32,000 bases of DNA from assembly GCA_000008085.1 (NCBI GenBank), contig AE017199.1, positions 150,001 through 182,000 on the forward strand. Direction: 5' to 3'. Positions within the stretch are counted from its first letter, which is position 1; each line of letters starts with the position of its first letter. The position numbers and the translations under genes were made by a program. Under the pieces are notes generated by a model. It worked only from the letters and a program-made list of their open reading frames with translations. It did no database searches and was not told the DNA's origin. The DNA is from Nanoarchaeum equitans Kin4-M (GTDB lineage: Archaea; Nanobdellota; Nanobdellia; Nanobdellales; Nanoarchaeaceae). Shown piece after piece: positions 1 through 32,000 of this stretch.

Positions 1-581
1 CCAACCAAATTCGGGGATAAATTAGTTCTAATAACATAGTATAGAACAATGTTTATAACCAAAGACATAGTTACCATCCCTAATAGAATGGGTGATATCT
101 CATTGTAAAAAGTGGAAAAATCAATCTTCTTACCCCTACTTTCATATAAAGTTGCTAACAATATTAAAAAGTAAGCTAATACTAATAATAAACCATCTAA
201 TTCTGTTATTATTCCATCAACTACTGCTAAGAATGGCAAAAACAAAGCAAAAACTATTAAATCTAAATAGCCTTCTATATGTTTAAGGGAAACTTCTTTT
301 TTCCCTTTTATATAATAGATTAACATAGAGAATACTACTCCAAACAATGCAGAAGTAGTAATTATGTATAATGGAGTTTTATAATTAAAAATGTTGTTGC
401 CGAATACGATTAATAACAACTCTGGGATAGACATTATCAAAGAGGCTAAAACGAAACCCGATAAATGCTCTAACATGTTTACTTTTTTTAGGAACGATTT
501 TATCGATACTGTTACTAAAGAACTGGCCAAAGCAACAACGAAAGAGGATAAAACTATGTTAATAAATATATTATAGTCCAT
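1..581 (-). CDS. Polytopic membrane protein, N-terminal part (gene runs off the left edge); weakly cation/Ca2+ exchanger (CaCA/YrbG)-like
   Basis: Absent from the ORF track because no stop lies in the window. A reverse-strand ATG at 581-579 opens a frame that stays open to position 2: MDYNIFINIVLSSFVVALASSLV...MSIPELLLIVFGNN...DGIITELDGLLLVLAYFLILLATLY. It has several hydrophobic helices. SIPEL and the D-G-x-I-x-x-x-(D/E)-G-x-x-L-x-x-x-Y stretch resemble CaCA motifs. The start lies 23.5 nt from the TATA centre at 602-607. Confidence 0.5.
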   Translation of the reverse strand, partial: MDYNIFINIVLSSFVVALASSLVTVSIKSFLKKVNMLEHLSGFVLASLIMSIPELLLIVFGNNIFNYKTPLYIITTSALFGVVFSMLIYYIKGKKEVSLKHIEGYLDLIVFALFLPFLAVVDGIITELDGLLLVLAYFLILLATLYESRGKKIDFSTFYNEISPILLGMVTMSLVINIVLYYVIRTNLSPNLV

Positions 582-601
582 TTTATATTTAGCAATAGAT
601 A

Positions 602-607
602 TTTAAA
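602..607. promoter_or_regulatory. Shared TATA core (TTTAAA in gatATTTAAAtttt) for divergent genes starting at 581 (-) and 628 (+)
   Basis: The hexamer centre (604.5) is 23.5 nt from the first base of both ATG codons. This is the same spacing used by the other promoters in the window. Confidence 0.6.
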
Positions 608-627
608 TTTTGATCACACCAAAGCAT

Positions 628-831
628 ATGATAGATATATCTAAAATAAAATTGCCCAAAAACATCGATATTAAACAAATCAAGGAATTGCCTAAAAAAA
701 TACCCATAAAGGTAAATCTTAAAACGGATTTGGTTAAAATAAACAAAGATAAAGGGACTATCTATATTAACGACAAAAAAATAAAAGAGAAGCTATCAAA
801 TTTGCTCTCTAAGATCCCCTTTAAGAAATAA
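628..831 (+). CDS. Hypothetical small basic Lys/Ile-rich protein (67 aa)
   Basis: The track ORF is 610..831 with a TTG start. The in-frame ATG at 628 lies exactly 23.5 nt from the TATA centre, so I prefer it. I recognise no family. The 3' end overlaps the convergent methyltransferase by 36 nt. Confidence 0.35.
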   Translation: MIDISKIKLPKNIDIKQIKELPKKIPIKVNLKTDLVKINKDKGTIYINDKKIKEKLSNLLSKIPFKK

Positions 832-1422
832 CACATTAATATAATGTTTTTTCTTTGTGTGGAAAAAATATATGGGCTTTATTGGAAATTGGTACCTTTT
901 TATTATTTTAATATCGTAATCCTTTAACTTTTTTAGTTTTTTATATTGCGATTCCTCCCATAATAAATATACAGTTTTGGGCTTGTTTTTTTCTATAAAA
1001 TGAAAAAACTTTCTATATTCATTGCTATTGTGCCCAAATGGTGGGTTAGCAATCACATTTTCTATATTTAATTCCAAATCGCCCACATCTTTTATTAATA
1101 TTTCTACATTATTTAAACCCAAAAGTTCCTTGTTTTTATATAATATTTCTTCTTGCTCAGGATCTTTTTCTATTAAATATACTTTATTCCAACCCACTAG
1201 GGCTAAAGCTAATCCTAATATGCCATTGCCAGAACCCAAATCTGCTATTTCATCTCCAATAGGTATAGCCCACGCTATATCTGCAGCTATTTCAGAAGGG
1301 GTTTGGTATTGCTCCAATTCATATTTAGGATTTTTTATAGGAAGTAGTTTAGATAATATTATCGCTAGTTCTTTCTTGGATAGCTTTCTCGATTCTAATG
1401 ATGGTTTCTCTTTCTTCATCAT
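796..1422 (-). CDS. SAM-dependent methyltransferase, COG2263/METTL5-like (N6-adenine type)
   Basis: Motif I is ADLGSGNGILG. Motif IV is ANPPFG. The N-terminal LEQYQTP signature is typical of this family. 208 aa. Confidence 0.8.
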   Translation of the reverse strand: MMKKEKPSLESRKLSKKELAIILSKLLPIKNPKYELEQYQTPSEIAADIAWAIPIGDEIADLGSGNGILGLALALVGWNKVYLIEKDPEQEEILYKNKELLGLNNVEILIKDVGDLELNIENVIANPPFGHNSNEYRKFFHFIEKNKPKTVYLLWEESQYKKLKKLKDYDIKIIKRYQFPIKPIYFFHTKKKHYINVLFLKGDLREQI

Positions 1423-1945
1423 CCAAATATTGCCTTATCTCCTTTATATGTCTCTCTACATTTGGTATTAGTTTTTTCTCCAAATAGAGTTTTTTTCTTT
1501 TGGTTTTACCTATCTCTACTAATAATTTTCTAACTGCATCCTCTTCGCTAGCAATTTTTAATATTATTTCTATGGCCTTTTTAAGCTCTTCACTAGCCTT
1601 TTTAAGGTTTTCATCTATATAATAATGAGGTTGCTCTTTAACATTACTCTCCAAATCGAATACTTTAACTCCCATTATGTTTATGGTTTTAGTTTTTATG
1701 GAATAATCTAAAACATCTAAGGAAGAGTATAAAATACCTCTACTTGTTGCGAACTTAAAATAATGGTCATACATGCTTTTTATAATAGGTTGGAGTTCTT
1801 TTCTATATTGTTTTATCTTTTTTAATCTTTTTATTAATTCGAAAACCAAAACATTGAGCTTTTTTTCTAAAATAGATTGGCCCTTTTTGTATAGTTTTAA
1901 CTTTCTTTTTAATTCAATTAGAGTTGTTTTATTCTTGGCATACAC
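1349..1945 (-). CDS. atpD: A/V-type ATP synthase subunit D
   Basis: TLIELKRKLKLYKKGQSILEKKLNVLVFEL at the N-terminus and KRKKLYLEKKLIPNVERHIKEIRQYLDDEERE near the C-terminus match the subunit D pattern (PTR-ELL-LK ... RRVNALE--IIP). The GTG start at 1945 lies 23.5 nt from the TATA centre. Confidence 0.85.
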   Translation of the reverse strand: MYAKNKTTLIELKRKLKLYKKGQSILEKKLNVLVFELIKRLKKIKQYRKELQPIIKSMYDHYFKFATSRGILYSSLDVLDYSIKTKTINIMGVKVFDLESNVKEQPHYYIDENLKKASEELKKAIEIILKIASEEDAVRKLLVEIGKTKRKKLYLEKKLIPNVERHIKEIRQYLDDEERETIIRIEKAIQERTSDNII

Positions 1946-1965
1946 CTATTATTTATAGAAAAATT

Positions 1966-1971
1966 TTTAAA
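1966..1971. promoter_or_regulatory. Shared TATA core (aaaaTTTTTAAAtat) for atpD (-, 1945) and tRNA-Trp (+, 1992)
   Basis: The centre (1968.5) is 23.5 nt from the atpD GTG and 23.5 nt from tRNA nucleotide 1. Confidence 0.65.
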
Positions 1972-1991
1972 TATCTATCTATTGCAATCTC

Positions 1992-2078
1992 GGGGCCGTA
2001 GCTCAGCCAGGCAGAGCGGCGGATTCGAAGCCGAAGCTCCAGACCCGTAGGTCGGGGGTTCGAATCCCCCCGGCCCCA
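1992..2078 (+). tRNA. tRNA-Trp (anticodon CCA at 2039-2041) with a 13-nt intron at 2023-2035, between positions 30 and 31
   Basis: The acceptor is GGGGCCG/CGGCCCC with discriminator A. The D arm is GCTC-AGCCAGGCA-GAGC. The T arm is GGGGG-TTCGAAT-CCCCC. Removing ATTCGAAGCCGAA gives anticodon stem GCGGG/CCCGT and loop CTCCAGA, for a 74-nt mature tRNA. The pre-tRNA forms a BHB: GAG-CGGC-[GG|A]-UUCGAA-GCCG-[AA|G]-CUC. No CCA is encoded. Confidence 0.85.
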
Positions 2079-2083
2079 GGCTC

Positions 2084-2089
2084 TTTAAA
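2084..2089 (+). promoter_or_regulatory. TATA core for secY
   Basis: The ctcTTTAAAataa centre (2086.5) is 23.5 nt from the GTG at 2110. Confidence 0.55.
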
Positions 2090-2109
2090 ATAATAAAATA
2101 TTTTTCCAA

Positions 2110-3540
2110 GTGTGGGCAATTGTTGAAAAGGTTGTCCAAAAGTTGCCTACAATAAAAAAACCAAAATATTTAACTAATTTGGATAGATTAAAATGGAGCG
2201 CAATCGCAGTTATTTTATATCTTTTATTGTCTTATACCCCATTAATTGGGGTTTCTCAAACTGGGGCCGGAGTATTTGAGGAATTGGTAGTTTTATTAGG
2301 AGCGAGCTTTGGATCTATAGTTTCTTTAGGTATAGGCCCCATAATAATAGGTTATCTATTGGCAGAACTATTTATTGGATCTGGAGAGCTAAATATAGAT
2401 ATAACCACAGAGGAAGGCAAAAGAAAATTCGAGAATTTAGCTAGATTTTTTATGATAGTTTTTGGTTTGTTTGAATCTATAGTAATGGCCACAATAGGTT
2501 GGTTTAAGCCTTCTCAATTTTTAATATCTTTATTTGCAATGCCTTTTTCTTTTTTAGGAAGTAACGCCTTCTTAATAGGTTATATTTTAGCAGTTTTATT
2601 TATTGTTGCACAATTAATGTTGGGAGTAATATTAGCTTATTTATTAGATGATTTGTCTCAAAAATGGGGTTTTACCTCTGGGATCAATTTATTTATATTA
2701 GCCACAGTATCGAGAGAATTGTTTGTGCAATTGTTTAACCCATTGACACAAATCCCTGGGACTCCTACTCCTCCAATAGGTAAAATCCCCCAAATCTTTT
2801 ATTTCATATCCCAAGGTTTATACACAGAAGCGATAGTAGTAGGGTTGCAACTATTAGTTATAGTTTTAGTAATATTATTGTCGGTCTATTTTTATATGGT
2901 TAAAATACCAATTCCAACGAGTTTCGGTAAAATTCCTGAAAAAAGCTTAAGATACGAAGTTAGATTGATATACACTGGGAATATCCCAGTTATATTCGCT
3001 TTCGCATTTTTACATCAAATATTATTAATAGCATGGGTTTTGCAGCAATTGGGAATACCATTATTAGGCACAATAGAGAATGGCCATCCCATTAATGGAT
3101 TGGTAGCCTACATTTATCCCGATACAGGCTTTCTAATATCTTTAATTTTGGGTAATCTTACTTTAGATAATTTAATAAGAACTATAACTTCTTCGCTATT
3201 CTTTTTAGGTTCATCAATATTGTTTAGTATATATTTTGTATTAGCCACTGGCCAAGATTCTGAAGGTTTAGCAAAACAATTATCAAAAATGTTTGGAAGG
3301 ATAGGACTAAAAAGGGATTATAGAATAATAAAGCATTATTTGGATAAAATAATTCCTTGTGTAACCGTATTAGGTGGTTTCATTGTTGGATTTTTGGCTT
3401 TGCTAAGTTATTGGGTTTCTATCCCAATTGGAGGGACATCGATATTGTTAGCAACGATGATATCTTATATGGTGTATGAACAATTGAAAGAAACAGGGAT
3501 ACTTAAAGAATTAACGCAAATCATTTCTAAACTAGAATAA
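2110..3540 (+). CDS. secY: Preprotein translocase subunit SecY
   Basis: 476 aa with 10 predicted TM helices. The N-terminus KLPTIKKPKYLTNLDRLKWSAIAVILYLLLSYTPLIG is typical of archaeal SecY/Sec61alpha. GTG start. Confidence 0.93.
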   Translation: MWAIVEKVVQKLPTIKKPKYLTNLDRLKWSAIAVILYLLLSYTPLIGVSQTGAGVFEELVVLLGASFGSIVSLGIGPIIIGYLLAELFIGSGELNIDITTEEGKRKFENLARFFMIVFGLFESIVMATIGWFKPSQFLISLFAMPFSFLGSNAFLIGYILAVLFIVAQLMLGVILAYLLDDLSQKWGFTSGINLFILATVSRELFVQLFNPLTQIPGTPTPPIGKIPQIFYFISQGLYTEAIVVGLQLLVIVLVILLSVYFYMVKIPIPTSFGKIPEKSLRYEVRLIYTGNIPVIFAFAFLHQILLIAWVLQQLGIPLLGTIENGHPINGLVAYIYPDTGFLISLILGNLTLDNLIRTITSSLFFLGSSILFSIYFVLATGQDSEGLAKQLSKMFGRIGLKRDYRIIKHYLDKIIPCVTVLGGFIVGFLALLSYWVSIPIGGTSILLATMISYMVYEQLKETGILKELTQIISKLE

Positions 3541-3541
3541 A

Positions 3542-6382
<2,841 letters not shown>

Positions 6383-6421
6383 TGAAAATTTTTAAAAAGG
6401 TTATCTAAATATCTTAGTTTT

Positions 6422-7468
6422 TTACTTTCTAGTGCTAAAGGGTCTAAATATTGTGTTAAACTTATTCGGTATAGCTTCCTTGTAATTACTAATTGGAATA
6501 CCCTTATATGAAATTATGCTAGTACTAACATTTGGGTTTATGCTATTGTAGGACATAGAATTGGATATGTTCTCCCAATAGAGCGAGATGTAAAAAGTAT
6601 AAGTTTTATCTTTCGTTAAGCTATCAAAATAGACCCCTATTTTGTTTGATGGTATGTTATTACAGTTATTCCCATTCCAATAGCAGAATTTTAATATTTT
6701 ATCGTTATAGACTATTATATAAGCATCGCTCAACCATGTTGGTAAGCTAACATTTACCAATACATTACTATAATTGTTGTTTACGGTAAACGTAACTTTG
6801 TAGCTATATAAACTGGCATTAGCTAATGTTAAATAAACATTCTGATTAGTGCTATAATACAAATCGCAGTTTATTCTATTAAATGGCATTAATAATCCTA
6901 TACCGATTGGTATAGAAGGTTTTTCAAAGAACCTAATTTCTTTAGCTTTTGTAATATTTATTGTTATGCTATCAAATTTTGATGCACTCAAATTCTGCTT
7001 TATTGTTAGATAAGAATTATAATTAGATGGGTCTATTTTATATACAAAAACGTTCTTGCCATTCTTAATAATCCAGTATTGCCCATTATAATTGTTGCCA
7101 TTAATATTGAAATGGCCATCTATGTATAAGGAACCAATAGTTAGATTTATGCTACAATTACCATATTCGCTCCAATTATCACAATAATATCTTTTTGGTA
7201 TAATTATTGGATAAAAATATTGACAAAAATTACTAGTTGTATCTATAAAAGGGGTCACAGTACCATATAAAAAGCTATATTCGTTCAAATTAATATGGCA
7301 ATTGCCTATACATAATAACTCTTGCAGAAAATAGTATGGGTAATATGGTTTTTCAATTTTTTGTTTTGGAAAAACCTCTATATAGTATTGGTTATGTATA
7401 TTCTGAAATATTATAGGCAAAGATAAAACCAATAAAGTAAAAGCAATTATATAGAATTGGCTCCTCAT
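6422..7468 (-). CDS. Secreted or membrane-anchored N/Y-rich protein with 8 Cys and about 10 N-x-S/T sequons (probable surface glycoprotein)
   Basis: The track ORF starts at 7489. I prefer the ATG at 7468-7466, which forms an ATGA overlap with the TGA stop of the upstream GT2 gene. The N-terminus MRSQFYIIAFTLLVLSLPIIF is a short charged head followed by a hydrophobic helix. The sequons are NWS, NCS, NLT, NLS, NIT, NAS, NYS, NVS, NIS and NVS. Confidence 0.6.
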   Translation of the reverse strand: MRSQFYIIAFTLLVLSLPIIFQNIHNQYYIEVFPKQKIEKPYYPYYFLQELLCIGNCHINLNEYSFLYGTVTPFIDTTSNFCQYFYPIIIPKRYYCDNWSEYGNCSINLTIGSLYIDGHFNINGNNYNGQYWIIKNGKNVFVYKIDPSNYNSYLTIKQNLSASKFDSITINITKAKEIRFFEKPSIPIGIGLLMPFNRINCDLYYSTNQNVYLTLANASLYSYKVTFTVNNNYSNVLVNVSLPTWLSDAYIIVYNDKILKFCYWNGNNCNNIPSNKIGVYFDSLTKDKTYTFYISLYWENISNSMSYNSINPNVSTSIISYKGIPISNYKEAIPNKFNTIFRPFSTRK

Positions 7469-8271
7469 CTTACATGAGGGTATTTCCATTGCATTGGTTT
7501 CTTTTTAATTAAAAAGTATGCAATATGTATTATATACATTAGTAAAACATATGGGGCAGTTATTAATAATAATAACTCATTTTTAATCGCTTTCCCGCTA
7601 AATCTCGCAAACCCTCTAAATGAAGTCCAAGCTCTCGCGGATAAAACAATATTGTGCTTTTTATGAAAAGTACTATTTAATCTATAATGGAAATCTAAAT
7701 CTTCTCCGGGCCAGAAGTTTCTAAAACCCCCTATAGCTTTTGCTTCCTTTGTTCTGCATGCAGTTAAATTAGTTAAACCAACTTTTGCTCCTAATAATGT
7801 GCCTAATTTCATTAAAGGAGAAAACAAAAATAACTGTAAGAAGTTTAATAACAAAATAGTTGGGATACTTAACCAATCTTTGTCATATTTTGGAGATATT
7901 AGCATTACTGGGTAATTGGTGCCATGGTTTGGGTGTTTTTTTAGATCTTCAATCATTTTCTCTATTGTATCTTCGCTTAAGGATACGTCTCCATCTATAA
8001 ATACGGTATATTCGCCTTTAGCATTGAATAAACCAATATTTCTTGCAATGCCTGCGCCTTTACCTGGGTCTTCTAGTATGCGCCATTCGAAAAATATTTT
8101 ATCTTTGTTTTTTTCCATGAATTCCTCTATTACTTTTCTCGTTGGATCATTTTTTGGAGTAACAAAAATAACCTCAAAATCTTTATATTTTTGTTTTAAC
8201 AAAGATTCAAGCAAATATTTTATATACTTTTCTTCCCTATATGCTATAACAACTATCGATGTTTCGACCAT
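7465..8271 (-). CDS. Family 2 glycosyltransferase (GT-A fold; dolichyl-phosphate sugar synthase-like)
   Basis: SIVVIAYREEKYIKYLLESLLKQKY...FEVIFV...GAGIARNIGLFNAKGEYTVFIDGDV carries the DxD motif. The track start at 8379 would run through the promoter and into rpoB. The ATG at 8271 lies 24.5 nt from the TATA centre. Confidence 0.85.
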   Translation of the reverse strand: MVETSIVVIAYREEKYIKYLLESLLKQKYKDFEVIFVTPKNDPTRKVIEEFMEKNKDKIFFEWRILEDPGKGAGIARNIGLFNAKGEYTVFIDGDVSLSEDTIEKMIEDLKKHPNHGTNYPVMLISPKYDKDWLSIPTILLLNFLQLFLFSPLMKLGTLLGAKVGLTNLTACRTKEAKAIGGFRNFWPGEDLDFHYRLNSTFHKKHNIVLSARAWTSFRGFARFSGKAIKNELLLLITAPYVLLMYIIHIAYFLIKKKPMQWKYPHVR

Positions 8272-8292
8272 TAAATAATATTTTTCCAAATT

Positions 8293-8298
8293 TTTAAA
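8293..8298. promoter_or_regulatory. Shared TATA core (perfect palindrome TTTTTAAAAA, 8291-8300) for GT2 (-, 8271) and rpoB'' (+, 8320)
   Basis: The centre (8295.5) is 24.5 nt from the ATG at 8271 and 24.5 nt from the in-frame GTG at 8320. Confidence 0.6.
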
Positions 8299-8319
8299 AA
8301 TCGTTTTTTGGAATACAAC

Positions 8320-9789
8320 GTGTATTCGAAATTGTTGATAAAAAAATATTATGAAGAACATCCAATTACTAGACCCCAATTAGATTCTTTTAATTGGCTA
8401 ATAGACCATGGTTTAAAAAGAATAATCCAAGAAGTAGGAAAAGTAGAATTCGAAGTAACTCCTGAAGGGGTTAAAGAAGCTTATTTAGTTGCTGTAGACA
8501 TAGAAGTTGGAAAAGCCCAAATAATAGATATACAAGGACCCAGGATAATATATCCCTACGAAGCTAGGTTAAGGCAATTAACTTACTCTGCTCCAGTTAG
8601 AGTTAGATTTCAATATTATGAGGATGGAGAATTAAAAGAAGATAGATGGGTTAAAATTGGAGAATTACCTGTAATGGTTAGAAGTAAAATATGTAATACC
8701 TATGGTCTAAGCGAAGAAGAGTTGTTAAAAGTTTACGAAGACCCATTAGACCCTGGGGGATATTTCATAATCAATGGGGTAGATAGAGTAATAGTAATGG
8801 AAGAAAATTTAGCACCTAATCAATTTTATGTGCAAGAAAACAATGGAGAATATGTAGGGAAAATGCTTTCTGTAAGGGGGGGAAGAAAAATACCAATAAC
8901 AATAGAATTGAAAAAAGATGGGATTTTGTATTTAACTTTCTCTAGGTTAGAAAATGTCCCATTGATACCATTCGTAAAAGTATTAGGTATAAAAGATAAT
9001 GAAATAGCTCAATACTTAGGTAATTACGAAGAGACTTTTATTAATTTATTAGAGTTTGCCGACCAAGATTATGAATCAATAATTCTAGGAAAAATTAAGA
9101 TACCAGGTTTAACAAAAGAAGAAAAACAAGCCAAATACGAAAGATTATATGAAATAGTGGATAACTATTTGTTACCCCATATTGGATATGATCCAAGCCT
9201 TAGAAGGTTAAAAGCAATAAACTTACTAAAGTATGCATCGAAATTATTAAAATTAGCCCATGGTGAAATAAAAGAAGATGATAGAGACCACTATATGAAT
9301 AAAAGAATTTTAATGGCTGGCGATTTAGTTGGGGAATTGTTTAGAAGTGCATTCTATGCACAATTGCAAAACTTAAAATACATCTATCAAAGGAATGCAA
9401 AAAGGAAAAAAATTACTTCTATAGAAGAATTCGTTTCAGTAGATGTATTCAATCAAAGGATAGAAACTGCTTTCGCTACAGGTCAATGGGTTGGAGGCAA
9501 AACAGGTATAAGCCAACTATTGGATAGAACTAACTATTTAGCTACAGTTTGGGCTTTGAATAGAGTTACCACATCTTTAGAGGAAGAGAATGAAATGATT
9601 GAAGCAAGAAGAACCCATGGTACACATTGGGGAAGGTTAGACCCTATAGATACTCCAGAAGACAAATCTATAGGATTAAGAAAAGCTTTGACTTTACTAT
9701 CTAAAATTACTGTTGATATAGAGGAAGAAAAAATTTTGCCCATAATAAAAGAGTTGGGTGCAAAATTAGAATATGAGAGAAATTCTTAA
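8320..9789 (+). CDS. rpoB: DNA-directed RNA polymerase subunit B'' (N-terminal half of subunit B / Rpo2N)
   Basis: PQLDSFNWLI, GYFIINGVDRVIVMEE and GKTGISQLLDRTNYLATVWALNRV are N-terminal-half RpoB motifs. The ORF stops after about 490 aa at the position where B'' ends in split-B archaea. The track start is the TTG at 8308. The GTG at 8320 fits the promoter spacing better. Confidence 0.9.
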   Translation: MYSKLLIKKYYEEHPITRPQLDSFNWLIDHGLKRIIQEVGKVEFEVTPEGVKEAYLVAVDIEVGKAQIIDIQGPRIIYPYEARLRQLTYSAPVRVRFQYYEDGELKEDRWVKIGELPVMVRSKICNTYGLSEEELLKVYEDPLDPGGYFIINGVDRVIVMEENLAPNQFYVQENNGEYVGKMLSVRGGRKIPITIELKKDGILYLTFSRLENVPLIPFVKVLGIKDNEIAQYLGNYEETFINLLEFADQDYESIILGKIKIPGLTKEEKQAKYERLYEIVDNYLLPHIGYDPSLRRLKAINLLKYASKLLKLAHGEIKEDDRDHYMNKRILMAGDLVGELFRSAFYAQLQNLKYIYQRNAKRKKITSIEEFVSVDVFNQRIETAFATGQWVGGKTGISQLLDRTNYLATVWALNRVTTSLEEENEMIEARRTHGTHWGRLDPIDTPEDKSIGLRKALTLLSKITVDIEEEKILPIIKELGAKLEYERNS

Positions 9790-10918
9790 ACTTGCACTAA
9801 AAAATATACAAAGGCGAAAGCTTAGGTCTTTGTTAACAACCATAGGAGTAACAATTGGAATAGGCGCAATAAACTATTTTTTGATATTGTCTAAAAGTTT
9901 AGAGTATGGAATAATTAATACATTCGAAAGTTTGGGAAAGGATAAACTTATTATTTTGCCAGGCAAAAGGGTTGGTTTTAGCTTTAGCACAGGGTGGTAT
10001 TTTTCTAAATCGATAGTAAATTCGATAGAGCATTTGCCTTCGATAAAATATGTTATTCCTGGGAAATTTGTAACTAGCACGATAGAACACAAAAATAAAC
10101 AATTGAATGTTGTAATATATGGCTTTCCTTTAGATAAAATGAGATTGTTAACACAATTGGGATATAACTTAAGAGAAGGGCGATTCCCTTCAAACAATAA
10201 AGAATGTGTTGTCGGTTATGGAGTATACAAAGATTTGTCTATAGAGATTGGCGATAAAATATCTAATAAATTCAAATGCAAAGTTGTAGGGATTTTAGAG
10301 CAAATAGGTAGCCAAAGAGAAGATTATACTTTAATAGTCAGCGAGAATGTTTTAGAGAAACATTATAATTTAAACCAATATAATTTTATTTTCGCTATAG
10401 CGAAAGACATTGATTTGGCAAAAAAAGAGTTATCGAAATTGTTAGATAAAACAATCAAAGATTATACTATTTTAACTACAGAACAATTAGCTAAAAGGTT
10501 TGCCTCTTTATTGGGATTCGTTTCCCTATTTATCAGTGCTATTGCCGGGATTAGCTTAATTAACGCCATAATAGGGATAATGAATACTATGTATATGGTT
10601 ATTACCGAGAGAATTAGTGAGATTGGCATATTAAGAGCGATTGGGGCTAAAAAAAGAGATATATTATTTTTGTTTTTGTTCGAAAGCGGTTTTCTATCCT
10701 TGGTTGGGGGTATAGTAGGTATAGCTATATCAACAATAATTGCATTGATAACTATAATAGTATTCAAATCCATGGGCTTTAAGGCTATATTTTATATTAA
10801 CCCATTGATTGTATTAGGATTATTGGTTTTATCTTTCGTTGTTGGAATTATAGCAGGTTTGTTACCATCTAAAAAAGCTTCTGAATTAGAACCAGTAAAA
10901 GCGTTAAGGAGAGTTTAG
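9773..10918 (+). CDS. ABC transporter permease, FtsX/MacB/LolE family
   Basis: The N-terminus is [27 protein letters not shown], followed by a large extracytoplasmic domain. The C-terminal FtsX domain carries [27 protein letters not shown]. It overlaps the end of rpoB'' by 17 nt. Confidence 0.85.
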
Positions 10919-11685
10919 CTCCTTACTAATACCAATTTTCTTCTCTTTACTACTTTGTCTGGGTATACTATTACACCTTTGTCTGTTATTTCGAATGGGT
11001 GCCTTCTCATATCGTGTTTAGTACCCCTCATTTTCCATATTATTAGAGATCTTACCAACTCTCCATCTATTTCGTCTAAGTCTAATCTAATTATACCGTC
11101 TGCTGCATGTTCTACACCAGGGCCACCGAAACCTCTTTCTGCTACAGATACTTGGGATACGAAGAAAGCTGTAATACCAAAACCGCTAAAGACTTTCTTT
11201 AACATCATTACTATGTTTCTTGCTACACTTGGTTTGGTTAGATACAATGTTGTTACTGAATCTATTACGCCCCTAACTGGGGGTTTGCCAGTATTCTCTT
11301 CAATCCAAGAAATTGCTTCTTTTACTACATCAATTAGAGATCTAACATCTGTTGGATCTGGTACTACGAATCTTTCTCTTTCTGCTGCTCTGCCTATACC
11401 CCCAGTAAAGCCATCAATCATAGCAAACATGCCCTTTTCTTCATATGGTGTTGGATCCCAGCCGAAATTTTTCATGTTCTCTCTAACAGCGACTGGATGT
11501 TCTTCTAATGTTACATATATTCCTGGTTCTCCATTTTGTAAACCATAATAAATGTATTGTTGCGACATAATAGATTTACCAGTTCCAGGACCTCCAGCTA
11601 ACAATACTACATTTCTTTTTGGTATACCTCCATTCAATAGTTCGTCCATTCCAGGGATACCTGTTTTTACTCTTTGGATCGCCAT
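10915..11685 (-). CDS. KaiC/RadA-like RecA-superfamily ATPase (COG0467)
   Basis: [31 protein letters not shown] (Walker A) is followed by IYVTLEEHP and [12 protein letters not shown]. This is a single KaiC-like domain of 256 aa. Confidence 0.85.
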
Positions 11686-11705
11686 ACTATTTTTATAGTT
11701 AAGTA

Positions 11706-11711
11706 TTTAAA
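11706..11711. promoter_or_regulatory. Shared TATA core (palindrome TATTTAAATA, 11704-11713) for the KaiC-like gene (-, 11685) and rps27ae (+, 11733)
   Basis: The centre (11708.5) is 23.5 nt from 11685 and 24.5 nt from 11733. Confidence 0.6.
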
Positions 11712-11732
11712 TATTTGATCTGACTAAATCGC

Positions 11733-11918
11733 ATGGCCCAGGTATGGAAATACTATGAAATAAAAGATGGCAAATTAATTAGAAAAAAGAAGGTTTGCCC
11801 AAGATGTGGGTCTTTTATGGCAGAGCATAAAGATAGATACCATTGTGGTAAATGCGGATATACAGAATGGAAAGTAGAAAGACCAAAAATTGTTATACAT
11901 GGAGCAACAATAGAATAA
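11733..11918 (+). CDS. rps27ae: Ribosomal protein S27ae (eS31)
   Basis: The zinc ribbon is [24 protein letters not shown]. 61 aa. Confidence 0.9.
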
Positions 11919-11920
11919 TT

Positions 11921-11926
11921 TTTAAA
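11921..11926 (+). promoter_or_regulatory. TATA core for tRNA-Leu
   Basis: The aatttTTTAAAtta centre (11923.5) is 23.5 nt from tRNA nucleotide 1 (11947). Confidence 0.65.
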
Positions 11927-11946
11927 TTACTTCTATATTAGATACT

Positions 11947-12030
11947 GCGGCCGTGCCCGAGCGGTCGAAGGGGTCGGGCTTAGGACCCGATGGGTTAGTC
12001 CCGTCCGGGGTTCGAATCCCCGCGGCCGCA
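11947..12030 (+). tRNA. tRNA-Leu (anticodon TAG)
   Basis: The acceptor is GCGGCCG/CGGCCGC with discriminator A. The anticodon arm is TCGGG-CTTAGGA-CCCGA. The long variable arm is TGGGTTAGTCCCGTC. The T arm is CGGGG-TTCGAAT-CCCCG. No CCA is encoded. The 3' end abuts the stop codon of convergent thrS. Confidence 0.9.
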
Positions 12031-13932
12031 CTATAGGTTAGCAGGTTTTAGAGATAATTTCATTGGCCCATATAATGGTCTAAATGGATACCCTTTTTGC
12101 AATTCTTCCATTTTTGATATTAAGTCTTCTAAACTAGTTTCATAAACTTTGTTTTCATATCTGTCTCTTACAGTTATTTTGTTATTTTTTATTTCTTTTT
12201 CTCCTATTACAATTATATATGGTACCCAAAGTGATTCGGCATCTTTAATTTTTTTATTTAAGGTTTCATCCCTATCATCTAATTCAACTCTAAATTTGCT
12301 TTCTAATTCTTTGGCTATTTGTTCAGCATATTCTAAATATTTCTCACTAACTGGGATAACCCTTACTTGTACTGGGCTTATCCAAAATGGCAATACAGGT
12401 TTTTCTTTTCTTAGAGCAGTATCAAATAAAGCATAAATATATCTTTCTATAGAACCTAAAATGGCGTTGTGCAATATAATAACATGCTTTTCAGATCCGT
12501 CTTTGTCTATATATTTTATACCAAACCTTTTGCTATTGTGTAAATCTATTTGAGTAGTGCCAATCTCTCTTGGCCTTCCTAAAACATCAATAATATGGTA
12601 TTCAATATTTATAATCCAATATCTTTGGTCAGATTTAGGATATATTGCTAACAATAAAGGTTTCTTAACGTCTTTGTATATCTGCTCTATTATGTATTTG
12701 TATTTTTCATAATCCTCGAACGATGCTACATTAATCAACAATTCATAATCTCTACCAATTTTCTTTATCTCTTCCATAATTTTTTTGTGCATATTTAAGA
12801 ATTGTTCTACTGCTTCGTCTAGGTCTTTAGTGAAAACATGCAAATCAGGCATATAGAATTTTCTTAACCTAAAAGCTAATACCACTTCTCCTGGTTGTTC
12901 AAACCTATATGAATCTGCTACTTCTAACATACCAAAGGGCACATTCTTATAAGACAAAGTTAAATCTTTGGCTATAGCGAATTGTTGAAAGCAAGCGGCA
13001 TACCTTAAAACGAACACAGACTTATCGGATTGCACTTCATACATTCTTTCTCCGAATAGTTTGGCATGTTCTGCAACAGGCCCTTGTTTTAAATCAAACA
13101 TGTTAGTGCCTTTAACTATAAAAACTGGGAAAGGCAATTCTTTAGCTATTTTAATAGAATAATCATTAACTAAATCTACCATTAGAGCAGCATAAGGTTT
13201 ATAACGCATATGCCCATAATCCGACAGTGGTTCCCATTCAAATCCAAATTTCTTTGCTACATCATTCAATGGGTTTTTTTCTATTTCTTCTCCTTCACTA
13301 AATACTTCTTTCAAAACCATTTTCTCAAAATCTTGGTTTATTGGTATAGGCAATTCTATCCCATCTTTTGGCAACTCAAAATGCAATTTTTCTTTATTCT
13401 CAATCTCTTTATAGTCCTTTACTAATATTTTATCCTTTTTTCCAACAATTATATATTCTTTTTCCCCATCGTAAATAAGATAGACTTTATTTCCTTCTTC
13501 TTTTTTAACCTTTTTGGGCTTAATGGTTCTAGACAATTCCGCTAATGGGTGGCCTTTAACATGGATTTCAAATTCTTTATACCAACCAAATGGTGCTTTA
13601 TATACCTCGAAACCCTCACTTTTTAATAAATCGTATGCTTTATCTAATACTTCTTTTGCCAATTTTGGAGAAGAGGGATTGTTAGTTAGATGTACATATG
13701 GATATAGTACAACTACTTTTTCTTTTATCCCAATTTTTTCTAAAACTTTCTTTATTTCTTCGACCAATTGTTCTGCCACGCTTAAATTGTCTCCATGCTC
13801 TACAGCAACGAATACTGCTAAATGTTCTTTATTTACATCAAATTCAGGTTTTTCTAATTGGTCTGCTTCCTTTAATGCCTTTTGTCTAGCGATTACTTTT
13901 ATCCTATTGGAATGCAAAAACAGTGCCCGCAT
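12031..13932 (-). CDS. thrS: Threonyl-tRNA synthetase (archaeal type with N-terminal editing domain)
   Basis: 633 aa. The N-terminus MRALFLHSNRIKV... resembles the archaeal ThrRS editing domain. A class II core follows (FRLRKFYMPDLH, GTTQIDLH, ILGSIERYI), then a C-terminal anticodon-binding domain (VRVIPVSEKYLEYA). Confidence 0.93.
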   Translation of the reverse strand: MRALFLHSNRIKVIARQKALKEADQLEKPEFDVNKEHLAVFVAVEHGDNLSVAEQLVEEIKKVLEKIGIKEKVVVLYPYVHLTNNPSSPKLAKEVLDKAYDLLKSEGFEVYKAPFGWYKEFEIHVKGHPLAELSRTIKPKKVKKEEGNKVYLIYDGEKEYIIVGKKDKILVKDYKEIENKEKLHFELPKDGIELPIPINQDFEKMVLKEVFSEGEEIEKNPLNDVAKKFGFEWEPLSDYGHMRYKPYAALMVDLVNDYSIKIAKELPFPVFIVKGTNMFDLKQGPVAEHAKLFGERMYEVQSDKSVFVLRYAACFQQFAIAKDLTLSYKNVPFGMLEVADSYRFEQPGEVVLAFRLRKFYMPDLHVFTKDLDEAVEQFLNMHKKIMEEIKKIGRDYELLINVASFEDYEKYKYIIEQIYKDVKKPLLLAIYPKSDQRYWIINIEYHIIDVLGRPREIGTTQIDLHNSKRFGIKYIDKDGSEKHVIILHNAILGSIERYIYALFDTALRKEKPVLPFWISPVQVRVIPVSEKYLEYAEQIAKELESKFRVELDDRDETLNKKIKDAESLWVPYIIVIGEKEIKNNKITVRDRYENKVYETSLEDLISKMEELQKGYPFRPLYGPMKLSLKPANL

Positions 13933-13952
13933 TATAATAAAAAAGCTTATAG

Positions 13953-13958
13953 TATAAA
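13953..13958 (-). promoter_or_regulatory. TATA core (TTTATA on the minus strand) for thrS
   Basis: The centre (13955.5) is 23.5 nt from the ATG at 13932. Confidence 0.5.
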
Positions 13959-13968
13959 GCTTAAAATT

Positions 13969-13974
13969 TTTAAA
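13969..13974 (+). promoter_or_regulatory. TATA core for tRNA-Tyr
   Basis: The aaaattTTTAAAtg centre (13971.5) is 23.5 nt from G13995, the purine immediately 5' of C1 of the tRNA. Confidence 0.65.
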
Positions 13975-13995
13975 TGCAAGATAACATAAAGCCTG

Positions 13996-14080
13996 CCGGG
14001 CGTAGCTCAGCGGCAGAGCGGCCGGCTGTAGTTGTATAGCAGATACCGGCAGGTCGGGGGTTCGAATCCCCCCGCCCGGA
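13996..14080 (+). tRNA. tRNA-Tyr (anticodon GTA at 14028-14030) with a 13-nt canonical 37/38 intron at 14032-14044
   Basis: The acceptor is CCGGGCG/CGCCCGG, giving the C1:G72 pair typical of archaeal tRNA-Tyr, with discriminator A. The anticodon stem is GCCGG/CCGGC and the loop is CTGTAG[intron]A. The BHB is CUGU/GCAG (4 bp) flanked by bulges AG|U and AU|A. The T arm is GGGGG-TTCGAAT-CCCCC. Confidence 0.9.
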
Positions 14081-14115
14081 CTTACCTTTTCATTATTACT
14101 TTTTTTAGAATAAAA

Positions 14116-14164
14116 TCTGTCGAAACCTCCATCATCATAATTCAGCGCACTACGACTTCTTCAC
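14116..14164 (-). ncRNA. Candidate C/D box sRNA (2'-O-methylation guide), 4 nt downstream of tRNA-Val
   Basis: The minus strand reads GTGAAGA (C, 14164-14158), then AGTCGTAGTGCG (12 nt), CTGA (D', 14145-14142), ATT, ATGATGA (C', 14138-14132), TGGAGGTTTCGA (12 nt) and CAGA (D, 14119-14116), followed by TTTT. The spacing is the canonical archaeal 7-12-4-3-7-12-4. The terminal C and D boxes each carry one mismatch, at the positions that normally form the U-U pair and the flipped-out U. Confidence 0.55.
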
Positions 14165-14168
14165 AAAA

Positions 14169-14240
14169 TGGGCCCGCGGGGATTCGAACCCCGGACCTCC
14201 GCCTTGTAAGGGCGGCGTCATACCCCTAGACTACGGGCCC
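14169..14240 (-). tRNA. tRNA-Val (anticodon TAC)
   Basis: The reverse complement is GGGCCCG-TA-GTCT-AGGGGTA-TGAC-G-CCGCC-CTTACAA-GGCGG-AGGTC-CGGGG-TTCGAAT-CCCCG-CGGGCCC-A. No CCA is encoded. Confidence 0.9.
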
Positions 14241-14260
14241 AGAAGGCAATTAACTTTTGA

Positions 14261-14266
14261 TTTAAA
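14261..14266 (-). promoter_or_regulatory. TATA core for tRNA-Val (and the downstream sRNA candidate)
   Basis: The minus strand reads attatattTTTAAAtca. The centre (14263.5) is 23.5 nt from tRNA nucleotide 1 (14240). Confidence 0.65.
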
Positions 14267-14281
14267 AATATAATGCTAATG

Positions 14282-14289
14282 TTTATAAA
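14282..14289 (+). promoter_or_regulatory. TATA core (TTTATAAA) for the rpl14e-rpl30e-nusA-rpoL unit
   Basis: The centre (14285.5) is 24.5 nt from the ATG at 14310. Confidence 0.55.
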
Positions 14290-14309
14290 CAGTTTTTAGA
14301 CCAATCCCA

Positions 14310-14654
14310 ATGGTGTTAGAAATAGGAAGAGTTGTTGTTAAAACTGCCGGCCGCGAGGCCGGAAGAGTAGGAGTAGTAGTAGACATTATAGATAGGAATT
14401 TCGTATTAATCGATGGCGATTTAAAGAGAAGAAAAGTAAATGTTAAACATGTGGAACCAACTCCAAAGAAAATAGACATACCAAAAGGGGCTGATACGAG
14501 AACAGTTGTTGAAAAAATGATAGAAAATGGAATAAAAGTTAGCCTATGGAAATTAAGAAGGGACAATCTAAAAGATTTGGTTGATAAATTAATAGAAAAA
14601 TTCCCAGAAGTAAAAGAAGATTTAGAGAGGTTAAAAGCTATAGGTAAATGGTAA
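14310..14654 (+). CDS. rpl14e: Ribosomal protein L14e (eL14)
   Basis: EIGRVVVKTAGREAGRVGVVVDIIDRNFVLIDG...KRRKVNVKHVEPT is the KOW-type L14e signature. A helical C-terminal tail follows. Confidence 0.85.
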   Translation: MVLEIGRVVVKTAGREAGRVGVVVDIIDRNFVLIDGDLKRRKVNVKHVEPTPKKIDIPKGADTRTVVEKMIENGIKVSLWKLRRDNLKDLVDKLIEKFPEVKEDLERLKAIGKW

Positions 14655-14685
14655 AGCTTTAAAACTATTTTTAGTTTAACCCCCC

Positions 14686-14946
14686 ATGGACATTAACGAA
14701 ATTAGAAGACATGTAATGGAAGGAAAAGCTGTAATAGGTACAAACAAAACTCTTAAATTGTTAAAGCTTGGACAACTTTCTGCTGTAGTATTAGCTAAAA
14801 ATGTTCCCGATTATATAAAAGAAGACATAGAATATTATGCCAAACTATCTAATATACCAGTAATACAAGTAGATTTGTTTAACGATGAATTAGGCGCAGC
14901 TCTAAAGAAAAGGTTTAAAGTTAGTGTTGTAGGAATCTTAAAATAA
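14686..14946 (+). CDS. rpl30e: Ribosomal protein L30e (eL30)
   Basis: GKAVIGTNKTLKLLKLGQLSAVVLAKNVPDYIKEDIEYYAKLSNIPV...ELGAALKKRFKVSVVGI matches the L30e/L7Ae-fold pattern. It has the conserved position upstream of nusA. A TTTAAA at 14658-14663 lies 25.5 nt upstream. Confidence 0.85.
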   Translation: MDINEIRRHVMEGKAVIGTNKTLKLLKLGQLSAVVLAKNVPDYIKEDIEYYAKLSNIPVIQVDLFNDELGAALKKRFKVSVVGILK

Positions 14947-14947
14947 T

Positions 14948-15358
14948 ATGGACGATATAGTTTTGGCTTTTGAAGCCATTACTGGAGGTAAACCGATCGC
15001 TTATTATGATGATGGTAAGAGAATACTATTTGTGGTAGATGGTAAAAATGTTGGCAAATACATAGGCAAAGGCGGAAAAAACGTTAAGCTTTTATCTACA
15101 GCATTGAAAAGAGACATATATATTGCCGGTTATTATGAAGATCCTGTTCAATTCATAAAAAGTTTCTATAGAGAATTAGATATAAGCGAAATCGTAAAAG
15201 AAGGCAATAAATATATTGTTAAAATAAACGATAGACAACAAAGGGCTATGGCTATAGGAAAAGAAGGATGGAGAATAAATCTATTAAATAGAGCTTTAAA
15301 AGAATTGTATAATGCTAGTGCTGAGATTTTTCAACCCAAGGAAGAAAACCAACAATGA
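14948..15358 (+). CDS. nusA: Archaeal NusA-like protein (two KH domains)
   Basis: Two KH GxxG loops are present (IGKGGKNVK and IGKEGWRIN). It is 136 aa and sits immediately after rpl30e, as in other archaea. Confidence 0.85.
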   Translation: MDDIVLAFEAITGGKPIAYYDDGKRILFVVDGKNVGKYIGKGGKNVKLLSTALKRDIYIAGYYEDPVQFIKSFYRELDISEIVKEGNKYIVKINDRQQRAMAIGKEGWRINLLNRALKELYNASAEIFQPKEENQQ

Positions 15359-15645
15359 TAACTATACCAACAGAGGTTAAAATTTTAGAAGAAACAGACA
15401 ACTTAATAAAAGTACAATTTAAGGGCGAAACCCACACATTATTTAACGCATTAAAAGAGATAGCTTATACAATTAATGGGGTAAAAAAAGCTGCATATTT
15501 TATAGAACATCCATTAAAAGATAATAATTACTTTATTATTGAAACTGATGGTTCCATAAAAGCAAGAGATGCCTTAATACAGGCATTGAAAAAACTAAAA
15601 GAAGAATTACTAAATTTTAAAGATTGGTACTACTCTAATCTTTAA
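15355..15645 (+). CDS. rpoL: DNA-directed RNA polymerase subunit L (Rpo11)
   Basis: GETHTLFNALKEIAYTINGVKKAAYFIEHPL matches the GEDHTLGN...V..A.Y...HP pattern. It has an ATGA overlap with nusA. Confidence 0.85.
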   Translation: MITIPTEVKILEETDNLIKVQFKGETHTLFNALKEIAYTINGVKKAAYFIEHPLKDNNYFIIETDGSIKARDALIQALKKLKEELLNFKDWYYSNL

Positions 15646-16207
15646 AATTGGCTCTTTTTGATGGTCTAACTTTTTCTGCGCCCAAGCCCCCATTTCTTAA
15701 CCCCCTAAATTTCCTAGCGCTAGAGGTTTTCCCTCTAAACACTCTACCCCTTTGGTTTTTTTGTAATAACCAAACATATTCGGGCCTGTTATAAATATTG
15801 GGATTAAACGGATCTACCAAAATAACTTCATACCATTTATATAAACCATCTTCTCCAACCCAATAAGAGCCTAATACTTCCATATTCCTATGTAAGCGGT
15901 TAGCCCTCTCTTCAGCAATCCATTGTAAATTAACTCCCAAAGGTCTAATCCTATACTCAGCTTTTGGTCTTCTTCCCCCTTTTATTTCTTCTCTTTTTCT
16001 TGTACCTTTTCTTACTCTAACCCTAACAATTTTTATGCCTGGCAATGGTTTGTAACCTAAAGCCCTAGCCCTATCTATTCTTGTTGGTCTTTCCACTTCA
16101 ACAATTGGGGGTTCTCTCCTCCATTGTTGGATTCTTTGTTTATATAATTCTCCTAAAAATTCTTTTGGATCCTTATATAATGCTCTCACATATTGGTATA
16201 ATCCCAT
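15635..16207 (-). CDS. rpl15e: Ribosomal protein L15e (eL15)
   Basis: The sequence reads MGLYQYVRALYKDPKE...WRREPPIVEVERPTRIDRARALGYK...VRVRVRKG...SYWVGEDGLYKWYEVILVDP. 190 aa. Confidence 0.95.
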   Translation of the reverse strand: MGLYQYVRALYKDPKEFLGELYKQRIQQWRREPPIVEVERPTRIDRARALGYKPLPGIKIVRVRVRKGTRKREEIKGGRRPKAEYRIRPLGVNLQWIAEERANRLHRNMEVLGSYWVGEDGLYKWYEVILVDPFNPNIYNRPEYVWLLQKNQRGRVFRGKTSSARKFRGLRNGGLGAEKVRPSKRANFKD

Positions 16208-16227
16208 TCAAAAGCCAATAGATTTTA

Positions 16228-16235
16228 TTTATAAA
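16228..16235. promoter_or_regulatory. Shared TATA core (palindrome TTTATAAA) for rpl15e (-, 16207) and rpl44e (+, 16256)
   Basis: The centre (16231.5) is 24.5 nt from both ATG codons. Confidence 0.6.
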
Positions 16236-16255
16236 TAGCATTTATGCTAAACCAA

Positions 16256-16570
16256 ATGAAGATACCATCTATGATAAAGACATATTGCCCTTATTGTAAA
16301 AGGCACACAATACATATAGTTAAGCAAGTTAGACCTTCCACAAAAAAATCTGTATTAAGTGCTGGTAAAAGAAGAATGGAAAGAAACACTGTTGGTAAAG
16401 GTAACCACGGCAGGTATAGCAGAAGGCCAATAACCCAATGGAAAAGAGTTGGTGTTAAAGGTGGATCAAAAAGAATAGATTTAAGATTAGTTTGTGAAGA
16501 ATGTGGGAAAGCTATAATAAAAACATTGCCAAGAACTAAGAAATTCGAAATAGTCCCAGTTAAAGCATGA
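16256..16570 (+). CDS. rpl44e: Ribosomal protein L44e (eL42)
   Basis: MKIPSMIKTYCPYCKRHTIH...LVCEECGKA forms a CxxC...CxxC zinc ribbon. The track start is 16244. The ATG at 16256 fits both the family N-terminus and the promoter spacing. Confidence 0.9.
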   Translation: MKIPSMIKTYCPYCKRHTIHIVKQVRPSTKKSVLSAGKRRMERNTVGKGNHGRYSRRPITQWKRVGVKGGSKRIDLRLVCEECGKAIIKTLPRTKKFEIVPVKA

Positions 16571-17163
16571 ACGAAGAAGTAGTTTTACCTCCTGGTTATA
16601 AAGTAGGTAAAAATGCAATAGGTGATGTATATAAAGAAGGCGATTACTATTATACCAAATACATTTCCACAATAAGAAAGCAGGGCGATAAAATAAAAGT
16701 TATAGCTCTAACAAAAGTTTATACCCCTTCCATAGGGGATAATGTTATAGGGATAGTTTATGGTTTAAACCCAATAGGTTTAGAAGTAAACATAGAAGCC
16801 CCATATAAAGCAATAATCCCTTACAAAATTGTTGGCGATCCATTGAAGTTTTATAATAAAATCGTCTTCGCAACAATTAGCTCTATATCCAAGGTTGGTA
16901 TTATAACTTTGTCAAATCCAAAAATAGTAAACGGTTTATTATTAAAAATTAACCCTGCAAAAGTTGCGAGAGTTATTGGTAAAAATGGTTCTATGATCAA
17001 AACAATAAAAGAAAAATTTGGCGTTAATATTATAGTTGGAAAAAATGGATTAATAATAATAAAAGGGGAAACAAAAGATGTGGAAATGGCCGCAAAAGTA
17101 ATAAAAGAAATAGAAAGGAGAGCCCATAGGAAAGGCCTTACTGATTGGGTTAAGAATCTCTAA
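16567..17163 (+). CDS. rrp4: Exosome RNA-binding subunit Rrp4 (S1 + KH domains)
   Basis: The S1 region is YTPSIGDNVIGIVYGLNPIGLEVNIEAPYKAIIP. The KH region is KVARVIGKNGSMIKTIKEKFGVNIIVGKNGLIII. The C-terminal ERRAHRKGLTDWV matches the EAH..GLTD pattern. It has an ATGA overlap with rpl44e. Confidence 0.8.
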   Translation: MNEEVVLPPGYKVGKNAIGDVYKEGDYYYTKYISTIRKQGDKIKVIALTKVYTPSIGDNVIGIVYGLNPIGLEVNIEAPYKAIIPYKIVGDPLKFYNKIVFATISSISKVGIITLSNPKIVNGLLLKINPAKVARVIGKNGSMIKTIKEKFGVNIIVGKNGLIIIKGETKDVEMAAKVIKEIERRAHRKGLTDWVKNL

Positions 17164-18512
17164 TGCCGATAGGTTTAGAGATACATATACAATTAAATAC
17201 TGAAACAAAGCTATTTTGTCCTTGTAAAATAGATCCAAATGCAGAGCCTAATACTAATGTATGTGAGATATGCCTAGGATACCCTGGCGCAAAGCCAAGG
17301 CTAAACAAAAAAGCTCTGGAATTAGCAACAAAAATTGCTAAAGCGTTAAATTGTAAAATAAATAAGAAAATCCTATTCTCTAGAAAAGTATATTTCTATC
17401 CAGATTTGCCTAAAAATTACCAAATAACCCAATATAGTAATGTTTTAGGGGAGAATGGTTATATTGATTTAGGAAACAAAAAGATAAGAATTAGAGAAAT
17501 ACATATTGAAGAAGACCCAGCAAAAATAGTAGAACACAAAGAAGGATATATATTATTGGATTTCAATAGAAGTGGTACTCCATTGGTAGAAATAGTTACC
17601 GAACCAGATTTCGAAAATGCTGATGAGGTTAAAGCGTTTTTCAAAAAACTATTGGCCATATTGGATTATTTAGATGCCTTTGATCCAGAAAAAGGTATAA
17701 TCAAAGCAGATGTTAATGTTTCTATCCCAGGGGGAGAAAGAGTAGAAGTAAAAAATGTAACTGGTCTAAAAAATATAGAACAAGCCATAATTTATGAATT
17801 AACTAGACAAAAAGAAATAGTAAAAGCTGGGGGTAAAATAAAGAGAGAAACCAGGCATTTTATAGAGAAATCCAAAAAAACCATACCAGCAAGGGCTAAA
17901 GAATATGAAGAAGATTACGGTTACATCTTCGATAATGATCTACCATATTACGAAGTGCCAGATGTTGAATTACCAATAATGCCTTGGGATCTAGAAAAAG
18001 AGCTAATAAATTTGGGAGTACAAAAAAATTTAGCAGAAGCCATTGCGTATTATTCTAAAAAGCATGCTTTCTTATTTTTGAATATAGCTAAAGAAAACAA
18101 AGAGATTGCTAATGAATTAGCTAAATGGTACCAAGTGTTTTTTGAAACAGAAGCAGATATTAAAACAGTTGAAAAACTAAAAGACGAATTTATTGAAGCG
18201 GTAAAATTGTATTTAAATGGATATCTCAATAACCAAGGTATAAGAAAATCCATAAAAGAGGGCATAAAGGAGGGCTCTATACTAAAAGCAGTAGAGCGCT
18301 ATAAAATTGTTTATCCATCCGATGAAGAGATATTGAGAATAATAAAACAAAACGGGAAAGCCATTTACGATTATTTAAATGGGAAAAAACAGGCAATTAA
18401 TGCTTTACTCGGCTCTGTAATGAAGGCTTACCATTCGAGAGTAGATCCCAAATGGGTTCTAAATAAAATACAAGAGTTAATAAATAAATACTATAACAAA
18501 TCCAATGGATGA
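17163..18512 (+). CDS. gatB: Asp/Glu-tRNA amidotransferase subunit B
   Basis: IGLEIHIQLNTETKLFCPC...PNTNVCEICLGYPGAKPRLNKKAL...FSRKVYFYPDLPKNYQITQY is the GatB (not GatE) N-terminal signature. 449 aa. The junction with rrp4 is TAATG. Confidence 0.85.
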   Translation: MPIGLEIHIQLNTETKLFCPCKIDPNAEPNTNVCEICLGYPGAKPRLNKKALELATKIAKALNCKINKKILFSRKVYFYPDLPKNYQITQYSNVLGENGYIDLGNKKIRIREIHIEEDPAKIVEHKEGYILLDFNRSGTPLVEIVTEPDFENADEVKAFFKKLLAILDYLDAFDPEKGIIKADVNVSIPGGERVEVKNVTGLKNIEQAIIYELTRQKEIVKAGGKIKRETRHFIEKSKKTIPARAKEYEEDYGYIFDNDLPYYEVPDVELPIMPWDLEKELINLGVQKNLAEAIAYYSKKHAFLFLNIAKENKEIANELAKWYQVFFETEADIKTVEKLKDEFIEAVKLYLNGYLNNQGIRKSIKEGIKEGSILKAVERYKIVYPSDEEILRIIKQNGKAIYDYLNGKKQAINALLGSVMKAYHSRVDPKWVLNKIQELINKYYNKSNG

Positions 18513-19614
18513 AAAAGAAATAGAGGAAATACTAGAGGAAAATAAAAGGCTAAAATCTATGGTAAATTATTTGCAAAAAGAATTAGAAAAATTTAGAAGT
18601 CCCCCCTTAGTTGTAGCAGAAGTAATAAAGCCTTATGGAGAAAGAGCAATCGTAAGATTGCCAACGGGTATGGAATTGTTAGTGGAAAAGCTATCAAAAA
18701 TAGAAATAGAGCCAGGGGATACTGTATTTCTAAACCAATCTAATATGGTTATTGTAGGCAAAGCAGAAAAAAGGAAAAAATTCAACATCGATGCTTTTGT
18801 TATTACTGAGAAACCAAATGTAGATTGGTCTCAAATTGGTGGGCTTAAAGAGCAAATCGAAGAAATTAGAGAGGCAATTGAATTACCATTAACTAAACCA
18901 GAGATATTCGAAAAAATAGGTATAGAACCTCCAAAAGGTGTTCTATTGTATGGCCCCCCTGGAACTGGTAAAACATTAATAGGAAAAGCTTTAGCCAAAT
19001 CCGCTAATGCCACTTTTATATATATAGTAGGTTCTGAGCTAGTTCAAAAATATATTGGAGAGGGTGCAAAACTAGTTAAAGAATTGTTTGATTATGCTAG
19101 GGAGCACGCCCCAGCGATAGTTTTTATTGATGAAATAGATGCTATCGCTGCTAGAAGAATAGAGACTGGCACTTCTGGAGAAAGAGAAGTACAAAGAACT
19201 TTTATGCAGCTTTTAGCAGAAATAGATGGTTTTAAACCTTTAGATAAGGTAAAGGTTATTGGTGCAACCAATAGATTAGATATATTAGATCCTGCTATAT
19301 TAAGACCTGGCAGATTCGATAGAATAATACATATTCCTTTGCCTGACAAACAAGGAAGAATAGAAATATTCAAAATACATACTAGGAAAATGAGAACTAA
19401 AGACATAGATTATTCATTATTAGCAGAGTTAACCGAAGGTTTTAGCGGGGCAGAGATAAAACAAGTTTGTATAGAAGCAGGTTATTTGGCGATAAGAAAT
19501 AAAAGGGATTATGTTATATTAGAGGATTTCATAAAAGCGATAGACAAAGTAAAGAAAATGCGTAAAAAAGAGGAATACCAACGCTTTTTAAAAGGTTTAT
19601 CTTATTTCGGCTAA
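18505..19614 (+). CDS. pan: Proteasome-activating nucleotidase (PAN; AAA+ Rpt-like ATPase)
   Basis: It has an N-terminal coiled coil, an OB region, Walker [16 protein letters not shown], Walker B IVFIDEIDA, and PGRFDR (second region of homology). The C-terminus ends ...LSYFG, which is not a textbook HbYX. Confidence 0.9.
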   Translation: MDEKEIEEILEENKRLKSMVNYLQKELEKFRSPPLVVAEVIKPYGERAIVRLPTGMELLVEKLSKIEIEPGDTVFLNQSNMVIVGKAEKRKKFNIDAFVITEKPNVDWSQIGGLKEQIEEIREAIELPLTKPEIFEKIGIEPPKGVLLYGPPGTGKTLIGKALAKSANATFIYIVGSELVQKYIGEGAKLVKELFDYAREHAPAIVFIDEIDAIAARRIETGTSGEREVQRTFMQLLAEIDGFKPLDKVKVIGATNRLDILDPAILRPGRFDRIIHIPLPDKQGRIEIFKIHTRKMRTKDIDYSLLAELTEGFSGAEIKQVCIEAGYLAIRNKRDYVILEDFIKAIDKVKKMRKKEEYQRFLKGLSYFG

Positions 19615-19934
19615 TGCTCTATTTCGATCCAAATGTTTTAGTTGAAATTATAACCAATGGAGAAAATGCTGAAAAGGCAAAACAAATTTATGAAACCATT
19701 ATAGATAAAGAATTATATGTCTATGAAATACATTTGGGAATAGTATTAGCTAAACTTGAGAGAAAACATTATGATTATGCAAAGACTTTCGCTAATGCAA
19801 TAAAAAAACTAAACATTAAATTATTGCATATAGATATTAAAAAGTTAGTTGAACTATGGGCCCAATTAGGTTCTATAGAGAAAGCTGTATTTGAGATAGC
19901 AAAAAGGGAAGGCTACGAAATTGTTACAATTTAA
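19614..19934 (+). CDS. Hypothetical protein, possibly a degenerate PIN-like domain
   Basis: The N-terminal MLYFDPNVLVEII and C-terminal SIEKAVFEIAKREGYEIVT resemble the first and third/fourth acidic-residue segments of PIN/VapC domains, but Asp is replaced by Glu or missing. The junction with pan is TAATG. This is a weak call. Confidence 0.35.
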   Translation: MLYFDPNVLVEIITNGENAEKAKQIYETIIDKELYVYEIHLGIVLAKLERKHYDYAKTFANAIKKLNIKLLHIDIKKLVELWAQLGSIEKAVFEIAKREGYEIVTI

Positions 19935-20403
19935 CTTCTAAAGATATTTTGGGTTCTCCCTTGTAATATTCTTTCGCAACCTCTTCTGCTACTTTATCTA
20001 ATAATTCTTTTCCTTTCTTTGTTATAGCCCTTCCTTTTCTTGGGCTATCAACCCATTGGATTAAACCAGCTTTTTCCAATTGTTGCAATATATATCTCAA
20101 TAGTTTACCGCTTCCTTTGACTTTGTGCCTTTTTCTCATTCCATGTCTCCTTCTTTTTGTGCCTCCATAATATTTTCTTAGCCTAGATAAACCAATTGGG
20201 CCTAATAAATATACTCTTCTTAATACAGATGCTACCCTTTTATACCACCAAACTTCGACTGGCTCATCTGGAGGTCTTTCATTAGCAGGGTTTGTTTTAA
20301 TAAATTTGGCCCACTCTGGAGGTTTTAATTCTTCATATTGTTTTAATACTTCGCTAAGCTTTTCAACCATTAATTGGCCAGGCACATCTTTTACTGTTAC
20401 CAT
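19924..20403 (-). CDS. rps19e: Ribosomal protein S19e (eS19)
   Basis: The sequence reads MVTVKDVPGQLMVEKLSEVLK...PPEWAKFIKTNPANERPP...WWYKRVASVLRRVYLLGPIGLSRLRKYYGG. The track start is the GTG at 20412. The ATG at 20403 matches the family N-terminus and the promoter spacing. Confidence 0.9.
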   Translation of the reverse strand: MVTVKDVPGQLMVEKLSEVLKQYEELKPPEWAKFIKTNPANERPPDEPVEVWWYKRVASVLRRVYLLGPIGLSRLRKYYGGTKRRRHGMRKRHKVKGSGKLLRYILQQLEKAGLIQWVDSPRKGRAITKKGKELLDKVAEEVAKEYYKGEPKISLEVKL

Positions 20404-20423
20404 GGGAAGCACTATTTATGATA

Positions 20424-20429
20424 TTTAAA
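20424..20429. promoter_or_regulatory. Shared TATA core (atatTTTAAAaaa) for rps19e (-, 20403) and ilvE (+, 20450)
   Basis: The centre (20426.5) is 23.5 nt from both ATG codons. Confidence 0.6.
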
Positions 20430-20449
20430 AAATGCTATTGCTCTATAAT

Positions 20450-21328
20450 ATGAAGGTATGGTTCAATGGCCAAATCTTAGATTACGAAGATGTAAGAATA
20501 CCAATAGATACACATGCTTTACATTATGGCTCTTCAGTATTCGAAGGAATTAGGTCCTATAAAGCAAAAAAGGGAGTAGCAGTATTTAGAAATGAAGACC
20601 ACGTAAAAAGGTTTTTCTATTCGATGCAAACTCTTAGAATGAAAATAAAATTTGACGAAAACACTATTAGAGAGGCTATAAAAGAAGTTGTTAGGGTAAA
20701 CAATTTAGAAGATTCATATATAAGGCCAATTGCCTTTTATTCTAAAGGAGGAATAGGATTAGACCCAAGAAAAAATGAAGTGGATATAGCTATATTTGCT
20801 ATACCATGGGGCAAATATCTAAAAGAAGAAGCAAGGGTAACAATTGTTTCTTATGCTAGGCCTAATACTTTAATAACAAATCCCAAAGCCAAAATTGGCG
20901 GTATGTATGTTAATTCTATTTTAGCTACTTTAGAAGCAAAAGAAAGAGGTTTTGACGAAGCTATTATGTTGGATTTAAATGGGTTTGTCGCTGAAGGCCC
21001 TGGAGAAAACATATTTTTAATATACAAAGATAGCAAAACTGCGGTAACTCCAATAGAAGGTTCTATATTACCTGGGATAACTAGAGATACAGTAAAACAT
21101 TTATTGAGAGACCTAGGTTATAATGTAATAGAAAGAAATGTTTTAGTCGATGAACTATTTATCGCAGATGAGTTATTTTTTGTTGGCACTGCAGCGGAGG
21201 TTACACCAATAAAAGAATTAGATGGACAAACCTTCGATACAAGTTTTGGTAAAAAAGTTTATGAAGAATATATGAAAGTTGTTAGAGGAGAAAACAAAAA
21301 ATATGAATATTGGTTAGATTATATATAA
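20450..21328 (+). CDS. ilvE: Branched-chain amino acid aminotransferase (class IV PLP enzyme)
   Basis: HALHYGSSVFEGIRSY, YIRPIAF, KIGGMYVNSILATLEAKERGFDEAIMLD, GENIFLI, LPGITRD and ELFFVGTAAEVTPI are recognisable. The track start is 20432. The ATG at 20450 fits the promoter spacing. Confidence 0.85.
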   Translation: MKVWFNGQILDYEDVRIPIDTHALHYGSSVFEGIRSYKAKKGVAVFRNEDHVKRFFYSMQTLRMKIKFDENTIREAIKEVVRVNNLEDSYIRPIAFYSKGGIGLDPRKNEVDIAIFAIPWGKYLKEEARVTIVSYARPNTLITNPKAKIGGMYVNSILATLEAKERGFDEAIMLDLNGFVAEGPGENIFLIYKDSKTAVTPIEGSILPGITRDTVKHLLRDLGYNVIERNVLVDELFIADELFFVGTAAEVTPIKELDGQTFDTSFGKKVYEEYMKVVRGENKKYEYWLDYI

Positions 21329-22383
21329 ATTTTGACTTTGTTTATTTTTTTATCATCGCTATCCAATATTTCTAATACGTAATTGTTTATCCTTATTTTT
21401 TCTCCTTTTTTAGGAATTCTGTGGGTTTTCTCCAATATTAAACCAGCAATTGTAGAATAGTTTTTTGGCAGAGGCAAATTTAAATTATATTTATCGTTAA
21501 TATCATTAACATTTTCGTCTCCATCAACAATAATATATCTATGCTCTTTCATTGCATCTATGTTATAATCTGGTAAAGATAACAAATCTCTAAGCAAAGC
21601 ATCCAATTCTATTACTCCTATAGCGTCTCCATATTCGTTTACTACTATTGCTAAATCTTTTTGCGATTTAACCATCTTTTCTAGTAATGTTTTAATTGTA
21701 ATGTTTTGAGGCACATATAATGGCTTTAATATTTGGTTATCTCTAATATAGCCAACTATATTCTCTTCGTCTCCTTTATAGATTAAAGCAAAACTTTCAT
21801 TTGTCGGATGGCTTACTAATTTATAATCAGATAATGGTTTTTTAACAACATTTACCGGCATATCCAATAAAGTTAACAATTTTTTAACCATCCTTCCTTC
21901 TAATTCTTGCAAATATCTTTTCTTTATAGCCTCGTCAATAATATTTATTATTTCGGTTTTACTTAATTTATTATTAGCTTTCCCAAAAAGGGATGCTAAC
22001 TTATGATAAAACAATACTAATGGATAGAATATTAATTTAACTAAATAAATCAATGGGGCGAATTTTAATATTAACTCGGGTCTCGCCAAAGCTAAATATT
22101 TAGGGATTATTTCCCCGAAAGTTATTATTAGAATAGTAACTATTATTGTTGCTGGAAGTATCCCTAGAAACCCTAGTTGGTTTACTAAATAGTCCGTAAC
22201 TAATACTGAAATTAAAACATTAACGAAATTATTCGCTATTAGGATAGCGATTAAGGTTTTATCCAAATCTTCCTTAAGTTTTCTTACTATTTTATCCCTT
22301 ATTTTATAGGAAGGGTAATAAACTATTGCGGTTTCGTAAGAGGAAAATAAAGCTGAGAGTAATATTAATATTAAAGGCAGCAT
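21319..22383 (-). CDS. CNNM/CorB-CorC (HlyC/TlyC) family transporter: DUF21 + CBS pair + CorC_HlyC domain
   Basis: LSALFSSYETAI is the DUF21 signature. It has four N-terminal TM helices, a central CBS pair, and a C-terminal TIAGLILEKTHRIPKKGEKIRINNYVLEILDSDDKKINKVKI. Confidence 0.85.
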   Translation of the reverse strand: MLPLILILLSALFSSYETAIVYYPSYKIRDKIVRKLKEDLDKTLIAILIANNFVNVLISVLVTDYLVNQLGFLGILPATIIVTILIITFGEIIPKYLALARPELILKFAPLIYLVKLIFYPLVLFYHKLASLFGKANNKLSKTEIINIIDEAIKKRYLQELEGRMVKKLLTLLDMPVNVVKKPLSDYKLVSHPTNESFALIYKGDEENIVGYIRDNQILKPLYVPQNITIKTLLEKMVKSQKDLAIVVNEYGDAIGVIELDALLRDLLSLPDYNIDAMKEHRYIIVDGDENVNDINDKYNLNLPLPKNYSTIAGLILEKTHRIPKKGEKIRINNYVLEILDSDDKKINKVKIYI

Positions 22384-22418
22384 TTTGTAGAAATAAGAAA
22401 AATGGATTAAAAAATATA

Positions 22419-22447
22419 GTTCGAACTTCGAACCAGTAGAGTTCGAA
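22419..22447. promoter_or_regulatory. Candidate operator: three TTCGAA palindromes (22420-22425, 22427-22432, 22442-22447) immediately upstream of the peroxiredoxin BRE/TATA
   Basis: The sequence is aGTTCGAACTTCGAACcagtagaGTTCGAAatt. The first copy is the perfect 8-bp palindrome GTTCGAAC. AGTTCGAA recurs 22 nt downstream, about two helical turns. This GC-containing hexamer is clustered within AT-rich spacer DNA. Confidence 0.4.
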
Positions 22448-22450
22448 ATT

Positions 22451-22456
22451 TTTAAA
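22451..22456 (+). promoter_or_regulatory. TATA core for peroxiredoxin
   Basis: The aaattTTTAAAatat centre (22453.5) is 23.5 nt from the ATG at 22477. Confidence 0.6.
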
Positions 22457-22476
22457 ATATAACTGAATATATTCGC

Positions 22477-23145
22477 ATGGTCGTCTTAGGCCAAAAGTTC
22501 CCAGAAGTAGAAGTACAAACAACACACGGAAGAATGAGATTGCCAGACCATTATAGAGGGAAGTGGTTTGTATTGTTTTCCCACCCAGCAGACTTTACAC
22601 CAGTATGTACTACAGAATTCGTAGAGTTTGCCAGAAACTATGACAAATTTAAAGCAATGAACACAGAGTTAATTGGGTTATCAATAGACCAAGTATTTAG
22701 CCATATAAAATGGATAGAATGGATTAAAGAGAAATTCAATGTAGAAATACCATTCCCAGTAATTGCAGATGACCAAGGAGAATTAGCAAGAATGTTAGGA
22801 ATGATTTCCCCATACAAAGGCACAAACACAGTAAGAGCAGTATTTATTGTAGACCCAGAAGGTTACATAAGAGCTATGTTATACTACCCACAAGAAACTG
22901 GAAGAAACATACCAGAAATATTAAGATTGGTCGAAGCATTACAAACAGCAGACAAATATGGAGTAGCAACCCCAGCTAACTGGCATGTCGATAGATACGA
23001 ATTCAAACCATCTTCAATAGTAGGAAACGATGTAATAATACCACCAGCATCTAGCTTAGAAGAAAAGAAAGACAGAGAAGAAAGAGCAAAGAAAGGCGAA
23101 ATAGAATGCTTCGATTGGTGGTTCTGCCACAAAAAGCTAGAGTAA
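22477..23145 (+). CDS. Peroxiredoxin (archaeal Prx6-like / thiol peroxidase)
   Basis: [18 protein letters not shown] carries the peroxidatic Cys. The C-terminal [11 protein letters not shown] Cys pair is typical of crenarchaeal-type peroxiredoxins. 222 aa. Confidence 0.95.
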
Positions 23146-23192
23146 TTTCAAATTCTTTTTAACATCTTTATTTAGATAGGTTTTATTTTATA

Positions 23193-23603
23193 ATGGATAT
23201 AGAAACAGATATAGAATTCCCTAAAAATATTGTTGGCAATGTTCTAAAACTTTTGAATAAAGACAATTATAAAATAACAGACATTGTGGATGATATTTTA
23301 TACTATGAAGGAACAAAAAATTTTATTGTATATGAGAAAGATGATAAACTGGTAGCTTTGATTTTTGATAAAATAAATTTGAGCGAGTCGTGTGAAGAAG
23401 TATTAAGCCCAATAGGATGGGCCGATCTTATAATATCTATAATAAAAGAGAGCCATCCAAAATATGAGCCCTGTATTATAATATTTTATAACCTACATGG
23501 GGAGAAAGCAATAATTGTTAACGAAAAAGGAGCAAAAACCTTTGATGAATTATGCTTGCATAAAGTTAAAAATATGGACCAATTGCTTAATCTAGAATCT
23601 TAG
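23193..23603 (+). CDS. Hypothetical protein (136 aa)
   Basis: This is the only long ORF at this position. A TTTATTTA at 23167-23174 lies about 22.5 nt upstream of the ATG. I recognise no family. The 3' end overlaps the convergent tyrA-pheA fusion by 17 nt. Confidence 0.4.
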   Translation: MDIETDIEFPKNIVGNVLKLLNKDNYKITDIVDDILYYEGTKNFIVYEKDDKLVALIFDKINLSESCEEVLSPIGWADLIISIIKESHPKYEPCIIIFYNLHGEKAIIVNEKGAKTFDELCLHKVKNMDQLLNLES

Positions 23604-25356
23604 GGAATTCGATTTCATTTATTTCTCTAAAGTTACCCAGATGTTTAACCCAATTAGCTTTTGCTCTTATTTCTTCTAATATTTTGTTATTTAACAAATC
23701 TGATTCCACATAAAATAAATATTTACCTATCTCTCTTTTGTCGGGCCTAGACTCTAATTTTCTTAAATTTATATTGTGTTTATGGAATATCTCCAACACT
23801 TCTTTTAAAGAGCCAGGCTTATCTTCTAAAGAGAAAACTAAAGCGCTATACTTTGGATTGGGCAATTGCTTTTTACCAATAATTATAAATCTAGTTTTGT
23901 TTTCTTTATTATCCTCGATATGCTCATCATAAATTTTTAGCCCATAGAATATTGCTGCAGTTTTTGATGTTATTGCTAAAGAATACTCGTCTAACATAGA
24001 TATTGCTTCAGAAGTTGAATTTGAATAAACTATCTCTGCATTAGGGAATTTTTTCGAAATATATTCCATAGATTGTGCAATAGCTTGGGGGTGAGATATT
24101 ATTCTTTTTACTTCTTTAACATTTTTACCAACTAAACATAGGTTTATTCTATGTATATACTCGCCCACAATTTTAACATTGTATTTTATTAGGGAATCCA
24201 AGGTTTCATTCACACTACCTCCTAAAACATTCTCTATAGGCACTATACCCAAAGCAATTTCGTTATTTTCCAATGCATCAAAAATATGGGATATCTTTCT
24301 ATAATATTTTATATTTAGCCTGGTTTTATTTAATTTTAGTGCTACTTCATCACTAAAACTTCCTATTGGGCCCAAAACTCCTATCCAAGGCTTTGGATTT
24401 TCTATATGCTTAGCCCAAGATATTAGCAATTCAATTAATTGATCTGTATACAAAGGATTAAGCTCTCTTTCTTTGGCGAATTCTAGTAAAATATTTCTCT
24501 TTTCTATTTCCCATTTTTTATCCTCTATAGGTAAATTTCTTAGTTCTTTTATTTCTTTTATTTGCTTTGCCAAATCGTTTCTTATTTTTATTAAGTCTAA
24601 AATTAGTTTGTCAATAACCATAATTTGTTTTCTAATATCTTTGTTCCATAGTTTTGATAAATTCAATAACAATGCCCTAGAGAAACCTTCTACCCTCTCT
24701 TTTGGTATATAATCTTCTATATTGTTTGATACTTCTTTCAAAAATTTGATGTAGTTCTCTCTATAGGTTTTAGCATTCTTTTCTTTTTGTATATCTAATA
24801 AGATTTGCGGGTTCTGTTCTAACAATCTTTCTGACAATCTATATAAAGCTTCGGCAGATGCTGTTTTTATTGGGAATCTCCTAGCGAAATGATAATAAGA
24901 TATTAACAATAAATGAGTTACAACTTGCAATTCATTTATTTTTTCATGTTCCTCTAAAGACATTTCAATTAAATCAAAATCCAAAAATTGCAAAAAGCTT
25001 TTGTCTGTGCTTTCTTTTATTACAACTATTTTAGAGAATTCCTCATAGATGCTGGGCCCAAACAAAGGATGCAAAGATAAAAACTTAAAACCATACTGTT
25101 CTATTATAGGAATTACTACATCTTTTTTAGAGGCTAAATCTATTATTACCCCATTAAAATTGTTTTCTTTTAATTTTGATAATATTTCATTATAAGAATT
25201 TTCTGGTATAGCCAATATAGCATATTTAAATTTGCTAAACTCGTTTTCTTCAATTTCTTTAATCGATCGAGAATATACTTTAACATTTAACCCTTTTCTT
25301 TTTAAATAATTATAAAAATACTGGCCTAATCTTCCAAATCCAATAATTAATATCAT
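23587..25356 (-). CDS. Trifunctional fusion: prephenate dehydrogenase (TyrA) - chorismate mutase (AroQ) - prephenate dehydratase (PheA) with a C-terminal ACT domain
   Basis: The N-terminus has a Rossmann fold, MILIIGFGRLGQ. The middle helical AroQ-like segment is IDKLILDLIKIRNDLAKQIKEIK...EKRNILL. The PDT domain is IGVLGPIGSFSDEVA...NKTRFIIIG. The ACT domain is SALVFSLEDKPGSLKEVLEIF...INLRKLESRP...YLFYVE. The ATG at 25356 lies 23.5 nt from TTTAAA 25377-25382. Confidence 0.85.
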   Translation of the reverse strand: MILIIGFGRLGQYFYNYLKRKGLNVKVYSRSIKEIEENEFSKFKYAILAIPENSYNEILSKLKENNFNGVIIDLASKKDVVIPIIEQYGFKFLSLHPLFGPSIYEEFSKIVVIKESTDKSFLQFLDFDLIEMSLEEHEKINELQVVTHLLLISYYHFARRFPIKTASAEALYRLSERLLEQNPQILLDIQKEKNAKTYRENYIKFLKEVSNNIEDYIPKERVEGFSRALLLNLSKLWNKDIRKQIMVIDKLILDLIKIRNDLAKQIKEIKELRNLPIEDKKWEIEKRNILLEFAKERELNPLYTDQLIELLISWAKHIENPKPWIGVLGPIGSFSDEVALKLNKTRLNIKYYRKISHIFDALENNEIALGIVPIENVLGGSVNETLDSLIKYNVKIVGEYIHRINLCLVGKNVKEVKRIISHPQAIAQSMEYISKKFPNAEIVYSNSTSEAISMLDEYSLAITSKTAAIFYGLKIYDEHIEDNKENKTRFIIIGKKQLPNPKYSALVFSLEDKPGSLKEVLEIFHKHNINLRKLESRPDKREIGKYLFYVESDLLNNKILEEIRAKANWVKHLGNFREINEIEFPKILD

Positions 25357-25369
25357 AACCATATATAGG

Positions 25370-25382
25370 TTTATAATTTAAA
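25370..25382. promoter_or_regulatory. Two interleaved TATA cores: TTTATAAT (25370-25377) for the GT4 gene (+, 25398) and TTTAAA (25377-25382) for the tyrA fusion (-, 25356)
   Basis: The centre 25373.5 is 24.5 nt from the ATG at 25398. The centre 25379.5 is 23.5 nt from the ATG at 25356. The start points are only 42 nt apart, so the two boxes cross over instead of coinciding. Confidence 0.5.
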
Positions 25383-25397
25383 ATTACAAAAATGGCA

Positions 25398-26558
25398 ATG
25401 AAAATACTATTGTTTCATCCATTTTTGAAATCTATGGGGGGAGCTGAAAAGTTAATCTATGAGTATTCGAAAAGATCAAAACATAAAATATATATCTTAA
25501 GTTGGATATACATTAAAAACAAAACATTTTCTTTTGAGGCTGTATATAGTATTTTAGGTAATAAGTTAGAAAGCATAGCAAGATCTTATTTTGGTAGGTT
25601 ATTGTTTTTGCCTTTGTCTTTATTAAAGTTTCCCGAAGATTTTGATGTTTTGGTTATTTCTACTTCTGGTATATCGATTCTATCACTATTGGGCAAAAAA
25701 ATTAATATCCCAAAATTGGCTTATGTACATACCCCATTAAGAGCAGCTTATCCTTTAGACATAATATGGAATATAAATTATAGATTTAGACAGCTAAAAA
25801 AATATTTCTACAAAAGCGCATATACAATTTATAATTTTTTAGAAAAAAATGCTTGGTCTAAATTGGATTTCGCAGTATTTAATTCTTATTTATCTAGAAA
25901 AAGGGCATTAGATAAAAAACTAATAGATTTAGATAAAACAGCAATTATTTATCCTGGAGCCAATTTGGAATCTCTATATTATAAAGAACCAGAAAACTAT
26001 TTTTTGTATGTTGCGAGGTTTAATATCATAAAAAGGCAACACATATTAATTAAAGCATTTGCAAAGTTTTCTAAAAAATACGATTATAAATTAATTTTGG
26101 TTGGAGGGCTTGAGAATAAAAGATATTTCATTCGTTTGTTAAAATTAATCAAGAAATATAATCTAGAAAATAGAGTAAAGTTGCTTTATAATTTGCCATA
26201 CCAAAAAATAATAGAACTTTATTCTAAAGCATTGGCTTTTGTTCATATCCCATTTATGGAAGACTTTGGAATAGCCCCATTAGAAGCAGCTGCGGCTGGT
26301 AAATACATAATTAATGTATACCCTTCTGGGAATTATGAGATATTAAAGGATTTTCCTGGGATATATTGGATTAAAGAGAGATTTTACGATGAGAAGATGG
26401 TAGAAGAAGTGTATAAAGCGTTAGAATATTTTATAAAAAATAAAGACGAATTAATAGAAAAAGGTAAAGAGAATAGAAAGAAAATAAAAGAGCTGGACTT
26501 ATCATGGGATAGGTTTGCTAAGGAGATGGATAAAATAATAGAAACTAGGATAGTTTAA
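25398..26558 (+). CDS. Family 4 (GT-B) glycosyltransferase
   Basis: The N-terminus is MKILLFHPFLKSMGGAEKLIYEY. The C-terminal EDFGIAPLEAAAAGKYII contains the E-x7-E motif region. Confidence 0.85.
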   Translation: MKILLFHPFLKSMGGAEKLIYEYSKRSKHKIYILSWIYIKNKTFSFEAVYSILGNKLESIARSYFGRLLFLPLSLLKFPEDFDVLVISTSGISILSLLGKKINIPKLAYVHTPLRAAYPLDIIWNINYRFRQLKKYFYKSAYTIYNFLEKNAWSKLDFAVFNSYLSRKRALDKKLIDLDKTAIIYPGANLESLYYKEPENYFLYVARFNIIKRQHILIKAFAKFSKKYDYKLILVGGLENKRYFIRLLKLIKKYNLENRVKLLYNLPYQKIIELYSKALAFVHIPFMEDFGIAPLEAAAAGKYIINVYPSGNYEILKDFPGIYWIKERFYDEKMVEEVYKALEYFIKNKDELIEKGKENRKKIKELDLSWDRFAKEMDKIIETRIV

Positions 26559-27033
26559 CTAAACCTTTTCTTTTTACATAGTTTAAAGCAATTTTGAATA
26601 ATTCAAAACCCATTACAAAATATAATATAGACAAAAACAGAGCCAGAGTTAAATACGATGTATTTACAGCTTTCCCCGTAATGAGATTTCTAAATTCTTC
26701 AACCAAAACGAAAGGTAGTATTAGTATAATAAAGCTATAGAACCAAAAGAAAGATAAAGTAATCCTTTTTGGGAGAAACACTTCTATTAAATCTGATAGC
26801 AATCCCCATAAACTAAGAGATTCGCTTCCTGATAAAACAAACAATGGAGAAAGAATAAAAGCTAAAGCATAGGATGAGAGTTGTATAATGAGAGCAAACA
26901 AAAATATTGATAATATACTTTCTATGGGAATAGCATTTAATAAGACTAATGGAACTAATGTACCTATAAATACTAACAAAGTTTGTATAAAATCCTGTAA
27001 AAATCTATGTATAATAGTGTATACTGGCGATTC
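26545..27033 (-). pseudogene. ABC-2 type permease, C-terminal fragment only (4 TM helices); no ATG or GTG start
   Basis: The frame is open from 27033 (stop at 27036-27034). The only start-like codon is the TTG at 26979. The sequence reads ...LPFVLVEEFRNLITGKAVNTSYLTLALFLSILYFVMGFELFKIALNYVKRKG, which resembles ABC-2 permease C-termini. The first TM helices of a typical 6-TM ABC-2 permease are missing, and no TATA lies at the standard spacing. Confidence 0.4.
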
Positions 27034-27193
27034 CTATAGAATAATCACAGATAACATATCTAAAGAGTTAAAAAATGTAATAGAAATTCTATCTAAATAC
27101 AGATTAACAGAATATATAGAAAGCATAGAAATAAAAGAGCTTACATTAGAAGATGTGTTCGCTTATTTTGTTAACCAGCAATGGAAAGAATAA
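27017..27193 (+). pseudogene. C-terminal domain fragment of an ABC-2 type ATP-binding protein; the nucleotide-binding domain is absent
   Basis: YTGDSYRIITDNISKELKNVIEILSKYRLTEYIESIEIKELTLEDVFAYFV matches the C-terminal domain of ABC-2 ATPases, which ends in (P/T)-x-LE-(D/E)-V-F. There is no Walker A, signature or Walker B upstream, where the sequence is antisense to the permease fragment. The only in-frame start is the GTG at 27017. A TATAAA at 26986-26991 lies about 28 nt upstream. It could instead be expressed as a 58-aa protein. Confidence 0.45.
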
Positions 27194-27591
27194 TAGATGT
27201 CATAAACCATATAATAATTAATACCTATCTTTACATTGTTTTGTTTAATGAAATATCGATTTATCCTATTTTACTATGGTTGGTAGTAGATTTGGACTAT
27301 TTTATAGGAAAACATAGAGTTACTTTCCATAATGTTTTTTATTTATTTTTTATTTCAATGGTTTTTTCTATAATATATAGTAAAACCCTTCTTTATACGC
27401 CAAAGTTTTTTGCTATATTGTTATCACATATCATATTCGATTTTCTATTTGGGGGAGTGTGCTTTTTGTATAAACTATGTGCTAAAGGCGGTATAAAATA
27501 CGATTACCTTTCGTTAGAGATAATAAGTTTGGCTATTAATTTATTTATTTTATCTATGGTGTTGTCTTTTTATATCGATAAATTATTCTAA
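27181..27591 (+). CDS. Membrane-bound metal-dependent hydrolase-like protein (YdjM/DUF457 family)
   Basis: It has four TM helices. VDLDYFIGKHRVTFHN and LLSHIIFDFLFGG resemble the D-x-D...HR-x-x-TH and H-x-x-x-D motifs of DUF457. It overlaps the preceding fragment by 13 nt. Confidence 0.55.
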   Translation: MERIIDVINHIIINTYLYIVLFNEISIYPILLWLVVDLDYFIGKHRVTFHNVFYLFFISMVFSIIYSKTLLYTPKFFAILLSHIIFDFLFGGVCFLYKLCAKGGIKYDYLSLEIISLAINLFILSMVLSFYIDKLF

Positions 27592-27595
27592 CCAA

Positions 27596-28609
27596 ATGAA
27601 ATCGCTAATAGCATTTATAGCTTTTATAATAACCGGTTTCCTAGCAACAAAAATTCTTTCCTATTTTTTAGAGGGAATAATAAAAAAGCTAGTAATAGAT
27701 AGCAATACTAAAATAGACGATATAATATACAACTCTCTGCGATTACCTTTACTATTAATAGTGTTTTTGATATTTTTGTATATTGGTATTTTGTTAGCCC
27801 CAATACAAATAGATATTAACTTTGTTAATAATGTATTTAAGTTTGTCTCTATTTTAGTTGGCACATATGCTATAGTGAATTTTGTTGATGGGATATTTGA
27901 ATATTATATAATACCATGGGCCGAAAAGACCGAAACTAAATTAGACGAACATCTAATAAAGCCATTAAGAAAATTAATTAGATTATTAATAATAGTTTTT
28001 GGTTTATTGACAGCACTAAGCTCTGTTGGTTATGATATAACAACAATATTAGCCGGTTTAGGTATAGGTGGTTTAGCCTTCGCTTTGGCAATGCAAGACA
28101 CAATAAAAAATTTTATAGCTGGGGTGTTAATTTTAATAGACAAACCCTTTACTATTGGGGATTGGATTAGAGTTGGAGATTTAGAAGGAATAATTGAAGA
28201 AGTAGGAATTAGGAGTACAAGAATTAGGACATTTGACCAATCTTTAATTACAGTGGCAAACTCTTATTTATTAGAAAGGCCTATAGAGAATTTTAGCGAA
28301 AGAACAAAAAGAAGGGTTTTAATTAACATTGGAATAACATATGAAACCCCTGTAGAGAAAATTGAAAAAGCAAAACAAATAATTAAAGAAATATTATCCT
28401 CAAACCCAATGGTTGTAGGTCCAATTAGAGTGCATTTTTACTCTTTTGGAGATTGGTCCTTAAATATTAGGGTTGAATATTATGTTAAAAATACTAATTT
28501 TGACGAATTTTTAGATACTGTTGATTATATAAACAAAGAGATAAAAAGGAGATTCGATTTAGAAGGGATAGAATTCGCTTATCCCACATATACTATATAT
28601 CAAAAATGA
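27596..28609 (+). CDS. Small-conductance mechanosensitive channel (MscS family)
   Basis: The sequence reads GIGGLAFALAMQDTIKNFIAGVLILIDKPFTIGDWIRVGDLEGIIEEVGIRSTRIRTFDQSLITVANS. 337 aa with N-terminal TM helices. Confidence 0.9.
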   Translation: MKSLIAFIAFIITGFLATKILSYFLEGIIKKLVIDSNTKIDDIIYNSLRLPLLLIVFLIFLYIGILLAPIQIDINFVNNVFKFVSILVGTYAIVNFVDGIFEYYIIPWAEKTETKLDEHLIKPLRKLIRLLIIVFGLLTALSSVGYDITTILAGLGIGGLAFALAMQDTIKNFIAGVLILIDKPFTIGDWIRVGDLEGIIEEVGIRSTRIRTFDQSLITVANSYLLERPIENFSERTKRRVLINIGITYETPVEKIEKAKQIIKEILSSNPMVVGPIRVHFYSFGDWSLNIRVEYYVKNTNFDEFLDTVDYINKEIKRRFDLEGIEFAYPTYTIYQK

Positions 28610-29616
28610 TTTATTATTTTACAAAATATCATTTTTTAATTTTATATCCAATAGAAAAAGCCTATTTTGTTGGAACCGATTTTAAAATATATGAGATAGA
28701 CCATAAAACTTTGGATTTGTTTTACAAAACTGATTGGAGTTTAGTTAAAGAGTTCGCCCAACTAAGATACAATAGCATAGAGGAATACATATATGAAAAT
28801 AGGGACTTTTTATCCAAATTCAACTATGATAAAGTAGTTATTGGTTTTAGCGCTGGCAAGGATTCGGTTTCTCTAGCATTAGTTTTAGATTATTTAGGAA
28901 TAGATTATATACCGGTTTTCTCCCATATTCCATATATATCGGAACTATTGTATGGATTTTCTTTAGATGTTTTAGAGAAATTCGATGCTAAAATAATAGA
29001 AGTTGATAAAAGAAAAGTTATAGATGTTTTATCAAAAGGACCACCTTATGTTAAATGCCCCCTAAGATCATTAAAAATGAAAGCCATTAAAGATTATATT
29101 AGATCTTTAGGCCTATCAAGAAAACAGTTTATTACAGGAGAAAGAATTTATGAATCTCCAAAAAGGTATATGGCTTTGAAAAATAAAATACACAACCCCA
29201 TACAGTTTTTAACAGATTTGGAAGCGATGTTATTTGCTTACCAACATAAAGCATTATCTAATATATATTATATTAATACAAGGGCCTCTTGTGTGCCATG
29301 TCCTAGGGCCTCAACAATAATGTGGTATTTAGGATTGGAAAACCTATATAAATATGAACCTGTTGGTTATGAATTGTTAGAAAAAGCTTTATTAATCGAT
29401 TATAAAAGGAAAAAGATTGGCACAGAAGAGCAGTTTATTTGGTTGGGCTTACATAGAATTAATCCTTTAGAAATAAACAAAGAACTAGAAAAAATAGAGA
29501 AACTAATGGAATATGGCAAAGAAGTTCCGAAATCTAGAATATATACCATATTAAAGCAAACCATTAGACAATTAAAGCGGGCCCGGCGGGATTCGAACCC
29601 GCGACCTACGGCTTAG
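28606..29616 (+). CDS. PP-loop ATP pyrophosphatase, PAPS reductase-like family
   Basis: The PP-loop is VVIGFSAGKDSVSLAL, followed by GERIYESPKRY and a C-terminal CVPCP. It has an ATGA overlap with the MscS gene. The last 39 nt (29578-29616, ...RRDSNPRPTA) are the antisense of tRNA-Arg. Confidence 0.7.
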   Translation: MIYYFTKYHFLILYPIEKAYFVGTDFKIYEIDHKTLDLFYKTDWSLVKEFAQLRYNSIEEYIYENRDFLSKFNYDKVVIGFSAGKDSVSLALVLDYLGIDYIPVFSHIPYISELLYGFSLDVLEKFDAKIIEVDKRKVIDVLSKGPPYVKCPLRSLKMKAIKDYIRSLGLSRKQFITGERIYESPKRYMALKNKIHNPIQFLTDLEAMLFAYQHKALSNIYYINTRASCVPCPRASTIMWYLGLENLYKYEPVGYELLEKALLIDYKRKKIGTEEQFIWLGLHRINPLEINKELEKIEKLMEYGKEVPKSRIYTILKQTIRQLKRARRDSNPRPTA

Positions 29617-29651
29617 AAGGCCGCCGCTCTACCAAGCTGAGCTACGGGCCC
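29578..29651 (-). tRNA. tRNA-Arg (anticodon TCT)
   Basis: The reverse complement is GGGCCCG-TA-GCTC-AGCTTGGTA-GAGC-G-GCGGC-CTTCTAA-GCCGT-AGGTC-GCGGG-TTCGAAT-CCCGC-CGGGCCC-G. No CCA is encoded. Confidence 0.9.
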
Positions 29652-29656
29652 AGAGT

Positions 29657-30388
29657 TCAATCGGCCTCTCCTTTAAAAGCTTTTAGATCTTTTAATGTTG
29701 CTTCCTCAACTTTGTCAGCGAAAAATTCTATTTTACCAGTTTTTATGTTTTTCTTAAGCTTTCCATATACTTTATATATATGGCCTATTTCCCAATCAAA
29801 ATCGTTGAAATATACTACAGGCAATTCCCTATCTAAGCTAGTTAAAATTGCTTTCGATACTATTGTGCCTTTTTGGGTTTGTTTTTTTGGATATTTAACT
29901 ATGCAAATCCCAACAAATTCTTGCTTTTGGGGTTTTATCTCTAAATCGCTTTCTAAAATTTTATAACTGTCTATATGTAATTCTAAATTGCCAGTTTTCT
30001 TATTAATTTTGGTTTTCCCAATAGCTTCTATTACAGTGTTTTCAGGTAATTCTTTATCGGTATTCCAAATAATAGCTTTAATAGTACCGGTTTCGTCTCC
30101 TAAAATAATAGGTTGGAATTTCCCTTTCGAATAACTAATTAATCCAAAAGATTTGAGAATTTTGCCCTTTACTTTTACATATTCCCAGCTTTCTAATTCG
30201 CCAATTTTTTTCTCTTTCGGAGTGTTTTTATACAAAACACCAAGTTTTTTTGCTACTAATAGTAAAGCCCCCCTACGAGATATTAAATTGTTAAAAGCTT
30301 TAATTTTTTCTTCCACCATTTTTTCTATTTCCTCTCGAGATTTGCCAGTTTTTTCTATTATTAGTTGTATTAGTTCCTCTTCATCCAT
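29657..30388 (-). CDS. SSB/RPA-like OB-fold single-stranded nucleic-acid-binding protein
   Basis: The N-terminal helical segment EELIQLIIEKTGKSREEIEKMVEEKIKAFNNLISRRGALLLVAKKLGV is typical of archaeal RPA/SSB N-termini. It is followed by beta-rich OB-like segments (VKVKGKILKSFGLISY...GTIKAIIWN). 243 aa. Confidence 0.7.
   Translation of the reverse strand: MDEEELIQLIIEKTGKSREEIEKMVEEKIKAFNNLISRRGALLLVAKKLGVLYKNTPKEKKIGELESWEYVKVKGKILKSFGLISYSKGKFQPIILGDETGTIKAIIWNTDKELPENTVIEAIGKTKINKKTGNLELHIDSYKILESDLEIKPQKQEFVGICIVKYPKKQTQKGTIVSKAILTSLDRELPVVYFNDFDWEIGHIYKVYGKLKKNIKTGKIEFFADKVEEATLKDLKAFKGEAD
29672..29677 (-). promoter_or_regulatory. TATA core for tRNA-Arg, embedded in the last codons of the upstream SSB-like CDS
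   Basis: The minus strand reads ctaaaagctTTTAAAgga. The centre (29674.5) is 23.5 nt from tRNA nucleotide 1 (29651). Confidence 0.6.
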
Positions 30389-30923
30389 TTATTATTTTTG
30401 TGTACTCATTAAATAATGCGTAATAGCCATAATGGTACAAAACCCTAAATAGGTTTGCCACTATTATATAGCCTTTTAGAGAATAATTATACTTTTTTAG
30501 AACTTTTTCTTCTATTTTTTTAAATATTGGTGGTATATAAACATTTCTTATAACTTTTATATGGGGAAACCAGTATTTAATGTATCGAACATATCTTTCT
30601 TTTAATATTACGGGTTTCTCTGTAAAAGAGCTATGCCACACATCTTCTTTTGGATATACAATAGAAGAAACATTGTATTTGGCAAAAAAATAGAATATTC
30701 CTAAAGAGTTGTAAAACCTTATTCCAGGCAATCTATCATATTCGATGGGAATCTCGCTATAGTTACCTACCACATAATAATAATCGCATTTAGGCTTATC
30801 TTTATAATAATATATGGGTATATTAAATTGCAATGCCAGGGGTTTGGCTATAATTAGTGAATGTAGAGAACCAACTAATACGCAGTGCAAAATTTTACAT
30901 TCCGAATAGGGATGCCAAACCAC
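30381..30923 (-). CDS. Hypothetical protein (180 aa), Tyr/Ile-rich
   Basis: This is a long ORF between rpl12 and the SSB-like gene on the same strand. It overlaps rpl12 by 29 nt and the SSB-like gene by 8 nt. I recognise no family, and no TATA lies at the standard spacing, so it is presumably co-transcribed. Confidence 0.4.
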
Positions 30924-31203
30924 CCAATGCTTCTTCTTCTTTCTTTTCCTCTTTTTTCTCCTCTTTCTTTTCTTCTTTCTTCTCTTGTTCTGGAGCTGGA
31001 GCTGCTACGGGGGCTGCTACAGTAACTTGGGAAGCCTTTTCTAATATTTCATCAATGTTTACTCCCTCTAAAGCAGCAACTACAGCTTTAACCATACCTT
31101 CATTAACCTCAACTCCAGCAGCTTCTAAAACTTTTTTTAAGTTTTCTTCGTTAATTTCTTTGCCTGCCTTGTGTAAAAGCAATGCCGCGTATATGTATTC
31201 CAT
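30895..31203 (-). CDS. rpl12: Ribosomal stalk protein P1 (L12e/aP1)
   Basis: The N-terminus is [33 protein letters not shown]. An Ala/Pro hinge and an EKKEE repeat follow, and the C-terminus is the conserved GLASLFGM. Confidence 0.9.
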
Positions 31204-31223
31204 TGGCTTTCCATTAAGAACAA

Positions 31224-31229
31224 TTTAAA
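31224..31229 (-). promoter_or_regulatory. TATA core for rpl12
   Basis: The minus strand reads attccattTTTAAAttg. The centre (31226.5) is 23.5 nt from the ATG at 31203. Confidence 0.6.
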
Positions 31230-31238
31230 AATGGAATG

Positions 31239-31246
31239 TTTATAAA
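31239..31246 (+). promoter_or_regulatory. TATA core (TTTATAAA) for rpl22
   Basis: The centre (31242.5) is 24.5 nt from the ATG at 31267. Confidence 0.6.
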
Positions 31247-31266
31247 GGGTATATTGAAGTTTCCCA

Positions 31267-31791
31267 ATGAGATATTCAGTAAGCTTAGAAAATGTGGCAA
31301 AGCTCTATGCACATAATTTGCCTATTTCAACAAAACATGCTGTAGAGATTGCGAAAATGATTAGATATTTGCCTTTGCAATTAGCAAAAGAAATGTTACA
31401 AAAAGTTTTAGACAAAGAATTAGCTGTGCCTTTCTTTAGATACAATAGAGATATCCCCCATAGGAAAAAAGGACAAATCCACCCATATTTTAAAATAAAA
31501 CATGGTAGATTCCCAGAAAATGCCACAAAATGGATATTAAAAGAATTAAATTCTGTAGAAAAGAATGCCATTAATTTGGGAATGGATCCTAACAAATTGT
31601 TTATAGTACATATTGCAGCACACAAAGGAGTTAGGGGATATACAAGCGTTTATGGGAGAAGAGCAAGAAGAAAAGCAACCCATTTAGAAATAATGGTTGC
31701 AGAAAATAAGGATTATGATCCCTCTAAGAAGTACCCATTAAAAGAATTAAAAAGGATGGGCCATAAATTATTTTTGAGCCTCAAGAAATAA
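31267..31791 (+). CDS. rpl22: Ribosomal protein L22 (uL22)
   Basis: AHNLPISTKHAVEIAKMIRYLPLQLAKEMLQKV...AVPFFRY...GRFPENATKWILKELNSVEKNAINLG...IVHIAAHKG...RRKATHLEIMV matches the L22 pattern. It stands alone, outside an S10/spc-type cluster. Confidence 0.9.
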   Translation: MRYSVSLENVAKLYAHNLPISTKHAVEIAKMIRYLPLQLAKEMLQKVLDKELAVPFFRYNRDIPHRKKGQIHPYFKIKHGRFPENATKWILKELNSVEKNAINLGMDPNKLFIVHIAAHKGVRGYTSVYGRRARRKATHLEIMVAENKDYDPSKKYPLKELKRMGHKLFLSLKK

Positions 31792-32000
31792 TTTTTCCAC
31801 TCCTTTTTTAGTTATAGTGTATATTTCTATACCATAACCAGAAAATACATCTCTCGCTATAGAGGATTTTAATGCCTTTTCCGCTAATTTAATAGCATCT
31901 CTAACAGTTATATCTGGGTTGTACTCTGCTTCTAATGTACCTAAAGCTATTACTCCACCACTTCCTTCGGCAAAATAGTCTTTTATCTCAGATATTGCTC
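31768..32000 (-). CDS. psmB: Proteasome beta subunit, C-terminal part (gene runs off the right edge)
   Basis: Absent from the track because no start lies in the window. The reverse frame from 31998 reads AISEIKDYFAEGSGGVIALGTLEAEYNPDITVRDAIKLAEKALKSSIARDVFSGYGIEIYTITKKGVEKLFLEAQK*. GSG...A.G.LE and RD..SG are proteasome beta motifs. The stop at 31770-31768 overlaps the convergent rpl22 by 24 nt. Confidence 0.8.
   Translation of the reverse strand, partial: AISEIKDYFAEGSGGVIALGTLEAEYNPDITVRDAIKLAEKALKSSIARDVFSGYGIEIYTITKKGVEKLFLEAQK

Follow-up and report, generated by a model that had tools for sequence, protein, structure and literature searches.

Leaderless archaeal mRNAs whose TATA signal keeps a constant distance to the start codon were reportedly noted by Torarinsson and co-workers in 2005, and leaderless tRNA promoters in Nanoarchaeum equitans are said to have been described by Randau and co-workers in 2008 under the title 'Life without RNase P'. 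In the available part of a report on the same organism (Randau, 2012; PMC3491384), RNA-seq shows that transcription of N. equitans tRNA genes begins with the tRNA itself, at a distance of 26 nt from the initial T of an upstream TTTAAA element (box A), with a purine at +1 and without a leader, the latter because RNase P is absent. In that part of the report tRNA, tRNA-half and sRNA genes are treated as single promoters, and the sharing of a box with a divergent protein gene goes unmentioned. At the genome level, a computed 71.8% of N. equitans genes are leaderless, the top value among the archaea surveyed (Zheng et al., 2011; PMC3160421). Such surveys of leaderless mRNAs find, as in the region described here, a constant spacing between TATA signal and start codon, but they offer genome-level statistics only and do not analyse the geometry of divergent pairs.

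Promoters that fire in both directions from one TATA box are likewise known from other archaea. In Pyrococcus furiosus, BRE-TATA-BRE elements with a TTTAAA core are flanked by divergent start sites with a separation of 49-50 bp; differential RNA-seq revealed both directions, both transcripts were obtained in vitro with TBP, TFB, TFE and RNA polymerase, the only such precedent, and the authors ascribe this bidirectionality to symmetric TBP binding (Grünberger et al., 2019; PMC6640164). In Thermococcus kodakarensis, divergent start sites that share a TATA box are mostly 52 bp apart, a minor class at 36 bp has overlapping promoter elements, and start-site maps of Haloferax volcanii reveal a similar shared-TATA divergence (Warman et al., bioRxiv 10.1101/2020.01.31.928960).

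The window analysed here, a stretch of 32,000 nucleotides with a G+C content of about 31%, was identified as N. equitans Kin4-M by exact-sequence look-up (ThrRS = NEQ177, SecY = NEQ168). Its genes are dispersed, non-operonic and informational, among them SecY, the RFC small subunit, a split RNA polymerase B, ThrRS and several ribosomal proteins. For distance statistics the sample was extended to 50.4 kb by adding 18.4 kb of flanks from identical metagenome contigs, the overlaps of which were checked and found identical.

The initial annotation had pointed to six divergent pairs with a palindromic TATA box at the exact midpoint between their first bases, together with eleven one-way promoters, and all of these (6/6 and 11/11) lie where it had placed them. 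In the first pair, a 291-aa ORF on the minus strand (581) and a 67-aa ORF on the plus strand (628) are separated by 47 nt, with TTTAAA at 602-607 and box-to-start gaps of 20/20; the gene calls on metagenome contig L177 give the same pair as 6638|6685. The second pair (1945..1992) joins ATP synthase subunit D (minus, GTG at 1945) to an intron-containing tRNA (plus, G at 1992) through TTTAAA 1966-1971, again with gaps of 20/20. In the third (8271..8320), a family-2 glycosyltransferase (minus, ATG 8271) faces NEQ173, the N-terminal part of RNA polymerase B (plus, GTG 8320), at 49 nt and with gaps of 21/21, and the TTTAAA at 8293-8298 sits within a 12-nt palindrome, ATTTTTAAAAAT, at 8290-8301. The fourth pair, a KaiC-like ATPase (minus, 11685) and ribosomal protein S27ae (plus, 11733), is 48 nt apart around TTTAAA 11706-11711 with gaps of 20/21. 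Ribosomal proteins L15e (minus, 16207) and L44e (plus, 16256) form the fifth pair at 49 nt with gaps of 20/20 around TTTATAAA (16228-16235), an 8-nt palindrome that presents TATAAA at -26..-21 on either strand. In the sixth, ribosomal protein S19e (minus, 20403) and a class IV aminotransferase (plus, 20450) stand 47 nt apart, with TTTAAA at 20424-20429 and gaps of 20/20.

A palindromic box, TTTAAA in five pairs and TTTATAAA in one, thus lies at most half a base from the midpoint in 6/6 spacers; the midpoint is exact in pairs 1, 2, 3, 5 and 6, and the claim of exactness fails for pair 4, which is half a base off. The three bases flanking the shared boxes are 100% A/T on both sides (12/12 half-sites), with A-rich sequence further out, and one-way boxes often have G/C in the downstream flank. 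A common origin of the spacers from one repeated promoter cassette was discarded, because their identity outside the box is 0.375, as against 0.36±0.016 for shuffled flanks; since the six are unrelated in sequence, they appear to have had independent origins.

The same spacing governs the promoters that serve a single gene. All eleven unidirectional sites (11/11) have a box-to-start gap of 20, and a gap of 20, occasionally 21, holds for all 23 listed starts, five tRNAs included, with upstream regions throughout the window in agreement. Promoters of this kind precede SecY (2084..2110, plus strand; TTTAAA 2084-2089, GTG 2110), the RFC small subunit (3542..3568, plus), a leaderless tRNA-Leu (11921..11947, plus), a peroxiredoxin (22451..22477, plus) and a leaderless tRNA-Arg (29651..29677, minus), whose box at 29672-29677 lies within the 3' end of the upstream gene. 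The remaining sites form back-to-back pairs with separate boxes: ThrRS (minus, box 13953-13958) and tRNA-Thr (plus, box 13969-13974) at 13932..13995, 63 nt apart; tRNA-Val (minus, box 14261-14266) and L14e (plus, box 14282-14289) at 14240..14310, 70 nt apart; and an acidic ribosomal protein (minus, box 31224-31229) and L22 (plus, box 31239-31246) at 31203..31267, 64 nt apart. Five of the listed first bases (1992, 11947, 13995, 14240 and 29651) are tRNA 5' ends and not start codons; for tRNA-Thr, position 13995 is G-1 at the predicted start and the acceptor stem begins with C1 at 13996. Of the window's five leaderless tRNA genes, one belongs to shared pair 2. Promoter-proximal starts are without exception purines, either A (ATG) or G (GTG, or tRNA G1/G-1), and TTG never occurs in this position.

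Protein genes and tRNA genes in the window have exactly the same box-to-start geometry, and both the element and the 26-nt distance are identical to those of the tRNA promoters described in the available part of PMC3491384. Because protein starts occupy exactly the position of tRNA starts, mRNAs without a 5' UTR are implied. The proposal in the initial annotation that transcripts are leaderless and that one TATA box serves both directions is therefore upheld by the tRNA-like geometry, the published tRNA starts, the 71.8% leaderless share and the archaeal precedents, and for protein genes we infer it from position. Taken together, a shared box with leaderless transcripts is well supported by inference.

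The reading that we favour, with a probability of about 0.78, is that the six spacers are bidirectional core promoters, each sharing one TATA box between two leaderless units whose initiation complexes would occupy it in a mutually exclusive manner, an arrangement that genome reduction would favour, as would the inherent capacity of the palindromic element to work both ways. Under this model each spacer would constitute an archaeal core promoter in which the TATA box (TTTAAA, or TATAAA within TTTATAAA) is held rigidly at -26..-21 and transcription would begin at a purine 20-21 nt downstream, which would be the first base of the start codon or tRNA. As the box is palindromic and TBP binds symmetrically, one box can serve both strands, and its A/T-rich flanks on both sides would allow TFB and RNA polymerase to be recruited in either orientation. 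Two units on one box must then start 2 x (20-21) + 6-8 + 1 = 47-49 nt apart. The over-representation of the shared class probably reflects the lower DNA cost of one box under extreme genome reduction, and a palindromic box that already fires both ways may be captured by a relocated gene.

The architecture joins two published facts, namely the rigid -26 TATA box with leaderless transcripts and the shared-TATA promoters of other archaea, and it reveals no new mechanism. It is not new for archaea; for the Nanoarchaeum lineage an explicit description of box sharing seems to be lacking, the searchable literature having yielded none. As in P. furiosus, a symmetric box with a TTTAAA core lies midway between divergent starts; there, however, the second direction mostly yields non-coding antisense RNA and mRNAs carry leaders (PMC6640164), whereas here both arms would drive leaderless genes or tRNAs with start codons 47-49 nt apart, a reading taken from the sequence. 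The 52 bp and 36 bp classes of T. kodakarensis are analogous to classes of 47-49 nt and 16-42 nt in the present sample, but the spacing in T. kodakarensis and H. volcanii is 3-5 bp longer, derives from start-site maps and has not been tied to leaderless pairs or to genome reduction.

The initial annotation further took 47-49 nt to be the physical minimum for a divergent pair, a claim that is contradicted by pairs at 16, 32, 34 and about 42 nt in the same genome. In the 32-nt pair (L177 9967|9999), two TTTAAA boxes are crossed: from each box to the farther ATG the gap is exactly 20 nt, and from the nearer box no start codon lies at the correct distance. A second crossed pair, RpoK and a PUA-domain protein at 34 nt (L173 3433|3467), has gaps of 20 and 21, and a third, ProRS and a 138-aa ORF at 16 nt (L173 9776|9792), places the ProRS box inside codons 2-4 of the neighbouring gene. 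In these short pairs, each gene's 20-21 nt gap runs to the box beyond that of its partner. A further pair with overlapping boxes is tentative: a prephenate dehydratase fusion gene (minus) and a glycosyltransferase (plus), 30 nt apart at their first ATGs (25362|25392) as the ORFs were called, may best be fitted as 25356..25398 at 42 nt, from second ATGs. There, TTTAAA 25377-25382 is 20 nt from the second ATG of the fusion gene (25356), and TATAAT 25372-25377 is 20 nt from that of the glycosyltransferase (25398).

The relation d = 47 + s, with s as the offset between the two genes' boxes, holds for each of the 15 divergent pairs in the 50.4 kb. The six shared pairs at 47-49 nt have s = 0; the back-to-back pairs at 63, 64 and 70 nt have s = +16 to +23; larger values of s account for spacers of 94 and 111 nt; and the overlapping or crossed pairs at about 42, 34, 32 and 16 nt have negative s. 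The 94-nt spacer contains a repeated TTCGAAC motif, and the 111-nt spacer contains a C/D box-like sRNA. The distance of 47-49 nt is therefore the one set by sharing a single box and not a minimum. In the 18 kb outside the window, which served as an out-of-sample test, 0/4 additional divergent pairs fell at 47-49 nt, three of them being the crossed pairs at 32, 34 and 16 nt, so the genome-wide share of this class is probably below the 6/11 seen in the window.

A bolder extension of the same idea, which we regard as doubtful, is a quantised grammar in which every divergent pair of this organism would obey d = 47 + s with a rigid -26 box, values of s = 0 and s < 0 would force mutually exclusive complexes, nearly half of the region's promoters would be competing pairs, and the capture of palindromic boxes would have restored promoters after the scrambling of operons. 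If this is true, the genome would offer a natural setting in which to test how TFB selects its orientation on a symmetric TATA box.

Less probable still, and by our estimate improbable, is that the central box serves a single gene in each pair, its partner depending on read-through or on a promoter within a neighbouring gene, with the symmetry a by-product of intergenic squeezing. The second direction in P. furiosus is often represented only by non-functional antisense RNA and associated with a weaker BRE (PMC6640164), and the BRE is poorly defined here: an alignment of about 23 promoters gave no sharp BRE consensus, and in the unidirectional set nothing stronger emerged than a weak AA.A at -32..-29 with TT after it at -28/-27. 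Both sides of the shared spacers nevertheless obey, independently, the 20-21 nt rule of gene and tRNA starts. No second TTTAAA occurs in any of the six from which a partner might start, and the extra TTTATA-type hexamers found in three of them (582, 1952 and 11692) lie at gaps that fit neither start. Many partners, moreover, stand alone or at the head of their unit, with an upstream neighbour that is convergent or unrelated, which speaks against read-through, and squeezing alone predicts a continuum of distances, not 6/15 pairs within a 3-nt bin flanked by gaps. CAATAG, which recurs upstream of several shared boxes, was considered as a promoter motif and rejected, as it is in excess throughout the window (51 vs 21.6).

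Slightly behind this in our ranking, and hence unlikely, comes the view that the shared box serves primarily as a regulatory coupling, with competitive or co-ordinated expression of the two genes, and is not a by-product of compaction. One TBP site should not hold two opposed complexes, to judge from the footprint of the archaeal pre-initiation complex, which would entail competition, and L15e and L44e are related in function. In the other five pairs, however, the partners have unrelated functions, as in ATP synthase D/tRNA, glycosyltransferase/RNA polymerase B, KaiC-like ATPase/S27ae and S19e/aminotransferase, and with partners mostly of this kind no logic of co-regulation stands behind the pairing. 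Crossed and back-to-back layouts are also interchangeable in the same genome, and other archaea show no conservation of the junctions.

Evidence on conservation comes from several comparisons. Contigs L001-L006 were set aside for strain comparison, being 99.98-100% identical to the window and thus carrying no conservation information. Scans of genome and metagenome contigs with L15e found no relative above 59% identity, and the L15e|L44e junction was absent from 80 other archaeal loci in the genome scan. A first metagenome scan with RpoB found no relatives; other Nanoarchaeota loci were gathered via RpoB homologues. In one Nanoarchaeota MAG, with an RpoB N-terminal part 48% identical, RimK (minus) and RpoH (plus) are 49 nt apart around a central TTTTTAAAA with gaps of 21/21, which, judged by its sequence, repeats the architecture with other genes and is so an independent instance. 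The orthologous RimK|RpoH pair on a Nanopusillus sp. contig is 43 nt apart with two boxes, and another Nanoarchaeota MAG has a crossed-looking pair at 29 nt. In all, the relatives yielded a single pair with a shared box (L171), besides pairs with crossed or with two boxes (L168, L181), too few for statistics; these relatives retain long, unbroken RNA polymerase and ribosomal operons, so that each locus has few promoters and the samples are small. The absence of the L15e|L44e junction from the 80 loci would fit independent, lineage-specific origins after genome scrambling. In 2.05 Mb from other archaea, start-to-start distances around palindromic boxes peak at 49-54 nt, a result rejected as support, since its triangular shape is expected from the range of the scan.

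A last alternative attributes the pattern to start codons fitted to the spacing and to the frequency of TTTAAA-like words in DNA of 31% G+C. Longer in-frame alternatives were passed over for 4/12 pair starts, with upstream candidates at TTG 8308, ATG 16244, GTG 20412 and ATG 20432, and gene callers differ among identical contigs, sometimes choosing longer forms (104 vs 108 aa, 159 vs 162 aa, 489 vs 493 aa). At those four positions the start chosen in the initial annotation is the one that matches the spacing. Independent callers on identical metagenome contigs mostly arrive at the same starts (489, 268, 104, 159 and 292 aa in L001), and an alignment of the RpoB N-terminal part with its homologues expressed no preference for TTG 8308 or GTG 8320. 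On the other side of the balance, pairs 1, 2 and 4 have no alternative starts, and the 5' ends of the tRNAs are fixed by RNA structure.

The tests against chance lead in the same direction. Far from being frequent, TTTAAA occurs 43 times in the window against an expected 84.5±8.7 in shuffled sequence, about half, and 15 of the 43 copies lie within the 3.3% of DNA that is intergenic (P about 4e-12); this overall depletion with intergenic concentration suggests an active signal that is selected against elsewhere. Few or none of 300 dinucleotide shuffles reach the counts of the spaced patterns: TTTAAA-N20-ATG occurs 12 times in the window against 2.6±1.6 with a maximum of 8, and CAT-N20/21-TTTAAA-N20/21-ATG three times against 0.10±0.34. 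In the histogram of TTTAAA-to-ATG gaps from 0 to 60, the sole peak stands at 20, and no comparably sharp spike was seen in TATA-to-ATG gap histograms from the 80 diverse archaeal loci of the genome scan. Two further tests, an ORF-opening test and a scan for divergent pairs, required neither gene caller nor annotation and are thus independent of any fitting of starts. In the 50.4 kb, ORFs of at least 50 aa were opened by 16/20 ATG/GTG codons at gap 20 and by 5/5 at gap 21, compared with 0-2 such ORFs at other gaps. The scan, which accepted divergent ORFs around a palindromic box with gaps of 12-33 on each side, returned the five protein-protein pairs among the six, only at gaps 20-21, and one further match, the ambiguous 25377 locus. 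The 47-49 nt class, with 6/15 divergent pairs in 50.4 kb, has a probability of about 4e-6 under a uniform model of 16-111 nt. The spacing of the shared-box pairs is real and non-random, far beyond chance, and an origin in fitted start codons is very improbable.

For bidirectional promoters with a shared box, the reading preferred here, the significance lies in how far promoter sharing and interleaving may extend in a reduced archaeal genome, where both arms would drive real genes and not antisense noise. The shared spacers may serve as natural substrates for studying the choice of orientation by TBP and TFB. The most useful by-products are the class of crossed promoters and the precise prediction of starts, since the rigid geometry should make N. 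equitans transcription and translation starts predictable to the nucleotide. On these grounds the geometry argues for re-annotation of NEQ173, whose annotated form is 4 codons longer and begins with TTG, from TTG 8308 to GTG 8320, and of the 25362|25392 pair to the second ATGs at 25356 and 25398; the gene call on L001 is already the 589-aa form that starts at 25356.

Divergent genes in N. equitans can also lie closer together than the 47-49 nt over which a single palindromic TATA box probably serves as a shared box midway between two starts. Such spacing occurs, tentatively, at 25356-25398 in the window (~42 nt) and, just outside it, in the genomic contigs L177 (9967-9999, 32 nt) and L173 (3433-3467, 34 nt; 9776-9792, 16 nt), and in all of these pairs both TATA boxes are crossed or overlapping, with the farther start 20-21 nt from each box. 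In the 16-nt pair, the box falls within the first codons of the neighbouring gene.

Throughout the window, TTTAAA occurs 43 times, about half the 84.5±8.7 copies expected from dinucleotide shuffles, and 15 of these copies lie in intergenic DNA, which makes up 3.3% of the sequence; together, this depletion and intergenic concentration suggest that stray TATA boxes in coding sequence are selected against. Several promoter boxes have the over-represented hexamer CAATAG upstream of them, but its excess (51 copies against 21.6±4.3 expected; at 593, 1979, 11908, 16216, 20435 and 46 further positions) is window-wide, and it was therefore rejected as a promoter-specific motif.

Some annotated or called starts disagree with the promoter geometry, in which a TTTAAA-type box precedes a predicted leaderless start by 20-21 nt (8308-8320; 1317-1422). 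For NEQ173, the N-terminal part of RNA polymerase B, the annotated start is TTG 8308, whereas the geometry fits GTG 8320; the shared box between this gene and the divergent glycosyltransferase gene is flanked by an inverted repeat, TTCCAAA/TTTGGAA (8284-8313). Similarly, metagenome callers start a methyltransferase ORF at 1317 (173 aa), whereas a TATAAA box lies 20 nt upstream of ATG 1422 (208 aa form). Between the shared box of the L15e/L44e pair and the L44e start lies the palindrome TAGCATTTATGCTA (16236-16249), inside which an alternative ATG, 16244, falls.

The promoter of tRNA-Thr(UGU) (13995-14080) predicts G 13995 as first base, and the acceptor stem CCGGGCG/CGCCCGG begins at C 13996; the resulting G-1 extension resembles that published for N. 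equitans tRNA-Tyr. Directly 3' of tRNA-Val lies a C/D box sRNA (GTGAAGA ... CTGA ... ATGATGA ... CAGA; ~14100-14167, minus strand), which was not reported at Rfam gathering thresholds, and the two match the published dicistronic tRNA-Val/sRNA8 unit. A further C/D box-like sRNA (AATGATGA ... CAGA ... TGAAGA ... CTGA; L177 ~11235-11300) accounts for the 111-nt length of the divergent spacer containing it.

At 2078-2089, the SecY TATA box begins 5 nt past a tRNA 3' end, inside CTCTTTAAAA, and the T-rich terminator of the tRNA and the SecY promoter may therefore overlap. Inverted GTTCGAA repeats together with three copies of the motif TTCGAAC (22415-22450) form a candidate transcription-factor operator between the CorC-like gene, whose sole box is degenerate (TTTTAA, gap 23 nt), and the box of the peroxiredoxin promoter. 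Finally, mutually overlapping ORFs on both strands at 26545-27193 matched no Pfam family; the plus-strand ORF has an ABC-ATPase-like C-terminus (...TLEDVFAYF) and may be a gene remnant or split gene.

Follow-up and report, generated by a model that had tools for sequence, protein, structure and literature searches.

[quoted passage not shown] The relaxed class of BHB motifs is cut only by endonucleases of the (alpha-beta)2 and epsilon2 types (PMC5829648; PMC3241643), and N. equitans has an enzyme of the former type, NEQ205/NEQ261, for which cleavage of relaxed BHB substrates has been shown (PMC2761253). Four tRNAs of N. equitans contain introns, three of them short (PMC3491384), and its tRNA-Trp(CCA) is registered in tRNADB-CE with credit to Randau et al. 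2005 (PMC2686568).

We analysed a 32,000-nt stretch of the N. equitans Kin4-M genome (the window), in which an earlier sequence-only reading had placed a tRNA-Trp with an intron at 30/31 and a textbook BHB. The intron is real and, apart from the word "textbook", was correctly interpreted; the biology is already known. The literature searched, a set outside which the key N. equitans tRNA papers fall, contained no sentence giving the intron position for this exact gene, and Trp goes unmentioned in the supplementary files of the RNA-seq study of N. equitans. Given the published range of intron lengths, 13 nt is not exceptional. The explanation that we hold to be very likely correct is a protein-spliced 30/31 intron in a precursor with a relaxed hBH, or bulge-helix-loop (BHL), motif.

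The tRNA-Trp gene and its splice site

The Rfam tRNA model matches positions 1992-2078 of the plus strand end to end, with 56.1 bits and a 17-nt insertion in the anticodon arm. ARAGORN detects the gene and assigns it no anticodon. The gene is 87 nt long unspliced and 74 nt spliced, and its parts, together with the nearest landmarks, are as follows.

1964..1971, plus strand: promoter box TTTTTAAA, first base 28 nt upstream of tRNA G1 (spacing shared by five tRNAs)
1992..2078, plus strand: tRNA-Trp(CCA) gene (Rfam RF00005 match, ARAGORN, call on the spliced form)
1992..2022, plus strand: 5' exon, 31 nt, its last nucleotide being tRNA position 30 (deletion enumeration)
2023..2035, plus strand: intron, 13 nt, AUUCGAAGCCGAA (sole 13-nt deletion that gives a 5-bp anticodon stem)
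2036..2078, plus strand: 3' exon, first nucleotide G31 (deletion enumeration, relatives)
2039..2041, plus strand: anticodon CCA, in the loop CUCCAGA at 2037-2043 (sequence, spliced form)
2110-3540: SecY, 100% identical to NEQ168 (sequence identity)
17163-18512: GatB, an exact match to NEQ185 (sequence identity)

The 5' part of the gene reads GGGGCCG UA GCUC AGCCAGGCA GAGC G GCGG-AUUCGAAGCCGAA-G, and the 3' part CUCCAGA CCCGU AGGUC GGGGG UUCGAAU CCCCC CGGCCCC A. The discriminator is the A at 2078 (A73), and the CCA end is not encoded. When every 13-nt deletion was enumerated, a full cloverleaf of 7/4/5/5 bp arose solely from removal of 2023-2035 (ATTCGAAGCCGAA), which gives the anticodon stem GCGGG/CCCGT and the 7-nt loop CTCCAGA; all neighbouring deletions of the same length leave an anticodon stem of at most 4 bp. 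The uniqueness claimed for this deletion in the sequence-only reading thus holds under complete enumeration. A cut shifted by one nucleotide, removing 2024-2036, was rejected: the stem strand becomes GCGGA, A31 and C39 are mismatched, and no central helix lies in register. The spliced 74-mer is called tRNA-Trp(cca) by ARAGORN. Since the D loop has 9 nt, the 31-nt 5' exon stops at position 30, which puts the intron at 30/31 as had been proposed. The spliced molecule has the anticodon CCA, a 7-nt loop with U33, the 5-nt class I variable loop AGGUC and A73, and its exons are near-identical to those of many metagenomic tRNA-Trp genes. This is a single-copy tRNA-Trp(CCA) gene, and its intron of 13 nt separates positions 30 and 31.

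Upstream of each of the five tRNAs of the window (the others at 11947, 13996, 14240 on the minus strand and 29651 on the minus strand) lies a (T/C)TTTTAAA box, with 28 nt from the start of the box to the start of the transcript; for tRNA-Tyr the spacing points to G13995, a G-1 extension. Transcripts of N. equitans tRNAs are leaderless, in an organism without RNase P (PMC3491384), and the box spacing fits these published leaderless tRNAs. The tRNA-Trp is probably transcribed without a leader from its TTTTTAAA box. The region is identical in independent assemblies. One of these, Logan contig ERR9765744_800, ends exactly at G1 of tRNA-Trp, which could be a coincidence or could reflect a transcript-derived assembly that begins at the transcription start.

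SecY and GatB identify the window as N. equitans. Outside the tRNA its G+C content is 31%. Pfam searches of 30 of its larger ORFs found no splicing endonuclease (EndA) and no ligase. Two of the other genes deserve a remark. The ORF at 8308-9789 (plus strand) encodes only domains 1-3 of RNA polymerase Rpb2, the N-terminal part of subunit B, and downstream of it lies an FtsX-type permease gene rather than the remainder of rpoB; this is the known split-gene arrangement of N. equitans. At 23587-25362 (minus strand), a 591-aa fusion joins prephenate dehydrogenase-like, chorismate mutase, prephenate dehydratase and ACT domains. The N. equitans genome lacks most biosynthesis, and for such a genome the fusion is an unexpected biosynthetic gene.

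The cutting motif and competing folds of the precursor

Under the archaeal cutting rule, each 3-nt bulge is cleaved past its second nucleotide. In the register that this rule requires, the central part of the precursor contains the following elements.

2014..2016, plus strand: 5' strand GAG of outer helix h, tRNA nt 22-24 (D-stem 3' strand), pairing with CUC at 2037-2039
2017..2020, plus strand: central helix H, 5' strand CGGC, tRNA nt 25-28, forming four Watson-Crick pairs with 2030-2033
2021..2029, plus strand: 9-nt loop GGAUUCGAA, G29 and G30 plus intron nt 1-7, with the 5' splice site (cut between 2022 and 2023)
2030..2033, plus strand: central helix H, 3' strand GCCG, intron nt 8-11, pairing with CGGC and with an equivalent in the relatives
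2034..2036, plus strand: 3-nt bulge AAG between H and h, with the 3' splice site (cut between 2035 and 2036)
2037..2039, plus strand: outer helix h, 3' strand CUC (C32 U33 C34), pairing with GAG at 2014-2016

Helix H consists of C2017-G2033, G2018-C2032, G2019-C2031 and C2020-G2030, and the 3-bp h of G2016-C2037, A2015-U2038 and G2014-C2039; the 3' bulge is made of the last two intron nucleotides and G31. Both helices and the AA/G bulge therefore lie where the sequence-only reading had drawn them. The rest of its BHB did not survive. No inner helix h' is possible within 2021-2029 beyond the single pair U2024-A2029, which leaves the 5' splice site within a hairpin loop of 9 nt rather than a bulge; the GG/A that had been read as a second 3-nt bulge is part of this loop, and GGA is a true bulge only in the relatives described below. 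A strict hBHBh' motif has an inner helix of at least 2 bp and two closed 3-nt bulges, and the Trp intron does not form one. It has a 4-bp H placed 2 nt upstream of each cut and one flanked 3-nt bulge, and its motif is the relaxed hBH, or BHL.

How readily such an arrangement arises by chance depends on what is asked. A 4-bp H in the correct register is formed by 0.7-1.6% of shuffled or random 13-mers; a lower end of 0.2% is also given for this rate. When cut-site pairs across the 87-nt precursor were scanned (roughly 2,500, by estimate), 11 had a 4-bp H flanked by another helix of 2 bp or more. Of these, 2022/2035 alone also yields a tRNA. BHB-like geometry by itself is thus common in this G+C-rich precursor, at 11 sites in 87 nt, and the fold in the cutting register is more than chance. 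The borrowing of the D-stem 3' strand, noted earlier as a feature of this BHB, is likewise part of the motif (G22-G24 paired with C32-C34) and is not special to this gene: with an intron at 30/31, H must consist of nt 25-28, and a conflict with the D stem is automatic at any such intron. It follows geometrically that h needs nucleotides at or before 24 paired with nucleotides at or after 32.

Free-energy folding neither finds the motif nor supports it. Folding of 2005-2050 had been proposed as a check. The RNAfold minimum free energy (MFE) structure of this segment, which has a z-score of -0.27, does not contain the BHL fold; it prefers GAGC/GCUC with CGG/CCG. When the whole precursor is folded, the BHL is again not returned, and GGCGGAUUCGAAGCC pairs with the T arm instead (-46.9 kcal/mol). 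This segment, 2018-2032, spans the 5' splice site and is complementary to T-arm positions 2056-2070 at 13 of 15 positions, with perfect complementarity over the 9 nt of GGAUUCGAA and UUCGAAUCC. UUCGAA is palindromic, which gives the segment a likeness to the T arm as well, and it is the complementarity that produces the misfold of the full-length molecule. The complementarity is probably coincidental, as judged from the introns of the relatives, which do not have it.

With the acceptor and T arms held fixed, nearest-neighbour energies put the BHL and a cloverleaf-like fold at -32.3 and -33.3 kcal/mol at 37 C, at -14.3 and -12.9 kcal/mol at 70 C, and at -6.1 and -3.7 kcal/mol at 85 C. On this model the two are near-isoenergetic, within about 1-2.5 kcal/mol of each other.

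The RNAfold structure is itself the best of the competing explanations, although we consider it improbable: the precursor would fold as GAGC/GCUC (4 bp), a 2x2 internal loop and CGG/CCG (3 bp), and the endonuclease would recognise this or some other structure. For the segment from nt 22 to nt 34, it is the MFE fold of the window's gene and of all but one of the eight folded relatives, with an advantage of 3.6 to 9.8 kcal/mol over an enforced BHB (the exception, L123, has a slightly different MFE register). This structure, however, offers neither a 3-nt bulge nor a 4-bp H, the cutting rule applied to it would not give the 30/31 junction, and it leaves unexplained the conserved G that pairs with C28 in seven of eight sequences, the window included. 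The 3-nt bulges to which the enzyme binds incur a penalty in folding programs, and the RNAfold register may be populated in free RNA without being the form that serves as substrate.

Relatives of the intron and a rule for its central helix

A metagenome scan with a pattern that fixed the D arm, CTCCAR and the T loop and left the remainder free returned 120 loci. Nine of these (L013, L022, L040, L056, L057, L058, L072, L111 and L123) are tRNA-Trp genes that have near-identical exons and carry introns of 20-30 nt at the same site, inserted between GCGG and GCUCCAGA exactly as in N. equitans. L040 and L058 are the same in sequence and L057 is one base off, which leaves seven distinct introns, all of them examined. 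The 5' exons differ from that of the window solely at acceptor pair 4:69 and at a few D-loop positions. Next to L058 lies a MoeA-like gene with Thermoprotei, Vulcanisaeta and Acidilobaceae as its best named relatives (64-70% identity), and with the placement of this one locus as the guide, the nine may be taken as Crenarchaeota/Thermoprotei.

Every one of these introns follows a single plan: an A, a hairpin, (G/A)(C/U)CG and two further nucleotides. The first A and the 2-nt tail are common to all of them and to N. equitans. The GCCG segment is the same in four of the seven distinct introns and is GUCG or ACCG in the others, and whichever it is, this 3' strand of H always lies 2 nt before the 3' splice site. 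A 4-bp H forms in seven of eight sequences (window included), the exception being L056, with a C28-A mismatch. The 5' bulge is GGA in all relatives and the 3' bulge AAG, AGG, UAG or AUG. The inner hairpin h', of 5-10 bp, abuts H without a spacer (in L013 the register includes intron nucleotide 1) and varies in sequence between families; all seven distinct introns were tested, and in six of them the terminal stem of h' is matched by 0.06-3% of shuffles. These relatives thus present the full hBHBh' motif. The GAG/CUC complementarity of h is exonic and invariant in all of them. Neither h nor H shows two-sided covariation in this set: the exon strands never vary, and what is seen is conserved complementarity only.

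Loci of the L016 type combine the same Trp exons with a 14-nt intron at the canonical 37/38 site, where H is CUCC/GGAG. A canonical intron is also found in the window itself, in another tRNA.

13996-14080, plus strand: tRNA-Tyr(GUA) (C1-G72, loop CUGUAG...A)
14032-14044, plus strand: tRNA-Tyr intron, 13 nt, canonical 37/38 site, UUGUAUAGCAGAU (H CUGU/GCAG)

ARAGORN labels this tRNA Thr(tgt), a call that we rejected in favour of Tyr(GUA): the molecule has C1-G72 and, with the canonical intron, the loop CUGUAG...A. Like the Trp intron, the Tyr intron is a minimal BHL in a 3-6-4-2 layout, that is, the third bulge nucleotide, a 6-nt loop, the 4-nt H strand and 2 nt. Its bulges are AG/U and AU/A, and both cuts fall after the second bulge nucleotide, so that the parallel drawn earlier between the Trp and Tyr cut sites is upheld. 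The two differ in that the Tyr intron lies at the canonical site, with the anticodon stem itself as outer helix, so that no disturbance of the cloverleaf is needed.

One rule covers Trp 30/31, Trp 37/38 and Tyr: the four intron nucleotides lying 2 nt before the 3' cut are complementary to the four exon nucleotides lying 2 nt before the 5' cut. This complementarity, which holds across sites and genes, is the strongest support for the proposed register.

Two further arrangements turned up among the loci. The tRNA-Trp of L123 (minus strand; 679-768 of the reverse complement) has two introns, one of 20 nt at 30/31 (ACACCUAAUAGGUGGCCGAU) and a canonical one of 13 nt at 37/38 (UGGUCUUGGAGAG). In L113, a Trp intron of about 29 nt occupies yet another place, within the anticodon stem's 3' strand. 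Outside the metagenomes, an overly strict 3'-half pattern gave a single match, bacterial, in genome contigs; a scan of viral contigs gave no match. No tRNA was found upstream of the SecY homologues P0002-P0004 (69-72% identity). The closest relatives other than N. equitans, L006 and L008, identified through SecY (69-70% identity), come from hydrothermal-vent assemblies that include MAG GCA_054016815.1; the tRNA-Trp/SecY and V-ATPase D/SecY neighbourhoods are not kept in them, which indicates extensive scrambling of gene order within this lineage.

With the relatives in hand, the remaining readings of the gene itself can be judged. ARAGORN was among the programs that had been named for checking the reading. 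It makes the Trp call on the spliced form; on the unspliced gene it gives no anticodon, and in intron mode it reads the precursor as tRNA-Ser(cga) i(39,13), with a canonical 13-nt intron at 37/38 (2030-2042). In the DNA, the loop UUCGAA(A) does follow directly after GCGGA. Splicing there, however, would leave an A31-C39 mismatch and an anticodon stem of four out of five pairs, and a 37/38 cut would have no H (UUCG against CUCC gives one of four pairs; the site is absent from the cut-site scan). Archaeal tRNA-Ser is class II, with a long variable arm, and the variable loop here has 5 nt and no such arm. The relatives, moreover, have different introns, without UUCGAA, yet the same CUCCAGA loop. 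We regard tRNA-Ser(CGA) as highly improbable. Equally hard to credit, and without positive support, is retention of the insertion, in a pseudogene or in a tRNA whose anticodon arm is enlarged: none of the four stems is broken, the gene scores 56 bits even unspliced, the promoter box stands at the same spacing as in the other four tRNAs, independent assemblies agree on the sequence, the N. equitans tRNA-Trp(CCA) is registered in tRNADB-CE (PMC2686568), and the orthologous A. pernix intron is spliced (PMC4307357).

Proposed splicing and comparison with known systems

For the spliced 30/31 intron that we favour, geometry and comparison suggest the following course. The middle of the precursor would adopt a fold that competes with the cloverleaf, in which CGGC of nt 25-28 and GCCG of the intron form the 4-bp H, and GAG of nt 22-24 and C32-U33-C34 form the 3-bp h at the expense of the D stem. 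A2034, A2035 and G31 would make the 3-nt bulge, and G29-G30 with AUUCGAA the 9-nt loop. NEQ205/NEQ261 would then cut after the second bulge nucleotide and at the symmetric position of the loop, that is, between 2035 and 2036 and between 2022 and 2023, an RNA ligase would join the exons, and the anticodon stem GCGGG/CCCGU and the D stem would form after joining. Splicing may precede cloverleaf folding or compete with it, as had been suggested from the D-stem overlap.

A wider reading can be put forward tentatively, and we think it more doubtful than not. Disruption at 30/31 would be tied to exon context, since a D-stem GAG together with a loop CUC, as found with the C34 anticodons of Trp-CCA and Lys-CUU, makes the outer helix ready-made; such precursors would be cut as a non-cloverleaf conformer before the D stem forms; and the intron would be old or transferred and trimmed to a 13-nt minimum. 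If this were true, exon context would account for the repeated use of 30/31, both in the tRNA-Trp of Nanoarchaeota and Thermoprotei and in split tRNA-Lys(CUU). The intron of N. equitans would be either old and orthologous or transferred, and 13 nt would be the shortest length tolerated by the (alpha-beta)2 enzyme.

As a discovery the locus carries little weight; it has some value for annotation hygiene. With a finder restricted to canonical introns, this tRNA-Trp, which is essential and present in one copy, comes out as "tRNA-Ser(CGA)" or as a tRNA of undetermined type, and the neighbouring tRNA-Tyr as "tRNA-Thr". In a newly sequenced genome of Nanoarchaeota or DPANN, such a miscall would resemble a missing Trp decoder. 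The seven distinct introns at one site, from the full hBHBh' to the 13-nt BHL, also form a compact natural series, one that could show the minimum motif for a broad-specificity endonuclease and whether the D-stem strand has a part in forming the substrate.

Set beside described systems, the intron of A. pernix tRNA-Trp agrees with that of N. equitans in isoacceptor and in site, a comparison made by description and not by sequence. The uncultured Thermoprotei share the arrangement as well, with introns of 20-30 nt that include h', as against 13 nt without h' in N. equitans. The N. equitans intron thus looks like a minimal version, without h', of the same-site tRNA-Trp intron of Thermoprotei, A. 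pernix included. Split tRNA-Lys(CUU) has the same 30/31 junction and, in the case of N. equitans, occurs in the same organism; it differs in being trans-spliced from two genes, with a 13-nt trans-paired helix and no intron loop. Its anticodon loop presumably begins C32-U33-C34 as well, in which case the GAG/CUC outer helix would be at hand there too. The relaxed motifs of Crenarchaeota and Nanoarchaeota (hBH, HBh' and BHL) combine a single true 3-nt bulge with a 4-bp H and one flanking helix, and their second cut falls in a loop; all of this is shared by the N. equitans intron. Such an architecture requires a broad-specificity endonuclease, and N. equitans has one. From these other relaxed motifs, the Trp intron of N. 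equitans departs in its 9-nt loop and in lying at 30/31 instead of 37/38, and in nothing material.

Follow-up and report, generated by a model that had tools for sequence, protein, structure and literature searches.

The candidate unit of a tRNA-Val gene and a C/D box sRNA that had been read from the window (the whole 32,000-nucleotide stretch of Nanoarchaeum equitans DNA analyzed here) is, by sequence identity, the C/D box sRNA8 of this organism (Neq sR08). This RNA has already been published, and the gene was thus rediscovered, with nothing new in it. The explanation that best fits the evidence as a whole, and that we regard as highly probable, is that sRNA8 lies 4 nt downstream of tRNA-Val(UAC) and is expressed with the tRNA as one transcription unit. 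Publications from 2012 and 2015, followed by a 2021 review, already cover the gene and how abundant its RNA is, as well as its link to tRNA-Val, the RNase Z model, and the 16S rRNA target; the discovery value of the locus is low.

Identity and layout of the locus

The published sRNA8 and its 40-nt flanks were identical at 136 of 136 nt to window positions 14208 to 14073 on the minus strand, and the offset between window and genome coordinates was exactly 150,000 (the window is genome 150001-182000). The sRNA8 sequence, TTTTGTGAAGAAGTCGTAGTGCGCTGAATTATGATGATGGAGGTTTCGACAGATTT, is tabulated at genome 164113-164168 in Additional file 2 of Randau 2012 (Genome Biol 13:R63; PMC3491384), with the context "tRNATyr->sRNA8<-tRNAVal<-", the remark "tRNA-sRNA", and 40 nt on each side, the upstream 40 being the 3' part of tRNA-Val. 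Neq sR8 was also catalogued by Dennis et al. 2015 (BMC Genomics 16:632; PMC4644070). The candidate and the RNA in these two sources share sequence, position, strand, and neighbors (tRNA-Val and tRNA-Tyr), and there was no difference between them. Additionally, the open reading frames (ORFs) flanking the tRNA cluster were exact matches to NEQ177 (threonyl-tRNA synthetase, AAR39031.1) and NEQ178 (AAR39032.1) of N. equitans Kin4-M.

The earlier note had read the locus as a dicistronic tRNA-Val/C/D sRNA unit, which is the same proposal that Randau 2012 made for the identical sequence (PMC3491384). The tRNA-sRNA case was called the first in prokaryotes there and was likened to plant tRNA-snoRNA genes, and a 2021 review restates the arrangement of tRNA-Val and sRNA8. 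The stable RNA that the note expected from the minus strand at about 14112-14168 is also on record: RNA-seq gave a 56-nt RNA at 14113-14168, and its coverage of 207,100 reads was the highest among the 26 published N. equitans C/D sRNAs (PMC3491384).

On the minus strand, the discriminator of tRNA-Val(TAC) is followed by 4 nt, then by GUGAAGA-12-CUGA-AUU-AUGAUGA-12-CAGA, and then by a T-run. The features of the locus, with boxes, guides, and loop as read from the sequence, are as follows, in the direction of transcription.

14260..14274, minus strand: A/T-only block ATTATATTTTTAAAT, spanning -34 to -20 relative to tRNA-Val base 1; likely TATA/BRE promoter
14169..14240, minus strand: tRNA-Val(TAC), with discriminator A at 14169 and no encoded CCA; Rfam RF00005, 71.7 bits, and ARAGORN
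14113..14168, minus strand: mature sRNA8, 56 nt, with ends from published RNA-seq; N. equitans genome 164113-164168
14165..14168, minus strand: UUUU spacer, nt 1-4 of mature sRNA8, adjoining the discriminator, where RNase Z is proposed to cut
14158..14164, minus strand: box C, variant GUGAAGA
14146..14157, minus strand: D' guide AGUCGUAGUGCG, 12 nt
14142..14145, minus strand: box D', CUGA, canonical
14139..14141, minus strand: AUU loop (K-loop), 3 nt, separating D' from C'
14132..14138, minus strand: box C', AUGAUGA, canonical
14120..14131, minus strand: D guide UGGAGGUUUCGA, 12 nt
14116..14119, minus strand: box D, variant CAGA
14107..14115, minus strand: T-run UUUUAUUCU, probable oligo-T terminator that contains the mature 3' end (14113)

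Both strands of the whole window were scanned for the pattern C-(10-13)-D'-(3-9)-C'-(10-13)-D allowing no more than 2 box mismatches in total. The sRNA8 site was the single match, and the same scan of 100 first-order Markov shuffles of the window gave none; thus, the box pattern is not a chance pattern. A relaxed scan of the whole window with the N. equitans box variants again returned the sRNA8 site alone. These scans agree with the published table, in which sRNA8 is the only one of the 26 sRNAs in genome 150001-182000 (PMC3491384). The spacings given in the earlier note (a 4-nt gap and then 12, 3, and 12 nt) were borne out on the minus-strand sequence, as were its perfect internal boxes (AUGAUGA and CUGA) and the single deviation it had seen in each terminal box (U5 to A in GUGAAGA and U2 to A in CAGA). 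Both guide spacers of 12 nt are as for archaeal box C/D sRNA.

In the Rfam search of the window, at gathering and at permissive thresholds, only tRNAs were found, and sRNA8 had no family match above the cutoff. Its subthreshold matches were to sR2 (13.9 bits; cutoff, 42) and sR17 (11.2 bits; cutoff, 36), with snoR9 also far below. A reading of raw sequence can recover a true archaeal guide RNA with nonconsensus boxes that Rfam misses. Folding gave no significant self-structure for sRNA8 (z = -0.10), and in the folded precursor of tRNA-Val and sRNA8 the tRNA and the sRNA were separate modules.

Terminal box variants

We surveyed the boxes of 25 of the 26 published N. equitans sRNAs; the permuted sRNA24 was left out. 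At C-box position 5 and D-box position 2, the 25 terminal motifs carried U/U in 15 cases, A/A in 8, and A/U in 2, and the internal motifs of the same 25 sRNAs were U/U (16), A/A (4), A/U (3), A/C (1), and C/U (1). The CAGA box always occurred with GAAGA: there were 12 A/A motifs against 0 CAGA boxes without GAAGA (Fisher p = 1.5e-7). All 8 terminal CAGA D boxes were paired with a GAAGA C box, which was present in 10/25 sRNAs. By this survey, the terminal boxes of sRNA8 are a normal co-varying N. equitans variant and not a degenerate motif. The GAAGA/CAGA pair is a regular kink-turn variant in N. equitans, and automated C/D finders should allow for it. The 3-nt loop between D' and C' was also the commonest length among the parsed sRNAs.

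The earlier note had held that the D-box change turns the usual U-U pair of the kink-turn into U-A, which is wrong. A replaces U both at C-box position 5 and at D-box position 2, so the terminal kink-turn carries A.A rather than U.U as its 3b.3n pair; its G.A/A.G core is unaltered.

The fact that both terminal boxes are off consensus, together with the lack of a significant Rfam match, could be taken to mean that the box pattern arose by chance or is a decayed motif without function. However, the deviations are those of the regular co-varying variant, no such pattern appeared in the 100 shuffles, and the guide is conserved in many archaea (see below). The abundant, discrete 56-nt RNA seen by RNA-seq refutes this explanation (PMC3491384), and we give it practically no weight. 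A functional guide RNA is the reading kept here.

As regards the protein components, L7Ae would bind the terminal C/D kink-turn (the A.A variant GUGAAGA/CAGA) and the canonical internal C'/D' K-loop, and Nop5 and fibrillarin would then assemble on sRNA8. Fibrillarin (NEQ125) and NOP56 (NEQ342) are encoded by N. equitans (PMC3491384). We infer both the assembly of the sRNA8 RNP and the target methylations. In the survey, 16/25 sRNAs had GAAGA in one motif only (C or C'), 1/25 had it in both motifs, and 8/25 lacked it, an asymmetry that might reflect a requirement of RNP assembly.

An 86-amino-acid ORF of the L7Ae family lies about 500 nt from sRNA8 (window 14686-14946, plus strand). It was considered as the kink-turn binder L7Ae and rejected, as it corresponds to ribosomal protein L30e (76 bits; curated cutoff, 77), and it thus has no functional link to sRNA8. 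Two further ORFs of this neighborhood encode ribosomal protein L14e (NEQ178, 14310-14654) and a NusA-like KH protein (14948-15358).

Proposed transcription and processing with tRNA-Val

The A/T-only 8-mers upstream of tRNA-Val span -34 to -20 relative to its first base, and the usual archaeal TATA position is near -26/-27. The A/T-only block sits where the archaeal TATA box of a leaderless tRNA is expected and is, for this reason, the likely promoter of the whole tRNA-Val-sRNA8 unit. N. equitans tRNAs are transcribed without a leader (PMC3491384), which fits an organism without RNase P. No A/T-rich element was found within 45 nt upstream of the sRNA8 5' end, where all of the sequence is G+C-rich tRNA; the promoter-like block is present only upstream of tRNA-Val and not before sRNA8. 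The statement in the earlier note that sRNA8 has no TATA element of its own is in agreement with this result.

The published 5' end of sRNA8 (genome 164168) corresponds to window position 14168, the base directly after discriminator A14169. Mature sRNA8 starts with U, which is typical of processed transcripts and not of primary ones, which start with a purine (PMC3491384). In that study, RNase Z processing of the precursor is said to generate the 5' end of the sRNA, as a proposal and not a demonstration ("potential dicistronic tRNA-sRNA precursors"). The release of sRNA8 from a tRNA-Val-promoted transcript by tRNA 3' processing, as the earlier note had suggested, is supported by the position of the 5' end at the RNase Z site and was proposed likewise in PMC3491384.

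In the proposed sequence of events, RNA polymerase would start at the first tRNA-Val base, from the A/T-rich promoter about 26 nt upstream, pass through the 4-U spacer, and stop in the T-run 3' of box D. A cut by RNase Z (NEQ064) after the discriminator would both finish the tRNA 3' end and create the 5' end of sRNA8 (UUUUGUGAAGA...). We infer both the co-transcription of tRNA-Val and sRNA8 and the role of RNase Z as the nuclease. Oligo-T is an archaeal termination signal, and on this basis the T-run is the putative terminator.

The same signal speaks against co-transcription, since the TTTT directly 3' of the tRNA-Val discriminator could terminate and read-through must be assumed. Thus, sRNA8 could instead be transcribed independently, with tRNA-Val ending at TTTT and the matching ends reflecting tight packing in a reduced genome. 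Some N. equitans sRNAs are known to have promoters of their own (PMC3491384), and the environmental sRNA8 orthologue described below has no tRNA beside it, and its C box is preceded, about 25 to 33 nt upstream, by the A/T-rich stretch AAATTTTTA. However, independent transcription of sRNA8 is difficult to reconcile with the lack of an A/T-rich element in the 45 nt upstream of it, with its 5' U in place of the purine of primary transcripts (PMC3491384), and with a 5' end exactly at the RNase Z position, and we consider it very improbable. If tRNA-Val and sRNA8 are co-transcribed, as we prefer, the 4-U spacer might act as a leaky terminator that sets the ratio of tRNA-Val to sRNA8.

Predicted target of the D guide

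The N. equitans 16S rRNA (1,500 nt) was rebuilt from its row in Additional file 4 of Dennis et al. 2015 (PMC4644070). Scans of a genome collection with two patterns exact for this 16S found no N. equitans record; one pattern gave 0 matches and the other gave 2, both in Verrucomicrobiota MAG contigs and presumably chance matches.

The best ungapped match of the D guide on 16S was 365-376, GCGAAACCUCCG, with 10 contiguous Watson-Crick pairs and 1 G.U and with two end positions without Watson-Crick pairs. The RNAduplex energy at this site was -18.6 kcal/mol, A369 was paired opposite guide position 5, and 33/2000 shuffled guides scored as well on 16S. The D guide would pair with 16S rRNA 366-376 and direct 2'-O-methylation of A369. 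The same site was predicted in both published analyses. In Randau 2012, the PLEXY target of the D guide is 16S position 369 (GCGAAmACCTCCGC), with no target for D' (PMC3491384), and Dennis et al. 2015 give 16S A375 for D and 16S C333 for D' in pan-archaeal alignment numbering (PMC4644070). Columns 375 and 333 of that alignment correspond to N. equitans 16S A369 and C327; counted along the E. coli row, these would be approximately E. coli A364 and C322. The predicted function of the D guide is thus well supported.

The earlier note had predicted perfect 12-mer targets for both guides. Perfect matches were absent from 16S, whereas the D guide does have a 16S target at 365-376. The search of rRNA and tRNA genes that it called for was likewise successful for one guide only, with the D guide on 16S A369 and the D' guide without a perfect target, its best site (16S 323-334) being weak. 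We found no report of methylation at 16S A369 or C327, and the text of the RiboMeth-seq study of Seistrup et al. 2017 (PMC5389701) covers only the 3' end of 16S. For another N. equitans sRNA, sR13, the text of this study describes guide-directed 2'-O-methylations as verified (PMC5389701).

The five tRNAs of the window were tried as targets and set aside: the D guide gave only T-loop matches with two internal mismatches, and the D' guide gave none. The guides of sRNA8 had no match to tRNA-Val. The core of the D guide, GGAGGUUUCGA (14120-14131), is the same as the tRNA-Val segment 14182-14198 on the minus strand, GGAGGU[CCGGGG]UUCGA, minus the six bracketed bases. This likeness is probably a coincidence, because the 16S target dictates the guide, which also recurs in sRNAs that are not linked to a tRNA.

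Recurrence of the D guide in environmental archaea

A metagenome scan for a C or C' box, followed by GGAGGTTTCG and then by a D or D' box, gave 43 loci. At least 23 of these had a complete C-D'-C'-D arrangement under a strict test; the guide GGAGGUUUCG occupied the D position in 14 of them and the D' position in 9, and the partner guides of these environmental C/D sRNAs varied. By these sequence matches, the 16S A369 site is a recurrent C/D target in environmental archaea. In one locus (L007), the partner guide is perfectly complementary over 10 nt to N. equitans 16S near position 110.

One locus (L011, positions 3124-3170, plus strand) reads ATGTTGA-GGTCGTAGTGCG-CTGA-AAT-ATGATGA-CGGAGGTTTCGT-CTGA and has both sRNA8 guides (GGUCGUAGUGCG and CGGAGGUUUCGU), with the D' guide identical at 11/12 positions. 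This locus looks like a true orthologue of sRNA8. Its C box is AUGUUGA, with U at the sheared-A position, and its D box is CUGA; no tRNA was present within 4.9 kb. A 100-amino-acid ORF would begin within its C' box.

ARAGORN runs on 15 loci that carry the sRNA8 D guide placed a tRNA nearby in 0/15. Close relatives were sought through homologues of NEQ178 (five loci); synteny was lost in them, and the tRNA-Val-sRNA8 unit was absent. In the data examined, the fusion of tRNA-Val and sRNA8 was found only in N. equitans and in identical metagenome contigs (L001-L004). Because the guide recurs in loci without a tRNA and the rearranged neighborhoods of the relatives are without the unit, the sRNA8 family predates its fusion to tRNA-Val and is more widely distributed than that fusion.

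The D' guide

The D' guide of sRNA8 had no good match in 16S or 23S rRNA. Its lowest-energy site on 16S was 323-334, GGCACUGAGACA (-14.6 kcal/mol), with C327 at N+5, 8 Watson-Crick pairs, 1 G.U, and an internal A.G mismatch, and its pair count on 16S was equalled by 1402/2000 shuffled guides. This is the same site as the 16S C333 of Dennis et al. in alignment numbering (PMC4644070). For 23S, the evidence consists of a substring search of the alignment and two published target predictions (PMC3491384 and PMC4644070); in the substring search, no 8-mer of the perfect D' complement was found in the 16S and 23S alignments of seven archaea. By pairing 42 nt upstream of the A369 site, the D' guide may direct methylation of C327.

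A true target of the D' guide was considered because 11/12 of its positions are kept in the environmental orthologue despite wholly different flanks and context. It could be a tRNA or another non-rRNA molecule, or else the guide could hold 16S 323-334 by the A369 site as a chaperone; taken jointly with a leaky 4-U spacer, this combination is rather doubtful.

It can also be argued that sRNA8 is mainly an rRNA-folding chaperone, whose guides would hold together two parts of 16S, near C327 and A369 and separated by 42 nt, during early assembly, with methylation at D' secondary or absent. Chaperone roles for double-guide sRNAs were argued by Dennis et al., with examples from N. equitans (PMC4644070), and sRNA8 is by far the most abundant N. 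equitans sRNA (PMC3491384). The two predicted sites are near each other in 16S, and the orthologue keeps the D' guide (11/12) despite the imperfect D' duplex. However, the D guide fully meets the rules for methylation (10 to 11 contiguous pairs with N+5 paired), and the pairing of D' is indistinguishable from chance. A main role as chaperone therefore seems unlikely to us, and it would in any case be compatible with methylation rather than exclusive of it.

Comparison with other tRNA-linked guide RNAs

The plant tRNA-snoRNA genes, as they are presented where Kruszka et al. 2003 (EMBO J 22:621) is cited in PMC3491384, resemble the sRNA8 unit in that a C/D guide lies directly 3' of a tRNA, uses the tRNA promoter, and receives its 5' end from RNase Z. 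According to the same account, plant tRNA-Gly-snoR43 genes are eukaryotic Pol III units whose processing was shown experimentally, whereas sRNA8 is archaeal and its processing is deduced from RNA-seq ends; no common descent of the plant and N. equitans units is implied.

Among archaea, a tRNA-Ser-sRNA in Ignicoccus hospitalis and a tRNA-Pro-sRNA in Thermoproteus tenax are listed in the 2021 review, and N. equitans sRNA3 and sRNA14 have tRNA-Gly neighbors (PMC3491384). The other archaeal fusions of a tRNA and a C/D sRNA have the same arrangement as sRNA8 and the same proposed biogenesis by tRNA 3' maturation, but they involve other tRNAs and other guides, and for this reason they look like independent occurrences. 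The C/D guides that are freed by the splicing endonuclease are likewise coupled to tRNA processing and can act in cis on the host tRNA. In contrast, the sRNA8 sequence is not part of the tRNA, and neither of its guides matches tRNA-Val.

Other tRNAs in the window

Window 13996-14081 on the plus strand was called tRNA-Thr(TGT) by ARAGORN and reads ...GCCGG-CU-GUA-G, with an insert of roughly 13 nt separating this part from ACCGGC. From this arrangement, it is identified as an intron-containing tRNA-Tyr(GUA), which matches the published context "tRNATyr->sRNA8" (PMC3491384). A second element on the plus strand, at window 1992-2078 (87 nt), was reported by ARAGORN as "tRNA-???" and matched the Rfam tRNA family with 56 bits; it contains CUCCAGA and may be an intron-containing tRNA-Trp(CCA) with a nonstandard intron position.
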